The translations under genes and the position numbers were made by a program. From positions 174,642 through 238,641 of the forward strand of contig JBEKOU010000003.1 of the NCBI GenBank assembly GCA_049521435.1: a DNA stretch of 64,000 nt, written 5' to 3'. Numbering within the stretch: the first letter of the stretch is position 1; each line of letters opens with the position of its first letter. A model generated the notes under the pieces. It did no database searches. It was not told where the DNA came from and worked only from the letters and a program-made list of their open reading frames with translations. Shown piece after piece: positions 1 through 64,000 of the stretch. The DNA comes from Candidatus Dormibacteria bacterium (lineage in GTDB: Bacteria; Chloroflexota; Dormibacteria; Aeolococcales; Aeolococcaceae).

Positions 1-269
1 CCGCTCCCCAGATCTTCGCCGCCGCCCTGGACGCCCTGGGCGTCGAGGCGAGCCGCTGCGCAATGGTCGGAGACCGCCGCCGCGAGGACATCGGCGGTGC
101 CCGCGCCGCGGGGATGGCGACCATCCGGACCCGCGAGCATCGGGATGACCCCGGACCGGGCGACGCGGACGCGGTGATCGATCGGCTCGCCGACCTGGTC
201 GAATTCCTCTTCCCGTCACAGAATGGGGCCAACCGTGGTAGCGTCGTTGGCGACGACACATCCCGTTGA
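1..269 (+). CDS. HAD-family hydrolase, C-terminal fragment (5' end lies outside the window)
   Basis: Open frame with no stop from nt 3, continuing into the 63..269 ORF. The motif 'FAAALDALGVEASRCAMVGDRRREDIGGARAAGMATI' resembles the C-terminal motif-III region of HAD phosphatases (GD followed by D, then AGM). Confidence 0.4.
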   Translation, partial: APQIFAAALDALGVEASRCAMVGDRRREDIGGARAAGMATIRTREHRDDPGPGDADAVIDRLADLVEFLFPSQNGANRGSVVGDDTSR

Positions 270-294
270 CCCGAGAAATGAAGCAGGAAGCGAG

Positions 295-567
295 ATGATG
301 GATGCCGCCTTCCGGGATTACCTGATCGAGAGATGTCGCCTGCGCGGCATCTCGCTCCACCGTCTTGCGCTGCTCTGTGACCTCAATCAGATCTACTTCT
401 ACCAGGCGGTGAACAAGAACAAGGACAACCCCCCGCCGTGGGTGCTCCGCCGGGCCGCCCCTCACCTGGGTGTCGGCTACGCCGAGCTGCTGGTTGCGGC
501 GGGCTACCTCACCGAGGACGACATCCGGGAGTTCGCGGCCGGCCGGCCGTTGGGCTCCATCGCCTGA
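295..567 (+). CDS. small XRE-like helix-turn-helix (HTH) DNA-binding protein
   Basis: ATG at 295 (MMDAAF...) inside ORF 223..567. The segment 'ISLHRLALLCDLNQIYFYQAVNKNK...LGVGYAELLVAAGYL' fits an HTH_XRE-like fold. It lies directly upstream of dinB. Confidence 0.45.
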   Translation: MMDAAFRDYLIERCRLRGISLHRLALLCDLNQIYFYQAVNKNKDNPPPWVLRRAAPHLGVGYAELLVAAGYLTEDDIREFAAGRPLGSIA

Positions 568-643
568 CCGCCCTTCGGGGGACGGCCCGGGTTCCCCGAA
601 AGCGGTCCACCCGCCGGGGACGCTCGCGCGACAGAATCGCCTC

Positions 644-1852
644 ATGGGCTGGGTGCGGGCGATCATCCACCTCGACCTCGACGCCTTCTACGCGTCGGTG
701 GAGCAGGAGCGGCGTCCTGAGCTGCGCGGCCGCCCGGTGATCGTCGGAGGGGGAGGCGACGGGCGCACCGCCCGTGCCGTCGTCTCCGCGGCCTCGTACG
801 AGGCGCGCCGCTACGGGGTGCATTCCGCGATGCCGCTGGGGCGGGCGATCCGCCTCTGCCCCACGGCCGCCGTGCTTCCCGTCGACTTTCCCGCGTACCG
901 CCAGGCATCGGCCCGGATCTTTGCCCTGGCACGGGCCCTGACCCCGCTGGTCGAACCCCTCTCCCTGGATGAGGCGTACCTGGACGTGACCGCCACCCCG
1001 GGCGCCCCCGAGGAGATGGCCGCCCATCTCCGCGACCAGATCCTGGCGGCGACGGGGCTCCACGCAAGCTTCGGGATCGCCACCTCGAAGACCGTCGCCA
1101 AGATCGCCTCCGACCTGCGCAAGCCGCGGGGGTTCGTCGTGGTCCGCCCCGGCGAGGAGGCGGCATTCCTCGGGCCTCTACCACTCCGCACCCTCCCCGG
1201 GCTGGGGCCGGCAACCGCGAGCACGCTCGCCGGGCTGGGCCTTCGCACCCTGGGCGAGCTCGCCGGGCATCCTGCGGCACTGCTCGAGCGGCGCCTGGGC
1301 AAGGCCGCCGCCCACTCCCTGACCCGCCGCGCCCAGGGAATCGACACGTCCCCGGTGACGCCCCCGAGCTCCACGAAGTCGATCTCCCGCGAGGAAACCT
1401 ACGATCGGGACGTGGTCGACGCCGCCCAGCTCCGGGACCGCGTCCGCCATCTCTCCGCCGACGTCGGGAAACGGTTGCGCGCCGCGGGGCTGAGCGCCCG
1501 GACCGTCAGCCTCAAGATCCGCTACGCCGACTTCACCTCGCTGACGCGGCAGCGCTCCCTGGATGGGGGAAGCGACAGCGACCGGGCCATCACCTCCGGC
1601 GCCGTTGCGCTCCTGGCGGCGGCCCATGAACCGGACCGGCCGGTCCGGCTTCTCGGGGTCGGCGTCCACAACCTGGAGAACGCGGCTCAGCTGGACCTCT
1701 TCAGTGCGCCGCGCGCGGCCCGTGAACGCCGCCTCGACGCCACTCTCGACGCTCTCCAGCGCCGTTTCGGCCCGGGCGCGGTCCACCGCGGTGCACCCTC
1801 CCCCGAGCTGCGCGACCTCGATTGGCGGCACGAGGATCTCCGCGAGCCCTGA
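644..1852 (+). CDS. dinB: DNA polymerase IV (Y-family translesion polymerase)
   Basis: Internal ATG at 644 gives 'MGWVRAIIHLDLDAFYASVEQ...RPVIVGG', the canonical DinB N-terminus. The ORF 470..1852 has the same frame and stop. Confidence 0.9.
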   Translation: MGWVRAIIHLDLDAFYASVEQERRPELRGRPVIVGGGGDGRTARAVVSAASYEARRYGVHSAMPLGRAIRLCPTAAVLPVDFPAYRQASARIFALARALTPLVEPLSLDEAYLDVTATPGAPEEMAAHLRDQILAATGLHASFGIATSKTVAKIASDLRKPRGFVVVRPGEEAAFLGPLPLRTLPGLGPATASTLAGLGLRTLGELAGHPAALLERRLGKAAAHSLTRRAQGIDTSPVTPPSSTKSISREETYDRDVVDAAQLRDRVRHLSADVGKRLRAAGLSARTVSLKIRYADFTSLTRQRSLDGGSDSDRAITSGAVALLAAAHEPDRPVRLLGVGVHNLENAAQLDLFSAPRAARERRLDATLDALQRRFGPGAVHRGAPSPELRDLDWRHEDLREP

Positions 1853-1864
1853 GGCGGGCCCGCC
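1853..1864. terminator. 12-nt perfect GC palindrome GGCGGGCCCGCC in the 26-bp gap between convergent dinB and the sigma-like gene
   Basis: Seen directly in the sequence. A possible bidirectional terminator hairpin, but no U-tract follows it. Confidence 0.25.
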
Positions 1865-1878
1865 CCGTGGGAGCGGCC

Positions 1879-2487
1879 CTACTCCTGCTCCCCGGCGCCG
1901 TCCTCCCCGTCGTCACCGTCCTCGGCGTCGTCCAGGTACTGGACGATGTCGGAATCGAACTCGGTGCGGGCGCTGTCCAGTATCCCGGAGATCAGCTCGA
2001 CCCGCTCGGGGGACCAGAGGAGCACGGCCGCCAGCTCAGTCCCGGTGGGCTCCCGGCCGGTCTGCCGGCGAAGCGCCACCCGCGCCACGTCGAGCAGGCG
2101 GGTGTCCTCGACCAGCTCCGCGGCCTCGGCAACCGCGGCGTCGTGCTCCTCGATGACGCGGTCGAGATGACGGCTCACGACGCGCCGGACGTAAGCGACA
2201 AGTCCGGCGGGGGCACCCTTGCGCTCGACGTACTCCTCGACGGCCACCAGCGCAGCCAGCGAGCCCTCCTGGAAGAGGTCGAGGACCTCCACGCCGCGGT
2301 TTCGGTGGACCACCGCCTCGGCGAGCACGGGCCCCAGCGAGTGCTCGACCAGGGCGGCATGAGCGTCCCTATTGCCGTCGGCAGCGGCGGCTATCAGAGC
2401 CTCCACGGCCTCCGCGGAGAGCTTGGGATGCGCACGCACCCGGGCCGAGAGAGCGTCGAGCTCGGTGTCGTCGTCCGCCACGCTCAT
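1879..2487 (-). CDS. sigma-70-family-like protein with region 2/3 similarity, no recognisable region 4, and an acidic C-terminal tail
   Basis: Start refined to ATG at 2487 (MSVADDD...). The segment 'RNRGVEVLDLFQEGSLAALVAVEEYVERKG...YVRRVVSRHL' matches the sigma-70 region-2 helix pattern (LDLIQEGNxGLMKAVEKFD). The protein ends 'DDAEDGDDGEDGAGEQE'. Confidence 0.5.
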   Translation of the reverse strand: MSVADDDTELDALSARVRAHPKLSAEAVEALIAAAADGNRDAHAALVEHSLGPVLAEAVVHRNRGVEVLDLFQEGSLAALVAVEEYVERKGAPAGLVAYVRRVVSRHLDRVIEEHDAAVAEAAELVEDTRLLDVARVALRRQTGREPTGTELAAVLLWSPERVELISGILDSARTEFDSDIVQYLDDAEDGDDGEDGAGEQE

Positions 2488-2536
2488 GAGGTGGTCAGCA
2501 CCCCACCGAGAGGGACGGTTCCGCCATGACCCGGGC

Positions 2537-3031
2537 TCAAACGGCGGCCGACGTCTTGCGGCCGAATTGCGCCGCAAAGTGCTCGACCGACCGGCACACC
2601 TCCCGACGCGCCGCTCCCGCGCTGGCCCGCTCGATGGCGCGGCCGGTGAGGCCGTTGCCGACCGAGTAGCGCGCTGTGAGCAGGACCCTGCAGCCGCCAC
2701 TCACCCGGCGCACGGTGCCGGTGATGGTCAGGTCGAGACCGTCCTCCAGGGTCACGACGGTCCGCTCCGGGCGGATCGCCTCGGTGCACACCAGCACCCC
2801 GCGGAGGTGGCGGCCGGAGATGCTCGCCTCGACCTCATAGCGGGCGCCGACCCCCTGGGCCGGGCCGCCGATGTGGACCAGGCTCTTCACGCCGGGCAGC
2901 CAGTCGGCGTGCTCCAGGTCGGAGAGGGCTGCGTACGCCTCCTCTCTCCCGACCGGCACAGTGACGTCGGCGCTCGCCTCGATCACACGTGAGACCGTCG
3001 AGAGCTCGGGGATGCCATGGCTGGCCTCCAC
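2537..3031 (-). CDS. SRPBCC (polyketide-cyclase / START-like) family protein
   Basis: A 164-aa protein. 'VSRVIEASADVTVPVGREEAYAALSDLEHADWLPGV' is typical of an SRPBCC N-terminus. GTG start at 3031. Confidence 0.55.
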   Translation of the reverse strand: MEASHGIPELSTVSRVIEASADVTVPVGREEAYAALSDLEHADWLPGVKSLVHIGGPAQGVGARYEVEASISGRHLRGVLVCTEAIRPERTVVTLEDGLDLTITGTVRRVSGGCRVLLTARYSVGNGLTGRAIERASAGAARREVCRSVEHFAAQFGRKTSAAV

Positions 3032-3144
3032 CGTACCACCGGGCGGACGCGGCCGGCGCCCGGCAGTGCACCGACTCTCCGTCGCACCGTCACCCCACCG
3101 TCGCGAGAAGACGGCGGCGGTCAGGTAGTGTCGGCGCGAAGCGA

Positions 3145-4983
3145 ATGAACGTTGGCGCCGCCCTGGTCACCGCACTGGTCCTCCTCGCCCTGCTGACGGC
3201 CTGCGCCGCCGTGGTGCGCCAGTCCCGGCGCGATCGGAGCCGGGCGGAGGAGCGGGCCGCCGACCTGAACGCGTCCGCGACCCGGCTCCGCGCGGTTGCG
3301 GATGCCGTGACCGAGGCCATCCTCATTCTGGACGGCGAAGGTCAGGTGACCCTGGCCAACCGGGCGGCCCACCGGCTCTTCGGCGCGACGGACGGCACCC
3401 TCACCGGCTGCCACGTCGAGCAGCTGCTTCCCGCCTTCCGGCCGGGTGCCTCCGATCTCCCCATGGGGGGGAGCGGCCCGGGCCAGGCGGAGGTGGCGGC
3501 GTTTCGGCGCGACGCGACCGGCTTCTCGGCGCAGGTCGACAGCCGCCTCGTCGCCGAGGGCGAGGGTCGGATCGTCGTCGTGCGCGACATGTCCGAGGTC
3601 CGCGCCCAGTCCGCGGCGCTGCTTCACCAGACGCTCCACGACAGCCTGACGGGGCTTCCCAATGACCGGCAGTTCCAGGAGGCGCTCCTCGCCCGCCTGG
3701 AGGTCGCCGCCGCCCGGCGGGCGCCGTTCAGCGTCTTCCTCCTCGACCTGGATCGCTTCGCGGAGGTCAACGAAGGTCTTGGCCATGGCGTCGGAGACCG
3801 CCTCCTGGTGGCCGTCGCCGAGCGGCTCCGCCGGACCCTCCGAGCCACCGACGTCGTGGCGCGGCTGGGCGGGGACGACTTCGCGATCATCCCGGGAGGC
3901 AGCGCCACCCCGGCGGCAAGCGCACGGATCGCCCGCCAGGTGCTCGCCGCCTTCAAGGAGCCGGTGGCCGTCGATGCGCACTCCCTCGAGGCCGGGATCA
4001 GCATCGGCATCGCCAATTACCCCGATCACGGCGGCGACGCGCAGACCCTGATGGCCAGTGCGGAGATCGCCCGCCGGGCGGCCAAACAGGCGCGCCGAGG
4101 GTGGCGGGTGTACACGCCCGCGGACGGCACATCCGAGATCGAGGACCGGGCGGTGCGCCTTGCGGAGCTGCGCAGGGCCATCGACAACCAGGAGCTGGAG
4201 CTCTTCTACCAGCCGGTGGTGCGCCTCGCCGACTCGGCGCTGCTCGCCCTGGACGCGACCGTGCGCTGGCGCCACCAGCGGCACGGCCTGCTCACCCCGG
4301 ACCAATTCGTCCCGGCCGCGGAGGAGACCGAGATCATCCGGCCCCTCACCCGCTGCGTGCTGGGGCTGGCCATCGAGCAGCAGGCGCACTGGCGGGGTGA
4401 GGGTCACGCGCTGCGGGTCAACGTCAAGATCGCCGGTCGCAACGTCCAGGACCGCCAGCTCCCGCGCGCGGTGAGCGGTCTGCTGGAGCGGTGGGGAGTG
4501 CCGCCGGCATCCCTCTCGATCACGGTCGACGAGAACACCACGCTCTCGATGGAGGCGCCGGTGCTGCAGTCCCTGGCCAAGATGGGGGTCGGTGTGGCAC
4601 TGGACGACTACGGGTCCGACTCCACCTCGCTGCTCCGCCTCCGCGCCCTGCCCTTCACCGAGCTGCGGCTGGACGTCTCGCTGGTCGCCTCGGCGCACCG
4701 CGAGGGAGTGGAGGCTGCGGCGGTGCGCGGGATCGTCGAGCTGGCCCACGCCCTCAACCTCACCGTCATCGCCGCCGGGATCGACGACGAGGCGGCCCGC
4801 ACCTCGATCCAGCGACTCGGATGCGATGCCGCCGAGGGGCGTCTGTGGGGCGATCCGGTCCCATCGGGCGCGGTGATCCCGTTGCTTCGCCTGCTGGCCC
4901 GGCAGTCGCGCTTCCCGGGTCTCAGCCGGTACCGCCCGGGATCGCCTCCCCCACCCCGGACGGAGCCCGCCGAGACGGGCTGA
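3145..4983 (+). CDS. membrane-anchored PAS–GGDEF–EAL c-di-GMP signalling protein
   Basis: ATG at 3145 gives an N-terminal transmembrane (TM) helix (MNVGAALVTALVLLALLTACAAVV). A PAS domain follows (ILILDGEGQVTLANRAAHRLFG). The GGDEF region shows 'RLGGDDFAII'. The EAL region shows 'LELFYQPVV...GVALDDYGSDSTSL...TELRLDVSLV'. Confidence 0.85.
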   Translation: MNVGAALVTALVLLALLTACAAVVRQSRRDRSRAEERAADLNASATRLRAVADAVTEAILILDGEGQVTLANRAAHRLFGATDGTLTGCHVEQLLPAFRPGASDLPMGGSGPGQAEVAAFRRDATGFSAQVDSRLVAEGEGRIVVVRDMSEVRAQSAALLHQTLHDSLTGLPNDRQFQEALLARLEVAAARRAPFSVFLLDLDRFAEVNEGLGHGVGDRLLVAVAERLRRTLRATDVVARLGGDDFAIIPGGSATPAASARIARQVLAAFKEPVAVDAHSLEAGISIGIANYPDHGGDAQTLMASAEIARRAAKQARRGWRVYTPADGTSEIEDRAVRLAELRRAIDNQELELFYQPVVRLADSALLALDATVRWRHQRHGLLTPDQFVPAAEETEIIRPLTRCVLGLAIEQQAHWRGEGHALRVNVKIAGRNVQDRQLPRAVSGLLERWGVPPASLSITVDENTTLSMEAPVLQSLAKMGVGVALDDYGSDSTSLLRLRALPFTELRLDVSLVASAHREGVEAAAVRGIVELAHALNLTVIAAGIDDEAARTSIQRLGCDAAEGRLWGDPVPSGAVIPLLRLLARQSRFPGLSRYRPGSPPPPRTEPAETG

Positions 4984-5022
4984 CCCCGGGCCGCATCACC
5001 CGGTCGACTAGACTCCGCCGCC

Positions 5023-6303
5023 ATGGCCACAGAGCTTGGAATCGCGCTGCTCGGCGCGGGGACGGTCGGTGCGACGGTCGCCCGAGAGCTCGAGGTGCAT
5101 GCCGATCGCCTGGCAGCCCGGAGCGGCGGCCTGCTGGTGCTGCGTCACGTCGCGGAGCGGGAGACGGACCGAACTCGCGGGCTGGCCGCTCGCGGGGTGA
5201 CCATCCACGCCGACGCCGACGCGGCGGTGGCCGCACCTGACGTGGACATCGTGGTGGAGCTGCTGGGAGGTCTGGAGCCGGCCGGCACCCTGCTCCGCTC
5301 AGCCCTGGAGCGGGGAGTGGGTGTCGTGACCGCCAACAAGGCGGTCATCGCCACCGCCGGCCACCGCCTGGTGGCGGCTGTCCGGCCCAGGAGCGGTGGG
5401 CTGGCGTTCGAGGCGGCAGTCGGCGCCGCCATCCCGGTTCTCGCGGTGCTCCGCGACTCGTTGCGGGGCGACATGATCCAGCGGATGACCGCGGTGATCA
5501 ACGGAACCACCAACCACATCCTGGGGCGGCTGGAGGCGGGGGACGACTTTGACCGCGCCGTGGCCGACGCCCAGAAGCGCGGATACGCAGAGGCCAACCC
5601 GACGAACGACCTCGATGGCCACGACGCCGCCCAGAAGCTCTGCATCCTCGCCTGGTTCGCGATGGGCGCGGAGGTTCACCCAGATCAGGTCCAGCGGCGC
5701 GGCATCCGTGACATCGATCCCAGCGACGTCGTGGCGGCAGCCCGGCTCGGGTCGGTGATCCGTCTCGTGGCTCGCGCCGAGCGTTCCGAGACAGGGTTGG
5801 CTCTGTCGGTCCAGCCGACCCTGCTGCCGCGTTCTGGCCACCCCCTGAGCGACCTGGAGGGAGCCGACAACGCTGTCGTCGTCGAGAGCGATCTGGCCGG
5901 GCGTCTCGTCCTGCGGGGGCGGGGGGCCGGGGCGGAGGCCGCTGCCAGCGCGGTGCTCAGCGACATCGTGGCAGTGGCCCGGGCGCGCCGCGCAGGCCGC
6001 GAGGTGCCCCAGCCGATGGCCGCGCCGGTTCCGGTACTCGACGGGGAGTCGGCCCAGACAGCTGCATGGCTGCGGGTGAAGGTGGATGGCAGCCCGGACG
6101 CACGTGAAGTGGTTGCCGAGACACTCACGCGCGGAGGAGTCGTGGTGGAGCAGATCAGCCCCGCGGGTACCGGCGACGAGCTGGCGGTGCTGGTCAGCCG
6201 GACGGCCCGGGCCACGCTGGCCCGAAGCCTGACGGCCCTGCAGGGCCCCGGGCTGCCGGCGAGGATCGTGCAACAGCTCGATCGCCTGGGGGTCATGGCG
6301 TGA
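5023..6303 (+). CDS. hom: homoserine dehydrogenase
   Basis: 'IALLGAGTVGATVARELE...VVTANKAVIATAGHRL', with a C-terminal ACT-like region. Confidence 0.9.
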   Translation: MATELGIALLGAGTVGATVARELEVHADRLAARSGGLLVLRHVAERETDRTRGLAARGVTIHADADAAVAAPDVDIVVELLGGLEPAGTLLRSALERGVGVVTANKAVIATAGHRLVAAVRPRSGGLAFEAAVGAAIPVLAVLRDSLRGDMIQRMTAVINGTTNHILGRLEAGDDFDRAVADAQKRGYAEANPTNDLDGHDAAQKLCILAWFAMGAEVHPDQVQRRGIRDIDPSDVVAAARLGSVIRLVARAERSETGLALSVQPTLLPRSGHPLSDLEGADNAVVVESDLAGRLVLRGRGAGAEAAASAVLSDIVAVARARRAGREVPQPMAAPVPVLDGESAQTAAWLRVKVDGSPDAREVVAETLTRGGVVVEQISPAGTGDELAVLVSRTARATLARSLTALQGPGLPARIVQQLDRLGVMA

Positions 6304-7367
6304 CGGGCGGCGGCCCCCGCGGTGCGGGCGTGATCCAGCGCTACGCGGAGCATCTGCCGCTCACCGCCAGCACCCCGCGGATCACCCTCGGCGAGGGGGG
6401 GACGCCGCTCATCGAGTCGCGCCGCATCGGCGTCGACCTGGGGATGCGCTCCCTCCACTTCAAGTTCGAGGGCCTCAACCCGACCGGCTCCTTCAAGGAC
6501 CGGGGGATGGTGGTCGCGGTGGCGAAGGCGCTGGAGAGCGGGAGCCGCGCGATCATCTGCGCCTCCACCGGCAACACGAGCGCCTCGGCGGCCGCATACG
6601 GAGCGCGGTTTGGGTTGCGCACCGTGGTCGTGGTACCAGCCGGGAAGATAGCCATCGGCAAGCTGGTCCAGGCCCAGGTGTTCGGTGCAACGGTGCTCAT
6701 CATCGAGGGCAACTTCGACGAGGCACTGCGGTCGGTGCGGCAGCTCGCCGACACCCACCCCGTGACCTTGGTCAACAGTGTCAACCCCCATCGGATCGAG
6801 GGTCAGAAGACGGCCGCCTTCGAGATCGTGGACGAGCTGGGCGACGCCCCTGACATCCTGGCGATCCCGGTCGGCAACGCCGGCAACATCACCGCCTACT
6901 GGCGCGGCTTCCGGGAGTATCGGGAGGCAGGCCGGGCGACCCAGCTGCCCCGGATGATCGGCGGTCAGGCGGAGGGGGCGGCGCCCCTGGTGCTCGGCAC
7001 ACCGGTCGCCAACCCCCAAACCTTCGCCACCGCCATCCGAATCGGCAACCCGGCATCCTGGGCCAGCGCTGTGGCCGCCCGCGACGAGTCGGAGGGATTG
7101 ATCGACTCGGTGACAGACGCCGAGATCGCCACCGCGCAGCGGGACCTGGCGGCGGTCGAGGGCATCTTCTGCGAGCCGGCGTCGGCCGCGTCGCTCGCCG
7201 TGCTGCGCAAGGCGGTCAAGGACGGCGCCGTGGCGCGCGGATCGCGGGTGGTCTGTGTCCTCACCGGGAACGGGCTCAAGGACCTCCCCGCGGTGAGCGA
7301 CGGGCTGCCTCCGCCCCAGTCGGTGACCGGGACCCCGGCCAGCATCGCTGCCGCCATCGGGCTCTGA
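6300..7367 (+). CDS. thrC: threonine synthase
   Basis: 'HFKFEGLNPTGSFKDRGMVVAVAKALESGSRAIICASTGNTSASAAAYGARFGL', a PLP fold-II threonine synthase. The GTG at 6300 overlaps the hom stop. Confidence 0.9.
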   Translation: MTGGGPRGAGVIQRYAEHLPLTASTPRITLGEGGTPLIESRRIGVDLGMRSLHFKFEGLNPTGSFKDRGMVVAVAKALESGSRAIICASTGNTSASAAAYGARFGLRTVVVVPAGKIAIGKLVQAQVFGATVLIIEGNFDEALRSVRQLADTHPVTLVNSVNPHRIEGQKTAAFEIVDELGDAPDILAIPVGNAGNITAYWRGFREYREAGRATQLPRMIGGQAEGAAPLVLGTPVANPQTFATAIRIGNPASWASAVAARDESEGLIDSVTDAEIATAQRDLAAVEGIFCEPASAASLAVLRKAVKDGAVARGSRVVCVLTGNGLKDLPAVSDGLPPPQSVTGTPASIAAAIGL

Positions 7368-7379
7368 CCCCAGCCCGAC

Positions 7380-8279
7380 ATGCACGTCACCATCCGAGTC
7401 CCTGCGACCGTCGCCAACCTGGGGCCTGGCTTCGACATCCTGGCCCTGGCGGTGCAGCTCCAGAACGAGATCGAGGTGTGGTCCGAGCCCGAGGATGGGA
7501 CAAGCATCGATCCCGGTCCGGGGTTTCCCGAGGAGCTCAGGGACCCCGCCCGCAACCTGATCACCCGGGCCTTGGTCGCGGCCTGTGCGGCAGGCCGGGT
7601 CGAACCCCCGTGCGCCCGCATCACGTGCCGCAACGCCATCCCCTTTGGCCGCGGGCTCGGCTCCAGTGCCGCTGCCGCAGTCAGCGGGGTGCTCGCGGCC
7701 AGCGCGCTGGCCAACCTGGGCTGGGACGAGCAACAGGTCATCGCCCAGGCCGCTCGGATCGACGGGCATCCCGACAACGTCGCCGCTGCGATGCTCGGGG
7801 GCATGGTGGTCTGCGTGCGCGACGGGCCGGTGGTCCAGGTGCCTTTACCCGACGACCTGCGCGCCGTCCTCTTCATCCCCGACGGGGAGATGAGCACCGA
7901 GGCCGCCCGCCGGGTGGTGCCCCACACCTACAGCCGGGAGGAGGCCATCTACAACGCCTCCCGCTGTGCTCTGCTGGTCACCGCGATGCTGACCGGCCGG
8001 CTCGAGCTTCTGGGCGAGGCGATGCGGGACCGCTGGCACCAGCCCGCTCGCAGCGAGCTGATGCCCCACGTCCCCCTGCTGATCGAGGCAGCGCTGGCGG
8101 CTGGGGCGCACGGGGCGTGCCTCGCCGGCGCCGGGCCATCGGTCCTCGCCCTCTGCACCGGAGAGACCGAGGCGGTCGCATCCGCGATGACGGCAGCCGC
8201 GCGGCTCGCCGAGGTTGAGGGCCACCCGGTCACCCACCCGATCCGCAACTTCGGCGCCCGAGTGGATCTGGCCCCGTGA
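7380..8279 (+). CDS. thrB: homoserine kinase
   Basis: 'MHVTIRVPATVANLGPGFDILALAV...PFGRGLGSSAAAAVSGV', a GHMP kinase. Confidence 0.9.
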   Translation: MHVTIRVPATVANLGPGFDILALAVQLQNEIEVWSEPEDGTSIDPGPGFPEELRDPARNLITRALVAACAAGRVEPPCARITCRNAIPFGRGLGSSAAAAVSGVLAASALANLGWDEQQVIAQAARIDGHPDNVAAAMLGGMVVCVRDGPVVQVPLPDDLRAVLFIPDGEMSTEAARRVVPHTYSREEAIYNASRCALLVTAMLTGRLELLGEAMRDRWHQPARSELMPHVPLLIEAALAAGAHGACLAGAGPSVLALCTGETEAVASAMTAAARLAEVEGHPVTHPIRNFGARVDLAP

Positions 8280-8298
8280 TCGCAGGAGCGACTCCGCC

Positions 8299-9531
8299 AT
8301 GACCGACACGTCCCGGCAGTGCATCGTCCAGAAGTTCGGCGGCAGCAGCGTCGCCAGCGCCGAGCTGATCCAGCGTGTGGCCCGGCGGATCGCCGCCACC
8401 CGCGCGGAGGGCGTCCGGGTGGTGGCCGTGGTCAGCGCCATGGGTGACAGCACCGACGAGCTGATCAGCCTGGCCCACAAGGTCAACCCGGCCCCCCCGA
8501 GCCGGGAGATGGACCAGCTCCTCTCCACCGGGGAGACCATCACCGCGCCCCTGATGGCGATGGCGCTGGAGCGGCTGGGGGTCCCGGCGATCTCCCTGAC
8601 CGGGTTGCAGGCGGGGATCCGGACGAGCAGCGTCCACCGCAGCGCGCGAATCGTCGACATCGTCCCCCAGCGCATCATCGACGAGCTGGCGCGGGGCAAG
8701 GTGGTGGTGGTGGCCGGCTTCCAGGGCGTCGACGAGGCCCTGGACATCACCACCCTCGGGAGAGGCGGCACCGACACGACAGCGGTCGCTCTGGCGGTGG
8801 AGCTGAGCGCCGAGCGCTGCGAGATCTACACCGATGTGGCCGGTGTGTACACCGCCGATCCCCGGGTCGAGCCGCGGGCTCGGCTCATCCCCGAGATCGC
8901 GTACCAGGAGATGCTGGAGTTCGCGGCCGTGGGAGCCAAGGTCATGCACCCCCGCGCGGTCGAGATCGGGGAGACCTACTCGATGCCGATCGTGGTGCGC
9001 TCGACCTTCGAGGACCAGCCGGGTACCCTCATCTGTCAGCATCCTGCCATGGAAGATCGCCAGAAGATTCGGGGCATCGCCCACGACAGCGGCGTTGCCA
9101 AGGTCATCCTGACCCGCGTGCCCGACCGGCCGGGGATCGCCGCCGCCGTGTTCGGCGCCATCGGCAGGGCCGGCATCAATGTGGACATCATCGTCCAGAA
9201 CGTGAGCCACGACGGCTTCACGGACCTCTCCTTCACCATCGCGGAGGAGGACCTGTCCCGGTCCCGGCCAGTGCTCGACGAGGTGGCCCGAGACGTCCAG
9301 GCCGAGCAGGTGGTGGCCGACACCGGCATCGCCACCGTATCGGTGGTGGGCACCGCCTTCCTGGGCACGCCGGGTATGTTCGCCCGTATCTTCGACGCCC
9401 TCTCGGCCCAGGGGATCAACGTGGAGCAGATCACCACCAGCCAGATCCACGTCACCGTGATCATCGCCCGCGACCGGGTCGCCGATGCGGTGCGAGCGCT
9501 GCACGCGGAGTTTGAGCTGGAGCACGACTAG
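8299..9531 (+). CDS. lysC: aspartate kinase
   Basis: ATG at 8299 (MTDTSRQCIVQKFGGSSVASAE...). C-terminal tandem ACT domains. Confidence 0.9.
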   Translation: MTDTSRQCIVQKFGGSSVASAELIQRVARRIAATRAEGVRVVAVVSAMGDSTDELISLAHKVNPAPPSREMDQLLSTGETITAPLMAMALERLGVPAISLTGLQAGIRTSSVHRSARIVDIVPQRIIDELARGKVVVVAGFQGVDEALDITTLGRGGTDTTAVALAVELSAERCEIYTDVAGVYTADPRVEPRARLIPEIAYQEMLEFAAVGAKVMHPRAVEIGETYSMPIVVRSTFEDQPGTLICQHPAMEDRQKIRGIAHDSGVAKVILTRVPDRPGIAAAVFGAIGRAGINVDIIVQNVSHDGFTDLSFTIAEEDLSRSRPVLDEVARDVQAEQVVADTGIATVSVVGTAFLGTPGMFARIFDALSAQGINVEQITTSQIHVTVIIARDRVADAVRALHAEFELEHD

Positions 9532-9537
9532 CCGCTC

Positions 9538-10626
9538 ATGGCACTGAGCGTCGGCATCGTGGGCCTGCCCAACGCGGGCAAGTCGACGCTCTTCAACGCA
9601 CTGACCCATGCGGGAGCCCAGGTGGGCAACTACCCGTTCACCACCATCGAGCCCAACACCGGGGTGGTGGCGGTGCCCGACGAGCGGCTGGAACGGCTGG
9701 CCGCCATCTTCTCGCCGCCCCGGGTGATCCCGGCCTCGGTCACCTTCACCGATATCGCCGGCCTGGTGCGAGGGGCCAGCCAGGGCGAGGGCCTGGGCAA
9801 CCAGTTCCTCGGGCACATCCGCGAATGCGACGCCATCATCGTGGTGGCCCGCGGGTTCGAGGACCCCGACGTCATCCATGTGGAGGGCGCCGTCGACCCC
9901 GTCCGCGACCTCGATGTCGTCGAGCTTGAGCTCCAGCTCGCCGACCTGGAGACGGTGACCCGCCGCCTCGACAAGCGGGAGAAGACGGCCCGTCTCCAGA
10001 AGGAGAAGGCGGAGGAGGCCCTCCAGGTGATGCGCCGGGTCCAGGACCACCTCGACGCCGGTCGTCCGGTGCGCACCCTGGCGCTCTCGGAGGAGGAGCG
10101 TGGCCACCTCCATGACCTCTACCTGCTCACCTCCCATCCGCTGATCGTGGTCGTCAACGTCGGGGAGGACGACGCCGGCAAGCCTCCCCCCGACGCGGTC
10201 GTCGAGCTCGCCCGCCAGCACGGCGGCGATTGCCTGGCCATCTCCGCCCGGATCGAAGCCGAGATCGTCGAGCTTCCCGCGGCCGACCGTCGCGAGTTCC
10301 TGGCCTCCGTGGGGCTGCGGGAGCCCGGCCTCGACCGGCTGGCCCGCGAGGCCTACGGGCTCCTCGACCTGATCACCTTCTTCACCGCCGGGGAGAAGGA
10401 GGTGCGCGCCTGGACGCTGCAGCGCGGCGGCAGCGCCGTGGAGGCCGCCGGCGTCATCCACACCGATTTCGCCCGCGGCTTCATCCGTGCGGAGGTGGTC
10501 GGGGCCGAGGAGCTGATCGAGGGCGGGTCGTACCTCGCCGTCCGCGAGCAGGGTCGACAGCGGCTGGAGGGGAGGGACTATGTCGTCCAGGACGGCGATG
10601 TCGTCCACTTCCGATTCAATGTCTGA
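9538..10626 (+). CDS. ychF: ribosome-binding ATPase YchF (Obg-family GTPase)
   Basis: 'MALSVGIVGLPNAGKSTLFNALT...NYPFTTIEPNTGVV', with a C-terminal TGS-like region. Confidence 0.9.
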   Translation: MALSVGIVGLPNAGKSTLFNALTHAGAQVGNYPFTTIEPNTGVVAVPDERLERLAAIFSPPRVIPASVTFTDIAGLVRGASQGEGLGNQFLGHIRECDAIIVVARGFEDPDVIHVEGAVDPVRDLDVVELELQLADLETVTRRLDKREKTARLQKEKAEEALQVMRRVQDHLDAGRPVRTLALSEEERGHLHDLYLLTSHPLIVVVNVGEDDAGKPPPDAVVELARQHGGDCLAISARIEAEIVELPAADRREFLASVGLREPGLDRLAREAYGLLDLITFFTAGEKEVRAWTLQRGGSAVEAAGVIHTDFARGFIRAEVVGAEELIEGGSYLAVREQGRQRLEGRDYVVQDGDVVHFRFNV

Positions 10627-11689
10627 CCGCACCCTCGGCATCGTCGGTGTGGGCCTCATCGGCGGCTCCATCGGCATGGCGGCGCGCCGAGCCGGCTGGG
10701 AGGTGTCCGGCGTCGACGCGGACGTCATCCTGGAGCACGCGGTGGAGCTGGGGGCGATCGATCATCCGGCCCGGCTGGACGACGTCCGCGATGCGGAGAT
10801 GGTGGTCCTGGCCGCCCCGGTGTCCCGGATCACCGGTCTGCTCGCCGAGCTGGCGCCAACCGACGCGCTGGTGACCGACGTGGGCAGCGCCAAGGCGGCG
10901 ATCGTGCGCGGCGCCGCCGCGGCGGGGATCCAGCGCTTCGTCGGCGGGCATCCCATGGCGGGGAGTCAGCTGGGCGGGGTGGCCAATGCGAGCCCCGACC
11001 TCTTCCGGGGAGCGCGCTACCTGATCACCCCGACCGGGGACACGCTGCCCGAGGCGTACGCGCGAGTCACCCAGTTTGTCCGCGACGACCTCGGCGCGGT
11101 GCCGACCGCCGTGGACCCGGAGCGGCACGACAGGCTCGTGGCCGCGCTCTCGCATCTCCCCCACCTCCTGGCGGTGGCGCTCCTGGAGGTCACCTCCGGC
11201 ATCTCCCCCGACGCGCTCTCCTTCGCCGGCCCTTCCTTTCGCGACCTGACCCGTGTCGGTGCCGCGAATCCCACCCTCTGGGCGGACATCCTGGCGGAGA
11301 ACGCAGGTGCCATCCAGGAGGTGCTCGGGTCCTTCAGCGATGCCATGCGCCGGCTCGGCGGCGACATCGACGACCGCCCCGCCACCGAGCGCCACTTCAG
11401 CGAGGCGGGTGCCGCCTACCAGACGCTGGGCGGCTTCCTCATCGAGCAGACCGGGCACAACGTCGACATCGCCGTGCCGATCGAGAACCGGCCACGGGTG
11501 CTCGCCCAGGTCACCACCCTGATGGGGTCCAACGACATCAACATCCTCGACCTCTACATGCAGCACTCGGACACCCGCCACGCGGCCCTGGTCCTCACCA
11601 TCGACGCCGCCTCGATCGATCGCGCACTCGGGCTGCTGCGGGAAGCGGGATTCCACGCCGAGCCCCTGGTCACCGGCCAGGCCGACTAA
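10619..11689 (+). CDS. tyrA: prephenate dehydrogenase with C-terminal ACT domain
   Basis: ATG at 10619 (MSDRTLGIVGVGLIGGSIGMAARRAG...). The 8-nt overlap with ychF suggests translational coupling. Confidence 0.8.
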   Translation: MSDRTLGIVGVGLIGGSIGMAARRAGWEVSGVDADVILEHAVELGAIDHPARLDDVRDAEMVVLAAPVSRITGLLAELAPTDALVTDVGSAKAAIVRGAAAAGIQRFVGGHPMAGSQLGGVANASPDLFRGARYLITPTGDTLPEAYARVTQFVRDDLGAVPTAVDPERHDRLVAALSHLPHLLAVALLEVTSGISPDALSFAGPSFRDLTRVGAANPTLWADILAENAGAIQEVLGSFSDAMRRLGGDIDDRPATERHFSEAGAAYQTLGGFLIEQTGHNVDIAVPIENRPRVLAQVTTLMGSNDINILDLYMQHSDTRHAALVLTIDAASIDRALGLLREAGFHAEPLVTGQAD

Positions 11690-12693
11690 CCCGCCGCCTC
11701 GGTCGCCTCGGAGGCAAGACGGAACTCGGACATCCCCGCCGTCCTCACCACATCGTGGCGCTTGAGGAAGTTGAGACAGGTCACGGCGACGACGAGGATC
11801 ACCGCCCCCACGATCTCGAGCGGCCGCAGCGGCGTCCCGAATCCAACCGGCGTGGGCAGCGAGAAGATGAGGAAGAGGGCGGCCGGATACCCCAGCTCGG
11901 CGAAGCTCGAGATCGAGGCGGGGGTGCTGGAGAGGGCGCGGTAGTAGAGGACCATGGCGATCAAACCGGGGATCAGGGCGATGCCGAGGAAGCTGGGCAG
12001 CTGACCGACCGAGTACTGGGTCAAGCCGGCCAGGCCGCGGTCGGTGAGCATGAGCACCAGCAGGACCGGCAGGGCGAGGGCGAAGCGCATGGCCGAGGTA
12101 CTTGTGAATGAGACATCGGCGAGCGCGTACCGCCCGAGCACCGTGCCCGCCGCCCAGAGGATCACCGCCCCGAGGACGAAGAGAGCGGCCATCAGCTCGG
12201 CGCGCGGTGCGGTCGGGTTGGTGGAGAAGACGATGAGGGCGGCGCCGCCGAGGGCGAGGCTGGCCAGCGGCCAGAAGAACGGCCGGCGGCGCTCGCGGAG
12301 GAAGAGCCAGGCCAGGGTCACCCCGAAGACCGGCTGGAGCAGGTAGAGGAGATAGACCTCGGAGAGGACGCCGGGGCTGGTGGCGTAGGTGAGCGAGCGG
12401 GTGAAGAGGACGGTCGCGAACGCCTGGGGGCCGGCGGCGATGACGGCCAGGGTCAGCCAGGTCCGCCAGGAGGCGACCCGCAGCTCGCGCACCACCCGCC
12501 CCATGACGGGGATGAAGCAGAGGCTGATGAGCAGGTCCTCGACCAGTACGATCTGGCTGGCCGAGAGCTGCTTGGCCAGGGCGGGCCGGAAGTAGGCGTC
12601 CGCGGCCCAGAGGGCTGCCGCCAGGGTTATGAAGAGGGCCGAATAACGGTCGATCAGCCCCGTCCGCTCTGCCGGACGCGCCTGGAGGGTCAT
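11686..12693 (-). CDS. EamA/DMT-family transporter
   Basis: ATG at 12693 (MTLQARP...). About 10 predicted TM helices arranged as two EamA-like halves. It overlaps the tyrA stop, and the two genes converge. Confidence 0.7.
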   Translation of the reverse strand: MTLQARPAERTGLIDRYSALFITLAAALWAADAYFRPALAKQLSASQIVLVEDLLISLCFIPVMGRVVRELRVASWRTWLTLAVIAAGPQAFATVLFTRSLTYATSPGVLSEVYLLYLLQPVFGVTLAWLFLRERRRPFFWPLASLALGGAALIVFSTNPTAPRAELMAALFVLGAVILWAAGTVLGRYALADVSFTSTSAMRFALALPVLLVLMLTDRGLAGLTQYSVGQLPSFLGIALIPGLIAMVLYYRALSSTPASISSFAELGYPAALFLIFSLPTPVGFGTPLRPLEIVGAVILVVAVTCLNFLKRHDVVRTAGMSEFRLASEATEAAG

Positions 12694-12765
12694 CTCACAT
12701 CGAGGGTACCAGGGGCGCCCGCTTCCTCCGGGGCGTGGGCCGGGTGCCGGGTGCAACTGCCAGAG

Positions 12766-12939
12766 GCTCCGTCGCCCCTGGTATTCGTTGCACGTACCAC
12801 GGGGTCCTACGCTCGACGCTCAAGCCTGTGGCTTGGCGCCTTCGCTCCGTCGCCCCTGGTATTCGTTGCACGTACCAGGGGGTCCTACGCTCGACGCTCA
12901 AGCCTGCGGCTTGGCGCCTTCGCTCCGTCGCCCCTGGTA
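12766..12939. repeat. 78-bp tandem direct repeat, about 2.2 copies, in a divergent intergenic region
   Basis: The unit is gctccgtcgcccctggtattcgttgcacgtaccacggggtcctacgctcgacgctcaagcctgtggcttggcgccttc, starting at 12766. Copy 2 starts at 12844 with 2 mismatches. A third, partial copy starts at 12922. Each unit holds two hairpins: CCCCTGGTA-n11-TACCAGGGG and CAAGCC-tgt-GGCTTG. Confidence 0.85.
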
Positions 12940-12956
12940 CGCTTCGCGGCTGAAAC

Positions 12957-13418
12957 ATGGCCAAGAAGACCCGGAAGCAGAAGCAGCGCACCGCCACCCG
13001 CCGTCCGGTGGGTGCGGCACCGGCGCGTCCGGTCGCCGGTCCCGCCACCACGCCGCTCGCCGGCGGGGCGAGCCGGACGTTCGTAGACGCCGTCGACGAG
13101 GAGGTCCCGGCTCGAGCGACTCCGGTCGCGGCGGGCGCCGGGAGGCCGGTGGAGATCACCCGACGCCGCGTCGAGCGCGTGACCCCGGCATCCGCGTCGA
13201 GCATCGCCGCGAGCCGGCAGCAGCGCGCCTCCGCCAAGAGTGCCCGCTTCGGGACGGCGGCGGCGCTGGTCGACCCCTTGGACAGCGACGATCCGGCGAT
13301 CCCCTTCGACCGGGTCCCCTACGTCCCATCCGACCTCCGACGGGTGGCGATGATCGCCACTCTCATGGTGGTCCTCATCCTGATCGCCTGGGCCATCGTC
13401 AGCAAAGTCGTCGACTGA
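12957..13418 (+). CDS. hypothetical basic protein with a single C-terminal TM helix (tail-anchored topology)
   Basis: 'MAKKTRKQKQRTATRR...' gives a basic N-terminus. The only hydrophobic stretch, 'VAMIATLMVVLILIAWAIV', lies 6 residues from the C-terminus. Confidence 0.5.
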   Translation: MAKKTRKQKQRTATRRPVGAAPARPVAGPATTPLAGGASRTFVDAVDEEVPARATPVAAGAGRPVEITRRRVERVTPASASSIAASRQQRASAKSARFGTAAALVDPLDSDDPAIPFDRVPYVPSDLRRVAMIATLMVVLILIAWAIVSKVVD

Positions 13419-13436
13419 GGTCGGGGGGCTGCGCGG

Positions 13437-14609
13437 ATGCGTGTGATCCTCTACACGGGGAAGGGCGGGGTCGGCAAGACGACGGTGGCCGCCGCCACCG
13501 CGGTGCGCTGCGCCGAGCTCGGTCAGCGGACGCTGGTGATCAGCACCGATGCCGCGCACAGCCTCGGAGACTCGCTGGAGTTCCCACTCGGCGAGGACCC
13601 CAAGAGGGTCGCGACCAACCTCTGGGCCCAGGAGGTCAACGCCCTGCACCAGCTGGAGAGCCACTGGGACCGGATCCGCATCTACCTCAGCTCGCTCTTC
13701 TCCTCCCAGGGTGTCGACGATATCGTGGCCGAGGAGCTGGCGTCGCCGCCGGGGATGGAGGAGATCGCCTCCCTGATGCAGATCCGCCACCACAAGGCCG
13801 AGGGCAAGTACGACACCCTGATCGTCGACTGCGCCCCCACCGGCGAGACGCTCCAGCTGCTCGCCTTCCCGGACGTGGCCCGCTGGTACCTGCAGCGGCT
13901 CTTCCCCGCCTCGCGGGCAGTGATGAAGGTGGCCCGGCCGGTGGTGCAGCCCTTCGTCTCGATTCCGCTCCCCCCGGACGAGATATTCGTTCACATCAAG
14001 AGGCTGCTGCTCGACCTGGAGGGGATGAAGAGCATCCTGGGCGACCCCAAGACCTGCACGGTCCGCCTGGTCCTCAACCTCGAGAAGATGGTCCTCAAGG
14101 AGGCCCAGCGCGCCTTCACCTACCTCAGCCTGTACGACTACCTCACCGACCTGGTGGTGGTGAACAGGGTGCTGCCGCCTGAGGTGACCGACAGCTACTT
14201 CGCGTCCTGGCGGGAGATCCAGGGCCGGTACAACGAGTCCGTGGAGTCGCTCTTCGACCCCATCCCGATCCGCCGGTCCAAGCTCTTCGACCACGAGATC
14301 GTCGGGCTCGAAGGCCTGCGGGAGCTGGCCGGCGCGGTCTTCGGTGACGAGGACCCAGCTCGGGTCTACTACCACTCCGTGCCTCAGCGGCTGCGGCGAG
14401 TGAACGGGCGCTACGAGCTGCAGCTCCAGCTCCCCTTCGTCTCCAAGGAGGAGGTCGACGTCCGTCACAACGAGGGAGAGCTGTACGTCACCGTGGGCGC
14501 CTACAAACGGGAGATCTCACTGCCCCGCATCCTCAACGGTAAGCAGGTGAGCAGGGCGCGGCTCGACGACGGCCTGCTGCGCGTCACGTTCACCGATAGC
14601 CAGAAATGA
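13437..14609 (+). CDS. ArsA/Get3-family P-loop ATPase fused to a C-terminal Hsp20/alpha-crystallin-like domain
   Basis: Deviant Walker A 'YTGKGGVGKTTVAAATA'. ArsA/Get3 signature 'DCAPTGETLQLLAFP'. The C-terminal 100 aa, 'YELQLQLPFVSKEEVDVRHNEGELYVTVGAYKREISLP...RVTFTD', are beta-rich and Hsp20-like. Confidence 0.8.
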   Translation: MRVILYTGKGGVGKTTVAAATAVRCAELGQRTLVISTDAAHSLGDSLEFPLGEDPKRVATNLWAQEVNALHQLESHWDRIRIYLSSLFSSQGVDDIVAEELASPPGMEEIASLMQIRHHKAEGKYDTLIVDCAPTGETLQLLAFPDVARWYLQRLFPASRAVMKVARPVVQPFVSIPLPPDEIFVHIKRLLLDLEGMKSILGDPKTCTVRLVLNLEKMVLKEAQRAFTYLSLYDYLTDLVVVNRVLPPEVTDSYFASWREIQGRYNESVESLFDPIPIRRSKLFDHEIVGLEGLRELAGAVFGDEDPARVYYHSVPQRLRRVNGRYELQLQLPFVSKEEVDVRHNEGELYVTVGAYKREISLPRILNGKQVSRARLDDGLLRVTFTDSQK

Positions 14610-14637
14610 GCGACCTGCCTTCGGAGGAATCGAGAAG

Positions 14638-14877
14638 ATGAGTGACAGCCCCAACCCGATCCCGCTCTGGCTCCTCGAGGAGGCCGGCCGCCGGCTCGGC
14701 AAGCTGGTGCCCCCGGAGGCGGTGTCGCACTTCATCAACGCCCAGCGGGAGGTGGTGCTCGGCATCACGGCGCTTCTCGAGAACGGCAACCCGCCGGCGA
14801 GCACCAGCTCCCGGGGACGCCGTGTCCCCACGACCCAGGTCCGGTCCAGACGACCCCGCCGCGTCATCGTCGATTGA
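14638..14877 (+). CDS. hypothetical 79-aa protein (uncertain)
   Basis: ORF directly downstream of the ATPase. It overlaps the alternative frame that contains the NUDIX gene, and it has no recognisable motif. Confidence 0.3.
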   Translation: MSDSPNPIPLWLLEEAGRRLGKLVPPEAVSHFINAQREVVLGITALLENGNPPASTSSRGRRVPTTQVRSRRPRRVIVD

Positions 14878-15055
14878 GTCGCGCGGGGCCCCCGCATCGA
14901 GGCGACGGTGCAGCGGGGGAATCGGGCACCCCGGTGACGGGTGCCCAGCCGAGCGGGAGGCCGGCAGCCTGGTGAGCCGGCGTGAAACGTCCAGCACCCA
15001 CCTGGCGCGGATCCTCTTCCACGACCGGCCTCCGCGCCATCCGCTCGCGACGCTC

Positions 15056-15559
15056 ATGGTCGACGGCCAGGCCAGGCCGGTCGGCGGTGCCCAGCTCGCC
15101 ATCCTCCACCGGGGTCGGGTGCTCCTGCAGCTCCGTCCCTGGCCGCCCGGATGGGAGCTGCCCGGCGGGCACTGCGAACTCGACGAGGACCCGGCCGTCA
15201 CCGCGGCGCGCGAGGCCGAGGAGGAGACCGGTCACTCCGTGCGAGTGCTGAGCCTGGTCGGCGTCTACACCTGGGAGGGGCTGCGCAGCGCCGGGGACGC
15301 CGTCTTCCTGGGAGAGATCACGGGTGGCCGGGCCCGGCGGAGCATCGAGGCCTGGTCGGTCCGCCTCTTCTCCCCCGACGCGCTGCCGAGAACGGTCTTC
15401 CCCTGGTGCCGGGAACGGATCCACGACGCGGTGGCGTGCAGCCAGGGAGCCGCACCCGTCCATCGCGTCCAGCCGGTGACGATGCGCCACGTGATGAACT
15501 TCGGGACCAGCTGGCTCCAGACCCCGGTCGATGCCCTGACGCGACGGCGGCGGCGGTGA
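15056..15559 (+). CDS. NUDIX hydrolase
   Basis: Nudix box 'LPGGHCELDEDPAVTAAREAEEETG'. ATG at 15056. A GTG at 14972 in the same frame is an alternative start. Confidence 0.75.
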   Translation: MVDGQARPVGGAQLAILHRGRVLLQLRPWPPGWELPGGHCELDEDPAVTAAREAEEETGHSVRVLSLVGVYTWEGLRSAGDAVFLGEITGGRARRSIEAWSVRLFSPDALPRTVFPWCRERIHDAVACSQGAAPVHRVQPVTMRHVMNFGTSWLQTPVDALTRRRRR

Positions 15560-16539
15560 CCGCCCTCCTCTTCCTGGGCGCCCTGGCGCTGATCGCCGCG
15601 GCGTCCGAGCTGTTCACCAATGCGGTCGAATGGGCCGGCCACCTCCTCCACCTCGGATCTGGAGCGACCGGCAGCCTTCTCGCGGCTCTGGGGACAGCGC
15701 TCCCCGAGACTATGGTCGTGGTGGTGGCCCTGGTCGGCGGCTCCTCGGACTCGGGCCAGATCGCCATCGGTGCCGTGCTCGGATCCTCGTTTCTGCTCCT
15801 CACCCTCGGGGGGGCGATCACCGGGGCGGCGCTGCTGACCCGGGCCGGCGCCCACCACCTCCAGGTGGAGCCGGTCCAGATCCGGCGCGACCTCGGGGTC
15901 TTCCTGAGCGCCTTCGGCTGTGCGGTGGCCTCGACCCTGCTCTCACGGCCGGAACGGGTGGTGATCGGAGTGCTCCTCCTGCTCCTCTACGCCGGGTACG
16001 CGCGGGCCACACTGGGCGAGCGGACGGCCGACGAGGACGCACCCGAGCCGCTGCACTTCATCCGCTGGCGGGCGGGCCCGCCGCCCTGGACGGTGGTGAC
16101 GGCCCAGCTCCTGACCGGCGCGATCCTGCTCGCGGTCGGGTCGGGGCTGTTCGTCGGCGCCATCCACTCGGCGGCGACCAGCCTCGGCCTCAGCGCCCTG
16201 CTGGTGGCGGTGGTCGCCGTCCCGTTCGCGACCGAGCTTCCCGAGTGCCTCAACAGCGTGCTCTGGGTCAGGAGCGGCGACGACGGTCTGGCCATCGGCA
16301 ATGTGGCCGGCGCGGCGGCCTTCCAGGCCTGCATCCTCGGCTTTGTCGGTATCAGCTTCACCACCTGGGAGCTGGGTACCGCCGGCCTGCTGAGCGCCGC
16401 CTGCGCCTTCGCGACGGGCCTCTACCTGCTCGGCCTGCTCCGCGGCGGTCGCGCTCACGGCGGCTGGCTGGTCGTGGCCGCCCTCCCCTGGCTCGGTTTC
16501 GTGGTCGCCGAGCTGGCCCTCTCCGGCCGCCTAGGGTGA
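15556..16539 (+). CDS. CaCA-family cation/Ca2+ exchanger (YrbG-like)
   Basis: Two alpha-repeat regions: 'GSLLAALGTALPETMVVVVALVGG' and 'LLVAVVAVPFATELPECLNSVLWVRSG'. The GTG at 15556 overlaps the NUDIX stop. Confidence 0.7.
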   Translation: MTALLFLGALALIAAASELFTNAVEWAGHLLHLGSGATGSLLAALGTALPETMVVVVALVGGSSDSGQIAIGAVLGSSFLLLTLGGAITGAALLTRAGAHHLQVEPVQIRRDLGVFLSAFGCAVASTLLSRPERVVIGVLLLLLYAGYARATLGERTADEDAPEPLHFIRWRAGPPPWTVVTAQLLTGAILLAVGSGLFVGAIHSAATSLGLSALLVAVVAVPFATELPECLNSVLWVRSGDDGLAIGNVAGAAAFQACILGFVGISFTTWELGTAGLLSAACAFATGLYLLGLLRGGRAHGGWLVVAALPWLGFVVAELALSGRLG

Positions 16540-16557
16540 GCGGATGAGGCGGGGTAG

Positions 16558-18696
16558 GTGACGGGAGAGGAGGCGGGGCGGGCGCCGAGCGCGGCGGCCC
16601 TCAGAGTGGCCCACGACGTCTTCGGGCTGTCCGCGCTGCGCCCCGGTCAGGCAGAGGTCATCGCCGCCGCCGAGGGCGGGCGGGACGTCCTCTTCGTCGC
16701 CCCCACCGGCTCCGGCAAGAGCGTCGCCTACTGGGTCCCGGCCCTCGCGTCACCCGGGCTCACCCTGGTGGTCTCCCCCCTCATCGCTCTGATGACCGAC
16801 CAGGTCATCCGCCTCCGGCGGGCGGGCGTGGCCGCGGCCGCGATCCACTCCCAGATGGAGGTCGGGGAGCAGCGTGAGGCGCTCGCGGCGGCGCTCGACG
16901 GCCGGCTGCGGTTCCTCTACGTCGCCCCCGAACGCCTCGCCACCCCGAGCTTCGAGGAACGCCTCGCCCAGCTGGGAGTCACCCGGTTCGTCGTCGACGA
17001 GGCCCACTGCATCTCCAGCTGGGGAAACGACTTCCGCCAGGAATACCGCCGGCTGGCCGGGGCGGTGACAGCCTGCGGGCGGCCCCCGGTGACCGCGGTC
17101 ACCGCCACCGCCACCCCCCAGGTCCGTGAGGACATCAGCAGGAACCTGGCGCTGCGGAAACCATTCACCGTGGTGACCGGATTTGTCCGCATTGGACTCA
17201 CCCTCGAGGTGCAACGGTGTCGCCAGGGTGCCGAGAAGCTGCGGGCGGTGGCGCGGGCCGTTGCCGAGGTGCCGGGCCGGGCCCTCGTCTACTGCGGCCG
17301 GATCCGCGACTGCGAGGAGACGGCGGTGGCGCTCCGGGCGGACGGGGTCGCCGCCGCCGCCTACCACGGCGGGCTGGACGGCCCGGTGCGGAGTCGTGTC
17401 CAGACGGCGTTCACCGAGGGCGGGCTCCGGGTGGTGGTGGCGACCTCCGCCTTCGGGATGGGGGTGGACATCCCCGACATCCGCCAGGTCATCCACCGTG
17501 ACTTCCCCGCATGCCTGGAGGACTACCACCAGGCGGCGGGCCGCGCTGGGCGGGACGGCCTGCCCGCCCGCTGCCTGCTCCTCTACAACCCTGCCGACCG
17601 CGGCCTCCAGGAGCTGTTCATCGCCCAGTCGTACCCGGAGAGGGAGGTGGTGCGCGAGGTCTACCGGGCGCTGCTCCGGGCCGGTCGCTGGGACCTGCCG
17701 GAGCCGGCGGGGCTCGTCCCGAACCTTGACCGCCGGGCCGTGGAGGCGTCGGTGCGGCTGCTCGAGAACGCGGGTGCCCTGCTCCCGGGTGGGGAGGTCC
17801 GCCGTCTCACCGGAGCGCCGGTCGACTTCGAGGAACGGCGGCGCCTGAGGGAGGCTGCCCTCGCCCGGCTCGACCAGATGATGGCGTACGCCACCTCGCG
17901 GGAGTGCCGCCACGCTCGCATCGCCGACTATTTCGGCGAGCAGGGGGTGGCGCGCAGCTGCTCCGCCTGCGACAACTGCCTCTCCCCGCGCCCCGCCGAG
18001 CGGCCCGTCCCCGAATCGGCGGTGCGGGCGGCGCTCCGCGGCGTTGCCCGGTTCGACGGCCATCTCGGGGGCACCCGGCTGGCCGCTGTGCTCCGCGGCG
18101 CGGACTCGGCTTGGAACAGGGACCGGCCCTGGGTGCGGGAGCTGGACTTCTTCGGTGCCCTGGCGGGTTGGGAGGAGGCGGCGGTCCGGGAGCTGCTCGT
18201 GAAGCTGGTGGAGCGGGAGCTGGTCCTCCGCGGCCACGGGGAGCGGCCGACGCTCGGGCTGGCGCCGGCCGGGCGGGCGGTGCTGCGCGGGGAGCGGGAG
18301 GTGACCGTGTCCATCCCCGGATCGTCGCGGGCCTCCCGGCCGGAGGGGCCGCCCTCATCGGGCCACCGCGCCGGGCGGCGGCCGGTGGCGACGCCGGCCG
18401 CCGTCGGGTCGAGAGCTGCCACGGGGGACCAGCCGGAGGCACCCGGGCAGCTGCGCTTCGAACTTCTCCGGCGCTGGCGACTGGGACTGGCGCGGGCGGA
18501 GGCGCGCGCCGCGTTCACGATCTTTGACGACAGGACCCTCCGCGAGATCGCGGAGCGGGACCCGGGTTCGGTGGCCGACCTCCTCCAGGTGCACGGCGTC
18601 GGTGCAGCGAAGGCGTCGCGCTACGGGGACGCGGTCATCGGTGTCTTGCGCGACACCGGACGATCCGCTGACGCCTTGCCGGCTCGGCCAGATTGA
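16558..18696 (+). CDS. recQ: ATP-dependent DNA helicase RecQ, with C-terminal HRDC region
   Basis: 'LRPGQAEVIAAAEGGRDVLFVAPTGSGKSVAYWVPAL...DEAHCISSWGNDFR', and a zinc-binding / winged-helix region. GTG start at 16558. Confidence 0.9.
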   Translation: MTGEEAGRAPSAAALRVAHDVFGLSALRPGQAEVIAAAEGGRDVLFVAPTGSGKSVAYWVPALASPGLTLVVSPLIALMTDQVIRLRRAGVAAAAIHSQMEVGEQREALAAALDGRLRFLYVAPERLATPSFEERLAQLGVTRFVVDEAHCISSWGNDFRQEYRRLAGAVTACGRPPVTAVTATATPQVREDISRNLALRKPFTVVTGFVRIGLTLEVQRCRQGAEKLRAVARAVAEVPGRALVYCGRIRDCEETAVALRADGVAAAAYHGGLDGPVRSRVQTAFTEGGLRVVVATSAFGMGVDIPDIRQVIHRDFPACLEDYHQAAGRAGRDGLPARCLLLYNPADRGLQELFIAQSYPEREVVREVYRALLRAGRWDLPEPAGLVPNLDRRAVEASVRLLENAGALLPGGEVRRLTGAPVDFEERRRLREAALARLDQMMAYATSRECRHARIADYFGEQGVARSCSACDNCLSPRPAERPVPESAVRAALRGVARFDGHLGGTRLAAVLRGADSAWNRDRPWVRELDFFGALAGWEEAAVRELLVKLVERELVLRGHGERPTLGLAPAGRAVLRGEREVTVSIPGSSRASRPEGPPSSGHRAGRRPVATPAAVGSRAATGDQPEAPGQLRFELLRRWRLGLARAEARAAFTIFDDRTLREIAERDPGSVADLLQVHGVGAAKASRYGDAVIGVLRDTGRSADALPARPD

Positions 18697-18734
18697 CAGC
18701 GGACGGCATCACGCCGCGGAAGAGAGGAGAGAGG

Positions 18735-18769
18735 AGAGGCGAGGCGCGCCCGATGGCCGCCTCGCCTCT
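18735..18769. terminator. perfect 12-bp inverted repeat (agaggcgaggcg-n11-cgcctcgcctct) preceded by a GA-rich tract, between convergent recQ and the repeat protein
   Basis: Seen directly in the sequence. For the minus-strand transcript the hairpin is followed by a C/U-rich tract, so it is a plausible bidirectional terminator. Confidence 0.4.
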
Positions 18770-18777
18770 CACCAGGG

Positions 18778-20088
18778 TCAGTGTCCAGAGCCCCCGTGGC
18801 CGGGCGTGTTGTGCGGGCCACCGGACGTGCCGCCCTTCGGGTCCTGGTGGCCGAAGCCTGCCGGTGATCCGGTGCTCTGCGAGCCAGTCGCGACGAACAC
18901 GGGGTGGAACCGCAATGGGCCCGGGGTCGGGATGCTGCTGGGTGATCCGAGCGCGCCAGCCCAGGGCGATGGCGCCGGGTGGGTCACTGGCTTCGAGAGG
19001 ATGAATACGCTGCTGGCAGCAACGGTGTTCGACCCGGTCGAGGTCCCGTAGACGACCACCTGGTTGCCCACGGCCACATTGGAGAAGTCGGGCGAGGTCA
19101 CGCCGCGCTCCGTGTAGGTCGTGGAACTCGAGACGTTCACGGTGACCGTCTGGCTCTTCCAGGCCGCGACCGTGAAGCTGTCACTGGGGGAGGTCGTCAC
19201 CGACGATACCGTCCCCACCACCACCGGCCGCTGCATGATCGCCACACTGATGGCGGTTGCCGCGTCCGTCCCGGTGGATGTCCCGTAGACGACGACGTTG
19301 TCGCCGACGCCGACGTTGGCGAAGCCGGGCGAGGTCACGTTGCGCTCCGTGTAGGTCGTCGACCCGGTCACGGTCACCGTCCAGGTCTGACCCTTCTTCG
19401 CCATGACCGTGAAGCTGTCGCTGGGGGAGGTCGTCACCGACGCCACCGTCCCCGCCACGATCGGCCTCTGGATGATCACAACGCTGCCGGCGGTGACAGC
19501 GTCAGTGCCCGTGGAGGTCCCGTACACCACGACCTCGTCGCTGATGGCGACGTCGGAGAAGGTGGGCGAGGTCACGCCGCGTTCGGTGTAGGCGGTGGAC
19601 CCCGTGACGGTGATGGTCCAGGTCTGCCCCTTGCAAGCCGCCACCGTGAAGGTGTCGCTGCCCGGCGTCACGGTGGCCACGGTTCCAACCACGGCCGGCT
19701 TCACGATGATCGTCACGTTGGTGGCGCTGACCGTGTCGGTCGCTGTCGTGGTCCCGTATACGACCACCTCATCGCCCACCGCCACGTTGGCGAAGGTCGG
19801 CGAGGTGACGCTGCTGTCGGTGTAGGTCGTGGACCCCGAGACATCCACGGTCCACGTCACGCCCTTCTTGGTGGTGAGGGTGACGGTCTCACTGGGAGAG
19901 GTCGCCAGCGACGCCACCGTCCCCGAGACGGCCGGTGCCGGGTTGGGGGAGTACCAGGGGCTGCCCGCTGAACCGGACCCCGGTTCGACCCCGGACCGGC
20001 TGACGGCGCCGACACCGACAGCACCGGCTGTCATGAGGGCAAGGGCCAGCCCCACGCCGAGGACTCCACGACCCGCGCGGCGCGGCAT
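18778..20088 (-). CDS. secreted protein made of four tandem ~78-aa repeats with a His/Gly-rich C-terminus
   Basis: Probable start 'MPRRAGRGVLGVGLALALMTAGAVGVGAV' (signal peptide). The repeat unit is 'VVGTVxSVTxSPSDxFTVxAxKGQTWTVTVTGSTxYTERGVTSPxFxNVAVGDxVVVYGTSTGxDxVTA', repeated four times with a 234-nt period. The tail is 'HQDPKGGTSGGPHNTPGHGGSGH'. Confidence 0.7.
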   Translation of the reverse strand: MPRRAGRGVLGVGLALALMTAGAVGVGAVSRSGVEPGSGSAGSPWYSPNPAPAVSGTVASLATSPSETVTLTTKKGVTWTVDVSGSTTYTDSSVTSPTFANVAVGDEVVVYGTTTATDTVSATNVTIIVKPAVVGTVATVTPGSDTFTVAACKGQTWTITVTGSTAYTERGVTSPTFSDVAISDEVVVYGTSTGTDAVTAGSVVIIQRPIVAGTVASVTTSPSDSFTVMAKKGQTWTVTVTGSTTYTERNVTSPGFANVGVGDNVVVYGTSTGTDAATAISVAIMQRPVVVGTVSSVTTSPSDSFTVAAWKSQTVTVNVSSSTTYTERGVTSPDFSNVAVGNQVVVYGTSTGSNTVAASSVFILSKPVTHPAPSPWAGALGSPSSIPTPGPLRFHPVFVATGSQSTGSPAGFGHQDPKGGTSGGPHNTPGHGGSGH

Positions 20089-20353
20089 GAGGTTGTGAAG
20101 GCGGAATCGCCTCCGTGTCACGTCCATAGCACTCAGTTTCATGTATCTCTCCCGATTCAAGCCTGGCGGTCATCCGGCATTCGGACCCGGACCCAGCCAA
20201 CGTCCCAGAGGGACTCGGCCGATGGCCCAGCGGGGTAGTTGCACAGCCCAGGCTACCGCAACCGCACCGCGACCTGCTCGTACATCACCGTTACAATCCA
20301 CCCAAACGCAACTCGCCTCCCGTCGGAGTTGGGCGTCCCGCACGCCGTCTGCG

Positions 20354-21178
20354 ATGATCGCGTGGCGGATGAGCCAGGTCACCGACACGTACACCCACGG
20401 CCACCAGGACGCGGTTCTCCGCTCCCATCGCTGGCGGACGGTGGAGAACTCGGCCACGTACCTTCTCCCCCACCTCCGGCCCGGAATGAGCCTGCTCGAC
20501 GTCGGCTGTGGGCCGGGGACCCTGACCGCCGGCCTGGCCATGCGGGTCGTTCCCGGTGAGGTCCTGGCCGTCGACGTCTCCGCGGAGGTGATCGCGGAGG
20601 CGGAGGCACACGCCCGCGAGGTGGGGGCCACGAACGTCAGCTTCGCCGTGGGCGACTTTCGCTCCGCTGGGCTCGCCGCGGGGTCCTTCGACGTGGTCCA
20701 CGCCCACCAGGTGCTCCAACACCTGCGCGACCCGGTGGGCGCCCTGAAGGAGATGCGCCGGCTGGTGCGTCCGGGAGGCGTGGTGGCGGTGCGGGACGGT
20801 GACTACTCCGCCATGGTGTGGTCGCCGCCAGAACCCCGGCTCGATCGCTGGCGCGAGATCTACCTGGCGGTGACGCGGCACAACGGCGCCGAGGCGGACG
20901 CCGGGCGCCGGCTGCTGCACTGGGCCCGGGAGGCGGGGTTTCAGGAGCTCTCCTTCTTCACCTCCAACTGGACATTCGCCACCCCGGACGATCGCGGCTG
21001 GTGGTCGGAGCTGTGGGCGGAGCGGACGACCTCGTCGGCATTCGCCCGGCAGGCGGTCGAGTACGGGATCGCGACCGCGGCGGAGCTGGAGGACGTCGCG
21101 GCGGGTTGGCGAGCCTGGGGGGCGCTCGCCGACGCCGTCTTCATCGTTGTCAGCGGCGAGATCCTCGCGCGCGGCTGA
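20354..21178 (+). CDS. class I SAM-dependent methyltransferase
   Basis: Motif I 'LLDVGCGPGTLTAGLA', then 'VHAHQVLQHLRDP' and 'RLVRPGGVVAV'. Alternative ATG at 20369. Confidence 0.8.
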   Translation: MIAWRMSQVTDTYTHGHQDAVLRSHRWRTVENSATYLLPHLRPGMSLLDVGCGPGTLTAGLAMRVVPGEVLAVDVSAEVIAEAEAHAREVGATNVSFAVGDFRSAGLAAGSFDVVHAHQVLQHLRDPVGALKEMRRLVRPGGVVAVRDGDYSAMVWSPPEPRLDRWREIYLAVTRHNGAEADAGRRLLHWAREAGFQELSFFTSNWTFATPDDRGWWSELWAERTTSSAFARQAVEYGIATAAELEDVAAGWRAWGALADAVFIVVSGEILARG

Positions 21179-21184
21179 CGCGGA

Positions 21185-21850
21185 TCAGGCGAGCCGTCCC
21201 AGCTGGTCTCCGACCTCCTCGGGCCGGTGGAGGAGGAGCGTTCCGTTGGGGTGGATCGCTCCCGGATGAGCGGCGGGTAGGCCCCAGACCGCCCGCCAGA
21301 CGGTGACGCCGGCTCGCCGACCCGCCTCGACGTCGTGGTCGCTGTCGCCCACGAACACGGCCTGAGCCGGGGGGACGCCGAGCCGCGCGAGTGCGAGGAG
21401 CAGCCCCTCCGGGCTCGGCTTGGGCCGGGTGACGTCCTCCAGCCCGATCACGACCGGAAAGTGTCGGCGGAGGCCGGTGGCGTCCAGACCTCGCTCGAGG
21501 GCGGCGAGGCGCCGCGAGGAGACCACCGCCATGAGCAGCCCGGCCCGGTCGAGCTTCCTGAGCAGCGCGATGATCCCCGGGAAGCGGCGGGGCGCCTCCG
21601 GGCGCTCAAAGAGCGGCAGGATCTCGGGGGCCCGGTCCGGCCAGGCTAGCTCTATGCGGCTCACGAGCGGCTCACCCTCGAGGCTCCAGAAGGTCTCGAC
21701 CCCGGCAGCGGCCGCGGGATCCGATGCGACCAGCTCGGCGACCGCGGCCTCGTCCACGAACCGGCTGGCCACGAGCGTGCCGTCGAAGTCGAAGACGACG
21801 GCGTCGACCGCGGGCTGAGGCAGGCGGGGTGAGGTGGGGTGGGCGGCCAT
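21185..21850 (-). CDS. HAD-family phosphatase (phosphoglycolate-phosphatase-like)
   Basis: ATG at 21850. Motif I 'VVFDFDGTLVAS'. Motif III 'VFVGDSDHDVEAGRRAG'. Confidence 0.75.
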   Translation of the reverse strand: MAAHPTSPRLPQPAVDAVVFDFDGTLVASRFVDEAAVAELVASDPAAAAGVETFWSLEGEPLVSRIELAWPDRAPEILPLFERPEAPRRFPGIIALLRKLDRAGLLMAVVSSRRLAALERGLDATGLRRHFPVVIGLEDVTRPKPSPEGLLLALARLGVPPAQAVFVGDSDHDVEAGRRAGVTVWRAVWGLPAAHPGAIHPNGTLLLHRPEEVGDQLGRLA

Positions 21851-21997
21851 GGTATGAGGCTCCGGGTCGTCCCCGGGGAGCGAGACTATCACCGCCGGCT
21901 GGGAGGAGGGGATGGCGAATCCGTCGCGGAGGTGCACGGACCTCGGTGGCCGGCCGGTCGAGGCGAGGGCCGGGGCGCGCCGACTACGGGGGTGCCG

Positions 21998-22351
21998 TCA
22001 GTGGAAGATGAGCATCGCGGCGCCGACGCCGACGATGAGCGGTGCTCCGACGCAGGCTGCAAACATCTGCACGGACTCCGTCTCCCGGGGCCACCACTCG
22101 TGCGGGACGGCGCGGTTGATCGGTACGCGCGCTCGGCGGCGCCGCGGCGACTGGCCGAAGACCACGGTGAGTGCGAGACAGAAGAGGGAGACGAAGAGCG
22201 CGTAGTCGGCGGTGGTGGCCGCCGCGTGGGTGGCGCCGGCACGCCACATCAGCGCGACCACGAGGAAGGTGCCGAGGCCGAGGAGCGCACCGAGGATGGC
22301 CCCGCGGAGGGGGACCGCAAGGCTGAGGCGCGGCTCGCGCGGCATGGTCAT
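21998..22351 (-). CDS. hypothetical small membrane protein (2 predicted TM helices)
   Basis: The only evidence is the ORF 21998..22429 and hydrophobic segments. The start is uncertain. Confidence 0.3.
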   Translation of the reverse strand: MTMPREPRLSLAVPLRGAILGALLGLGTFLVVALMWRAGATHAAATTADYALFVSLFCLALTVVFGQSPRRRRARVPINRAVPHEWWPRETESVQMFAACVGAPLIVGVGAAMLIFH

Positions 22352-22475
22352 GACGCCGCCCAGCGTACCACCCGGTACCGATGGAGCAGGCATCCCCGGC
22401 GGCCACCGGGAGAGGCTGGCGCCCGTCACACCGGGGGTCGTTTCGTGACAATGTGCAACAAACCTGGAACGTCGG

Positions 22476-22504
22476 TTGACCGGATCGTTGCAGGCGCATA
22501 CTCT
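22476..22504 (+). promoter_or_regulatory. putative sigma-70-type promoter for the LysM/SLT gene (-35 TTGACC, 17-nt spacer, -10 TACTCT)
   Basis: A lower-GC island upstream of the ATG at 22575. That ATG has an AGGAAA Shine-Dalgarno sequence 8 nt upstream. Confidence 0.25.
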
Positions 22505-22574
22505 CAGATGGCACCACGAAGAGCGGGGTGCAGTCCCCCACCGGTCCTACCCAACGTCCCAGCAGGAAATCCTG

Positions 22575-23372
22575 ATGTCCCCACGCTCTCGGTTCGCCCT
22601 GGCAGCCCTCGGCGCGACTGCCGTTGCTGCCGCACCCGCCGCGGTGATGGCCTCGACCTATGTGGTGAGGCCCGGCGACACCCTGACCGGGATCGCCCTG
22701 CGCCACGGCTCGTCGGTCCAGGCCCTCGTCGACGCCAACCAGCTGGGCGCTCCCGGGCCGCTTCGCGTCGGCCAGCTGCTCGAGATCCCCGACCCTTCGC
22801 GCAGCCTGCCCGCCTATGTCGCGGGTAGCCAGGACCTCGACACCTGCACGGTGAGCGCGGGCGAGACCCTCTGGACCATCTCCCGGCGCTACGGCGTCGA
22901 CCCCACGGCCCTGGCTCGCGCCAACGGGCTGAACGTCAACGCCCTGCTGCCGGCCGGCGCTCCGATCCAGGTCCCCGGACGCCTGGTCCGGGTCAACGCC
23001 CTGCTGACCCACGTGGCCCAGCAGGCCGAGGTGGAGCCGGGACTGGTCAAGGCGGTGGCGTGGATGGAGTCGGGCTGGCGACAGGATCTGGCCTCACCCA
23101 CCGGAGCCGTTGGTCTGATGCAGGTCGAGCCCTACACGGGCGAGTGGGTCTCCCAGTTCCTGGCCCACCGGGCCCTCAACCTGCGCACCGCCGAGGACAA
23201 CGTGACCGCCGGAACCCTCCTGCTGGGCCACCTGATCTGGATGCATGGGGGAGACACCGCTCAGGCGCTCGCCGCCTACTACCAGGGCGACGCCAGCATC
23301 GCCGAGCACGGGCTCTTCCTCGACACCCAGCAGTATCAGCGCGCGGTCCTCGACCTGATGGCGTCGGACTAG
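22575..23372 (+). CDS. secreted lytic transglycosylase with two LysM domains
   Basis: Signal peptide 'MSPRSRFALAALGATAVAAAPAAVMA'. Two LysM domains ('YVVRPGDTLTGIALRHG', 'CTVSAGETLWTISRRYG'). The SLT domain has 'AVAWMESGW...GLMQV'. Confidence 0.8.
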   Translation: MSPRSRFALAALGATAVAAAPAAVMASTYVVRPGDTLTGIALRHGSSVQALVDANQLGAPGPLRVGQLLEIPDPSRSLPAYVAGSQDLDTCTVSAGETLWTISRRYGVDPTALARANGLNVNALLPAGAPIQVPGRLVRVNALLTHVAQQAEVEPGLVKAVAWMESGWRQDLASPTGAVGLMQVEPYTGEWVSQFLAHRALNLRTAEDNVTAGTLLLGHLIWMHGGDTAQALAAYYQGDASIAEHGLFLDTQQYQRAVLDLMASD

Positions 23373-23455
23373 CCGGACTGGGTGGCCGCTCTCTCGAGTG
23401 GCTTTTCCACAGGGTTGCGCACAGGTTTTGCCCAGCGTGGTCCGGCTGCGTCCGG

Positions 23456-24280
23456 TCAGGCGGCGGTCTCTCCCGAGGCCGCCCCTTCCCGGATCTCGGG
23501 GACCGGGAGGGAGAGGCAGCGCACCCCGCCTCCCGACTTCATGAACTCGCCCATGGGCAAGCCCAGCGCCCGGTAGCCCGCCGCCCGGAGCTGGCCGCTC
23601 AGCCCCTCCACCGCCTCGGAGGAGATGGCCACGTCGCCGACAACCATGGCGTTGCAGGCGAAGCCGGCCGCAATGTCGTCGGGGACCTCGATGACCCGCC
23701 CGGCCAGACGCCGCACCGCCTCCCGCGAGGCGGACGAGAAGGCCGCCGGGGCATAGAGGATGGCGCCGCCGTCGAGGGGGCAGAAGCAGGTGTCCAGGTG
23801 GTAGTAGCGGGGGTCGACGAGTTCCAGTTCCACGACGTCGACGCCGAGGGCACGGGCGACCAGGGGGATCGCGGCCCGGTCGGTGCGGAAGCCGTGCCCG
23901 CAGACCAGGGTGTCCCCGACGAAGAGGGCGTCCCCGGCTCCCTCGAAGGGGATGCCTGCGGTGTCGAGCATCGGCGTTCCCCGGCGGCTGAAGAGCTCCC
24001 GCCAGCGCGCCTCCTCCCCCTGCCTCTCAGGGTGCCGGAACCGGCTGAGCACCACCCGGCCGCCGTGCGTCACCCCGGCGTTGGCCGTGAAGACCATGTC
24101 GGGGAGCCCGGGCACGGGGTCGGCGACCACGACCTCGACACCGAGGTCCTGGTAGGTGGCGCGCAGAGCCCCCCATTGGTCCGCGGCCCGCCGGGCGTCG
24201 ACGGGGCTCGCGACGTGCATCCAGGGATTGATCTCGTAGATCACCCCGAAGTGGGTGGGGGGGCACATGAGGATGGGCAT
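23456..24280 (-). CDS. amidinotransferase-superfamily enzyme (dimethylarginine dimethylaminohydrolase-like)
   Basis: 'YHLDTCFCPL' and a C-terminal catalytic 'GGGVRCLSL', which form the His/Cys pattern of the DDAH/ADI fold. Confidence 0.7.
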   Translation of the reverse strand: MPILMCPPTHFGVIYEINPWMHVASPVDARRAADQWGALRATYQDLGVEVVVADPVPGLPDMVFTANAGVTHGGRVVLSRFRHPERQGEEARWRELFSRRGTPMLDTAGIPFEGAGDALFVGDTLVCGHGFRTDRAAIPLVARALGVDVVELELVDPRYYHLDTCFCPLDGGAILYAPAAFSSASREAVRRLAGRVIEVPDDIAAGFACNAMVVGDVAISSEAVEGLSGQLRAAGYRALGLPMGEFMKSGGGVRCLSLPVPEIREGAASGETAA

Positions 24281-24402
24281 CGCCGATGCCTCGTCGGGAC
24301 GGGCCGATCGCGCCAGGGCGGGGAACTCCCGTCAACCGATGAGCCGATCATCGCACAGGCCCGGACGCGGGACCGCGATGGCCCGCGCTGAGGCGGACCG
24401 CC

Positions 24403-25452
24403 TCAGGGGAGGGGGCGCGACGAGACCTCGAGGGGGAGGGCGGTCAGGACGGTGGGCCGGAAGCCCCGAGCCGGGACCGGCCGGCTGGGTGGTGGAGGCA
24501 CCGGATCCCGGCGGACGCACCAGGCCGGGTCGATGTCATCGCGCAGGGTGACGACCTCGGCACCGCACAGGCTGCCATCGGCACCGCGATTGCGGTAATC
24601 GACGGTGGCGATGAGCGGTGACCGCATCCGGCCGCCGGGCGCCGCCCACCGCCAGAGCGTCGAGGTCTCGGCGATCTCCGCCGTCCCCGCCTCGGTGAGC
24701 CGCGAGCCCTGGTACTCGGCCAGCCGGAGGCGGCGATGGCGGGTGGATCCCAGAACCCTGTCGGTGCCGACCACGAGACAGTGGGCCCGGTGCCTCAGGG
24801 GGATGCGGAGGCGGTCCGGCGAAGCCATCCCGGGGTGGTAGTGGGAGCTTCCCCGCCGGGCGAGGAGCGCGGGCAGGTGGCGGGGAGCGGCGGCGTCCGC
24901 GAGTGCCTCCCCTTCTCCGATGACCCAATCGGGCACCTGGATTCGGGAGTCGGGAAGGGCTATCCCTCGGAGCAGGTCGAGCCGGCGGTCGAGGGCCAGC
25001 CCCATGGTGGCCCGGGCGCCCAGGTGGAGGAGGTCGATGGCCAGATAGACGGCGGGCAGCCTCTGGTGCGTGGCCGGTCCCAGGGCCATCCTCTCCCCCA
25101 GCGCGACCAGATCGGGGCAACCGGACGGGTCGAGGACGGCGACGACCCCATCGAGGACGACCGAGCGGAACGCCAGCGGCTCGGCCGCAGCCACGATCTC
25201 TGGATACCGGTCGCTGACGTCGGCGAGCGTCTCGCTCTGGAGACGGACAACCCCGGGGGAGGCGAAGAGGAGTGTCCGCGCCCCGTCCCAGTCGATCGAG
25301 AAGCGGAAGTCGGGATCGTCGAAGGCCCCGACACAAGGGACCGAGGACTCCGGGAGGACCCGTCCCGGGAGCGCCGGAGGGACGGGGAGGCGGAGGGGAA
25401 GAGCGGCGTCCTCAGGGTCCGGACGGTTGTCCCGATCGGTGGTCGGTCGCAC
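24403..25452 (-). CDS. ATP-dependent DNA-ligase-like protein (LigD/LigC type) whose catalytic motifs lack lysine
   Basis: Adenylation-domain-like motifs: 'FRFSIDWDGAR', 'VVLDGVVAVLD', 'ALLARRGSSHYHPG' and 'RLRIPL'. It lies 6 bp downstream of ku on the same strand. Confidence 0.7.
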   Translation of the reverse strand: MRPTTDRDNRPDPEDAALPLRLPVPPALPGRVLPESSVPCVGAFDDPDFRFSIDWDGARTLLFASPGVVRLQSETLADVSDRYPEIVAAAEPLAFRSVVLDGVVAVLDPSGCPDLVALGERMALGPATHQRLPAVYLAIDLLHLGARATMGLALDRRLDLLRGIALPDSRIQVPDWVIGEGEALADAAAPRHLPALLARRGSSHYHPGMASPDRLRIPLRHRAHCLVVGTDRVLGSTRHRRLRLAEYQGSRLTEAGTAEIAETSTLWRWAAPGGRMRSPLIATVDYRNRGADGSLCGAEVVTLRDDIDPAWCVRRDPVPPPPSRPVPARGFRPTVLTALPLEVSSRPLP

Positions 25453-25457
25453 CCTAT

Positions 25458-26330
25458 TCAGGACGCGCGGCGGCGACGGGCGGACGCGGTGGCCCGTTCC
25501 GGCTCGGCCTCTTCGGCGATGCCGTCCTCCCGTCGACGGGCCGAAGCCTCGACCGACGCCTTGAGGACGGCCATCAGGTCGGTGATCTGAGCGAGCGGCG
25601 GTGAGGGGATGCGCTCGAGCGGCCGGTCGTTGAGCTTCGCCTCGACCAGGCTCTCGACGGCGTCCCGATACCCATCCCGATGCCGCGCAGGATCGAAGCG
25701 GGCGGCGAGGTTCTCGACGAGCATCACGGCCATCTCCAGCTCCCGGGCGTGGACCTCGACCTCCGCCTCGGGGAGGGCGAGCTGTCCCGCGTCCCGGATC
25801 TCGTCCGGCCAGTGGAGGGTGTTGAGCAGGATGGCCCGCTCGTGGAGCGCCAGGCGGCAGAGGTGCTCACGGTCGCGCATGGCGACCTTGCCGACCGCGA
25901 CCTTCCCGGTCTTCTGGAGGGCCATCCTCAGAAGCTGGTAGGGCTTGACCCCGACTGCCTCGGGCTCTAGGTAGTAGGCACCCTTGACGTAGACCCCCGC
26001 GTCGATCTCGGAGTCATCGCAGAACTCCAGGATCTCGATGGTCCGGGTCGACGCCAGGGGCAGGTTGTCCAGCTCCTCGTCCTCGATCCGCACGTACTCG
26101 TCCTTGCCGACCTCGAAGCCGCGCACGGCGTCGTTCCAGCCGACCTCGCACTCCTCGACGGGGCACCACCGCTTGTTCCGGAGCGGCGCGCCGTCGCGCG
26201 GGCAGAGGAGGCGGAAGGCGACCCCCTTGGACTCGTTGGCGAGGTACATCCGCACCGGGATGGCGACCATCCCGAAGCTGATCGCACCCCGCCACATCGA
26301 CCTGGGCATCGATCGAGTATATGCGGACAT
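25458..26330 (-). CDS. ku: Ku protein (non-homologous end joining)
   Basis: 'MWRGAISFGMVAIPVRMY' is the canonical Ku N-terminus. A basic C-terminal tail is present. Confidence 0.9.
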   Translation of the reverse strand: MSAYTRSMPRSMWRGAISFGMVAIPVRMYLANESKGVAFRLLCPRDGAPLRNKRWCPVEECEVGWNDAVRGFEVGKDEYVRIEDEELDNLPLASTRTIEILEFCDDSEIDAGVYVKGAYYLEPEAVGVKPYQLLRMALQKTGKVAVGKVAMRDREHLCRLALHERAILLNTLHWPDEIRDAGQLALPEAEVEVHARELEMAVMLVENLAARFDPARHRDGYRDAVESLVEAKLNDRPLERIPSPPLAQITDLMAVLKASVEASARRREDGIAEEAEPERATASARRRRAS

Positions 26331-26383
26331 CCCCGGCCGCGGCGAGGCGGACGGGGAGCAACCCTAGGCGGTCAGCCGATCGC

Positions 26384-27643
26384 TCACCACTGCTGGCGGG
26401 TCGCCGGCGAGCTCCCCATCAGGTCGAAACCGGGGTCCTCCACTGGGACGAAGGCGGACTCCACCGCCACCCGACCCGGGCCGATGCAGCGCAGCCAGAG
26501 GTAGCGGTTTCCCCACGACCGCCACGAGCGGTAGGCGCCCGCCGGGTGCTCGAAGTGGAGGTGCATGGAGACGGAGAGGTCCTTGTAGAGGAGCGCGGTG
26601 GGCTTGATGAGCATGGTCTCGCCGGGGCCGAGGCGCCGGACGAAGGCGTTGCCCTTGGCGTGGAGCAGCACCAGCCCGGGCGCCCGGGGCGCGGTGAACC
26701 GGTCCAGGAACTGGCCCATCGGGTAGTGGGTCTCCTGCTCGTTCTGGCCCTTCATGGTGGTGAAGTAGATCCCGCTCATCACCCAGTCATAGGCGGTCGC
26801 CCCGCTGGCGATGAGCATGGTGTGCTCGCGCACCTCGACCCCGCTGCCAACCTGGATGGGCAGGGCGACGATCTCGCCGGCCGCATCGTGGCTGAAGGCG
26901 ATGTGACCCTTGCCGGTGGCCTGGACCATCACCAGGGGCATGCCGGCGAACGTCCGGCTCCAGCCGCCCCGGAGCTTCAGGGTGTCGATGGTGACGCCGT
27001 CGTCGCGGAACAGCAGGGTGTGGTGCATGAAGTAGACCGACTCGCCACCGTCGAGGGTCACGTCGGCCACCGGGACCACGGTGCCCTCGATCTGGCAGGT
27101 GGACTGGCCGAACTGGATGCGGGCCATGTCCTTGACGGCGGGGAGCTGGGTCCAGCCGGAGGTGTCCTGGATGGCGCGGACGTCGACGGGGGCGCCGCAG
27201 GAGGGGCAGCTCGTACCGGGGTTCTGGCTCGACATGGAGCACCAGGGACAGGTGTAGGAGCCGGGCGGGGCCGGGGCCGCAGCCGGCGGCTGGGCCATCG
27301 CGGGCGGCGGCGCGAAGGGCGTGCCGGGTGGCACCTGCTGGGGCGGGAAGGGTCCGCCGGGGCCCGGCATCCGCGAGATGTCGGGGATGGGGATGCCCAG
27401 GGGTCCGCGCCGGAACGGGAAGGGCATGCCCGGCTGTGGTGCCCAGCCGGGAGCGCCGGCTGGCTGGCCACCGGGGGACGCGGGCCCGGCGGGCGGGGGC
27501 CCCGGGGGCGGGCCGCCGGGCTGGACCGGATTGGCCGGGGAGCCGAAGTTCGGAGAGCCCTGCCCCGGGGCGGGTGCCGGGTTGGCGGGGGAGCCCCACT
27601 TGGGAGAACCCTGATCAGGCGGCGGCGGAGGGTTGGAGGCCAT
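26384..27643 (-). CDS. AIM24/DUF124-family protein with N-terminal Pro-rich low-complexity region and zinc ribbon
   Basis: The N-terminus repeats 'GSPxxGSPANP' with poly-Pro. A C4 ribbon 'CPWCS...CPSCG' follows. The AIM24-like core includes 'TLDGGESVYFMHHTLLF...KLRGGWSRTFAGMPLVMVQATGKGHIAFSHDAAGEIVALPIQ'. Confidence 0.8.
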   Translation of the reverse strand: MASNPPPPPDQGSPKWGSPANPAPAPGQGSPNFGSPANPVQPGGPPPGPPPAGPASPGGQPAGAPGWAPQPGMPFPFRRGPLGIPIPDISRMPGPGGPFPPQQVPPGTPFAPPPAMAQPPAAAPAPPGSYTCPWCSMSSQNPGTSCPSCGAPVDVRAIQDTSGWTQLPAVKDMARIQFGQSTCQIEGTVVPVADVTLDGGESVYFMHHTLLFRDDGVTIDTLKLRGGWSRTFAGMPLVMVQATGKGHIAFSHDAAGEIVALPIQVGSGVEVREHTMLIASGATAYDWVMSGIYFTTMKGQNEQETHYPMGQFLDRFTAPRAPGLVLLHAKGNAFVRRLGPGETMLIKPTALLYKDLSVSMHLHFEHPAGAYRSWRSWGNRYLWLRCIGPGRVAVESAFVPVEDPGFDLMGSSPATRQQW

Positions 27644-27650
27644 CTCGCCG

Positions 27651-28463
27651 CTACTCGGTCGCGTGGTGGACGTACATGGACTGTATGCCGAGCCGCCCGG
27701 GCCCGGTCATCCGCACCATGTGCAGCCCGGCCCCGCCGAAGAGTCCCGTGGAAAGCTTCTGGGTCTCGACCGTCATCTGCACCGAGGAGTCCTTGTAGAG
27801 ATAGGCCCCCGGCTCGAGGAGGATCGACTGCCCGGCCGCGAGCTGCCTCTCGAAGACGTTGCCGTAGCCGTGGAGGATGAGGAGCCCCGGCTGCCCGGCG
27901 GCGATGAAGCGGTCCATGAACATGCCCTGCCCTCCGAAGAGGGCGGTGCGCATTCCCTGGATCCGGGTGTACGAGTACTGGACGGTGTGGGAGGCGAGCA
28001 GGAAGGCGTGCTCCCGGGCGTCCAGCTCCATGGACGGATGGAGCGGCAGGACCACCAGCTCACCCGTGGCGTCGCGGGAGAAGGCGATCCGGCCGGGCCC
28101 GCGGGCGGTGGTCACGATGTGGGGCATCCCCGCGAACGACCGCTTCATCATCCCCTGGAGGGGCATGACGCCGACCGGCACGGTCTGGTCCTTCCAGAGC
28201 ATCACGTGGTGCTCGAAGAAGACGCCGTCCTCGGGCGAGAGGGTGATCTCGGCGACCGGGACCAGCTCCCCCTCCACCTGGCAGGACGAGGACCCGAAGT
28301 GGAACTCGGTCATGTCGCGCAGCCGGGGGGCCTCCCGCCACCCCGAGTCGGACACCAGGTTGCGGACGTCGAGAGGCGCCCCGCAGGTCACACAGCTCTG
28401 GGCGCCGGCCGGGCTCTGACCATGGCACCACTGGCACTCGATGCGCTGGCCGACGGCTTCCAT
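27651..28463 (-). CDS. AIM24/DUF124-family protein with N-terminal zinc ribbon (paralog of 26384..27643)
   Basis: Ribbon 'CQWCHGQ...CVTCGAPLDV'. The core is colinear with its neighbour, for example 'MMKRSFAGMPHIVTTARGPGRIAFSRDATGELVVLPLH'. Confidence 0.8.
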   Translation of the reverse strand: MEAVGQRIECQWCHGQSPAGAQSCVTCGAPLDVRNLVSDSGWREAPRLRDMTEFHFGSSSCQVEGELVPVAEITLSPEDGVFFEHHVMLWKDQTVPVGVMPLQGMMKRSFAGMPHIVTTARGPGRIAFSRDATGELVVLPLHPSMELDAREHAFLLASHTVQYSYTRIQGMRTALFGGQGMFMDRFIAAGQPGLLILHGYGNVFERQLAAGQSILLEPGAYLYKDSSVQMTVETQKLSTGLFGGAGLHMVRMTGPGRLGIQSMYVHHATE

Positions 28464-28561
28464 TGGCGATTCTCCCTGTGGCGGACGGCAAGATCGTAAC
28501 CACCCGACCGCCGCTCATGTGAGACGGACCCGGCGGCCGGGGAGGGGCGAAGAGGAGGACG

Positions 28562-29734
28562 TCAGACGGCGGGCGGTTGCGGTGGAGCGGGCGGGGCGTC
28601 AGGGACGACCGGCGGCGCGACGGGAGCCGGCGCGGCGCCCACCGGCTGACCGCAGCCGGCGCAGAAACGGGCTCCCGGGGCCAGCTCGGCACCACACCCG
28701 GTGCAGTGAGCCGCACCCAGCGGACCGCCGCAGCTGGGGCAGAAGCGGCCCCCGGCGGGGCTTGTCGCCTGGCATTTGGGGCACTGGACCGTCGCCGCTG
28801 CGGGTGCCGGAGCGGCAGGCGCGTAGCCTCCGCCGGCGCCACCGGGGAAGCCTGTCCCCGCCGGCGGAGCCGGGGCGGCCTGGACCGGCTGCGCCATCTG
28901 CCCGCCGAGGCCAAAGCCGGCGGCCATGAACGCGGGCGAGACCGCCCCGCCTCCCTGAGCCATCCCCTGGCCGGCGCCCAGCGCCATTTCACCGGCCGCA
29001 TATCCCTGGAAGGAACCCGCCAGCCGCGAGTAGGCCGTGTCCTTGCTGAACTGCTCCAGCCGCTTCTGGGACTCGTCGTCGAGGCTGATCGTGAAGTTCC
29101 CCATCCGGGCGACGGTCAGGCCGTAGGTGGCAAGCTGCTGGTTGGCCAGCTCGATGATCGCGTTCTCGATGTCCTCGGTGTAGGCGGCGAGCCCCAGGAT
29201 CGGCCAGCCGTTGCGCACGATCTGCTTGGTGACGTCGGTGCGCAGCACCTTGAGCAGCTGCTCGGCCACCCAGTTGGTCACTGCGGAGTTGTCGGTGACG
29301 TCCACGGTGCCCACCAGGTTGACCAGGAGGTTGGCGGGCTCCACGACCTTGAGGCTGTAGTCGCCGAAGACCCGCAGCGACACGATCAGGGTGCTGACCG
29401 GATCCTGAACCGAGTCGATCTTGCCCCCGAAGCGATTCTGGGTGAACTCGCGGTTGCCGACGAAGTACAGCTCGGCGCGGTACAGGTTGCCCCCGGTGAG
29501 GGCGTCGGCGAAGATGCCGAGAAAGGGAAGCTCGGTGGCGTCGATGGAGTGCCTGCCGGGGGGCAGGGTGCCCTTGACCTGGCCCTGGTACATGAACACC
29601 GCGAGCTCGTCCGGCGCGACGATCGCGTGGGTGAAACGCCGGATCTCGTGGTCAGGCCACTTGAAGACGATCTGGCCCTTGCGGTCGTCGGGGACCGCGA
29701 TGTTTTCTCGTGCTCCGGGGAAGAAGCCAGGCAT
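28562..29734 (-). CDS. SPFH/Band-7-family protein with Gly/Ala/Pro-rich linker and two C-terminal zinc ribbons
   Basis: The N-terminal 260 aa match the SPFH pattern (for example 'LAVFMYQGQVKGTLPPGRHSID', 'ELYFVGNREFTQNRFGG'). The C-terminus carries 'CPKCQ...CPSCG' and 'CTGCG...CAGCG'. Confidence 0.75.
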   Translation of the reverse strand: MPGFFPGARENIAVPDDRKGQIVFKWPDHEIRRFTHAIVAPDELAVFMYQGQVKGTLPPGRHSIDATELPFLGIFADALTGGNLYRAELYFVGNREFTQNRFGGKIDSVQDPVSTLIVSLRVFGDYSLKVVEPANLLVNLVGTVDVTDNSAVTNWVAEQLLKVLRTDVTKQIVRNGWPILGLAAYTEDIENAIIELANQQLATYGLTVARMGNFTISLDDESQKRLEQFSKDTAYSRLAGSFQGYAAGEMALGAGQGMAQGGGAVSPAFMAAGFGLGGQMAQPVQAAPAPPAGTGFPGGAGGGYAPAAPAPAAATVQCPKCQATSPAGGRFCPSCGGPLGAAHCTGCGAELAPGARFCAGCGQPVGAAPAPVAPPVVPDAPPAPPQPPAV

Positions 29735-29769
29735 GGGTGTCTCTCTCCTCTCGCTGGACCGTCAGTAAA

Positions 29770-30081
29770 TTATGGGTTCTGGGTCGGCAGACCAAGGGCC
29801 CGGCGCACCGACCCGATCTGAAGCAGTGCCCAGAGGCCGCCGGCGGCCACTGCGAGGCCGAATCCACCCATGGCGATCAGGGCGCAGATCACCAGCACGG
29901 CGAGCGCGCCGTGCGCACCCGCGGTCGCGACCAGGACCATCAGGAAGACCCATAGACAGACCAGGGCCAGCACCGCGGCGGCGCCGACGACGGCAAGGCC
30001 CAGCCCCACCACGGCCCCGAGGGTCCGATCCGGGCCGGAGCGCGGGGAGAGGTTGGGGTTGGGATTGAACCAGGGCCGCAC
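29770..30081 (-). CDS. small membrane protein (2–3 predicted TM helices), first gene of the module
   Basis: A 103-aa ORF 36 bp upstream of the SPFH gene on the same strand. Hydrophobic segments: 'LGAVVGLGLAVVGAAAVLALVCLWVFLMVLVA' and 'LAVLVICALIAMGGFGLAVAAGGLWALL'. Confidence 0.45.
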   Translation of the reverse strand: MRPWFNPNPNLSPRSGPDRTLGAVVGLGLAVVGAAAVLALVCLWVFLMVLVATAGAHGALAVLVICALIAMGGFGLAVAAGGLWALLQIGSVRRALGLPTQNP

Positions 30082-30192
30082 GGCTGCAGCTTATCCGGCC
30101 GGGCGGCGAGGCGTCAAAGGGCCGCACGCCGACCTGCCGCAGGCTCCGGCGTCGATGTCGGAGTGGCCCGCGGGTCGCGAGGCGCGAGTACG

Positions 30193-32334
30193 ATGTCGGC
30201 ACCGTGCCGCCGGCGCTCGGCGGCTGCGCCGGTCGTGGCAGAGCCCCCCGACGCATCACCGGCAGCACCTCATCTTTCCCCGGAGCCGCGCCCGTTGGCC
30301 ACGTCCAGGAACACCGTCCCCCCCCGCCGCCCGCGAGCCGCAACCACGGTGCCGGTGCCCGCCGCGACGCCTACCGCGCGCGTCGCCATCGAGCAGCCGC
30401 GGCCCGTCGTGGAGTGCGGGAAGCTGCCAGCGAAGGCCACCGTCGGGATCCCCCTCACCGTCAGCGCCTCCATCTTCGCGGATGGTCACGATCTGGTCGT
30501 GGGCTGGGTCCGCCACGGCCGGCCCGACCCCGGCGGGGGCACCACCGACCGCTGGCAGGAAGTCCCGATGCGGGCGCTCGGCGATGACCGCTTCAGTGCC
30601 GTCCTCACCCCCACGCGGGTGGGATCGTGGTCTTTCGAGATCGCCGCCATGCCCGATCTCTACGGCAGCTGGCTTGCCGATCTCCGTATTCGCCTCGATG
30701 CCGGCCAGGACATCGCCCTCGAGCTGGAGGAGGGTGCGGCGATGGCCGAGCGGGCGGCAGCCCTCCCCGGCACCGCGGACGGCGACCGCCAGGAGCTGAC
30801 GGCCCTGGCCACCCGACTCCGCGACCCGAGCGCGGCGCAGGCGCATCGCCTCGGTGAGGCGGCGCGACCCGTGACGGTCAGGCGGATGCGACAGACCGCG
30901 GACCGCGGGACCGCCACCCGCTCCGGACCATGGCGGCTCACGGTGGAGCGCGAGCTGGCGGGGTTCTCCGCCTGGTACGAGATGTTCCCGAGGTCGGAGG
31001 GGGCGGAACCGCCCCGGAGTGGCACCTTCGGGAGCGCGGCCGCCCGGCTGCCCGCCATCGCCGCCATGGGTTTCGACGTGGTCTACCTCCCCCCCATCCA
31101 CCCGATCGGCCGGAGCTTCCGGAAGGGACCGAACAACGCCACCGCGACGGCTCCCGGGGATGTCGGCTCCCCCTGGGCGATAGGGGCGGCCGAGGGAGGC
31201 CACACGGCTGTCCACCCCGATCTCGGGACGCTCGACGACTTCGCCCTGTTCGTGGCGGAGGCCGAGCACCGCGGTCTGGAGGTCGCCCTCGATTACGCAC
31301 TCCAGTGCAGCCCCGACCATCCCTGGGTCAGCGAACATCCACAGTGGTTTCGCCACCGCGCCGATGGCAGCGTCCGCTACGCGGAGAACCCGCCGAAGCG
31401 CTATCAGGACATCTACCCGCTCGACTTCGGAACGGCGGACCGCGCCGGGCTGTGGACGGCGCTCCGCGACGTGATGCTCTTCTGGATCCAGCGTGGCGTG
31501 CGGATCTTCCGGGTCGACAATCCACACACCAAGCCGTTCGCGTTCTGGGAGTGGTTGATCGGCGAGATCCACCTCCACCACCCGGAGATCGTCTTCCTGG
31601 CCGAGGCGTTCACCCGGCCGGCCGTGATGCAGCGGCTGGCCAAGGTCGGCTTCAGCCAGTCCTACACGTACTTCACCTGGCGCACCTCCAAGGCGGAGCT
31701 GAGCGAGTACCTCACCGAGCTGTCCCAGACCGAGAGGGTCGACTGGTTCCGGCCCAACTTCTGGGTCAACACCCCCGACATCCTCCACGCGTACCTTCAG
31801 CTGGGCGGACCGGCAGCCTTCCGGGTGCGCGCGACCTTGGCGGCGACCACGGCCCCCTCCTGGGGGATGTACAGCGGCTACGAGCTCTGCGAACGGGTGG
31901 CTGCCGCGCCGGGCAGTGAGGAGTACGCCGACTCCGAGAAGTACCAGCTCCGGCCCCGCGATTGGGACCGCCCGGACAGCCTGGCGCCGTACATCACCCG
32001 GCTCAATGACATCCGGCATCGCCACCGTGGGGCGATCGCGCTGCTGCCAACACTGCGCATCCAAGAGATCAGGAACGACAGCATGCTCTGCGTCAGCCGG
32101 GTGGACCAGAACCGCGACGACGTGCTCCTGGTGGTGGTCAACCTCGACCCCCACCATCCCCAGGAGGGCACCATCTGGCTCGACCTGGAGGGGCTCGGGA
32201 TCCCGGCCGACATCCCCTTCGAGGCCTACGACGAGCTGACCGGCACCACCTACGTCTGGCAGGGGCCGGAGAGCTACGTCCGCCTCGACCCGGCCCAGCA
32301 GTCGGCTCACGTGCTCCATCTCCGGCGCCGATGA
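30193..32334 (+). CDS. glgE: alpha-1,4-glucan:maltose-1-phosphate maltosyltransferase
   Basis: '[14 protein letters not shown]...[14 protein letters not shown]...[15 protein letters not shown]...WFRHRADGS'. In-frame ATG at 30193. The ORF track start at 30163 is a GTG. Confidence 0.85.
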
Positions 32335-34100
32335 GCAAGGCGGTTTCGGCACCCACCTCCGGCATGGCGGCCCCCGCGCCCGAGCCCCAGCCCGACGCCG
32401 TGACCCCCGTGGCTCCGGCCCCGCGTGCAGATCCCTCGGCGCCGCCGGTCGCAGGCGACCGGGACCCGCTCTGGTTCAAGCGCGCGGTCTTCTACGAGGT
32501 GCTGGTCCGCGGGTACGCGGACAGCAACGACGACGGCGTCGGCGACTTCCCGGGGCTGATCGAGCGTCTCGAGTACCTGCGATGGCTGGGCATCGACTGC
32601 CTCTGGCTGCTGCCGTTCAATGACTCCCCACTCCGCGACGGCGGCTATGACATCAGGGACTACTACTCGGTCCTGCCCGCCTACGGCACCGTGGACGACG
32701 TCCGGGGGCTGGTGTCCCGCGCTCACGACCTCGGGATGCGGGTGGTCATGGACCTCGTCCTCAATCACACCTCGGACCAGCATCCCTGGTTCCAGTCCGC
32801 CCGCTCGTCGCCGGCCTCACCGCATCGCGACTACTACGTCTGGTCGGACACCAAGAACCGGTACACCGACGCCCGGATCATCTTCGTCGACGCCGAGACG
32901 TCGAACTGGACCTGGGACGACAGCGCCCAGGCGTACTACTGGCATCGCTTCTTCAGCCATCAGCCCGACCTCAACTACGACAACCCCAAGGTCCACGAGG
33001 AGATGGTGGACATCTGCCGCTTCTGGCTTGACCTGGGGATCGACGGATTCCGCCTCGACGCGGTCCCCTACCTCTACGCTCGCGACGGCACCAACTGCGA
33101 GAACCTGCCGGAAACCCACGCCTTCATCGCCGAGCTGCGCGCGATCGTCGACCGCGAGTACGGCGACCGCGTTCTCCTGGCGGAGGCCAATCAGTGGCCG
33201 GAGGACGTGGTCGACTACTTCGGCACCGCGGAGCGCCCCGAATGCCACGTGTGCTTCCACTTCCCGCTCATGCCCCGGATCTTCATGGGGCTGCGCCGGG
33301 AGCAGCGCTACCCGATCACCGAGATCCTGGAGCGCACCCCGGCGCTGCCGACCGCCAGCGCGCAGTGGGGGATCTTCCTGCGCAACCACGATGAATTGAC
33401 ACTGGAGATGGTCACCGACGAGGAGCGCGACTACATGTGGCAGGAGTACGCGCAGGATCCCCGGATGAAGCTCAACCTGGGGATCCGGAGGCGCCTCGCA
33501 CCACTGGTCAACAACGGGCGGCGGCAGATGGAGCTCTTCTACGGGATGCTCCTCTCCCTGCCGGGCAGCCCGATCCTCTACTACGGCGACGAGATCGGGA
33601 TGGGCGACAACATCTACCTCGGCGACCGGGACGGGGTCCGGACTCCGATGCAGTGGAGCGCCGACCGCAACGGTGGATTCAGCCGCGCCGACTTCGCCCA
33701 GCTCTACCTCCCCCCGCTGATGGACCCGGTCTACGGATACCAGTCGGTGAACGTCGAGGCCCAGCGGCGCAGCGAGACCTCGATGCTGCAGTGGCTCCGC
33801 CGCTTCGTCGCGGTCCGGCGGCGCTGGCCGGTATTCGGCCTGGGGAGCTTCGAATCGCTCAACGCGACCAACCCGTCGGTGTTTGCGTATCTCCGCACCC
33901 ACGAGGATCATGCTGTCCTTTGCGTGAACAATCTTTCGCGGTTCGCCCAGCCGGTGGAGCTGGATCTCCGCCGCTATGCCGGGATGACCCCGGTCGAGAT
34001 GCTGGGGAGGGTCCACTTCCCGAAGATCCGGGAGCTGCCCTACCTGCTCACCCTCGCCCCCCACGGGTTCTACTGGTTCAGCATCGAGAGCATTCCGTGA
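32331..34100 (+). CDS. treS: trehalose synthase / maltose alpha-D-glucosyltransferase
   Basis: '[52 protein letters not shown]...[15 protein letters not shown]'. Its ATGA start overlaps the glgE stop. Confidence 0.9.
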
Positions 34101-34113
34101 GGCCCGCCGCGCG

Positions 34114-35634
34114 GTGGCTCTGAACACCGATCCCAGCGCCGTGCAGCTGGAGCCGTTCGGCATCGCCGGCGCGACCGGCGACATCCGGTCGTGGCTGCTG
34201 AAGGCACGCTGGTTCGGCGGCAGGCAGCACCGGGTGGAGCGAATCGAGCTGGACGACCTCGCGGTGCTGCGGGTCGCGGACCCGACCGTCCTCTTCACCC
34301 TCTGGCGGGTCGACTATGCGGACGCGCCCCCGGAGACCTACAGCCTCCCCCTGGGGATCAGGGTCGGCTCCCCCCCGATCGGCGAGCTGGGCCCGGACCA
34401 CCTGATCGGGACCACCAGCTCGGCGCGCGGCTCGCTCCTGGTCTACGACGCCCTTGCCGACCCCGAAGCCACGGTCGAGCTGTGGCGCATGCTGGCGGAG
34501 GAGCGGGAGGTCGCGACCCGCGCCGGACGGCTGATCAGCCGGCATCTCGTCGGCATCGACCCCGACGCCGCCGATCGTCCCCGGCTCCTGGACGTCGAGC
34601 AGAGCAACTCCGCGGTCGTCCGGGGCCACCTCGACTTCCTCAAGTGGAGCCGGCGGATCGAGGCCGGTCCCAGCGTGGAGCTGGAGATGGCCCAGGCCCT
34701 GGCGGAGCGGCACTTCGCCCACGTGCCGGCACTGCACGGGCACGTGAGCTACCGGCGCGGGGCCGGCGCACCCGCCCTCCAGGCCCTGCTCCACGCCTAT
34801 CTCCACAACGGCACGCAGGGGTGGACACTCGCCCTCACGTCGCTGCGCGATCTCTACGCCTCCGCCGAGGAGTCCGGCACGGATTCCCCACGGGAGCGTT
34901 GGGAGATGGTCGACGACCAGGGCGGGTCATTCCAGGGCGAGGCCGCCCGGCTGGGCACGGTCACCGCTGAGCTGCACCTGGCCCTCGCCGACCCCGAGCG
35001 CGGTGGCGTCCTCGCGCCGGAGGCGGTCGGCCCCGCACAGCTCGCGGCCTGGGCAGACGCGATGACCGGGCAGCTCGACCGCCTGCTCACCTCGGGAGAC
35101 CGCGCCCTGGCCGCGCTGAGCGAGAGACGGGCGCCGCTGGTCGCCCGATTCGACGCTCTCCGCCGGCTCGGTGAGGGCGGGCTGGCGATCCGGGTCCACG
35201 GCGACTACCACCTGGGCCAGGTGATACGGATCGATCAGGGCTGGAAGATCATCGACTTCGAGGGGGAGCCGGCCGGCGAGGTCGAGGCGAGACGGCGGCG
35301 CTCCTCGCCGCTGCGTGACGTGGCGGGGATGCTCCGCTCCTTCGATTACGCCGCCGCGGCGGCGCTGGCTCAGCGCATGCAGCCCCGCGATCCGCTCTGG
35401 CACCACCTCTCGGCGGCCGGAGAGGCGTGGGCGGCCGCCAATCGCGACGCCTTCTGGGCCGCCTACCTGGAGCGGGTGAACGGCACCGGGCTCCTCCCCG
35501 GGGGAGGCGGCGCCCTGGTGGTCCGGCGGGCCTTCGAGGTCAGCAAGGCGGTCTACGAGGTGGGCTACGAGCTCGGCCACCGACCCGACTGGGTGGGGAT
35601 TCCCCTCCATTTCCTGCTGGCGGCGACGCCGTGA
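34114..35634 (+). CDS. mak: maltokinase (Mak/Pep2)
   Basis: Position directly after treS, and an aminoglycoside-phosphotransferase-like C-terminal half ('[28 protein letters not shown]'). Confidence 0.8.
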
Positions 35635-37853
35635 CGGCGGAGCGGAAGACCTCGCTGGCCGCGGACTGTGCCCGGCTCGCGGCCGGCACCCACAGCGATC
35701 CCCACCGGGTCCTCGGCCCCCACCCCACCGGCGACCAGGTGGTGGTGCGCTTCTTCCACCCCGAGGTGGTCGAGGTCTCAGTCGCCCACCCCGGCGGGGT
35801 CGTGCCGATGCGCCGGGTGGACGCACGCGGCCTCTTCGAGGCGACCGTGCCGGTCAAGGAGCTGGCGGGTTACCGGCTGCGATGCCGCACGGCGAACGCC
35901 GGCTGGGAGATGGACGACCCCTACCGCTTCTGGCCCTCGCTCGGGGACCTCGACCTCCACCTGATCGGGGAGGGGACCCATCGCGAGCTCTGGCGACGGC
36001 TCGGGGCGAGGGTGATGGACCACCAGGGGGTGAGCGGGGTCGCTTTCGCGGTCTGGGCCCCCAACGCCCGGGGGGTGAGCCTGGTGAGCGATGCCAACGG
36101 CTGGGATGCCCGCGTGCAACCCATGCGCTCGCTCGGGAGCAGCGGGGTGTGGGAGCTCTTCGTCCCCGACATCGGAGCTGGGACCAAGTACAAATTCCGA
36201 GTCGTCTGCTCCGATGGGCGGCGGATCCTCAAGGCGGACCCGCTCGCCAGGGCGGCGGAGGCGCCGCCGAAGACGGCCAGCATCGTCGAGAGGAGCGCAC
36301 ACGAGTGGGGGGACCAGTCGTGGCTCGCCCAGCGCGCGGCCCAGCCCCTGCTCAATCGCCCGATCTCGATCTACGAGGTCCATCTCGGCTCCTGGCGCCG
36401 AAGCCCGGACGGCCACGTGCTCGGCTACCGGCAGCTGGCCGAGGAGCTGGCCGAGTACTGCGCGGAGAGCGGTTTCACCCATGTCGAGCTGCTGCCGGTG
36501 ACCGAACACCCCTTCGACGGGTCCTGGGGGTACCAGGTCTCCGGCTACTACGCGCCGACCGCGCGCTTCGGCAGCCCTGATGACTTCCGCTACTTCGTCG
36601 ACCACCTCCACCAGCGTGGCGTGGGAGTGATCCTGGACTGGGTGCCGGGGCACTTCCCCAAGGACGAATGGGCGCTGGCGCGCTTCGACGGCACGGCGCT
36701 CTACGAGCATGCTGACCCGCGGCGGGGCGAGCAGCCGGACTGGGGCACGCTGATCTTCAACTTCGGTCGTGTCGAGGTCCGCAACTTCCTCATCGCCAAC
36801 GCCCGCTTCTGGATCGAGGAATTCCATGCGGACGGGCTGCGGGTCGATGCCGTGGCCTCGATGCTCTATCTGGACTACTCGCGGAAACCGGGCGAATGGC
36901 TCGCCAACCAGTACGGAGGCAACGAGAACCTGGACGCCATCTCCTTCCTCCGGGAGGTCAACGAGGCGATCCACGGCGACTATCCGGGGGTGGTCAGCAT
37001 CGCCGAGGAGTCGACGGCGTGGCCCGGGGTGTCCCGCCCGACCTACGGAGGAGGGCTGGGCTTCACCTTCAAGTGGAACATGGGGTGGATGCACGACACC
37101 CTCGAGTACATGAGCAAGGACCCGATCTACCGCCGTTATCACCACAACGAGATGACCTTCGGTTTCCTCTACGCCTGGACCGAGAACTTCGTGCTGCCCC
37201 TCTCCCATGACGAGGTGGTGCACGGCAAGGGGTCGTTGCTCAGCAGGATGTCGGGCGATCGCTGGCAGCAATTTGCCAACCTGCGCGCCCTCTTCGGCTG
37301 GATGTGGGCGTACCCCGGCAAGAAGCTGCTCTTCATGGGGGGAGAATTTGGGCAGGACGCGGAATGGGCTCATGACCGCTCCATCGACTGGCATCTGGTC
37401 CAGTTCGCGGAGCATCGGGGATTGCAGCGTCTGGTCCAGGACCTGGGCGCCCTGTACCGTGAGATCCCGGCGCTGTGGGAGCGCGATCACGAGCCCGACG
37501 GCTTCCAGTGGATCGACGCCGCCAACGTCGATCAGAACGTCTACATCTTCCTGCGGCGCGACGGGGAGGGCAGGCCGGTGCTCGTCTGCCTGGCCAACTT
37601 CTCGCCGACGACCCGCCATGGCTTCCGGGTCGGCGTACCGCTTCCCGGGCGCTGGCGAGAGGTGGTGAACACCGACTCCGAGGCGTACGGCGGCAGCAAC
37701 CAGGGCAATCTCGGCGGCATGGTCGCCGAACGGATCGGGTGGCATGGCCTGCCCTACTCGGCGTCGGTCACGGTCCCCCCCCTCGGCGTGGTGTGGCTCT
37801 CCCCCGAGGACCAGCCGGGGGATCCGGCCGGCTCGTCGGGGCCGATCGCATGA
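35631..37853 (+). CDS. glgB: 1,4-alpha-glucan branching enzyme
   Basis: The GTG at 35631 overlaps the mak stop (GTGA). '[27 protein letters not shown]...[17 protein letters not shown]...[17 protein letters not shown]'. Confidence 0.9.
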
Positions 37854-37981
37854 CGGGGGCGACCCTTGGAGAGGGCGCCCTGACGCCTCCCCCATTGCAG
37901 GGGTTAGGGTTAGCCTGGAAACATGAGGCCGAGGAGAAGCCGGCCTTCCGCGACGTTGGTTCAGCTGCGGGTTGATGCGCC

Positions 37982-38344
37982 ATGGACATGCTGGCGGTTC
38001 GCAAGCGACTTGAAGGGGAGAAATCCCGCCTCGAGGGCGTGCTCGACGCCGCCGGACGGGGTCTGGGCGGTGAAGCGGGCGTCCGGCCGGACCAGCTCCC
38101 GGCCGAGCAGGCCGCCGACACCCTGAACCGGGAGCTGGACACGTCGGTGGAGGTGCGGGTGAGATCCGAGCTGGCCGCGGTCGAGGCGGCGCTGGGCCGG
38201 CTCGACGCGGGTCGGTACGGGCTCTGCGAGGTATGCGGGGGAGAGATCGCCGAGGCCCGGCTGGAGGCGATGCCCGCCGCCCGCTTCTGCGTGGCGGATC
38301 AGGCCCGGGTGGAGAAGGACGCGCGACTGCGCGGCGCCCGCTGA
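37982..38344 (+). CDS. DksA/TraR-family C4 zinc-finger protein
   Basis: 'GRYGLCEVCGGEIAEARLEAMPAARFCVADQ', with a coiled-coil N-terminus. Confidence 0.7.
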   Translation: MDMLAVRKRLEGEKSRLEGVLDAAGRGLGGEAGVRPDQLPAEQAADTLNRELDTSVEVRVRSELAAVEAALGRLDAGRYGLCEVCGGEIAEARLEAMPAARFCVADQARVEKDARLRGAR

Positions 38345-38370
38345 GCGCCGTCGTGGGCGACGGCCGGGCC

Positions 38371-39483
38371 ATGGAGGTGGCCCTGGAGCTGGCCCGGAGC
38401 TGCGATTACGCAACCAGTCCAAACCCGATGGTGGGTGCCGTGGTCGTGCGCGACGGGGAGATCGTCGGCCGGGGCCGCACCGCGCCGGCCGGCGGGCCGC
38501 ATGCCGAGGTCACCGCCCTCCGGGAGGCGGGCGATGCGGCGCGCGGAGCAACCCTCGTCGTCTCCCTGGAGCCATGCTGCCAGCACGGCCGGACCCCGCC
38601 CTGCACGGAGGCGGTGCTGGCCGCCGGTATCTCCCGCTGCGTCGCGGCCATGATCGACCCCAATCCGCGCGTGCGCGGGGCTGGGCTGGAGCGGCTCCGC
38701 CGGGCCGGCGTCGAGGTCACGGTGGGGCTGGAGGCCGAGGCCGCACGGCTGCTCAACGAGCAATACCTCCGCTGGGTGACGGCCGGGGTGCCCTTTGTCA
38801 CCGCCAAGTTCGCCTCCTCGCTCGACGGGCGGATCGCCACCGCTTCGGGCGAGTCGCGTTGGATCACGGGGGAGACGGCGCGACGCCTCGGGCATCTGCT
38901 CCGCCATCGCCACGACGCCGTGCTGGTCGGGGTGGGGACCGTGCTGGCGGACGACCCGGAGCTGTCGACCCGGCTGGAGGGCAGGACGGCCCGCCAGCCG
39001 CTCCGGGTCGTGCTCGACAGCAGGCTCTCGGTCCCGCCGGCCGCGCGCGTGATCGGCAGTGACGGCAGGTGCCTGATCGCCACCACCACGGGCGCCCCGG
39101 CCACCGCCCGCCTGGCGCTCGAGACAGCCGGTGCCAGGGTGGTCGCCTTCAACCCCGGCGCGGACGGGCGTGTCCCGATCGGCGAGGTGCTGGCGCTCCT
39201 GGCTGACGAGGAGCACATCAGCGTCCTGGTGGAGGGCGGCGCCCGGGTCCACGGGTCCGTCTTCGACCAGGAGCTCGCCGACCGGGTGGTCGCGCACATC
39301 GCTCCGCGCATCGTCGGCGGCGAGGGGGCCCCGTGCGTCGTGGCCGGCAGGGGTGTGGCCACGCTGGCCGCGGCCACACCGCTCACCGGTGTCACCGTGG
39401 AGCGCGCCGGCGACGACATCGTGGTCAGCGGGTACTGTGTGCGCCGCGAGAGCGGCGCGCCGCCGCTTCAGGGTGGGGAGTGA
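38371..39483 (+). CDS. ribD: bifunctional riboflavin-biosynthesis deaminase/reductase
   Basis: ATG at 38371. Deaminase 'HAEVTALREAG...VSLEPCCQHGRTPPC'. The reductase half has 'FVTAKFASSLDGRIA'. Confidence 0.9.
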   Translation: MEVALELARSCDYATSPNPMVGAVVVRDGEIVGRGRTAPAGGPHAEVTALREAGDAARGATLVVSLEPCCQHGRTPPCTEAVLAAGISRCVAAMIDPNPRVRGAGLERLRRAGVEVTVGLEAEAARLLNEQYLRWVTAGVPFVTAKFASSLDGRIATASGESRWITGETARRLGHLLRHRHDAVLVGVGTVLADDPELSTRLEGRTARQPLRVVLDSRLSVPPAARVIGSDGRCLIATTTGAPATARLALETAGARVVAFNPGADGRVPIGEVLALLADEEHISVLVEGGARVHGSVFDQELADRVVAHIAPRIVGGEGAPCVVAGRGVATLAAATPLTGVTVERAGDDIVVSGYCVRRESGAPPLQGGE

Positions 39484-39487
39484 GCGA

Positions 39488-40084
39488 GTGTTCTCCGGGA
39501 TCGTCACCGAGCTGGGCGAGGTGGTGGAGGAGGTCGGACCGCAGGGCGGCCGTCTCCGGGTGGCCGCACGCCGGCTTCCGGCCGACCTGCGGATCGGCGA
39601 GAGCGTGGCGGTGAGCGGGACCTGCCTGACCGTCATCGAGATGGTGGACGGCGGCTTCAGCGCCGATGTCATGCCGGAGACCGCGCGGCGCACCACGCTG
39701 GGGAGGCTGCGGAGGGGCGACGCCGTCAACCTCGAGCCGTCGCTCGCCTTCGGGGAGCGGGTGGGCGGTCATCTGGTCAGCGGCCACGTGGACGCGGTCG
39801 GCACCGTGCTCGAGACCCACTCCGAGGGCGAGGCCCGCTGGGTCACCATCGCCCTCCCCGACGCCCTGGCACGCTACACGGTCGAGAAGGGGAGCATCGC
39901 CGTCGACGGCGTCAGCCTCACCGTGGTGGACGCCGGGCGCGACCGCTTCACCGTCTCGCTCATCCCCCACACCCTGGCCACCACCACGGCGGGGCATTGG
40001 GAGGTCGGCTCCCCGGTCAACCTCGAGGCGGATCTCGCCGCCAAATACGTGCAGCGCGGGCTGGGGTGGGAGGCGGCGCCATGA
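39488..40084 (+). CDS. ribE: riboflavin synthase alpha subunit
   Basis: GTG at 39488 gives 'VFSGIVTELGEV...'. Two lumazine-binding repeats (the second begins 'GHLVSGHVDAVGTV'). Confidence 0.85.
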   Translation: MFSGIVTELGEVVEEVGPQGGRLRVAARRLPADLRIGESVAVSGTCLTVIEMVDGGFSADVMPETARRTTLGRLRRGDAVNLEPSLAFGERVGGHLVSGHVDAVGTVLETHSEGEARWVTIALPDALARYTVEKGSIAVDGVSLTVVDAGRDRFTVSLIPHTLATTTAGHWEVGSPVNLEADLAAKYVQRGLGWEAAP

Positions 40085-41367
40085 GCCCGGACCGGATCGA
40101 GGACGCGGTCGACGACATCCGCGAGGGACGCTTCGTCATCGTCGTCGACGACGAGGACCGGGAGAACGAGGGTGACCTGTGCATGGCCGCCGACCGGGTC
40201 ACCGCCGGACAGGTCAATTTCCTGCTCTCCCACGCCCGCGGCCTCCTCTGCGTCGCCTGCGAGGGAGGACGGCTGGACACCCTCCAACTTCCTGACATGG
40301 TCGACCACAACACGTCTCTTCACGAGACGGCGATGACCGTGACCGTGGACGCCGCCGGGGAGGGGGTCACCACCGGGGTCAGCTCCCACGATCGGGCGGT
40401 GACGATCCGCCATCTCGCCGACCCCGACCGGGGAGCGGCGGACTTCACCCGCCCTGGACACGTCCAGCCGCTTCGCGCCCGCCCCGGCGGGGTGCTCAAA
40501 CGGGCCGGGCACACCGAGGCGATCGTGGACCTCTGCAGGATGGCGGGACGGGAGCCCTGCGGGGTGCTCTGCGAGATCCTCCGGGAGGACGGGGTCGTCG
40601 CCCGACGCGCCGACCTCGACGGGTTCGCCCGGCTGCACGGCCTGCGCATGGTGACCATCGAAGACCTCATCCGCCACCGGCGGCAGAGCGAGACGCTGGT
40701 GGTGCGACGTGCCGAGACCCGGCTGCCGACCGAGTGGGGGGTCTGGCGGTGCGTCGGCTACGAGGACCTCGTCGACCACGATCCCCACGTCGCCCTGGTC
40801 CTGGGCGAGATCTCGGAGGAGGACCCCGAACCCGTCCTCTGCCGGGTGCACAGCGAGTGCCTCACCGGTGACGTCTTCGGATCCCAGCGCTGCGACTGCC
40901 AGGCCCAGCTCCATCTGGCCATGCAGCTGATCGCCAAGGAGGGCCGCGGGGTCCTCGTGTACCTCCGCCAGGAGGGCCGCGGCATCGGGTTGCTCGACAA
41001 GCTGAGGGCGTACGCCCTGCAGGACGCGGGTGCGGACACGGTGCAGGCCAACCTCGACCTGGGTCTCCCCGTCGACACCCGGGACTACGGCATCGGGACC
41101 CAGATCCTCGCCGACCTCGGTGCCCGGCGGCTGCGGGTTTTGAGCAACAACCCGCGCAAGTACTTCGCCCTCTCCGCCTACGGCCTCGAGGTGGTGGAGC
41201 ACCTGCCCCTGGTGACCCCGCCCACACCCGACAACATCGGCTATCTCCGCACCAAGCGGGACAAGCTCGGTCATCACTTCGACGCGGCACTGGCCGTGGA
41301 TTCCGGGGACGCCGCCCCGCACCCGCCGGCCGATCCCGGCGCAGGCCCACCGGTCACCGAACCCTGA
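40081..41367 (+). CDS. ribBA: bifunctional 3,4-dihydroxy-2-butanone-4-phosphate synthase / GTP cyclohydrolase II
   Basis: The ATG at 40081 overlaps the ribE stop. 'VVDDEDRENEGDL' (DHBP synthase) and 'CRVHSECLTGDVFGSQRCDC' (GTP cyclohydrolase II zinc site). Confidence 0.9.
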   Translation: MSPDRIEDAVDDIREGRFVIVVDDEDRENEGDLCMAADRVTAGQVNFLLSHARGLLCVACEGGRLDTLQLPDMVDHNTSLHETAMTVTVDAAGEGVTTGVSSHDRAVTIRHLADPDRGAADFTRPGHVQPLRARPGGVLKRAGHTEAIVDLCRMAGREPCGVLCEILREDGVVARRADLDGFARLHGLRMVTIEDLIRHRRQSETLVVRRAETRLPTEWGVWRCVGYEDLVDHDPHVALVLGEISEEDPEPVLCRVHSECLTGDVFGSQRCDCQAQLHLAMQLIAKEGRGVLVYLRQEGRGIGLLDKLRAYALQDAGADTVQANLDLGLPVDTRDYGIGTQILADLGARRLRVLSNNPRKYFALSAYGLEVVEHLPLVTPPTPDNIGYLRTKRDKLGHHFDAALAVDSGDAAPHPPADPGAGPPVTEP

Positions 41368-41468
41368 TCGCGGGCCGGTCGCGGGGTTGCGGCGGGTGGG
41401 CTCCGCCACGGGGCGGCGGCCCCGGCCCCGCGGGTCCGAGGTGCCGGCGATGTGACAGGATCACGCCC

Positions 41469-41993
41469 ATGAAGGTCGGGGGCCGCACCGTCGACGACGG
41501 CCGGGTCGACGCCACCGGGATGCGGATCGCGATCGTGGTGGCGCGCTTCAACGAGGTGGTGTCCCAGCGGCTGCTGAGCGGCGCCATGGACGCCTTGATC
41601 GACCACGGGGCAGCGGAGAAGGACATCGCCGTCCACTGGGTGCCGGGGAGCTTGGAGATCCCCTTCGTGGCCCAGGAGGTGGCGATCTCGGGAGCTGCCG
41701 ACGCCATCGTCTGCCTGGGAGCGGTGATCCGGGGGGAGACCACCCACTACGACCTGGTCGCGGACGGCGCCGCCGGGGGAGTGGCGCGGGTATCGCTGGA
41801 GCATCGGGTGCCCTGCGGGTTCGGCGTGCTCACCACCGAGACGTTGGAGCAGGCGATGGAGCGAGCGGGCGGCAAGCACGGCAACAAGGGCGCCGACGCA
41901 GCCCTGGCGGCCGTCGAGGCCGCGCGGCTGGCGCGGGAGATACGCGGTGCGGCGCGGGGAAAGCCAGGCGCGTCCCGGGCACCGTCAGGCTGA
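41469..41993 (+). CDS. ribH: 6,7-dimethyl-8-ribityllumazine synthase
   Basis: 'RIAIVVARFNEVVSQRLLSGA...VPGSLEIPFVAQ...VIRGETTHYDLVA'. Confidence 0.9.
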   Translation: MKVGGRTVDDGRVDATGMRIAIVVARFNEVVSQRLLSGAMDALIDHGAAEKDIAVHWVPGSLEIPFVAQEVAISGAADAIVCLGAVIRGETTHYDLVADGAAGGVARVSLEHRVPCGFGVLTTETLEQAMERAGGKHGNKGADAALAAVEAARLAREIRGAARGKPGASRAPSG

Positions 41994-42007
41994 CCGGGGG
42001 CGAAAGG

Positions 42008-43261
42008 TCAGCTCGCGGGGCGCGCCACCCCGCGGGTGGTTCCGGGCAACCGCACCGTGAAGGTGGATCCCCGGCCCTCCACCGAGGTGGCGGTGATGTC
42101 GCCGCCCAACCTCCGGATCAGCTCCCGGCAGAGGTAGAGACCCAAGCCCGTGCCGCCGATCCCCTCCGTGGCCGTGGTCACGATCCGGCCGAACCGGGTG
42201 AAGAGGCGGTCCATGTCAGAGGCCGCGATCCCCAGCCCCTGGTCACTGATGTCGACGGCGACCTGCCGGCCCGCCCGCCGCAGACGGATCCCGATCTCGC
42301 CGCCGTCCGGTGAGTACTTGAGCGCGTTGTCGACGATGTTGGAGAAGACGCGGAGCAGCTGACCCCGATCGCCGAGGACCGGCGCCGGGCCCGATCCGAG
42401 AGCCAGGTTGAGCTGGTGACGCTCCGAGCCGTCCACCCTGACGGCGGCTTCGGCGACGACGCCGGCAAGGTCGACGGGCTCACGCGTCGGGTCCAGACGC
42501 GTCTCGTCGAGCCGGGCCATCTCGACCAGCTCGGTGACCAGCTGCATCATCAGCTCGACGCTCTGGATCGAGGACCCGACGGCCTCGCGCAAGCCCTCGG
42601 ACAGCTCGCCGAGCATGCCCGACTCCATCATCGAGAGGTACCCGTAGACGATGGCGAGCGGGGAGCGCAGCTCGTGGGTGGTCAGGTTCATGAAGTCCGA
42701 CTTGAGCTTGTCGAGCGCCATCAGCCTCTCCAGCCGGAGGTGCAGGGAGCTGAGCTCCTCGCCGCCAGCCTGGACGCCGGCACGCGCCTCCTCGCCGCGT
42801 CCCGGGGTCGCGTCCCGCACCGTCTGGACAACGTGGCCAACCCGGCCACGCAGGTCACGGAGCGGATGGACGGTCACATCCCAGACCGCGACGCTGTCCG
42901 CTGGCGCGCTCTCTGGCTCACCCGAGGTGAGCGGCCGGATGCCCTGGAGATGCTGCGGTTTGCCGGTGCGGACGGCCGCCGAGACCAGCAGGACGACCTC
43001 GTCCGCAACGGCGACCCCGCCGGATCCGTCCGCGGCCGTGAGGCTGTCGAACCAGAGCCGGAAGCGGTCGTTGGCAACCTCGACCGGGCAGCCGGGCCCG
43101 ACCCGCCGGATGGCGACCGCCATGGGGAGGGCCTCGAGCAGACCCTCGACGAGCCTCCCGCCGCCGGACCCCGGGAAGCTCTCGCCGATCATGTCGGACA
43201 GGGCCTCGGGCTCACCGACGGGCAGGGCGGCGCTGTTCGATCTCGCGGCTCCCTGCATCAC
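42008..43261 (-). CDS. cytoplasmic sensor histidine kinase (PAS–HisKA–HATPase)
   Basis: H-box 'LTTHELRSPLAIVYGY'. N-box 'NIVDNALKYSP'. G-boxes 'DQGLGI' and 'GGTGLGL'. No TM helix, and no response-regulator gene within ±5 kb. Confidence 0.8.
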   Translation of the reverse strand: MMQGAARSNSAALPVGEPEALSDMIGESFPGSGGGRLVEGLLEALPMAVAIRRVGPGCPVEVANDRFRLWFDSLTAADGSGGVAVADEVVLLVSAAVRTGKPQHLQGIRPLTSGEPESAPADSVAVWDVTVHPLRDLRGRVGHVVQTVRDATPGRGEEARAGVQAGGEELSSLHLRLERLMALDKLKSDFMNLTTHELRSPLAIVYGYLSMMESGMLGELSEGLREAVGSSIQSVELMMQLVTELVEMARLDETRLDPTREPVDLAGVVAEAAVRVDGSERHQLNLALGSGPAPVLGDRGQLLRVFSNIVDNALKYSPDGGEIGIRLRRAGRQVAVDISDQGLGIAASDMDRLFTRFGRIVTTATEGIGGTGLGLYLCRELIRRLGGDITATSVEGRGSTFTVRLPGTTRGVARPAS

Positions 43262-43479
43262 GCGCGACCGGCGCGGAGCGCAACGCTGCCCGCGGGCATC
43301 GAAAGGTGATCAAACCCCCAGGCTCTCTGCATCATCCGCCCCGTTGTGACGCCCGGATACCCCCGACCGGGGGGAGCTCGATCATAGGTCCGTCATCGCG
43401 CCATCTCCCCGCGTTGCAGGATCGCGACCCGGCCGTCAGAGCTTCCGTCACAGCCCCGAACGGGGCGGCCGAACGTTGC

Positions 43480-45003
43480 CTAGTGGCGGAAGTGGCGCTC
43501 GCCGGTGAGCACGACTGCCATTCCGAGGGCGTCGGCCGCGGCGGTGACCTCGGCGTCGTTCTTGGACCCCCCGGGGTGGATGACCGCGCCGACCCCCGCC
43601 CTCCCCAGGGTCTCCAGGCCGTCGGGAAGCGGGAAGAAAGCGTCGCTCGCAGCGACCGTCCCAGCCACCCTGTCGCCGGCACGCGCGACGGCGAGCTCAG
43701 CCGCTTCGACACGGGACATCTGGCCCGCACCGACGCCCAGCGCCATCTGGTCGCCGACGATGACGATGGCGTTGGACTTGACGTGGCGGCAGACCCTCCA
43801 GGCCACCAGCAGGTCGCCCCACTCCGCCTCGGTCGGGTGCCGCTTGGATGCAACGGTCATCGAGGTCCGGTCCGCCGACACGCGATCGCGGGTCTGCACC
43901 AGCAGTCCCCCGCTCAGGCTGCGAACGTCATAAGCGGCGGCACAGTCGGGACGGTCCAGCACGAGGACGCGGAGGCGCTCGCGGCGTGCCAGCCGGGCGG
44001 CCGCATCGTCATCGATGGCGGGGCAGATCACGATCTCCAGGAAGGTCTTGGCCAGCTCCTGGGCGGTGGCGAGGTCGAGGGCGCGATTGAGCGCGACGAT
44101 GCCGCCGTACGCAGAGCGCGGATCGCAGGCATGAGCGCGGCGGTAGGCATCGACAGCGGAGTCTCCGATGGCGAAACCGCATGGGTTGGTGTGCTTGATC
44201 ACGGCCGCAGCGGGTTCGGCGAACTCGGCGACCAGGTTGGCGGCCGCGTCGGCATCCAGCCAGTTGGTGAAGCTGAGCGCCGGCCCCTGTAGCTGCCGGG
44301 CGTGGGCGACGCCTCCGGGGACCCCCGGCACGGCGTAGACGGCCCCGCGCTGGTGGGGGTTCTCGCCATAGCGCAGCTCGGCGATGAGCGGCCCGCCGGT
44401 GGTGAAGTACGTGCGCATCGGCCCGGCAGAGTAGTCGGCGGCCAGCCAGTCGGCGACCGCGGTGTCGTAGGCGGCCACGTGGGCAAAGGCCTCGGCGGCG
44501 AGCCGCGTCCTGGTGGCCGGGCTCACCGCACCCGCCTCCCGGATCTCGGCCAGGACCCCGTCGTACTGGGAGGGCGAGACCACGACCGCCACCCAGTCGC
44601 TGTTCTTGGCGGCCGCCCGGATCATGGTGGGACCGCCGATGTCGATGTTCTCCACCACCGTCGCGCGGTCGGCGCCCGAAGCGACGGCGGCGGCAAACGG
44701 ATAGAGGCTGACCACCACCAGGTCGATGGGCGCGTAGCCGTGCTCCTCCAGGGCCCGCATGTGCTCCGGGAGATCGCGGCGGGCGAGGATACCGGCGTGG
44801 ATTGCCGGATGGAGTGTCTTGACCCGCCCGTCCAGCATCTCCGGCGCGCCGGTGACCTCGCTGACCTGGCGCACCGGGATCCCGGCGTCGGCCAGGGCCC
44901 TGGCGGTGCCGCCGGTGGCGATCAGCTCAACGCCGGCCTCGTGGAGGCCGCGGGCGAAGGCGGCGAGCCCCGCCTTGTCGCTGACGCCGATGAGGGCTCT
45001 CAT
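43480..45003 (-). CDS. purH: bifunctional AICAR formyltransferase / IMP cyclohydrolase
   Basis: ATG at 45003 gives 'MRALIGVSDKAGL...ATGGTARAL...GRVKTLHPAIHAGIL'. Confidence 0.9.
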   Translation of the reverse strand: MRALIGVSDKAGLAAFARGLHEAGVELIATGGTARALADAGIPVRQVSEVTGAPEMLDGRVKTLHPAIHAGILARRDLPEHMRALEEHGYAPIDLVVVSLYPFAAAVASGADRATVVENIDIGGPTMIRAAAKNSDWVAVVVSPSQYDGVLAEIREAGAVSPATRTRLAAEAFAHVAAYDTAVADWLAADYSAGPMRTYFTTGGPLIAELRYGENPHQRGAVYAVPGVPGGVAHARQLQGPALSFTNWLDADAAANLVAEFAEPAAAVIKHTNPCGFAIGDSAVDAYRRAHACDPRSAYGGIVALNRALDLATAQELAKTFLEIVICPAIDDDAAARLARRERLRVLVLDRPDCAAAYDVRSLSGGLLVQTRDRVSADRTSMTVASKRHPTEAEWGDLLVAWRVCRHVKSNAIVIVGDQMALGVGAGQMSRVEAAELAVARAGDRVAGTVAASDAFFPLPDGLETLGRAGVGAVIHPGGSKNDAEVTAAADALGMAVVLTGERHFRH

Positions 45004-45671
45004 GTGAGGGAGTCTGCCTGAGCGGGAGGAGCGTCCGTCGCGCTGGCCGAGGCGGTGATCCGGACCACGCGACCCTCCCGCCGGATCCGACCCTCGCACC
45101 AGAGCCTCACGGCCTCGGCGACCGCAGCCCACTCCTGCTCGTGGATGCGCTCGCGCAGGCTCTCGGCCGTGTCGTCCTCGCGGACCGGCACGGCCCGCTG
45201 GACGATGATCGGCCCACCGTCTGTGATGCCGGGCTCCAGGAGCTGGACGGTGCAGCCGCTGATCTTGACGCCGTGTTCCAGCGCAGCCTCGACCGCGTGC
45301 ATGCCTCCCGCGAAGGCCGGGAGCAGCGACGGATGGACGTTCAGGATGGAATCCGGGAAGGCGGCCAGGAACTCGTCAGTGAGAATGCGGTTGTACCCCG
45401 CGCAGACCACCAGATCTACGCCGGCGAGGCGGAGGCGATCGCGCATGGCGCGGTCCCGGGCGCGGTCGTCATTGCCGTAGTGGCTGAGCGGCATCCCCTC
45501 GGCGGGAACTCCCCACCGGCGGGCGACCTCCAGAGCGCCCGCATCGCGCCGGTTGCTGATAACCAGTGCGACCCGGGCTGGGAAGCCGGGGGACGCCGCT
45601 GCGGCACAGAGCGCGTCGAGGTTGCTCCCGCGACCGGAAACCAGGACTCCGATCCGAACCCCCGCGCTCAT
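45000..45671 (-). CDS. purN: phosphoribosylglycinamide formyltransferase
   Basis: 'IGVLVSGRGSNLDAL...NVHPSLLPAFAG'. Overlaps the purH start. Confidence 0.9.
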   Translation of the reverse strand: MSAGVRIGVLVSGRGSNLDALCAAAASPGFPARVALVISNRRDAGALEVARRWGVPAEGMPLSHYGNDDRARDRAMRDRLRLAGVDLVVCAGYNRILTDEFLAAFPDSILNVHPSLLPAFAGGMHAVEAALEHGVKISGCTVQLLEPGITDGGPIIVQRAVPVREDDTAESLRERIHEQEWAAVAEAVRLWCEGRIRREGRVVRITASASATDAPPAQADSLT

Positions 45672-46696
45672 CGGAGGACGACTTGGTGACCGTCCCTGGC
45701 GTCGACGATCTCACCGAGGGGGATGACGGGAAGACCGGCGGCGGAGACGCCGGCCGCGGGAGCCGCGGCGGCGGGCACGACGACGACCATGCCGATCCCC
45801 ATGTTGAAGGTCCGCCACATCTCATCGGCCCGAACCCCGCCCACCGTCTCCAGCGCGGTGAAGAGCGCCGGAACCTCCCACGCGTCCCGCTCGATCAGGG
45901 CCGCCGTCCCTGCGGGCAGAATCCGGGGCACGTTGCCGAGCAGACCGCCCCCGGTGATATGGGCAAGGCCGCGGATCTCCACCCGCGAGCGCAGCTCGCG
46001 GATCGCGGCGAGGTAGGAGCGATGGGGCTCCAGGAGCAGATCGGCGATCGGAGCCTGGGTGCCCGGCAGAACGGCATCCCACCCGATCTCCCGCTCCGCC
46101 AGGATGTGCCGCACCAGCGAGTAGCCGTTGGTGTGGAGACCGCTGCTCGGGAGCCCGAGAACGGCATCGCCGACCTCGATGCGGTGCCCGTCGATGATCT
46201 CGTCACGCTCGACACAGCCGACGATGAAACCGGCGATGTCGAAGTCACCGAGCGCGTAGAGGCCGGGCAGTTCGGCGGTCTCCCCGCCCACCAGGGCGCA
46301 TCCGGCGTCGCCGCACGCTGCCGCGGCGCCGCCAACCACCTCGGCGAGGCGCTCGGGTGAGAGGCGGCCGGTGGCGTAGTAGTCGAGGAAGAAGAGTGGC
46401 TCAGCGCCACTGCAGAGGATGTCGTTGACGCAATGGTTGACCAGGTCGATGCCGATGCCCCGGTAGCGACCCGCCGCGATCGCCACCTTCACCTTGGTCC
46501 CGACCGAGTCCGTGCTCGCCGCCAGGACCGGCTGCTTCCACCGCTGCGGGTCGAAGGCGAAGAGACCGCTGAACGCCCCGATCCCTCCGAGCACCTCGGG
46601 GCCATGGGTGGCGGTGACCGCCTGCTTGATCAGCCTGACGGCGCGGTCGCCCTCGTCGATGTCAACGCCGGCGTCCGCGTACCGCAGATCTCCCAT
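45668..46696 (-). CDS. purM: phosphoribosylformylglycinamidine cyclo-ligase
   Basis: 'AGVDIDEGDRAVRLIK...DSVGTKVKVA...DLVNHCVNDILCSGAEPLFFLDYYATG'. Confidence 0.9.
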   Translation of the reverse strand: MGDLRYADAGVDIDEGDRAVRLIKQAVTATHGPEVLGGIGAFSGLFAFDPQRWKQPVLAASTDSVGTKVKVAIAAGRYRGIGIDLVNHCVNDILCSGAEPLFFLDYYATGRLSPERLAEVVGGAAAACGDAGCALVGGETAELPGLYALGDFDIAGFIVGCVERDEIIDGHRIEVGDAVLGLPSSGLHTNGYSLVRHILAEREIGWDAVLPGTQAPIADLLLEPHRSYLAAIRELRSRVEIRGLAHITGGGLLGNVPRILPAGTAALIERDAWEVPALFTALETVGGVRADEMWRTFNMGIGMVVVVPAAAAPAAGVSAAGLPVIPLGEIVDARDGHQVVLR

Positions 46697-46759
46697 CTCC
46701 GCGGCAGTCTACGTAACCGGGGGACTGCCGCGCGCTGCGAGGCGGTCGCCGGCCAGGGG

Positions 46760-47953
46760 TCAGGTGGACGTCCCCGCCGACGGGGTCGGGGTGGGCGCCG
46801 GAGTCGCACCCGGGGCGGGCGTCTGCCCACTGCCGTATCCCAGAGGGGGTTCGGAGGTGGTGAGAGTGGACCAGGCGACGGCGGTGGGCGGCGTTTGCAC
46901 CGAGGGCGCGGTGCCCCAGGCGGAGAACGTCTCCGTCTCCGTGCCGGCACTGTCGCTGTAGGACACGACATAGGCGACGGGGAGGTGCGTGGTCGGCAAG
47001 ATGTCGAGGTGAGCCGTCCCCGCCGGGGCCGTGCTTGTCTCCGGCACGGTTCCGGAGATCCTGGTCAGCTGGGTGCCCCCGGCTCCGGTGACCGACTCCG
47101 TCGAGGTGGCGTCGAGCGGGGACTCGGAGAGCTGCGAGCCGACCGTGATCCCCACCTCCAGATCCTTGTACGGACCGTCACCGATCTGCACCGAGACCCA
47201 CTCCCCGGGCCCGGGCGCCGCGCTCGCGGAGACCCCCAGCTGATCCTCGGCCGCCGCGACGTTACCCTGGAAGTACACGGTCTGGTCTGGAGCGAGCAGG
47301 AGGGTGAACTGTTCCTTGCCGTACGCCGTCGTCTGGTCAAACACCTGGCTGCCGTCATCTTGCCCGGCGACGCCGGTGACGGTCAGCACTGACCCGCTCC
47401 CGGACGAGGTCGCCGAGTAGGTGAACCCGGCGGACCGCTCGGCAGCCGTCATCGCCTGCGCGTAGAGGGCGGACGCCTGGGCCGCGGCCGCCCGCTGGGA
47501 CGGGTTGGGCGTGGCCGACGCCGCGGGGGGCGTGACCGTGCTGGACACACCACCCCGGCTCACCAGGATGGCGATGGGGATGCCGACGGCAGCTGCGATC
47601 ACGACAGCGCCGAGCACCAGGGCGAGCAGGCGCCGTCCCCGATGGGGGGTGGGCAGGACCGACCCGGGTGCCCCCTGCGCGGATCCCGGCTGGCCTGGCC
47701 ATGGCCCGGAGCCCGGTCCTCCCCAGGGGGGCGGCGGAGACGGCCCCCAGGGCGGCGGTGGAGGTGGCCCCCAGGGTGGCGGTGGAGGTGGCCCCCAGGC
47801 GGGCGGCCCGCCGGGAGCGCCAGCCGGTCCCCAACCGGGTGGCGGGCCGGACCAGCCCCAGGGCGGCGGTTGCGAGGGGGGGAACCCCTGGCCACTCGTC
47901 TCCCCGGATGTGGCACCCGGCCCGAGATCGTCGGCCGGCCGATCGTCGCCCAT
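46760..47953 (-). CDS. hypothetical single-pass membrane protein with a poly-Pro/Trp N-terminus, lying inside the pur gene string
   Basis: The N-terminus repeats 'PPPPPPWGPPPPPPWGPSPPPPWGGPGSGPW'. One TM helix 'LLALVLGAVVIAAAVGIPIAILV'. A Ser/Thr-rich extracytoplasmic domain of about 270 aa follows. Confidence 0.55.
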   Translation of the reverse strand: MGDDRPADDLGPGATSGETSGQGFPPSQPPPWGWSGPPPGWGPAGAPGGPPAWGPPPPPPWGPPPPPPWGPSPPPPWGGPGSGPWPGQPGSAQGAPGSVLPTPHRGRRLLALVLGAVVIAAAVGIPIAILVSRGGVSSTVTPPAASATPNPSQRAAAAQASALYAQAMTAAERSAGFTYSATSSGSGSVLTVTGVAGQDDGSQVFDQTTAYGKEQFTLLLAPDQTVYFQGNVAAAEDQLGVSASAAPGPGEWVSVQIGDGPYKDLEVGITVGSQLSESPLDATSTESVTGAGGTQLTRISGTVPETSTAPAGTAHLDILPTTHLPVAYVVSYSDSAGTETETFSAWGTAPSVQTPPTAVAWSTLTTSEPPLGYGSGQTPAPGATPAPTPTPSAGTST

Positions 47954-48072
47954 GTTCCGCTGTCTCCAGATGGCGTCTGCGACGGGACCGTCATGCCCGA
48001 GGGGCTGGTTCCGCGTGGGGAGAGGTCCCGCTTTCTCGTTCGCGATGTTAGCGCCGCTCGGGCGCGGACCCC

Positions 48073-49551
48073 TCAGGTGAGTTGGGCGAGGGCTGGCGAT
48101 GCCTCGGCGGGAGGGTCCACGCGTTCCATGGCCAGCTTGTCCATCTCCAGCTGCTGGGGGACGCGAACCGGGTAATCGCCCGTGAAACAGGCGAAGCAGA
48201 ATCCACGGCCCTCGGGATCGCCCATGGACCGGCGCAGCCCCGCGATGCTCAGGTAGCGGAGGCTGTCCGCCCCGACCAGCCGGCCCACCTCCTCCTCGCT
48301 GTTACTGGCGGCGATCAGCTCGTTGCGCGAGGCGATGTCGATGCCCATGAAGCAGGGCCACATGATGGGAGGGGATGCGATCCGCATGTGCACCTCGGCC
48401 GCACCGGCCCGGCGGAGCTCGTCGACGATTCGCTTGCTGGTCGTGCCCCGCACGATCGAGTCGTCAACGAGGGCCACCCGCTGCCCCTCGAGGACGTGGC
48501 GCATCGGGTTGAACTTGAGCCGGATGCCCGATTCCCGGAGCCGCTGCGAGGGCTGGATGAAGGTCCGGGTGATGTACCGAGACTTGATCATCCCCTCTTC
48601 GAAGTGGACACCCGTCTCCTCGGCAAAGCCGATGGCGGCGGGAGTCCCGGAGTCGGGAAGGGTGATGACCACGTCGGCGTCGACCGGTGCCTCGCGCGCG
48701 AGCTCGCGACCCATCTGGCGACGCGCCTCGTACAGCGACCTCCCCTGCATCACGGAGTCAGGCCGGGCGAAGTAGATGAACTCGAAGGAGCACATGGCCC
48801 GCTTGGGCGCGTCGGCCGGGATCCTGCTGCTGCGCATGCCGGAGGCGTCGATGGTCACGATCTCACCGGGATCGATCTCGCAGATGAAGTTCGCCCCGAC
48901 CACGTCGAGGGCGCAGGTCTCGCTGGCGACGATGTAGCCGGAGCCGCCCGGCGCCTCGGGATTGCCATAGCGGCCCAGGCAGAGGGGCCGGATTCCCAGC
49001 GGATCCCGGGCAGCGACCAGGGAGTCGCGGGTGAGAAAGAGCAGGCAGTAGGCGCCGTGCACCCGGGGCAGGGAGCGCCGCAGAGCGGCGTCGAGGGTGC
49101 GTCCGGAGGTGCGGACCAGGAGGCGACCCAGGACCTCGGTATCGCTGGTGGAGAGGAACTCGACACCCTCCGCGGCGAGCTCGGAGCGGATCTCTCCGGC
49201 GTTGATGAGGTTGCCGTTGTGGGCCAGGACGACGGGGCCGATCTGGCTGTGCTCGAAGCGCATCGGCTGGGCGTTGGGAAGGCGAGGGCTGCCGGTGGTG
49301 CTGTAGCGGGTGTGCCCGATCGCGATGTCACCGACCAGCGCGGCCATGGCCTCGGTGTCGAAGACCTGAGCGACCAGGCCCATCTCCTTGTGCATGAGGA
49401 TGTCGAGGCGGTTGCTCACCGCGATGCCGGCCGACTCCTGACCGCGATGCTGCAGTGCATAGAGGCCGAAGTAGGTGAGGTTGGCGACGTCCTCCCCGGG
49501 TGCGAAGACCCCGAACAAACCGCACTCCTCGTGCATCCGCTCGTCGTCCAT
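48073..49551 (-). CDS. purF: amidophosphoribosyltransferase (propeptide-containing type)
   Basis: '(M..)EECGLFGVFAPGED...YALQHRGQESAGIA', with a C-terminal 4Fe-4S Cys cluster. The nucleophilic Cys follows a short propeptide. The start could be 49599, 49551 or 49536. Confidence 0.85.
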   Translation of the reverse strand: MDDERMHEECGLFGVFAPGEDVANLTYFGLYALQHRGQESAGIAVSNRLDILMHKEMGLVAQVFDTEAMAALVGDIAIGHTRYSTTGSPRLPNAQPMRFEHSQIGPVVLAHNGNLINAGEIRSELAAEGVEFLSTSDTEVLGRLLVRTSGRTLDAALRRSLPRVHGAYCLLFLTRDSLVAARDPLGIRPLCLGRYGNPEAPGGSGYIVASETCALDVVGANFICEIDPGEIVTIDASGMRSSRIPADAPKRAMCSFEFIYFARPDSVMQGRSLYEARRQMGRELAREAPVDADVVITLPDSGTPAAIGFAEETGVHFEEGMIKSRYITRTFIQPSQRLRESGIRLKFNPMRHVLEGQRVALVDDSIVRGTTSKRIVDELRRAGAAEVHMRIASPPIMWPCFMGIDIASRNELIAASNSEEEVGRLVGADSLRYLSIAGLRRSMGDPEGRGFCFACFTGDYPVRVPQQLEMDKLAMERVDPPAEASPALAQLT

Positions 49552-49631
49552 GAGTCGATCGCGAAACGCGACAGCGGGCGAGAGCCTCCGCTCAGGCACG
49601 CGGCAGGCCCGTCACCGTCACCACGCCGCAG

Positions 49632-49901
49632 TCATACAGGACTGCGTTGTCGCCAACGCCCATGGCTCTCCGCACGTCCGGCCTCCCATGACACCGAGTG
49701 GGGGACGGGGTCCAAGTCAGTATACGGGCGCCCGGGCTCGCCGCCTATCCCGGCACCGCAGCCGGTGCCGGTGACCCGGTCGTCGCAGATGACCCGCACC
49801 GGAACCCGGCGCGACTCGGTGTGCGTGCAGCGCCCGCTGGCGAAGGCCCGCCGGTAGGGCTTGCGGTGGGCGCTCAGCTCGACCGTGGCAATCCCGGTCA
49901 A
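49632..49901 (-). CDS. possible small Cys/His-containing ORF in the purL–purF gap (speculative)
   Basis: The only evidence is an 89-aa ORF filling the otherwise empty ~300-bp gap. It contains '[29 protein letters not shown]'. Confidence 0.2.
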
Positions 49902-52114
49902 GGCGGTGGCACCAGCGCCTCAGCATGGGCCCGGGCCACCTGCACCAGCGCCAGGTCGAAGACGCCGGCGAGCACCACCCGGTCTCCACCGGTGGTGCCC
50001 AGAGCGCGCACGTCAACGTCATGGCGTTGGGCGACGGCGCGCACCGCGGCCACGTCCGTGGCTGCCGCGCTGGCGAGGAAGCGTGACTGGGATTCGCCGA
50101 AGAGGAGGCCCGCCTGCACCACGGGTGCGCCGAGCGCAAAGAGGCGCTCGGTGAGTTGCGCGCCGCGACCACCGAGGATGCAGCTCTCGGCAAGCGCCAC
50201 CGCCAGACCGCCCTCGGCGAGGTCGTGGCAGGAGCTGAGCAGCCCGGCCGCGATCATCTCCAGGACAGCGGCCTGGACCCTCCGCTCGAGGTCGAGGTCG
50301 AGGGTCGGTCGAGGGCCGGCGTTGATCCCATGCGCCAGGCGCTGGTACTCACTCCCGCCCAGATCCATCCCCACCGGCCCGACCAGCAGCACCGCGTCGC
50401 CGTCCCGCCCGAACCCTGCCGTGCAGCGTCGCTCGAGATCCTCGAGGTGACCCACCATTCCGATCACGGTGGTCGGGTCGATGCTCACGCCCTCGGTGTC
50501 GTTGTACAGGGAGACGTTGCCGCTCACCACCGGGACGCCGAGGGCCAGACAGGCCTCGCGCATCCCCTCGACCGCCTCGGACAGCTGCCAGAAGACCTCT
50601 CCCTTCTCGGGATTGCCGAAGTTGAGGCAGTTGGTCACCCCCACGGGCGTGGCTCCGACGGCGACCACATTGCGGGCGGCTTCGCAGACGGCGATGGCGG
50701 CACCCCGCCGCGGGTCGAGTGCCGCGTAGCGAGCGTTGCCGTCGGTGGTGAGGGCGATCGCCCCAGCGGTGCCTCGCACGCGCAGGAGAGCGGCGTCCCC
50801 GCCGGGGAGGACCACGGTGTCGTCCCCGACCTGGTGGTCGTAGCGCCGGAAGATGGATCGGCGGCTGCCGATGTTCGGACTGCCGATGAGACGCAGCAGG
50901 GTCTCGCCCATCGACCAGGGCGGCGTCATCGTGAGCGGATCGGCCGAGAGTGCCTGGTCCAGTCCGGAGGGGCGCAGTGCCTCCGGGTGGCGAAGCGGCA
51001 CATGGTCGATCAGGAGGTCGAGCGGGAGGTCGCAGACCACCTCACCGGCATCGGCCACCACCAGTCGCGCCGTGCCCGTGACCGTCCCGATCACATCCGA
51101 ATGGAGGTCCCAGCGGTCGAACTCGGCCTGCACCGAGGCTGCATCCTGCGGGCTCACCACCAGCAGCATCCGTTCCTGAGACTCGCTGAGCATCACCTCG
51201 TAGGGCGTCATCCCGCGCTCCCGCCGCGAGATCCGGGAGACGTCCATCTCGATGCCGCAGCCACCGCGGTGGGCGAGCTCGGCGGACGAGCTGGTGAGCC
51301 CGGCCGCCCCCAGGTCCTGCATGGCGATGATCCGCGGGTCGCCGGCCAGGGTGACGCAGACCTCCATCAGGCACTTCTCGAGGAACGGATTGCCAACCTG
51401 GACGGCGGGGCGCCTCTCGCTGGAGGCCTCGTTGAGCTCGACCGATGCGAAGGTGGCGCCGTGGATGCCGTCACGCCCGGTGTCGGCACCGACCAGCAGG
51501 ACCAGGTTGCCCGGACCGGCGGCGACCGCCCGGGTCAGCTTGGACTGCTCGATGACGCCGACGCACATGGCGTTGACCAGGCAGTTGTGCCGGTAGGACT
51601 CGTCAAAGTAGATCTCGCCGCCGACGGTGGGGACGCCGATGCAGTTGCCGTAGCCGCCGATGCCGGCCACGACCCCATCCAGGAGGTGCCGCTGCGCCGG
51701 CTCCTCGAAGGGTCCGAAACGCAGCGAGTCGAGCAGCGCCACAGGTCGGGCGCCCATGGTGAAGACGTCGCGGAGGATGCCTCCGACCCCGGTGGCGGCG
51801 CCCTGGTAGGGCTCGATGGCGGACGGATGGTTGTGAGACTCGATCTTGAAGACGCAGGCGAGCCCGCCTCCGATGTCGACCGCACCAGCGTTCTCCCCCG
51901 GCCCCTGGAGCACCCTCGGACCAGTCACCGGGAGACGGGCCAGGAGGGGCTTGCTGGTCTTGTACCCGCAATGCTCGCTCCACATCGCACCGATCACGCC
52001 CAGCTCCACCTCGGTCGGGATCCGGCCCAGGCGGCGGGTGGCGAGCTCGTACTCCCCGCGCGTGAGCGCCACCTCCGCGAGTTTGGCGTCGGAGACGGAG
52101 CCCGGCGCGGTCAC
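49898..52114 (-). CDS. purL: phosphoribosylformylglycinamidine synthase subunit II
   Basis: '[16 protein letters not shown]...[26 protein letters not shown]'. Confidence 0.9.
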
Positions 52115-52824
52115 CGGTCCACCGCGAAGGCGGCGCGCTCGGCCACGGCGTCCACCACGCTGGCGAAGATTCGCATCCCGTCGTCGCTGCCGAGGATCGG
52201 CTCGGCGGCGCGCTCGGGGTGAGGCATCATCCCCAGCACGTTGCGCCCCTCGCTCACGATGCCGGCGATGTCGCGCATGGATCCGTTGGGAGAAGCGTCG
52301 CCGACCGGCGAGCCGTCGGACGCGACGTAGCGGAAGGCGACCCGGTGCTCGACCTCCAGACGGTCCAGGGTGGACGGGTCGGCGACGAAGCGGCCCTCAC
52401 CGTGGCTGACCGGGACGGCCAGAATACCGCCGGCTTCGCACCGGCCGGTGAAGGGCGTCTCGACCGTCTCGACCCGCAGCCAGCTCGTCTCGCAACGGAA
52501 CTCGAGCGAGGCGTTGCGGGTCAGCGCGCCCGGGAGCAGGTGAGCCTCGCAGAGGATCTGGAAGCCGTTGCAGATCCCCAGCACGAGCCCACCCGCAGCG
52601 GCGAACGCCTGCACCGATTCCATCAGGGGGGCGAAGCGGGCGACAGCGCCGGTCCGGAGGTGGTCACCGTAGGCGAACCCGCCGGGCAGGATCACGCAGT
52701 CTGAGCCCTGCAGGTCGCGATCCCGATGCCAGAGACGGACCGATTGGTGCCCGAGCACCTCGACGGCTCGGGCGCAGTCGCCGTCGCTCCAGGTTCCGGG
52801 GAAGACCGCGATCCCGAACCTCAT
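52111..52824 (-). CDS. purQ: phosphoribosylformylglycinamidine synthase subunit I (glutaminase)
   Basis: ATG at 52824 gives '[18 protein letters not shown]...[12 protein letters not shown]...HGEGRF'. It overlaps the purL start. Confidence 0.9.
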
Positions 52825-52975
52825 GCCCCACGCCGCGGGCGGCGCGGGGACCCCGTGCCTCTCAGGGGGCGTACCGCCCCCTCGCCACCGTGGCAGAGCC
52901 ACGCGCGGCGCACCCCTGGCTCGGCGCCACTCGGCGCCGGATGCGCGCTTCGCGCGCTCGCTCGCGCTGCCCAGG

Positions 52976-53236
52976 TCATCGAGGCCCGTCCTCCCGGATC
53001 TCGATGCGGTAGTCCTCGATCACCGGGTTGCGCAGAAGCTTTTCGCACATCTCGGCCACCCGTTGCCGGACGCTCTCCTCGGAGTCGCCGTCCACCTCCA
53101 TGCTGATGTGCTTCCCCACCCGCACCTCCGAGACCTCCGCAAAACCGAGCTGGTGCAGCCCGGCACGCACGGTCAGCCCCTGGGGGTCGTTGACCACGGG
53201 CTTGAGCGAGACCACCACCTCGGCGGTGTACCTCAT
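52976..53236 (-). CDS. purS: phosphoribosylformylglycinamidine synthase subunit PurS
   Basis: An 86-aa protein, 'VVVSLKPVVNDPQGLTVRAGLHQLGF...'. It overlaps the purC stop. Confidence 0.85.
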   Translation of the reverse strand: MRYTAEVVVSLKPVVNDPQGLTVRAGLHQLGFAEVSEVRVGKHISMEVDGDSEESVRQRVAEMCEKLLRNPVIEDYRIEIREDGPR

Positions 53237-54114
53237 AGCTCCAGCCCACAGATCCGCCGGGCCGCCTCGCGGTAGCGCGCGGTGGTGGCGGCGATCACCT
53301 CGGGCGGAAGCGACGGGCCGGGGGGCCGCTTGTCCCAGTCGAGTGTCTCCAGGTAGTCGCGGACCGGCTGCTTGTCGAAGGAGACGGCGGCCTGACCCTC
53401 ACGCCACTCGGATGCCTCCCAGAAGCGCGATGAGTCGGGAGTGAAGATCTCGTCGATCAGGCAGAGCCGGCCGTCGATCGTCCCGAACTCGAACTTGGTG
53501 TCGGCCAGGATGATGCCCCGGCTGGCGCAGTGCTGGGCGGCGAACCGGAAGAGATCGAGCGAGGTCCGCTCCAGCAGGCCGGCCCGGTCGGTACCGATGG
53601 TCTCGGCCAGCTCGGCCCGGCTGATGTTCTCATCGTGCCCGCTGTCATTCTTGGTGGACGGCGTGAAGCGCAGCTCGGGAAGTGGTGAGGACTCGCGCAA
53701 CCCTTGGGGCAATGGCTCGCCGGCCAGCGTCCCCCGATCGCGGTACTCCTTCCAGCCGGAGCCGGAGAGGTGGCCCCTGACCACGCACTCGATGTCGATC
53801 CTCTCCGCCCGGGCACAGTGCATCGAGCGCTCCCGCCACTCCGACCAGATCAGCGGCGGCACCATCTCCTCCCGGTCCGGGAGCAGGTGGTTGGCCACGA
53901 TCTGCGAGGTCCTCTCGAACCACCAGCGCGATATCTGGGTGAGCGTCCTCCCCTTCTCGGGGATGGGGTCGGGCAGCACGACGTCGAAGGCGGAGAGGCG
54001 GTCGGTCGCCACCATCAGGAGGCTTCCGTCGTCGAGAACAAAGGTGTCGCGCACCTTGCCACGCCGGAACACCTCCAGACCCACGTCCTGAGCCGCCATC
54101 AGCACCGGGGTCAT
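53233..54114 (-). CDS. purC: SAICAR synthetase
   Basis: 'GKVRDTFVLDDGSLLMVATDRLSAFDVVL...ILADTKFEFG'. Confidence 0.9.
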   Translation of the reverse strand: MTPVLMAAQDVGLEVFRRGKVRDTFVLDDGSLLMVATDRLSAFDVVLPDPIPEKGRTLTQISRWWFERTSQIVANHLLPDREEMVPPLIWSEWRERSMHCARAERIDIECVVRGHLSGSGWKEYRDRGTLAGEPLPQGLRESSPLPELRFTPSTKNDSGHDENISRAELAETIGTDRAGLLERTSLDLFRFAAQHCASRGIILADTKFEFGTIDGRLCLIDEIFTPDSSRFWEASEWREGQAAVSFDKQPVRDYLETLDWDKRPPGPSLPPEVIAATTARYREAARRICGLEL

Positions 54115-55478
54115 GTGAGCCCTCCTCCAATCCCCGCCTCGACGGCGAGCTGCGGACGCTCCTCGGCTGTGCCCGTCTCCGCATCGCGGATCTCGAGCCC
54201 GAGGCGCCGGTAGGTGCCATCGATGCCGGCGAGGTAGGCGGCGAGGTCGAAGCAGGCATCCAGCCGCTCCGGTGAGAGGATCTCGCCGAGCTGATCGCGC
54301 ACCAGCGCTTCGAAGCCGGCCTCGCCCCGGCGAGCCCTCTCGGCCAGGGCCTGGACCTCGCGGTAGGCCCGTTCCCGGGACCAGCCGGCAACGATCAGAG
54401 CGTCGAGCACGCGCGGGGAGCAGGTGATCCGGCCGAGGGTCTCGACGTCTGCCAGCATCTTGTCAGGATTGACACGAACTTGGGTGACCAGGCGGGTGCA
54501 GAGCTTGACCATGTAGTCGAGCAGGGCGCACGAGTCGGGCAGCACGATCCGCTCGGCGGAGGAATGGGAGATGTCGCGCTCGTGCCAGAGCGCGACGTCC
54601 TCCATGGCGGTGACGGCGTACCCGCGCAGCACCCTCGCCATCCCGCACACCCGCTCGGAGAGCACCGGGTTGTGCTTGTGAGGCATCGCCGACGACCCCT
54701 TCTGGCGCTCCGCGAAGGGCTCTTCCAGCTCCGAGACCTCGGTCTGCTGGAGCAGCCGGACGGTGGTGGCGAGCCGCTCGAGGCTGGCGCCCAGGATGGC
54801 CACCGCGGCGACGAAGGCGGCGTGGCGGTCGCGCGCCAGCACCTGGGTGGCGACGTCGGCGACGGCCAGCCCGAGTCCTCGGCAGACGAACTCCTCGACC
54901 TCTGACGGCACGGAGGTGTGGGTGCCCACCGGTCCGCTGACCTGGCCGACCGAAACCTCTGCCGCGGCGGCGGCCACCCGGGCTCGACCGCGCCTCACCT
55001 CATCGTAGTGATTGGCGAGCTTGACCCCGAGGCTGAGCGGCTCGGCGTGAACCCCGTGGGTCCGCCCCGGCATCAGGCTGAGTCGATGGCGCACCGCCTG
55101 GAGGGCGAGCGCCGCCTCCAGGGCAGCCGCGTCCTCGTTGATCTGGAGGGCCGCGTCCCGGAGCTGGGTGGCCAGGGCGGTGTCGACCACGTCCGAGGAG
55201 GTGAGCCCCAAGTGGAAGAAGCGCCCCTCGTCGCCGACGGTCTCCTGGACCGCCTGGACGAAGGCGGCGACGTCGTGACCTTGCTCGGCCTCCAGCTCGG
55301 CGACGCGGGCGGGATCGACACGGGCGCCCGCTCTGAGCCTCTCGGCCGCCTCAGAGGGGATCCGCCCGACGGCAGCCCAACCCTCGGCCGCCAGGAGCTC
55401 CACCTCCAGCCACCGCCGGAGCCGAGATTCGTCGCTGAAGACGGCGGCGATCGCGGCCGGGGTGTAACGGGGGATCAC
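54111..55478 (-). CDS. purB: adenylosuccinate lyase
   Basis: 'GRTHGVHAEPLSLG' and the fumarase/ASL signature 'GSSAMPHKHNPVLSER'. The start was chosen as the GTG at 55478 (VIPRYTPAAIAAVFSDE). The ORF extends to 55580. Confidence 0.85.
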   Translation of the reverse strand: MIPRYTPAAIAAVFSDESRLRRWLEVELLAAEGWAAVGRIPSEAAERLRAGARVDPARVAELEAEQGHDVAAFVQAVQETVGDEGRFFHLGLTSSDVVDTALATQLRDAALQINEDAAALEAALALQAVRHRLSLMPGRTHGVHAEPLSLGVKLANHYDEVRRGRARVAAAAAEVSVGQVSGPVGTHTSVPSEVEEFVCRGLGLAVADVATQVLARDRHAAFVAAVAILGASLERLATTVRLLQQTEVSELEEPFAERQKGSSAMPHKHNPVLSERVCGMARVLRGYAVTAMEDVALWHERDISHSSAERIVLPDSCALLDYMVKLCTRLVTQVRVNPDKMLADVETLGRITCSPRVLDALIVAGWSRERAYREVQALAERARRGEAGFEALVRDQLGEILSPERLDACFDLAAYLAGIDGTYRRLGLEIRDAETGTAEERPQLAVEAGIGGGLT

Positions 55479-55744
55479 GTGGGCCAATTCTATTCGGTGG
55501 CGGACTCCGAACCGGGTCCCGAAAGGAGAGTTCAGATTGAATGGGCGCCGCAACTGCTGTGAGCCACCCCGCCCGGTCACCCTATACTGGCGGGCGCCTA
55601 TCCGGCCTGATCAGCCAGCACGCTCGGGGTGGTCGCCGACCGCGCGCGTCGGCAGGCCGCCCCCGCTGACATGAGCCACCCCGTAACCTCCCCGTCCTCC
55701 GATCCGTTCACCAGGCACACACGCCTGGGGATGTGAGACGTGCG

Positions 55745-56308
55745 ATGACCCTACCCCGGGCCTATGAGGATCAGCTGGTCGAGCGTGCCAAGACGGACGC
55801 CGACGCTTTCGGGGAGTTGTACGACCACTACTTCGGTCAGATCTACCGCTTCGCGTACAGCCGGACGCGAGATCAGGACGCCGCTGAGGAGGTCACCCAG
55901 GAGGTCTTCATGAAGGCACTCCGGGCCATGCCGCGCTACCGGGCCTCCGGGCACCCGTTCAGCTCGTGGCTGTACCAGATCAGCGCCAACGCCATCGCCG
56001 ACCACTTCCGCCAGCGGCGGCCCCAGGCGAGCCTCGACGCGGCTGTCGAGATCGTCGACCCGACCCGCCCGGTGGCGGAGAGGGTGGTCGAGTCCGCTGA
56101 GGCTGCTCGCATCTGGGCGGCGATCGACGGTCTCCCGGAGCAGCAGCGCACCGCCATGACCTTGAAGTTGGGAGAGGACCTCAAGCTGGCCCAGATCGGC
56201 GAGATCATGGGCAAGAGCGAGGGCGCCGTGAAACTGCTGGTTCACCGCGGCATGATCGGCGTGCGACAGCGGCTGGGCGTTTCCGCGGTCGCCGGAGAGA
56301 AGCTGTGA
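55745..56308 (+). CDS. ECF-subfamily RNA polymerase sigma factor
   Basis: Region 2 'FGELYDHYFGQIYRFAYSRTRDQDAAEEVTQEVFMKA'. Region 4 'LPEQQRTAMTLKLGEDLKLAQIGEIMGKSEGAVKLLVHRG'. Alternative GTG start at 55733. Confidence 0.8.
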   Translation: MTLPRAYEDQLVERAKTDADAFGELYDHYFGQIYRFAYSRTRDQDAAEEVTQEVFMKALRAMPRYRASGHPFSSWLYQISANAIADHFRQRRPQASLDAAVEIVDPTRPVAERVVESAEAARIWAAIDGLPEQQRTAMTLKLGEDLKLAQIGEIMGKSEGAVKLLVHRGMIGVRQRLGVSAVAGEKL

Positions 56309-58809
56309 GCGAGCGCCGCGACCGCTTCGACGCCGAGCTCTCCGAGCTCTTCGGCGAGGACCCGGACCTGCTCCGGCTCGCCCAGGCGGTCCGGGAGAGC
56401 CGGCCCGATCCGCACCTCGACCCGAGGTTCCCGCTCGTCCTCCGCGCCCGCCTGATGGGTGAGGCGCGCACGTTGCTGGTCCCCCGGAGCACCGTGCGGG
56501 CCAGGAGGGTCCCCGGACGCCTCGCCCTCTGGGGCAGCTTTGCAGCCGCGGCGGCCCTGGCCGCCGGTGTGGTGGCCGCGCTGACGAGTGGCACCCCGCC
56601 ATCGGGCAGGCTGGCCGTCGTCGCCTCCAACGTGAGCCAGAAGCGGGCGGTCGACCCGCACCAGGCCATCACCCTCAGCTTCAACGAGCCGCTGAGTGAG
56701 CAGATCGAAGGTGCGGTGGTGGCCGCAGTCAAGATCCAGCCGGCCACCGATGTGACGGTCGCGTGGGAGGGTGCGGAGACCCTGGTGCTCACGCCCACCC
56801 ACCCCCTCGCCGCCGACACCGACTACCAGGTCACGATCCCCAAGACGGCGGTCCAGAATGCGAGCGGCCAGACGCTCAGCTCCAACGTGACCATCGACTT
56901 CGGTACCGAGGCGGTGGCCACGCCCGGCCCGGCGGCCTCACCGGTGCCGGCGCTCGAGCCCGCCGTGGTGGGCCCGGCGGCAAACGACGGCCTGGCCTTC
57001 TGGGGCCCGGATGACGCTCCCGGGGTGACCGATTCCACCGTCGGGCAGCCGGAGCCCAGCCCGCCGGCCACCGTCTCGCCCGTGCCCTCGGGCACCACCT
57101 CTCCCGGGCCGTCGGCCACCCCCAGCGCATCGCCCGTGACCGCCATTGCGACACCCGCGGGAGGCGTGGGCGGCACCCTCGGCCCCGCGCAGGTCGGGGG
57201 GTCGGTCTACTTCCCCGCGGACCAGCCCCCGGTGACGCTCAGCGACCAGCCGTCCACGGCCGTGGCGGTGTCGGCCAGTGGGTATGCCGCCATCGCCGTG
57301 GCCCAGCCAGGCGGCACCAGCGCGATCCTGGTCCCCGACGGGAGCGCCGCCAACCAGGTCTGGCCGTCAGGCGCGGCTGGCGGTGCCCTGGTGACGGCCC
57401 TTGCCTGGGATGGCAGCAACCGGATCGTCTTCGTGACTCCCGAGGGAATCTACGCGGTGGACCTGGATGGACAGTGGTCTCAGCTCTACGCCTTCCCGGC
57501 CGGAGGTTCGGCGTCCGGGGTGGTGCTCGGAGCGGACGGAGAGAACGCCTTCCTTCCCGCTGCGGATGTCGCCGGCCAGGCGGGTCTGGGGACGACGGCA
57601 TCCCCTTCCACCTCGGCCACCCCCTCCCCGAGTCCGTCGTCCTCCGCCTCTCCCTCGGGGCCCGCGTCCCCGATCGCCTCCTCTCCCGCGGCGCCACCGA
57701 CGGCCACGTATCTGCCGACCACGACGGATGGATGGCTGATCGCGCTCCCGACCGAGGGCGGGCAGGCGCCGACCCCCACCCAGCTCCCCGGGAGCGTCAG
57801 TGGGGTGGTGACCTTCAGCGGTGCCGGAGATGAGGTGGCGTGGGTGGACACGAGCGGGAGCACCGCCACCGTTCTGGAGGCGCCTGTCAGTGACCCGACC
57901 GCGATCACACCGGTCCCCGGCGCCCCCACCGAAGGGATCGAGGAGATGGCTCTGGACGCCCACGGGGCCACCGTCGCCTACGCTCTCGACCCCGGGGGGA
58001 TCGAGGTCGAGACGGCGAGCGGGACGGTGCTGGGCACGACGCCGGACGAGGCCAGCTCGCTGGCCTTCTCCGCCGACGGAACCCAGCTCGCCTTCGTGAC
58101 GGCCGGGAGTCTCGACGTCGCCCAGGTCCAGACCGCCTCGACGCCGCCCGGGCCCACCTCCCTCTGCGAGGACGCAGGTCAGGTGCTGACCCAGTTCGTG
58201 GGCGATCAGGTCGCCCACGACCAGGCCGGCATGGCCACCCTGAGCGCTCCTGAAGCCCCACCAGCTGGCACCCTGACGCCTTCATCGGTCGATCGCGGAT
58301 ACGCGATCAGCTCCAGCTGCACGGCGGCGAGCGCGACCGGCGGGCCCACCCTCACCGCCTCCGCACGGCTCATCGTGGATCCGAGCCCCACCTCTCCCGG
58401 TCAGATCACCGACGAGACCATCGTGCTCGGAGAGAGCAGCGGCGGGTGGCTGATGACGGGTCTCACAGTCCCCCCTCTCTACCCCCAGGGCGGCGGGCCG
58501 CACGTCCTCAGCATCAGCGCGACGCCGCCGGTCGCAGGCTCGGTCAACCCGGAGAGTGTGGTGATTGTCAGCTTCGACTCCGACCTCGACGCCTCGAGTG
58601 TCGGTGCTTCCTCACTCTGGCTGGAAACCGCCGACGGACCGCCGATCGCCCTGGTGGGCCCGCCGGCCTACGACCCCGATACTCGTGAGGCGACCCTCAT
58701 CGTGTCCGGCGCTCTCCCCGCCGGCACCGACGTCATCGTCGGCACCTTGATCGCCGACATCGACGGCGGTCACCCCGCGGCCAGCGTCACCTACCCGGTC
58801 GGCAGCTAA
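56305..58809 (+). CDS. membrane anti-sigma factor with a large extracellular region carrying two SbsA-Ig/Big-like modules
   Basis: Its GTGA start overlaps the sigma gene's stop. It has a cytoplasmic anti-sigma helix region, one TM helix 'LALWGSFAAAAALAAGVVAAL', and two Ig-like modules ('ITLSFNEPL...TPTHPLAADTDYQVTI' and 'VVIVSFDSDLDASSV...DPDTREATLIVSGALPAGTDV'). Long Ser/Pro/Thr linkers separate them. Confidence 0.6.
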   Translation: MSERRDRFDAELSELFGEDPDLLRLAQAVRESRPDPHLDPRFPLVLRARLMGEARTLLVPRSTVRARRVPGRLALWGSFAAAAALAAGVVAALTSGTPPSGRLAVVASNVSQKRAVDPHQAITLSFNEPLSEQIEGAVVAAVKIQPATDVTVAWEGAETLVLTPTHPLAADTDYQVTIPKTAVQNASGQTLSSNVTIDFGTEAVATPGPAASPVPALEPAVVGPAANDGLAFWGPDDAPGVTDSTVGQPEPSPPATVSPVPSGTTSPGPSATPSASPVTAIATPAGGVGGTLGPAQVGGSVYFPADQPPVTLSDQPSTAVAVSASGYAAIAVAQPGGTSAILVPDGSAANQVWPSGAAGGALVTALAWDGSNRIVFVTPEGIYAVDLDGQWSQLYAFPAGGSASGVVLGADGENAFLPAADVAGQAGLGTTASPSTSATPSPSPSSSASPSGPASPIASSPAAPPTATYLPTTTDGWLIALPTEGGQAPTPTQLPGSVSGVVTFSGAGDEVAWVDTSGSTATVLEAPVSDPTAITPVPGAPTEGIEEMALDAHGATVAYALDPGGIEVETASGTVLGTTPDEASSLAFSADGTQLAFVTAGSLDVAQVQTASTPPGPTSLCEDAGQVLTQFVGDQVAHDQAGMATLSAPEAPPAGTLTPSSVDRGYAISSSCTAASATGGPTLTASARLIVDPSPTSPGQITDETIVLGESSGGWLMTGLTVPPLYPQGGGPHVLSISATPPVAGSVNPESVVIVSFDSDLDASSVGASSLWLETADGPPIALVGPPAYDPDTREATLIVSGALPAGTDVIVGTLIADIDGGHPAASVTYPVGS

Positions 58810-58818
58810 CCGGGGCGG

Positions 58819-60264
58819 CTAACTGCTGGACACCACCAGCGCGGCAGCGATGGCCGCCACGTGGGCGGGGTCGCGGAGGAGTCGGTCGTACCGTTTCCTC
58901 CGCGCCTCCCAGGCATGGGCCGCGGGCACCAGCTCGGGATGATCCTCGATGAAGTGCGTCGTGTACCGGCCCGCGCGGAAGTCGGGAGAGTCGAGGATGG
59001 CGAGGTGGAAGGCGATGTTGGTCCGGATGCCCGTGATCGCGTACTCGATCAGCGCCCGGCGCATCCTGCCGATGGCCATCTCCCGGGTGGGGCCCCAGAC
59101 GATCAGCTTGGCGATCATCGGGTCGTAGCTGGGTGAGACCATCCCCGGCCCGGCGAGCGCGGCGTCGACCCGGACCCCGGGACCGGAGGGCTCGTGGTAG
59201 CCGGTGACCCGGCCCGGCGAGGGCATGAAGTCGTTGCCGAAGTCCTCCGCGTTGATCCGGCATTCGATGGCGTGCCCGCGCGGCACCAGGTCGTGCTGGC
59301 GGAGCTGGAGGCGCTCGCCGGCCGCGATCCTCAGCTGCTCGGCGACCAGGTCCACGGAGTACACGGCCTCTGTGACCGGGTGCTCGACCTGCAACCGCGT
59401 GTTCATCTCGAGGAAGAAGAAGTCACCCTTGGAATAGATCAGCTCCACGGTGCCGGCGTTGACGTAGCCGACCGCGCGCGCGGCGGTGACGGCGACCTCG
59501 CCCATGCGCTCCCGGGTCTCCGGGTCGATGACCACCGAGGGGGACTCCTCGAGGATCTTCTGGTGCCGGCGCTGGATCGTGCACTCGCGCTCCCCGAGGT
59601 GGATGACCTGGCCGTGGGCGTCGGCGAGCACCTGGATCTCGATATGGCGGGGCTCTGCGACGTAGCGCTCGAGGAAGACGGTGGCGTTGCCGAAGGCCCG
59701 CTCCGCGGTGGAACGGGCCGCTTCCAGACCACTCCGAAGCTCCGCCGGATCACGGGCCACGCGCATCCCGATGCCGCCGCCACCGGCGGAGGCCTTGATG
59801 AGCACCGGGTAGCCGATCTGGGCGGCCACCGTCTGCGCCTCCTGCGGGTCGCGAATCGCCCCGCTTCCGGGGACGACCGGCACTCCCGAGGACAGCATCC
59901 GCTCCCTGGCCGGCACCTTCTCTCCCATCGCGGCCATCGCCTCGGGAGGAGGGCCGATGAAGACGATGCCGGCGGCGGCGCAGGCCCGGGCAAACGCCTG
60001 GTTCTCGCTCAGAAAGCCGTAGCCGGGATGGATCGCCTGGGCTCCCGTGGACCTGGCTGCCGCCAGGATCCTCTCGATGTCGAGGTACGACTGGGAGGGG
60101 GCGGCGGGACCGATCTCGACCGCCTCGTCGGCGAGGATGGTGAAGGGCGCGCCACGGTCTGCTTCGCTGTGGACCGCAACGGAGGCGATGCCGAGATCGC
60201 GACAGGCACGGATCACCCGGAGGGCGATCTCGCCCCGGTTGGCCACCAGCACCTTGGAGAACAC
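58819..60264 (-). CDS. accC: biotin carboxylase (ATP-grasp; AccC-like subunit of a biotin-dependent carboxylase)
   Basis: GTG at 60264 gives 'VFSKVLVANRGEIALRVIRACRDLGI...'. The ATP-grasp domain includes 'EMNTRLQVEHPVTE'. No biotin carboxyl carrier protein (BCCP) or carboxyltransferase gene is adjacent. Confidence 0.8.
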   Translation of the reverse strand: MFSKVLVANRGEIALRVIRACRDLGIASVAVHSEADRGAPFTILADEAVEIGPAAPSQSYLDIERILAAARSTGAQAIHPGYGFLSENQAFARACAAAGIVFIGPPPEAMAAMGEKVPARERMLSSGVPVVPGSGAIRDPQEAQTVAAQIGYPVLIKASAGGGGIGMRVARDPAELRSGLEAARSTAERAFGNATVFLERYVAEPRHIEIQVLADAHGQVIHLGERECTIQRRHQKILEESPSVVIDPETRERMGEVAVTAARAVGYVNAGTVELIYSKGDFFFLEMNTRLQVEHPVTEAVYSVDLVAEQLRIAAGERLQLRQHDLVPRGHAIECRINAEDFGNDFMPSPGRVTGYHEPSGPGVRVDAALAGPGMVSPSYDPMIAKLIVWGPTREMAIGRMRRALIEYAITGIRTNIAFHLAILDSPDFRAGRYTTHFIEDHPELVPAAHAWEARRKRYDRLLRDPAHVAAIAAALVVSSS

Positions 60265-60389
60265 GGCTCCATGGTGCCATCCGGAAAGGTGGGACCGGAT
60301 GCCGCTGCGAGGGCGGCCGAAGAACCGAGCGCGGGCTGACCCGGGTGCGATCATGGGGACGAACCGGAGTTTGGGCAGGAGGCCGCGCG

Positions 60390-60707
60390 ATGCCGCGAGA
60401 CAGAGACGAGGCGTGGCACGAGGTGGGCCGGCACGCGACCGAGCTCGGCTCCCGGCTCCGGGAGCACTATCGGGCCCAGCAGGGCGCGGACACCAGGCCG
60501 CCCATCGAGACCGCCCTGGAGGCGCTGAGCCGCCAGGGCAGGATTGCCCTCGAGGCGGCGGCGCAGGCGCTCCGGGATCAGGAGGTTCGGGACCAGGCGC
60601 TCCGCACGTCGCGTGCCCTCGCCGATGCCGTCGAGGCGTCCGTGGCCAGCCTCGGCGGCGAGGTCAAGCAGGCGCGGCGGCGGGCGCCGAAGAAGCGAAA
60701 CAGGTAG
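60390..60707 (+). CDS. hypothetical small helical protein
   Basis: ATG at 60390, with GGAGG 9 nt upstream. Basic C-terminal tail 'RRRAPKKRNR'. No recognisable motif. Confidence 0.4.
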   Translation: MPRDRDEAWHEVGRHATELGSRLREHYRAQQGADTRPPIETALEALSRQGRIALEAAAQALRDQEVRDQALRTSRALADAVEASVASLGGEVKQARRRAPKKRNR

Positions 60708-60764
60708 TCACGGTCAGCCTGAGGCCGGATCGATCTACGAGTCCAGCGCGTAGGATCGGCCTCG

Positions 60765-61226
60765 ATGCAGTACCGGCGCCCCTCGCCAAGGCTGTGGCTG
60801 GCCCGCCAGACGGTGCTCGGATTGACGAGCCTCGTCCTGCTGGCGATCCTCGGCGTGTCGGGCGGGCTCCTCTGGGGTCTCCCAGGTGGCCTGGGCGGGA
60901 TCGGGGCGAGCCTGGTGCTCACGGCCACCTCCTGGTTCGTTGAGCGGGGCCGGTACCGCTCCTGGGGGTATCTCGAGCGGGACGCTGACCTCGTGGTCCG
61001 CCGCGGCCTGCTCTTCCATCGGCTGACCGTGGTCCCCTTCGGACGGATGCAGTTCGTGGACGTCACCGCGGGGCCGGTCGACCGCCTCTTTGACTTGGCC
61101 ACCGTCCAGCTTCACACCGCGGCCTCAGCGACGGACGCCCGCATCCCGGGACTGCGCAGCACCGACGCCGCCCAGCTTCGCGACCGGCTGGCGACACTCG
61201 GCGAGGCCAGGGCCTCGGGACTCTGA
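60765..61226 (+). CDS. bacterial PH-domain (YdbS-like) membrane protein
   Basis: Two N-terminal TM helices, then 'YRSWGYLERDADLVVRRGLLFHRLTVVPFGRMQFVDVTAGPVDRLFDLATVQLHTA' (bPH_2-like). Confidence 0.7.
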   Translation: MQYRRPSPRLWLARQTVLGLTSLVLLAILGVSGGLLWGLPGGLGGIGASLVLTATSWFVERGRYRSWGYLERDADLVVRRGLLFHRLTVVPFGRMQFVDVTAGPVDRLFDLATVQLHTAASATDARIPGLRSTDAAQLRDRLATLGEARASGL

Positions 61227-62587
61227 TGCCCCTGGCCTCCTCCCAGGCGCCGGCTCTGGCCGGCACCTGGTGCCGGCTCCATCCCCTCTCTCCGGTCGCC
61301 CGCACCGTGATCAGCCTCGGTGTGGTGGTGGCGGCGGGGCTCACCTCCCTCTCCGGGCAGCAGAGCTCGTCCGGTCAGACGGTGTACATGGTGGCGATCG
61401 CGGCGGCGGCGGTGCTGGTGGTGGCCGCCGCCGTGGTCTCCTGGCTGGTCACCCGGTGGCGGGTCGTCGGCGACGAGCTCCAGATCGACACCGGCCTGGT
61501 GTACCGCCAGTCGCTGCGATTCCCGCTCCGCCGCGTCCAGGCGGTGGACGTCGTCGCGCCCCTCACCGCCCGCATCCTCGGTCTCGCCGAGGTGCGGGTG
61601 GTCTCCGCCGGGACAGGCCACCGTCAGCACGGACGGCTCGCCTACCTGAGCAATCAGGACGCCGCCGCCGTGAGAGCCCAACTGCTGGCCCTGGCCCATG
61701 GACTCGCCGCCGAGACCCCCGAGCCACCCGCACGCCCCCTCTTCCGGGTCGACAACGGCCGGCTGATCGCGGCGAGCCTCCTGCGGGGGGCCTGGCTGCT
61801 GGTGCTGGTGCTCGTCGCGGTGGCGGCGATCCTGGCCGCCGTCGATCCGGCAGGAGCCGGTGGCGCCGTTCGGCAGGGTGGGTCGGATGCCGCTACCTCA
61901 CTGATCAGCGCGGTAGTGACCGGCATCGTTGCCCTCGGTCTCGATGCGGCCCGCTCCGTGAACGGCGACTTCGACTTCACGATCGGCCAGGCGCCCGACG
62001 GCCTGCGCCTCCACCGGGGCCTCCTCCAGAAGCGCCACGAGACCATCCCGTACGGCCGCATCCAGGCGGTGCGGCTGATCCAGCCGCTGCTCTGGCGGCC
62101 TTTCGGCTGGGCCCGCGTGGAGCTGGATGTCGCCCGACAGCCCGAGGCCCGTCACCAGGGGGAGGCGCGCCAGCTGGCCCACCTCCTCGCCCCGGTCGCG
62201 ACCTTGGACCAGGCACGGTGGCTGGTCGCCCAGGTCGCGCCGGGCGCGCCCGCCACCCTCACCCGCTCCGGGGCTCCACCGCGACGAGCCTGGTTCCGGG
62301 CTCCCCTTTCGTACCACTACCTCTCCGCGTGGCACGACGACCGCTGGCTGGTGACCCAGACCGGGCGAGTGCGTCCGGCGACCGTGATCGTGCCGCTGGA
62401 GAAGGTCCAGAGCATCCGGCTGAGCAGCGGGCCCCTGCTGCGGGCCCTCCACCTCGCCAACCTCCGGATCGACACCGCCGGGCGTCGGTGGGTGGCGGCC
62501 GCCCTCTGCCGGGATGCAGACGAGGCGACGGCGCTGGTCGGCCAGCTCGGAGATCTGGCGTCGCGAGCCCGACGGATCAGTTGGTGA
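61226..62587 (+). CDS. YdbT-like membrane protein with three bacterial PH-domain repeats
   Basis: Three repeats of the pattern 'W..vgDELqIDTGLVYRQSLRFPLRRVQAVDVVAPLTARILGLAEVRV'. Its TGATG start overlaps the upstream stop. Confidence 0.7.
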   Translation: MPLASSQAPALAGTWCRLHPLSPVARTVISLGVVVAAGLTSLSGQQSSSGQTVYMVAIAAAAVLVVAAAVVSWLVTRWRVVGDELQIDTGLVYRQSLRFPLRRVQAVDVVAPLTARILGLAEVRVVSAGTGHRQHGRLAYLSNQDAAAVRAQLLALAHGLAAETPEPPARPLFRVDNGRLIAASLLRGAWLLVLVLVAVAAILAAVDPAGAGGAVRQGGSDAATSLISAVVTGIVALGLDAARSVNGDFDFTIGQAPDGLRLHRGLLQKRHETIPYGRIQAVRLIQPLLWRPFGWARVELDVARQPEARHQGEARQLAHLLAPVATLDQARWLVAQVAPGAPATLTRSGAPPRRAWFRAPLSYHYLSAWHDDRWLVTQTGRVRPATVIVPLEKVQSIRLSSGPLLRALHLANLRIDTAGRRWVAAALCRDADEATALVGQLGDLASRARRISW

Positions 62588-63977
62588 TGATGACCGGGGT
62601 TCCGAGGGGCGTCCAGTCGTAGAGCCAGGGCATGATCGCGGTCGGGAAGTGGACGCAGCCGTGACTCGCGTAGTCCTGGGCGACGTCGTTCTCGCTGCCC
62701 GGACCGAAGGCGTTCTGGTTCTCCCAGTAGGCGTCGTGGAGGAAGTAGCCGTCCGCAAACTCCAGCACCCACTGCACCACGGTGGTCGGATACCAGTCGG
62801 GTGACCCCGCTGGCCAGGGGGAGACCATCGTGAAAGGCGAGGTCTTGAAGAAGACTGCGAAGTTCCCCGTCGGGGTGTTCAGGCCGGGCCGGCCGGTGGT
62901 GATCGGGCTGGCGCCGACCACGCAGCCGTTGTCGTAGAAGACGGCCTCCTGAAGGGTGAGGCTGAGCGTGATCACCTTGCCCGATCCCCCACCAGCATCG
63001 TGGCCGCATTGGTCGGCGCCCAGCTCGGCGAGAAGGGCGTTCTGGATGCCGGTCACCTGCACCTGCAGTGCGCTCATCTGGTCGTAGGTGGTGTCGCTGA
63101 GGAAGCCCTGATCCACCTCCTGGTACTGGGCCTGGAGGCTTGCCGAGTTGGGCGTGTCCTCCGCTGACGCCTGATCGGCGAGCAGCATCAGCGGCCGCAT
63201 CTCGCCGTTCAGCTGGTCGTTGATGGAGACGAGCTGGTCGAACTGCTGGAGGGCTGTGTAGAGGAGGCCGGCGGTCTGGGTCGTGTCGGCTCCGCTGGAC
63301 TCCTCGTCCTGGAGCTGCGTGGCCAGCTCGGAGATGTCACCCGGATCGAGGTTGTCCTTGCCCGCCGTGGTGAGGGCGGTGGCGGCCTGGGGGATGAGTG
63401 CCGAGGCGCCGCCGGCGCTGGCGACATCGGTCTGGATCTCGACCTGCTGCTGGGCCGTCACCACCTCGGTGCGGACGGCGTCGAGCTGATGCTGCCAGGT
63501 GGCGGCCAGGGAGGCGAGCCGTTGCGGCGTGGTCGCCGCCTTCAGCTGAACCGGCCAGTCCTGGCCGGCCGAGATCTGCGCCGCGGTCATGAAACCCCGA
63601 CCCTGGGACACCTCATCCTGCCAATCGGTCAGCACGAGCTGAGCCTTGTCGCGCTGGGCGTTGATCGCTGACGCGTAGGCGGTGTTGGTGGCGCTGGTCA
63701 GAGACGTGAGCAACGATTGCCCGTCGGTCGTCCACCATACCGGGGCCCACCACTTGTCCTCGGGCCGCTGCTCACGCAGGCGGCTCTGAAGGGGCGTGAT
63801 GCTCGCGGCAGGCACTCCGACAGCGAGGTCGTGGGCCCAGATCCGCTGCAGGGTCGCCGCCTGGGCGTCGAAGGTGGTCCTGCGCTGCGATCCGCCAACG
63901 GCGAAGCTGACCGCGCCCGCGATCAGGCAGGCGATGAGGGCGAGGGCGGCGAGGCGGACGGCGCGCTTGGGGGTCAT
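62577..63977 (-). CDS. L,D-transpeptidase (YkuD domain) with N-terminal TM anchor and a long alpha-helical linker
   Basis: C-terminal 'RPGLNTPTGNFAVFFK...DYASHGCVHFP', which includes the catalytic His/Cys. ATG at 63977. Confidence 0.8.
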   Translation of the reverse strand: MTPKRAVRLAALALIACLIAGAVSFAVGGSQRRTTFDAQAATLQRIWAHDLAVGVPAASITPLQSRLREQRPEDKWWAPVWWTTDGQSLLTSLTSATNTAYASAINAQRDKAQLVLTDWQDEVSQGRGFMTAAQISAGQDWPVQLKAATTPQRLASLAATWQHQLDAVRTEVVTAQQQVEIQTDVASAGGASALIPQAATALTTAGKDNLDPGDISELATQLQDEESSGADTTQTAGLLYTALQQFDQLVSINDQLNGEMRPLMLLADQASAEDTPNSASLQAQYQEVDQGFLSDTTYDQMSALQVQVTGIQNALLAELGADQCGHDAGGGSGKVITLSLTLQEAVFYDNGCVVGASPITTGRPGLNTPTGNFAVFFKTSPFTMVSPWPAGSPDWYPTTVVQWVLEFADGYFLHDAYWENQNAFGPGSENDVAQDYASHGCVHFPTAIMPWLYDWTPLGTPVIITN

Positions 63978-64000
63978 CAGCTCTTCGAAAGGAACGTCCA

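Follow-up and report, generated by a model that had tools for sequence, protein, structure and literature searches.

A lysine-free paralogue of the LigD ligase domain, encoded directly downstream of ku in Dormibacteria, is a putative pseudo-ligase

The gene that directly follows ku in Dormibacteria, here named pLig for the pseudo-ligase gene and its protein alike, appears to encode a dead paralogue of the LigD ligase domain that has been retained in a ku operon. Judging from synteny and sequence, we consider it reasonably probable that the protein is an accessory to Ku-dependent end joining and acts there without ligase chemistry. The suggestion of a pseudo-ligase kept in a ku operon was first made in a sequence-only reading of this DNA, and is supported by the computed alignments, conservation and synteny described below. 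Throughout, the window denotes the whole 64-kb stretch of DNA that was analysed. The host is a soil bacterium of the class Dormibacteria.

The ku gene is located at 25458..26330 on the minus strand and encodes 290 aa from the first ATG, with the Ku core starting at about residue 10–18. Its product matches TIGR02772 Ku_bact (5.3e-78, 262 bits, cutoff 150) and PF02735 (1.1e-37). pLig (24403..25452, minus strand) encodes 349 aa from a GTG start, and was delimited by its open reading frame, homology to the LigD ligase domain and an AF2 model. The sequence-only reading had described a canonical Ku gene 6 bp upstream of a ligase homolog; both minus-strand reading frames and the adjacency are borne out, but the junction sequence has 5 nt, not 6, between the TGA stop of ku and the pLig start on the same strand. 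Ku is encoded immediately 5' of pLig in all 75 informative Dormibacteria loci, i.e. those with upstream sequence, and the spacing in the species-level loci is mostly −4 to +26 nt. The Ku of the window is 66–97% identical to the Ku found directly 5' of pLig in 75 other loci. A promoter and terminator scan of positions 23200–30400 gave no signal above chance.

Four regions can be distinguished in pLig, all on the minus strand. An N-terminal extension (residues 1–34, 25351..25452; pLDDT 51–70) has a variable start followed by a conserved LPLxLPxPPxLPGR, as seen in the conservation table. It is followed by a nucleotidyltransferase-like (NTase) domain (residues ~35–232, 24757..25350; limits approximate, from profile alignment to 1VS0/6NHX and the secondary structure of the model) and an OB-fold domain (residues ~233–316, 24505..24756; from profile alignment to the OB domain of 1VS0/6NHX and the strands of the model), which terminates in a conserved LRDD(V/I)DPxWC(V/I)RR. 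The last region is a disordered, proline-rich tether with a C-terminal short linear motif (residues 317–349, 24406..24504; pLDDT 52–55).

The match of pLig to PF01068 DNA_ligase_A_M is marginal (30.4 bits, gathering threshold 26.2) and covers residues 44–181 only; it establishes that pLig is homologous to ligases, which is no measure of activity. PF04679 is detectable in more distant members of the family. The scores against TIGR02779 (NHEJ ligase; 91.5 bits, equivalog cutoff 227.75) and against NF006078 (37.5 bits, cutoff 296) are both below the cutoffs, the former far below; the latter model is labelled only "ATP-dependent DNA ligase", and we take it to be a LigC-type model. In a phmmer search of the PDB, pLig aligned with 1VS0, the ligase domain of LigD from M. 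tuberculosis (E 1.8e-18), and a profile of the pLig family covers the full 1VS0/6NHX chain, NTase as well as OB domain (E 1e-37). Furthermore, the AF2 model (pLDDT 89.7, pTM 0.85) has LigD (6NHX/6NHZ/1VS0) and archaeal ligases as its top Foldseek matches (E 6e-20 to 1e-14), and the predicted fold resembles a closed ligase domain. Relatives of pLig are publicly annotated as "ATP-dependent DNA ligase" or "bifunctional NHEJ protein LigD".

The active-site motifs were compared column by column between 77 members of the pLig family and 225 lysine-bearing, canonical homologues, where we take the adenine, ribose, metal-ligand and phosphate contacts to be those known from ligase structures. The degenerate motif I, FSIDWDGAR (residues 51–59, 25276..25302, minus strand), lies opposite FEGKWDGYR in the 1VS0 alignment, which places Asp54 (codon GAC, nt 25291–25293) at the position of Lys481. 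In this column the family has Asp in 62 and Glu in 14 of its 77 members and Lys in none, whereas all 225 canonical homologues have Lys. The adenine-contacting Glu (223 of 225 canonical sequences) is replaced by Ser52 (74/77), and Asp56, Gly57 and Arg59 of the motif are kept. In the degenerate motif III, VLDGVVAVLD (residues 99–108, 25129..25158, minus strand), 1VS0 has VVLDGEAVVLD opposite VVLDGVVAVLD; Asp101 and Gly102 are kept, and Val103 (V in 72/77) stands in place of the ribose-contacting Glu (224/225). Motif IIIa, AVYLAIDLLH (residues 134–143, 25024..25053, minus strand), retains in the family the aromatic residue at 136 (Y/F in 76/77) and Asp140 (77/77), together with a family-specific His143 (73/77).

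The last two motifs are altered as well. The degenerate motif IV, LPALLARRGSSHYHPG (residues 193–208, 24829..24876, minus strand), is aligned as EGVIAKRRDSRYQPG of 1VS0 with PALLARRGSSHYHPG of pLig, so that Glu-Gly...Lys has become Pro-Ala...Arg199; the canonical columns hold Glu in 222, Gly in 225 and Lys in 225 of 225 sequences, against P/A/V/S, Ala in 68 and Arg in all 77 of the family. In the degenerate motif V, SPDRLRIPL (residues 211–219, 24796..24822, minus strand), the profile alignment sets RLRIP opposite WVKDK, with Trp changed to Arg214 and the two lysines to Arg216 and Pro218; the canonical counts are W224, K223 and K209 of 225, those of the family R77, R71 and A33/P24 of 77. Equivalent substitutions are present in 108 metagenomic members. 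All four motif assignments of the sequence-only reading (I, III/IIIa, IV and V), made there by comparison with consensus sequences, proved correct, since the computed 1VS0 and profile alignments place the motifs likewise. An alternative start or a frameshift that would restore the motif I lysine was looked for and not found; the frame and the substitutions are identical in 77 species. Since none of the residues for nucleotidyl transfer is left, be it the nucleophile lysine, the contacts to adenine and ribose, the ligand of the catalytic metal or the lysines that bind phosphate, a protein with this sequence would have no means to form the enzyme-AMP by the canonical route.

The loss of lysine extends beyond the active site. 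The 349 residues of pLig include no lysine at all, in a window proteome with 1.25% K, and most members of the family are likewise devoid of it, the median being 0 K as against 8–14 K in co-phyletic LigD ligase domains. It had been argued that active-site lysines resist the drift that accompanies high GC, and this holds here because the co-resident LigD ligase domains of the same phylum retain all of them.

Across the 77 species-level genomes of Dormibacteria these replacements are fixed. In nearly all of the 78 species-level loci the pLig reading frame is intact (337–378 aa), and an alignment of 70 sequences, 40–89% identical to the protein of the window, contains 26 invariant columns, substituted positions included. 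The dN/dS of pLig against its homolog in locus L001 is 0.19 at a dS of 0.73, compared with 0.23 for Ku. In a neighbour-joining tree the family is monophyletic in 200 of 200 bootstraps, with the deeper branches weakly supported. By these sequence criteria pLig qualifies as a pseudoenzyme, its catalytic residues gone and purifying selection kept up across species.

A further conserved element is found at the C terminus. The peptide FRPTVLTALPL (residues 331–341, 24430..24462, minus strand) is conserved across the family with the consensus F-x-P-T-[VL]-[LI]-x-x-L-P-[LMFI], in which F331, P333, L339 and P340 do not change throughout 70 sequences. Across the species-level loci the tether varies in sequence and the terminal motif is constant. 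A six-frame search of 1.16 Mb of loci found the motif confined to pLig genes, and paralogues linked to Ku or LigD have comparable ..L..LP[LF] tails. Docking of the tail to the beta-clamp is not supported, as the tail has no Gln and is off consensus; the DinB encoded in the window has the canonical beta-clamp motif QLDLF. In M. tuberculosis the C-terminus of Ku touches the LigD ligase domain at D522, K579 and L580 (bioRxiv 10.64898/2025.12.12.693941). These residues map to F95, D159 and L160 of pLig in the phmmer/1VS0 alignment; residues 95 and 159 differ between family members, and M. tuberculosis LigD is not consistently matched at any of these positions.

Inspection of the gene neighbourhoods revealed an intact, full-length LigD (motif I ELKYDGVR) in the ku-pLig cluster in about 50 of the 75 informative loci. 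Among the best 120 of 3973 LigD matches, at least 10 pLig contigs, all of clade B, carry LigD as well, as judged from contigs of equal length in the two sets of matches, and no co-occurrence was seen for contigs of clade A, to which the window belongs. No LigD was found within 6 kb of pLig in the window's own clade (~21 loci), nor anywhere in the 64-kb window. On the other side of pLig, a DDAH/arginine-dihydrolase-like (pentein) gene (23456..24280, minus strand; PF19420 7e-17) is found downstream in about 70 of 78 loci; it scores 267.6 bits against NF045659, under the cutoff of 300. Whether it belongs to the unit is uncertain, the gap to pLig being 122 nt in the window and a 4-nt overlap in locus L005. 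A LysM/SLT gene is also conserved beside pLig. The PADLOC anti-phage defence models had no match for pLig, Ku, AIM24, Band7 or the DDAH-like protein, and no relative of pLig was found in the viral contigs searched.

An accessory of this kind would be recruited to Ku-bound DNA ends by the C-terminal FxPT(V/L)(L/I)xxLP(L) peptide on its flexible tether or, alternatively, by ligase-domain surfaces like those touching the C-terminal arm of Ku in M. tuberculosis. Once there, it could hold, protect or align the DNA, or gate the access of the real ligase. We speculate that the acidic residue in place of the lysine, together with the surrounding arginines that have replaced lysines, may set up a network of salt bridges resembling the ligase-adenylate state, which is competent for DNA binding. 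A more specific version, which we put forward tentatively and hold to be rather doubtful, is that end joining in Dormibacteria is a three-protein system in which pLig, co-translated with Ku, mimics the ligase-adenylate by means of the acidic residue at the lysyl-AMP site and an arginine clamp, binds 5'-phosphate ends or nicks, bridges or protects them, and docks to Ku by its tail. If so, pLig would do in bacteria, as a paralogue of the ligase, what Lig4-XRCC4 does structurally in eukaryotes. It may also let Ku use a ligase other than LigD in the clade with no linkage between LigD and ku.

The same evidence, i.e. the linkage to Ku, the dead site and the co-encoded LigD, would also fit a negative regulator or decoy. 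By competing with LigD for DNA ends or the C-terminal arm of Ku, such a protein would keep mutagenic end joining in check, for instance in growing cells. Since Ku contacts the ligase domain of LigD in M. tuberculosis (bioRxiv 10.64898/2025.12.12.693941), a look-alike of that domain could compete for it. However, co-translation with Ku at a ratio of about 1:1, across a 5-nt junction, would titrate the pathway constitutively, and we regard such a role as unlikely.

No part of pLig is more conserved than the pocket of the former active site, and since a pure scaffold would have no need for a conserved pocket, it may still bind something. The pocket could have been re-purposed for another ligand or a new reaction, a 5'-phosphate end or another nucleotide being candidates. 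The remodelled site comprises Ser52, Asp/Glu54, Asp56, Arg59, Asp101, Arg199, Arg214 and Arg216, and further residues specific to the family are Glu35, Cys40, His143 and Gln172. Consistent with re-use, the substituted positions are 92–100% conserved, on par with active ligases, and few stretches of the family are as well conserved as motif I. Yet no ligand can be inferred from these residues, and the conserved charge pairs could equally be structural. We also know of no precedent in the superfamily for catalysis without the lysine, and consider this explanation distinctly unlikely.

It is very unlikely that pLig has nothing to do with end joining and follows ku merely by a gene order inherited within one bacterial class. 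The data do all come from a single class with strongly conserved synteny, in which unrelated neighbours such as the DDAH-like and LysM/SLT genes are conserved too. The Ku-pLig junction, however, is tight, and it has persisted in the clade of the window through a rearrangement in which LigD-HNH was lost and AIM24 genes were gained. Furthermore, divergent lysine-less paralogues again adjoin Ku or LigD where the genomic surroundings differ.

Activity as a non-canonical ligase, either performing step 3 only, on DNA adenylated by LigD, or relying on some other nucleophile in place of the motif I lysine, is highly improbable. The fold, the Asp-Gly-x-Arg of motif I, the Asp-Gly of motif III and the aromatic residue and Asp of motif IIIa are kept, and lysine mutants of some ligases can seal nicks that are already adenylated. 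But the Glu of motif IV, the ribose- and adenine-contacting Glu and both lysines of motif V are gone, and a lysine elsewhere is missing from most of the family. The sequence-only reading had left the choice between a structural role and a non-canonical mechanism open; the evidence leans towards the non-catalytic option, because the catalytic contacts are replaced, the family is nearly lysine-free and most relatives have an intact LigD gene in the cluster. That pLig is a decaying pseudogene, the relic of an old ligase, is hardly credible and refuted by conservation: all catalytic residues are lost and the Pfam score is marginal, but the intact frames, the low dN/dS, the invariant columns that include substituted positions and the high-confidence predicted structure all stand against decay.

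Bacterial NHEJ is usually seen as a two-component system of Ku and LigD. The retention of pLig suggests that end joining in these organisms has an undescribed, non-enzymatic third component, and a class-wide dead ligase domain that is under selection and coupled to Ku would add such a non-catalytic part to the pathway. In the literature searched, within a limited library, we found no description of a Ku-linked dead ligase domain. pLig would also be a natural test of a structural, non-sealing job of the NHEJ ligase, which until now has been argued from engineered mutants. The conserved C-terminal peptide offers a concrete start for a search for partners. In addition, because pLig-type proteins are annotated as ligases, genomes of Dormibacteria and Chloroflexota seem to hold more ligases than they do.

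Among known systems, the LigD ligase domain (M. tuberculosis Rv0938; 1VS0, 6NHX, 6NHZ) is the top structural match of pLig, which is homologous to it over the whole of the NTase and OB domains; both are encoded beside ku and share the Asp-Gly-x-Arg of motif I, the Asp-Gly of motif III and motif IIIa. The two are only ~26% identical, and the nucleophile lysine and five more positions of nucleotidyl transfer are replaced in pLig. Unlike LigD, pLig has no PE and Pol domains and carries its own N- and C-terminal extensions with conserved motifs. A standalone ligase of Dormibacteria and Chloroflexota (the P0133/P0290 cluster, locus L010) is found in the same slot after Ku; it is ~345 aa long, lies 25 nt 3' of ku and has a tail, ..L..FPF, that resembles that of pLig. 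In contrast to pLig, P0133 has all catalytic motifs intact (FEVKWDGLR, VIDGE, EGVVAK, WLKVK), and ligases of its type are only ~28% identical to the pLig of the window. The L010-type ligase probably resembles the ancestor of pLig.

Other lysine-less paralogues from Chloroflexota and Dormibacteria (P0132, P0138, P0140, P0141, P0144, P0148, P0153, P0156, P0160, P0169, P0176, P0196, P0200, P0207, P0229 and P0235) are like pLig standalone proteins, of 307–401 aa; they lack the lysine of motif I, and at most positions those of motif V are replaced too. Four of the five examined adjoin Ku and/or LigD, and several share the LP[LF] tail of pLig. They differ from pLig in that various residues (L, R, A, D, S, N) stand in for the motif I lysine, and in that the lysine of motif IV is present in most of them. 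Since they fall outside the core family, grouping with it in 1 of 200 bootstraps, the motif I lysine was probably lost more than once.

LigC has been reported as a backup for a defective LigD ligase domain (PMC5124664), and works with Prim-PolC in excision repair as an active enzyme (PMC5663958). It is like pLig in size and domain content, but differs in being active. The eukaryotic proteins XRCC4, XLF and PAXX are non-enzymatic NHEJ factors that work at DNA ends together with Ku and the ligase; they have no kinship with pLig in sequence or fold, and the analogy would be functional at most. Engineered ligase-dead mutants are a further parallel, as they still contribute to end joining without adenylation. 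For M. smegmatis LigD K484A a comparable repair efficiency and a lower fidelity have been reported (PMC12848934), and catalytically inactive vertebrate Lig4 gives structural support to NHEJ (PMC9638927, PMC10858965, PMC11754673). Whereas these are point mutants made in the laboratory, pLig is a natural, separately encoded and long-diverged paralogue.

Two open reading frames in all occupy the minus strand of positions 24403–26330. The upstream one, ku (25458–26330, minus strand), encodes a canonical bacterial Ku of 290 aa (TIGR02772, 5e-78, 262 bits against a cutoff of 150; PF02735, 1e-37), confirming the sequence-only reading. Five nucleotides (ATAGG), rather than the 6 bp claimed there, separate its TGA stop from the GTG start of the ligase-like gene, pLig (24403–25452, minus strand; 349 aa). 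The G+C content of the window is approximately 71%. The nearest relatives of the pLig gene, at 89–91% identity, are found in Candidatus Dormibacteria MAGs, among them Ca. Changshengia bog_854 and the palsa_874 and fen_879 bins.

pLig scored 30.4 bits against PF01068 (cutoff 26.2) and 91.5 bits against TIGR02779 (cutoff 227.75), and is a poorly scoring homologue of the LigD ligase domain. The top match among all PDB sequences in a phmmer search was the Mycobacterium tuberculosis LigD ligase domain (1VS0, E 1.8e-18). It had been proposed that pLig carries Asp at the motif I lysine position, lacks the motif III Glu and departs from consensus in motif IV and, with RLRIPL, in motif V, and the alignments bear this out. 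In the phmmer alignment to 1VS0, Asp54 lies opposite the adenylated Lys481 (FSIDWDGAR versus FEGKWDGYR), Val103 aligns with the motif III Glu, and PALLARR is matched to EGVIAKR of motif IV. A profile of 70 family sequences covers the full chain of 1VS0 and of 6NHX, another structure of the same domain, NTase and OB included (E 1e-37), and places aSpdRLriaL opposite cASWVKDKhw, that is, RLriaL opposite WVKDK of motif V. The LigD of a related locus from the same phylum has canonical ELKYDGVR, VIDGE, EGMVAK and WLKVK. Two substitutions would be needed to turn the GAC codon of D54 into one for lysine.

Residue columns were read from a family-profile alignment of 77 core-family ORFs, the pLig orthologues from related loci, and 225 lysine-bearing homologues. 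The motif I lysine (225/225 canonical) is D in 62 and E in 14 of the 77, and the Glu two residues before it (223/225) is S in 74. The motif III Glu (224/225) is replaced by V in 72. In motif IV the Glu (222/225) has become P, A, V or S, the Gly (225/225) A in 68 and the Lys (225/225) R in all 77. Motif V has R for the Trp (224/225) throughout, R for the first Lys (223/225) in 71, and A (33) or P (24) for the second (209/225). Common to both sets are Asp-Gly-x-Arg of motif I, Asp-Gly of motif III, the aromatic residue and Asp of motif IIIa, Tyr205 and Gly208.

A search of 5.8 billion proteins yielded 108 relatives at 39–91% identity, mostly of 330–375 aa, with all named sources being Dormibacteria. 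None has the motif I lysine, and all except one have Asp or Glu in its place. Across GTDB, with each species represented by one genome, we recovered 110 relatives; the 78 loci retained are almost all labelled Dormibacteria or Dormiibacterota. Eight loci (L017, L022, L025, L035, L042, L043, L080 and L084) are labelled Actinomycetes, Binatia, Saccharimonadales or Acidiferrales despite a Dormibacteria-type order, Ku-pLig with, in most, LigD-HNH upstream and a DDAH-like gene downstream; these look like mislabelled MAGs and not horizontal transfer.

pLig belongs to a conserved family and is not a wreck. The ORF is intact, at 337–378 aa, in nearly all loci, and dN/dS against the L001 orthologue (78% identical) is 0.19 at dS 0.73, with 0.23 for the adjacent Ku. 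Among 1.84 billion cluster representatives searched, about 20 full-length members of the core family scored 250–490 bits, apart from canonical LigD-type proteins at 220 bits or less, and the core family was monophyletic in 200/200 NJ bootstraps. The AlphaFold model is confident (pLDDT 89.7, pTM 0.85) and low only at residues 1–30 and 331–349. In the PDB it comes closest to the ATP-bound LigD ligase domain in its closed form, 6NHX (TM 0.60–0.69), and to closed archaeal ligases.

The window pLig has no lysine in 349 residues. Across the core family, 44/77 members have none (median 0, maximum 3). Lys averages 1.25% over 35 window genes checked, giving an expectation of about 4 in pLig, and same-phylum LigD ligase domains have kept 8–14. 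Lysine seems to persist only at needed positions in this GC-rich background. On that view pLig would have no lysine-requiring position, fitting a loss of lysine-dependent chemistry.

Ku lies directly upstream of pLig in 75/75 loci with upstream sequence, with a stop-to-start distance mostly of −4 to +26 nt. Two arrangements were found. In clade B (about 50 loci, pLig 39–50% identical to that of the window) the genes run gyrA-plsX-gyrB, full-length LigD, small HNH, Ku, pLig, DDAH-like, and the LigD has phosphoesterase, ligase, OB and primase-polymerase domains with intact catalytic motifs. The window belongs to clade A (about 21 loci, pLig identity at least 59%), where Band7, AIM24, AIM24, Ku, pLig and DDAH-like genes follow one another. 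No LigD or HNH was found within 6 kb of clade A loci, save an HNH remnant in L027, and the 64-kb window holds no second ligase-like sequence. The Ku-pLig junction has outlasted the rearrangement that parted the pair from LigD, which argues that the pair is the selected unit.

The clade B HNH gene, absent from the window, lies between ligD and ku (L006:7422–7943; also, for example, L033, L036 and L066) and encodes about 173 aa (PF01844/PF14279), 70–98% identical across species, that PADLOC matches weakly to the HNH nuclease PtuB. The protein may serve the NHEJ cluster as a nuclease that processes DNA ends. The LigD ORF at L003:5810–8482 ends in about 100 Arg/His-rich residues resembling a frameshifted primase-polymerase C-terminus, and in the same contig (L044) a tblastn match to the Pol domain is cut short; an assembly error is the probable cause. 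In the window clade the place of LigD-HNH is occupied by a Band7/SPFH gene with a double zinc ribbon and two AIM24-family genes (26384–29734, minus strand), upstream of ku with short gaps and without a PADLOC match. Both window AIM24-family proteins have weak, sub-threshold zinc-ribbon matches, and an AIM24 gene is 90–99% identical across the clade.

Downstream, a DDAH/arginine-dihydrolase-like gene of the pentein superfamily (23456–24280, minus strand; 267.6 bits against an NCBIfam cutoff of 300) follows pLig in about 70/78 loci, with a 4-nt overlap in L005 and a 122-nt gap in the window. A guanidino-group-modifying enzyme adjoining a lysine-free, 12%-arginine pLig is curious; it may be merely conserved gene order. 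Elsewhere in the window, a RecQ helicase (16558–18696, plus strand; DEAD, Helicase_C, RecQ zinc-binding, RQC and HRDC) is encoded 6 kb away from the ku cluster, on the other strand. An alpha-glucan block of GlgE, alpha-amylase/TreS-like and GlgB genes (30163–37853, plus strand) adjoins the cluster, the GlgE and TreS-like genes being likewise adjacent in L001 and L002, and riboflavin and purine biosynthesis genes lie beyond it (38233–55580).

After the OB domain, pLig continues into a proline-rich linker of variable sequence, which leads to F-x-P-T-[VL]-[LI]-x-x-L-P-[LMFI], with F331, P333, L339 and P340 invariant and a segment pLDDT of 52–55. A conserved peptide on a variable linker is the signature of a putative short linear docking motif. 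A beta-clamp motif is unlikely, since the window DinB (Pol IV; 470–1852, plus strand, listed start probably about 58 codons too far upstream, giving an Arg-/Pro-rich leader) has the canonical QLDLF about 60 residues before its C-terminus. The obvious candidate partner is Ku. In six frames of 1.16 Mb of related loci the pattern is confined to pLig genes. Similar tails (..L..LP[LF]) occur in Ku- or LigD-linked paralogues, including a lysine-intact one, and the tail therefore tracks the standalone Ku-linked lifestyle and not the loss of catalysis.

Just below the core family, the representative search returned 16 standalone ligase-domain proteins of 307–401 aa without the motif I lysine (P0132, P0138, P0140, P0141, P0144, P0148, P0153, P0156, P0160, P0169, P0176, P0196, P0200, P0207, P0229 and P0235). 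Its replacement is L, R, A, D, S or N. At most positions the motif V lysines have also been lost, but the motif IV lysine is retained in most of the proteins. The few named sources are Chloroflexota, Dehalococcoidia or Dormibacteria MAGs. Four of five paralogue contexts examined (loci including L007, L008, L009 and L089) adjoin Ku and/or LigD: P0196 lies between Ku and LigD, P0268 directly after Ku, P0156 5 nt upstream of a LigD and P0144 convergent with one, with P0148 alone. Dead paralogues of the ligase domain may be more widespread in Chloroflexota/Dormibacteria. A second standalone ligase of 346 aa (PF01068 and PF04679) is encoded at L007:1855–2895 in a Dormibacteria genome, 8 kb upstream of the operon of Ku, lysine-less paralogue and LigD.

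A standalone ligase with its lysine intact, P0133/P0290, is found in the pLig slot of locus L010 (8001–9038), 25 nt downstream of ku and with a C-terminal FPF tail like that of pLig. It clusters with lysine-less P0138, P0140, P0141 and P0196 in 140/200 bootstraps and may represent what the Ku-coupled slot held in its ancestral, active form. The simplest history would be that a Ku-coupled standalone ligase was once present in this lineage, that catalysis was then lost, probably more than once, where a multidomain LigD could seal, and that one such lineage gave rise to the strongly constrained core family containing the window pLig.

pLig has a ligase-domain fold, has lost all adenylylation residues, is under purifying selection and is tightly coupled to ku. 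We infer that it acts without catalysis at Ku-bound DNA ends. A plain scaffold does not explain why the old active-site pocket is conserved more strongly than any other part of pLig, or why an acidic residue has taken the place of the lysine there and arginines that of the phosphate-binding lysines. On one speculative reading, the remodelled pocket would permanently imitate the adenylated state, in which DNA can be bound; on another, it would bind a new ligand. The rival readings, all held to be less likely, are a decoy or regulator, a re-purposed pocket, a function unrelated to end joining, a ligase of non-canonical mechanism and a pseudogene.

A full-text search of incomplete coverage returned no paper on a lysine-less LigD-like protein or pseudo-ligase in bacterial NHEJ, a term search of a comparative NHEJ survey found nothing on such a protein, and the matching passages of a LigD structural review and a Streptomyces NHEJ gene inventory do not mention one. 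Source annotations of the family read ATP-dependent DNA ligase, LigD, hypothetical protein or "DNA ligase-like domain-containing protein". pLig is best read as a pseudoenzyme derived from the ligase domain of NHEJ, and it holds real interest for work on bacterial DNA repair. Precedents for a non-catalytic role come from known systems. M. smegmatis LigD K484A is reported to repair with comparable efficiency and lower fidelity (PMC12848934), and LigC reportedly takes over sealing as a back-up if the ligase domain of LigD is defective (PMC5124664). The C-terminus of M. tuberculosis Ku touches the ligase and polymerase domains of LigD (bioRxiv 10.64898/2025.12.12.693941), and catalytically inactive Lig4 gives structural support to vertebrate NHEJ (PMC9638927, PMC10858965, PMC11754673).

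What the first reader, a model, noticed from the sequence alone, without database searches (positions are those of the whole stretch)
26384..30081. Four-gene minus-strand module of two zinc-ribbon–AIM24 paralogs, an SPFH protein with two zinc ribbons, and a small membrane protein
Four co-directional genes are spaced 36, 99 and 8 bp apart, which points to an operon. Their order is: a small polytopic membrane protein, an SPFH/Band-7 protein, and two paralogous AIM24/DUF124 proteins. Every soluble member carries a Cys4 zinc ribbon. The SPFH protein ends in two ribbons (CPKCQ..CPSCG and CTGCG..CAGCG) after a Gly/Ala/Pro-rich linker. Each AIM24 paralog begins with a ribbon (CPWCS..CPSCG and CQWCH..CVTCG) followed by a shared 'SGW' element. 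The last paralog adds a ~110-aa Pro-rich low-complexity extension with the repeat 'GSPxxGSPANP'. SPFH proteins form membrane scaffolds. The bacterial function of AIM24/DUF124 proteins is unknown. I do not know a characterised system with this SPFH–AIM24–zinc-ribbon architecture. It looks like a membrane-associated module of undescribed function, possibly stress- or envelope-related. It sits directly beside ku–ligase and the glgE operon.
Basis: partly seen in the sequence, partly recalled or inferred. Interest (0 to 1): 0.75.

Follow-up and report, generated by a model that had tools for sequence, protein, structure and literature searches.

The report
SPFH scaffold beside zinc-ribbon AIM24 pair
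The four genes are real, but they combine a known kind of membrane-scaffold protein (with a lineage-specific small membrane protein) and a very widespread, highly conserved pair of zinc-ribbon AIM24 proteins of unknown function, and the two parts are neighbours in only some bacteria.

Summary
Four co-directional minus-strand genes encode a 103-aa membrane protein, a soluble SPFH protein (Pfam Band_7_1) ending in two zinc ribbons, and two paralogous zinc-ribbon AIM24 proteins. All four are under purifying selection.

The "one operon, one system" reading is only partly supported.
- **Deep core.** The AIM24 pair is the conserved part. It is adjacent in every one of 80 loci with room, drawn from 452 species hits across Dormibacterota, Chloroflexota, Acidobacteriota and Planctomycetota. 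Inter-phylum identity is 70–76% for the upstream paralog.
- **SPFH protein.** It has the YdjI/SamI architecture (soluble SPFH, low-complexity linker, C-terminal zinc ribbon). Its orthologues at 57–82% identity stand alone or pair with a Tim44-like gene.
- **Membrane protein.** It is a clade-restricted orphan: 13 clusters among 5.8 billion proteins.
- **Four-gene order.** It occurs only in one Dormibacteria clade plus one other MAG. A conserved −10-like box sits in the 98-nt spacer.

A distantly related Band_7_1+zinc-ribbon SPFH lies convergently beside the AIM24 pair in some Acidobacteria. Every partner class seen next to such SPFH proteins carries zinc ribbons.

Best guess (about 0.4): a sub-membrane SPFH scaffold with zinc-ribbon-tagged AIM24 clients. 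I rate it a new variant of a known kind, of moderate interest.

The parts
29770..30081 (-). Small membrane protein (103 aa). Gly/Ala-rich hydrophobic span over residues 19-92. Conserved cytosolic ends MRPWFNPxPNL and LQIGSVRRALGL. Proposed membrane anchor for the SPFH protein.
   Evidence: ORF. No Pfam, NCBIfam or PADLOC hit. Hydropathy. Alignment A1 of 8 orthologues. Only 13 protein clusters, all >=62% identical, among 5.8 billion. Found only in loci with the four-gene order. dN/dS 0.26-0.51.
28562..29734 (-). Soluble YdjI/SamI-type SPFH protein (390 aa). Contains the SPFH core, a long helix (residues 220-260), a Gly/Ala/Pro linker and two C-terminal zinc ribbons.
   Evidence: Pfam Band_7_1 1.5e-25 and DZR 5.6e-10. 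No membrane segment. AF2 model and Foldseek hits to stomatin, prohibitin, HflK/C, flotillin and QmcA. Subfamily alignment A3.
29048..29653 (-). SPFH (Band_7_1) domain, residues 28-229
   Evidence: Coordinates. dN/dS of the core is 0.03-0.14.
28793..28954 (-). Gly/Ala/Pro-rich low-complexity linker (residues 261-314), predicted disordered
   Evidence: pLDDT <50 over residues 259-312. Sequence.
28640..28792 (-). Two C-terminal Cys4 zinc ribbons (residues 315-339 and 343-365)
   Evidence: Pfam DZR, Zn_Ribbon_1 and Zn_ribbon_3. The first ribbon's cysteines (C318, C321, C332, C335) are invariant and the second's (C344, C347, C358, C361) are >=90% conserved in A3. Acidimicrobiia relatives carry three ribbons.
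28493..28498 (-). Conserved -10-like hexamer TACGAT in the 98-nt spacer, 29 nt upstream of the ATG of the 270-aa AIM24 gene. Candidate internal promoter.
   Evidence: Conserved in 7 of 9 clade sequences, CACGAT in an eighth (A4). TACCAT sits at the same offset in L017, where the AIM24 pair has no SPFH upstream. Coordinates. The consensus sigma-70 scan found nothing.
27651..28463 (-). Upstream zinc-ribbon AIM24 paralog (270 aa). N-terminal ribbon CQWC..CVTC (nt 28371-28442), 'SGW' linker (nt 28296-28358), AIM24 domain (nt 27675-28280).
   Evidence: Pfam AIM24 8.1e-35. 4841 related clusters. 452 species hits. 70-76% inter-phylum identity. AF2 and Foldseek to 1PG6 and 1YOX. Ribbon present in 77 of 80 orthologues.
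26384..27643 (-). Downstream zinc-ribbon AIM24 paralog (419 aa). Pro-rich extension (nt 27257-27643), ribbon CPWC..CPSC (nt 27185-27256), 'SGW' linker (nt 27110-27172), AIM24 domain (nt 26456-27094).
   Evidence: Pfam AIM24 2.2e-18. Follows the 270-aa gene in every locus with room. 53-63% inter-phylum identity. Ribbon present in 76 of 78 orthologues, and some Acidobacterial orthologues carry an extra N-terminal ribbon. dN/dS of the extension is 0.21-0.37.

Best explanation
This is a clade-specific composite of two units that act together at the cytoplasmic face of the membrane.

Unit 1 is a soluble YdjI/SamI-type SPFH protein. Like other SPFH proteins, it probably assembles into a ring or cage. 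It is brought to the membrane by the small Gly/Ala-rich membrane protein encoded just upstream. That role resembles YdjG/YdjH for YdjI in Bacillus subtilis, or NfeD for QmcA.

Unit 2 is an obligate pair of paralogous zinc-ribbon AIM24 proteins that form a hetero-oligomer.

The flexible C-terminal linkers of the SPFH oligomer would display many zinc ribbons. These, together with the N-terminal ribbons and 'SGW' linkers of the AIM24 proteins, would serve as docking elements that concentrate the AIM24 complex on the scaffold. The output would be membrane maintenance or envelope-stress handling. The biochemical activity of the AIM24 beta-helix is unknown.

Shown: domain identities and folds, gene order, conservation, lack of membrane segments in three proteins, obligate pairing of the AIM24 genes, and recurrent SPFH adjacency.

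Inferred: oligomerisation, anchoring by the small protein, zinc-ribbon-mediated docking, the membrane role, and any physical SPFH-AIM24 contact.
For: Domains and folds are confirmed.

The SPFH protein has the YdjI architecture: Band_7_1, no membrane segment, a low-complexity linker and a C-terminal Zn finger. The literature shows YdjI is soluble and needs the membrane proteins YdjG/YdjH to reach the membrane.

The small membrane gene occurs only, and always, directly upstream of SPFH in the four-gene loci. Its cytosolic termini are conserved.

The AIM24 pair is adjacent in all 80 loci with room. Zinc ribbons are present in 76/78 and 77/80 orthologues.

SPFH is the only recurrent neighbour of the AIM24 pair among all flanking ORFs. 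There are two independent arrangements. One is co-directional and upstream in 12 Dormibacteria-type loci, including L019, which lacks the glgE and ku flanks. The other is convergent and downstream in 14 Acidobacteria loci, where the SPFH is only 22-24% identical.

In the reverse test, all 9 close relatives of the Acidobacterial SPFH with room carry the AIM24 pair, and so do 3 more distant ones.

Every partner class seen next to Band_7_1+zinc-ribbon SPFH genes carries zinc ribbons: YdjG (two), DUF4178 proteins, the Tim44-like protein and both AIM24 paralogs.

The SPFH and AIM24 ribbons are of the same type and cross-match.

Yeast Aim24 is hydrophilic yet firmly membrane-bound. It sits in a complex of about 400 kDa and associates with the small hairpin membrane protein Mic10.
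Against: SPFH orthologues at 66-82% identity in other Dormibacteria-type genomes stand alone, with no AIM24 and no small membrane gene.

The AIM24 pair stands alone in most phyla, and also in the closest outgroup L017 (88% identity).

The 98-nt spacer holds a conserved -10-like box that is also present in L017, which suggests separate transcription.

The Acidobacterial adjacency is convergent, not operonic, and is absent from about 50 of the 65 SPFH loci with room. In those loci the SPFH gene heads a polyamine operon instead.

There is no interaction, localisation or co-expression evidence. No multimer prediction was possible. AIM24 structural relatives have no known function. Zinc ribbons are common domains, so the shared-ribbon pattern could be coincidental.
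Confidence: 0.4

Rival explanations
1. Two unrelated units were juxtaposed by a clade-specific rearrangement. The membrane-protein/SPFH pair is one small envelope unit. The AIM24 pair is an autonomous, housekeeping-like complex with its own promoter. Their adjacency carries no functional meaning.
For: The AIM24 pair is self-sufficient in most lineages and has no other conserved neighbour. SPFH orthologues stand alone or have other partners. A conserved -10-like box lies in the spacer and is shared with L017. The four-gene order is restricted to one clade plus L019.
Against: A second, independent SPFH-AIM24 adjacency exists in Acidobacteria. It spans at least Terriglobales and Bryobacterales and involves a very divergent SPFH. 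L019 keeps the four genes together although both flanks differ. SPFH is the only recurrent neighbour of the pair. The zinc-ribbon theme is shared by all partner classes.
Confidence: 0.35
2. The AIM24 pair is a soluble enzyme or small-molecule- or RNA-binding complex, not a membrane factor. The double-stranded beta-helix (TRAP-like) fold would bind a ligand, and the ribbons would bind nucleic acid or serve a structural role. SPFH is at most a regulator.
For: Sequence conservation is very high, and many polar residues are invariant in both paralogs (H85 H86, R108, D131, E135, R150 E151 H152, D184 R185, H198, K224). These residues are not shared with PA3696, as expected for a specific binding or active site. 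No membrane segments are predicted. Genomic contexts look housekeeping-like, for example next to rpsB-tsf.
Against: There is no similarity to any enzyme or characterised binder. Eukaryotic AIM24 proteins act at membranes. SPFH neighbours recur.
Confidence: 0.15
3. The cluster is an anti-phage defence or abortive-infection module that uses an SPFH scaffold and AIM24 effectors.
For: SPFH proteins and zinc ribbons do occur in some defence contexts.
Against: PADLOC gave no credible hit (one E 0.006 match to a helicase model). The AIM24 pair is inherited across phyla at 70-76% identity, in non-island and sometimes ribosomal-gene contexts. That is unlike mobile, patchy defence genes. No nuclease, protease, NTPase or sensor domain is present.
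Confidence: 0.04
4. The cluster is functionally tied to its neighbours, either NHEJ repair (ku-ligD, 53 nt downstream and co-directional) or alpha-glucan metabolism (glgE-treS-pep2, divergent).
For: The flanks are conserved in 12-13 close relatives. The gap to ku is short.
Against: Both flanks are absent in L019, which keeps the four genes, and in every locus outside the clade. This is short-range synteny only.
Confidence: 0.03

Closest known systems
Bacillus subtilis YdjI/SamI with YdjG/YdjH (SamG/SamH) and PspA (the pspA-ydjGHI operon)
   Same: [quoted passage not shown] Both are encoded beside small membrane protein(s) and beside zinc-ribbon-bearing partner(s); YdjG has two ribbons (window).
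   Different: The cluster has no PspA (ESCRT-III), no TPM-domain YdjH and no NTF2/YpeB-like YdjG. The partners here are an orphan 103-aa membrane protein and two AIM24 proteins. The SPFH carries two ribbons, and its Band_7_1 score is modest (90 bits, against about 250 for the Acidobacterial proteins). I made no direct sequence comparison with YdjI itself.
SPFH-NfeD operons, for example E. coli QmcA-YbbJ (PDB 8z5g), and cage-forming SPFH assemblies (HflK/C, stomatin, prohibitin, flotillin)
   Same: The SPFH fold followed by a long wall helix matches these structures. A small membrane protein is encoded next to the SPFH gene.
   Different: The SPFH protein has no membrane anchor of its own. The small partner has no NfeD/OB domain (no Pfam hit, only 103 aa). 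The C-terminus is a disordered linker plus zinc ribbons instead of a cap-forming segment.
Yeast Aim24 (mitochondrial inner membrane, MICOS/Mic10-associated) and plant AIM24 proteins (ER-stress tolerance)
   Same: They share the AIM24 domain. The yeast protein is hydrophilic and lacks a membrane segment, yet is membrane-associated and oligomeric (about 400 kDa). It is linked to a small Gly-rich hairpin membrane protein and to membrane architecture.
   Different: The eukaryotic proteins are not described as having an N-terminal zinc ribbon or a paralog pair. No SPFH link is reported. The resemblance of the orphan membrane protein to Mic10 is analogy only.
PA3696 (PDB 1YOX) and SPyM3_0169 (PDB 1PG6), the TIGR00266-type bacterial AIM24 proteins
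   Same: The fold is the same (Foldseek E 1e-9 to 2e-10, target-normalised TM-score 0.70-0.74). Sequence similarity reaches E 5e-9.
   Different: Those proteins are single-domain and have no ribbon. The window proteins fall far below the TIGR00266 cut-off (33 against 96.6 bits). The subfamily-specific invariant polar residues are absent from PA3696. Neither structure has an assigned function.
PSP-type polyamine operons (AdoMet decarboxylase, DUF4178, membrane-bound spermidine synthase) described with PspA
   Same: In most Acidobacterial loci the canonical Band_7_1+zinc-ribbon SPFH heads exactly such an operon. Its DUF4178 partners carry N-terminal ribbons (literature). This shows that the SPFH type is a swappable sub-membrane module.
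   Different: There are no polyamine genes in the window cluster. The AIM24 pair takes the place of these partners.

Membership tests
SPFH / Band 7 superfamily | Profile match above the curated threshold | tested here: met
   PF13421 Band_7_1, 90.5 bits against a cut-off of 24, E 1.5e-25, residues 28-229
SPFH / Band 7 superfamily | SPFH alpha/beta fold followed by a long helix | tested here: met
   The AF2 model (core pLDDT 73-91) gives Foldseek hits to stomatin, prohibitin, HflK/C, flotillin and QmcA at E 1e-7 to 1e-4, probability 1.00
YdjI/SamI-type soluble SPFH | No membrane anchor of its own | tested here: met
   Maximum 19-residue Kyte-Doolittle score is 1.21; no segment reaches 1.6
YdjI/SamI-type soluble SPFH | Low-complexity region followed by C-terminal zinc finger/ribbon | tested here: met
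   Disordered Gly/Ala/Pro linker at residues 259-312, and two Cys4 ribbons at residues 315-365.
YdjI/SamI-type soluble SPFH | Operon with pspA, ydjG (two zinc ribbons + NTF2 + membrane segment) and ydjH (TPM domain) | tested here: not met
   The cluster genes carry only Band_7_1, zinc-ribbon and AIM24 domains, or none. I did not scan the rest of the window for PspA.
YdjI/SamI-type soluble SPFH | Membrane recruitment depends on co-encoded membrane proteins | not testable with these tools
   Needs localisation experiments. The only support is the strict co-occurrence of the orphan membrane gene with this SPFH in the four-gene loci.
AIM24 (PF01987 / DUF124) | Profile match above the curated threshold in both paralogs | tested here: met
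   120.8 and 67.2 bits against a cut-off of 25.7
AIM24 (PF01987 / DUF124) | AIM24 double-stranded beta-helix fold | tested here: met
   The 270-aa protein matches only 1PG6 and 1YOX, with target-normalised TM-score 0.70-0.74. The 419-aa paralog was not modelled.
TIGR00266 (NCBIfam equivalog of PA3696-type AIM24) | Score above the equivalog cut-off | tested here: not met
   33.3 bits against 96.6 for the 270-aa protein; no hit for the 419-aa protein. This is a distinct subfamily.
SPFH-NfeD operon | Partner membrane protein carries an NfeD/OB-fold domain | tested here: not met
   No Pfam or NCBIfam hit. The protein is 103 aa and almost entirely hydrophobic.
Known anti-phage defence systems (PADLOC-DB) | Match to any defence-system protein model | tested here: not met
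   The only hit is a spurious E 0.0059 match of SPFH to a HamB helicase model

The most novel reading that the evidence does not exclude
The zinc-ribbon AIM24 heteromer is a previously unrecognised client or partner of YdjI-type SPFH scaffolds. Cys4 zinc ribbons would be the general docking tag by which such scaffolds recruit interchangeable partners: YdjG, DUF4178, Tim44-like and AIM24 proteins. If so, the mysterious AIM24 family would have an ancestral role in organising or repairing the cytoplasmic membrane. That role would be a bacterial antecedent of the mitochondrial Aim24-MICOS function, alongside the SPFH/prohibitin and Tim44 parallels.
Probability: 0.22. Interest if true: 0.75.

Novelty: new variant of a known kind. 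Interest (0 to 1): 0.5.

Why it matters
AIM24/DUF124 is a large family present in all three domains of life, and none of the papers searched here gives it a biochemical or bacterial function. The 270-aa zinc-ribbon form is 70-76% identical between phyla in the sampled loci. That is unusually high for a protein of unknown function, and it is always paired with a paralog.

A recurrent link to YdjI-type SPFH scaffolds gives the first testable handle on it: look at the inner face of the membrane, with an SPFH partner, under envelope stress.

The finding also extends the picture of soluble SPFH+zinc-ribbon proteins as swappable sub-membrane platforms. It suggests a simple rule, that the partners carry zinc ribbons, which can be tested in B. 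subtilis and in cultivable Acidobacteria.

If the adjacency is fortuitous, the value shrinks to a catalogue entry: a conserved AIM24 gene pair plus an ordinary SPFH gene.

Tried and rejected
- **PADLOC and NCBIfam scans.** Nothing useful.
- **Sequence search of the PDB with SPFH.** Only noise, including a weak anti-TRAP zinc-ribbon hit at E 0.77. I do not rely on it.
- **Consensus promoter/terminator scan.** No sigma-70-type promoter. The two terminator-like hits lie on the plus strand inside the SPFH gene start and are at chance level.
- **Other conserved neighbours of the AIM24 pair.** All-vs-all clustering of flank ORFs gave only shadow ORFs, clade-specific synteny and SPFH. The AA_permease_2 genes near the pair in two loci did not recur.
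- **ku/ligD and glgE linkage.** Rejected as clade-only synteny.
- **Homologues of the small membrane protein elsewhere.** I wanted to decide whether it travels with SPFH or with AIM24. None exist outside the clade.
- **AlphaFold DB fold search.** The library was unavailable.
- **Ter-system paper said to discuss AIM24 contexts (PMC4104200).** Not held, so the TerD-AIM24 link is cited only second-hand.
- **Multimer modelling and mapping invariant residues onto the model.** Not possible with the tools.
- **The 'DUF124' hits in T6SS and nematode papers.** These are word-start matches to other DUF numbers and were ignored.

Full report
**Observation**

The window is high-GC DNA (about 70%). It comes from a Candidatus Dormibacterota metagenome-assembled genome. 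Contig PMYJ01000031.1 (locus L005) encodes a 99%-identical 270-aa protein.

The four minus-strand ORFs are as described. Spacers are 35, 98 and 7 nt, with 53 nt to ku.

Pfam confirms the domain calls:
- The 390-aa protein matches Band_7_1 and double zinc-ribbon models.
- Both downstream proteins match AIM24.
- The 103-aa protein matches nothing.

Hydropathy gives one continuous hydrophobic span (residues 19-92) in the small protein. The other three proteins have no membrane segment.

Structure prediction recovers both folds:
- The 270-aa protein (pLDDT 79) matches only the two AIM24 structural-genomics entries, 1PG6 and 1YOX.
- The SPFH model has an SPFH core, a long helix (220-260), a disordered linker (259-312) and two ribbons. 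It matches stomatin, prohibitin, HflK/C, flotillin and QmcA.

Pairwise dN/dS against three relatives is below 1 everywhere: SPFH core 0.03-0.14, 270-aa AIM24 0.05-0.26, 419-aa AIM24 0.16-0.35, its Pro-rich extension 0.21-0.37, and the membrane gene 0.26-0.51.

**What is conserved and what is not**

A search with the 270-aa protein found 4841 related protein clusters. Listed hits were 65-88% identical, from Dormibacterota, Chloroflexia, Tepidisphaeraceae, Acidimicrobiales, Binatia and Thermomicrobiales. A scan of species-representative genomes gave 452 hits, of which 80 loci were kept.

In every locus with room, the 270-aa gene is followed directly by an orthologue of the 419-aa gene. The Cys4 ribbon is present in 77/80 and 76/78 orthologues. 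Some Acidobacterial downstream paralogs carry an additional N-terminal ribbon.

Mean identity between phyla is 70-76% for the upstream paralog and 53-63% for the downstream one. The sampled loci are the best 80, so these values are biased upwards.

The full four-gene order, with glgE and ku-ligD flanks, occurs only in 12-13 close relatives (at least 90% identity). The four genes without those flanks occur in one further MAG (L019). The nearest outgroup (L017, 88%) and all other Dormibacterota, Chloroflexota, Planctomycetota and most Acidobacteriota have the AIM24 pair alone, in unrelated contexts.

**The SPFH protein**

It belongs to a wide subfamily of about 400 aa with two or three C-terminal ribbons. 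I looked up the genomic context of seven homologues:
- At 82%, 72%, 67% and 66% identity, the gene stands alone near tad-pilus and ABC-transporter genes.
- At 57-59% identity, it is followed by a Tim44-like gene.
- None has AIM24 or the small membrane gene nearby.

The small membrane protein has only 13 related clusters among 5.8 billion proteins, all at least 62% identical. It is a clade-restricted orphan that appears together with the four-gene arrangement.

**Evidence for a functional link**

Unbiased clustering of all flanking ORFs shows that SPFH is the only recurrent neighbour of the AIM24 pair.

Besides the 12 Dormibacteria-type loci, 14 Acidobacterial loci carry a canonical Band_7_1 plus single-ribbon SPFH. 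Pfam E is about 1e-74, and identity to the window protein is only 22-24%. The gene is convergent and lies mostly just downstream of the pair.

In the reverse test I took 80 metagenome loci of that Acidobacterial SPFH. All nine close relatives with room, plus three more distant ones, have the AIM24 pair. About fifty do not.

In those fifty, the SPFH gene heads an operon of AdoMet decarboxylase, two DUF4178 proteins and a membrane-bound spermidine synthase. That operon type has been described with PspA in the phage-shock literature.

A unifying detail is that every partner class seen next to Band_7_1+ribbon SPFH genes carries zinc ribbons:
- YdjG, with two
- DUF4178 proteins
- the Tim44-like protein, CPNCG...CKYC
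- both AIM24 paralogs

The SPFH and AIM24 ribbons are of the same C-x2-C-x9-11-C-x2-CG-x-P type and cross-match in tblastn.

**Evidence against a single operon**

The 98-nt spacer contains TACGAT 29 nt upstream of the start of the 270-aa AIM24 gene. It is conserved in seven of nine clade sequences, with CACGAT in an eighth. L017, where no SPFH lies upstream, has TACCAT at the same offset. The AIM24 pair probably kept its own promoter. The consensus promoter scan is uninformative in this organism.

**Comparison with known systems**

The SPFH protein has the architecture reported for B. subtilis YdjI/SamI. [quoted passage not shown] The membrane proteins YdjG/YdjH recruit it to the membrane, where it stabilises PspA foci and influences stress signalling. 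PspA, TPM and NTF2-type partners are absent here.

Small membrane partners of SPFH genes are classically NfeD proteins, as in QmcA-YbbJ (a Foldseek hit). The orphan protein has no NfeD domain.

Bacterial AIM24 proteins are uncharacterised. Yeast Aim24 is hydrophilic yet firmly bound to the inner membrane. It forms a complex of about 400 kDa and associates with Mic10. Plant AIM24s act in ER-stress tolerance. No held paper mentions AIM24 together with SPFH or zinc ribbons.

**Interpretation**

I commit, at about 0.4, to a sub-membrane assembly with three elements:
- The orphan membrane protein anchors a YdjI-type SPFH oligomer.
- The flexible C-terminal tails of that oligomer display zinc ribbons.
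- The obligate zinc-ribbon AIM24 heteromer docks there and contributes to membrane maintenance or envelope-stress handling.

The main rival (about 0.35) is fortuitous, clade-specific juxtaposition of two independent units. A soluble ligand-binding or enzymatic role for the AIM24 pair (about 0.15) is suggested by the many invariant polar residues shared by both paralogs and absent from PA3696. Defence, and NHEJ or glucan linkage, are unlikely.

**Verdict**

This is a real feature and a new variant of a known kind: YdjI-type SPFH modules with interchangeable ribbon-bearing partners. The most interesting element is not the four-gene cluster. It is the pan-phylum, highly conserved zinc-ribbon AIM24 pair and its recurrent, though facultative, SPFH neighbourhood. 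Interest is moderate (0.5).

Noticed in passing
window 28493-28498 (minus strand), in the 98-nt spacer 28464-28561: A -10-like TACGAT lies 29 nt upstream of the ATG of the 270-aa AIM24 gene. It is conserved in 7 of 9 clade sequences, with CACGAT in an eighth. TACCAT sits at the same offset in L017, where the pair has no SPFH upstream. This suggests an internal promoter.
   Followed up: partly
L085 7001-8959 and L089 7001-8946 (probably Acidimicrobiia): The orthologous SPFH with three zinc ribbons is followed by a Tim44-like (PF04280) protein ending in a zinc ribbon (CPNCGAPLELDLTGECKYC). AAA and VWA_CoxE genes lie divergently upstream. This is another partner set for this SPFH type, and another mitochondria-named domain.
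   Followed up: partly
L105-L171, e.g. L116 488-5752: In most Acidobacterial loci, the canonical Band_7_1+zinc-ribbon SPFH heads an operon of AdoMet decarboxylase, two DUF4178 proteins (each with an N-terminal zinc ribbon) and a multi-pass-membrane spermidine synthase. The SPFH occupies the position that PspA holds in published PSP-type polyamine operons.
   Followed up: partly
window 27651-28463 and orthologues (alignment A2): Many polar residues are invariant in both AIM24 paralogs (HH85-86, R108, D131, E135, REH150-152, DRF184-186, H198, K224, R257). They are not shared with PA3696 (1YOX). This may be a subfamily-specific binding or active site. I could not map them onto the model.
   Followed up: no
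window 24403-26330 (minus strand): ku (290 aa) and a 349-aa ligase-domain-only LigD-type gene follow the cluster co-directionally after 53 nt. They are conserved only in the close clade.
   Followed up: partly
window 30163-35634 (plus strand): A divergent glgE-treS-pep2 (maltokinase-like) alpha-glucan operon. GlgE was confirmed by Pfam. TreS and Pep2 are inferred from the translations only.
   Followed up: no
L016 5736-6834 and 3162-5313: SPFH and glgE are each split by a frameshift in this long-read MAG. These are probably assembly indel errors rather than pseudogenes.
   Followed up: no
window 29770-30081; yeast literature: The orphan 103-aa protein is a Gly/Ala-rich double hydrophobic hairpin-like protein. 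Yeast Aim24 associates with Mic10, which from my own recollection (not from the papers read here) is likewise a small Gly-rich two-helix membrane protein. This is analogy only; no homology was detected.
   Followed up: no
L001 9953-12202; L003 2825-5314: Large AA_permease_2 genes lie near the AIM24 pair in a Solibacteraceae locus and a Chloroflexia locus. The pattern did not recur in the 80-locus clustering.
   Followed up: yes
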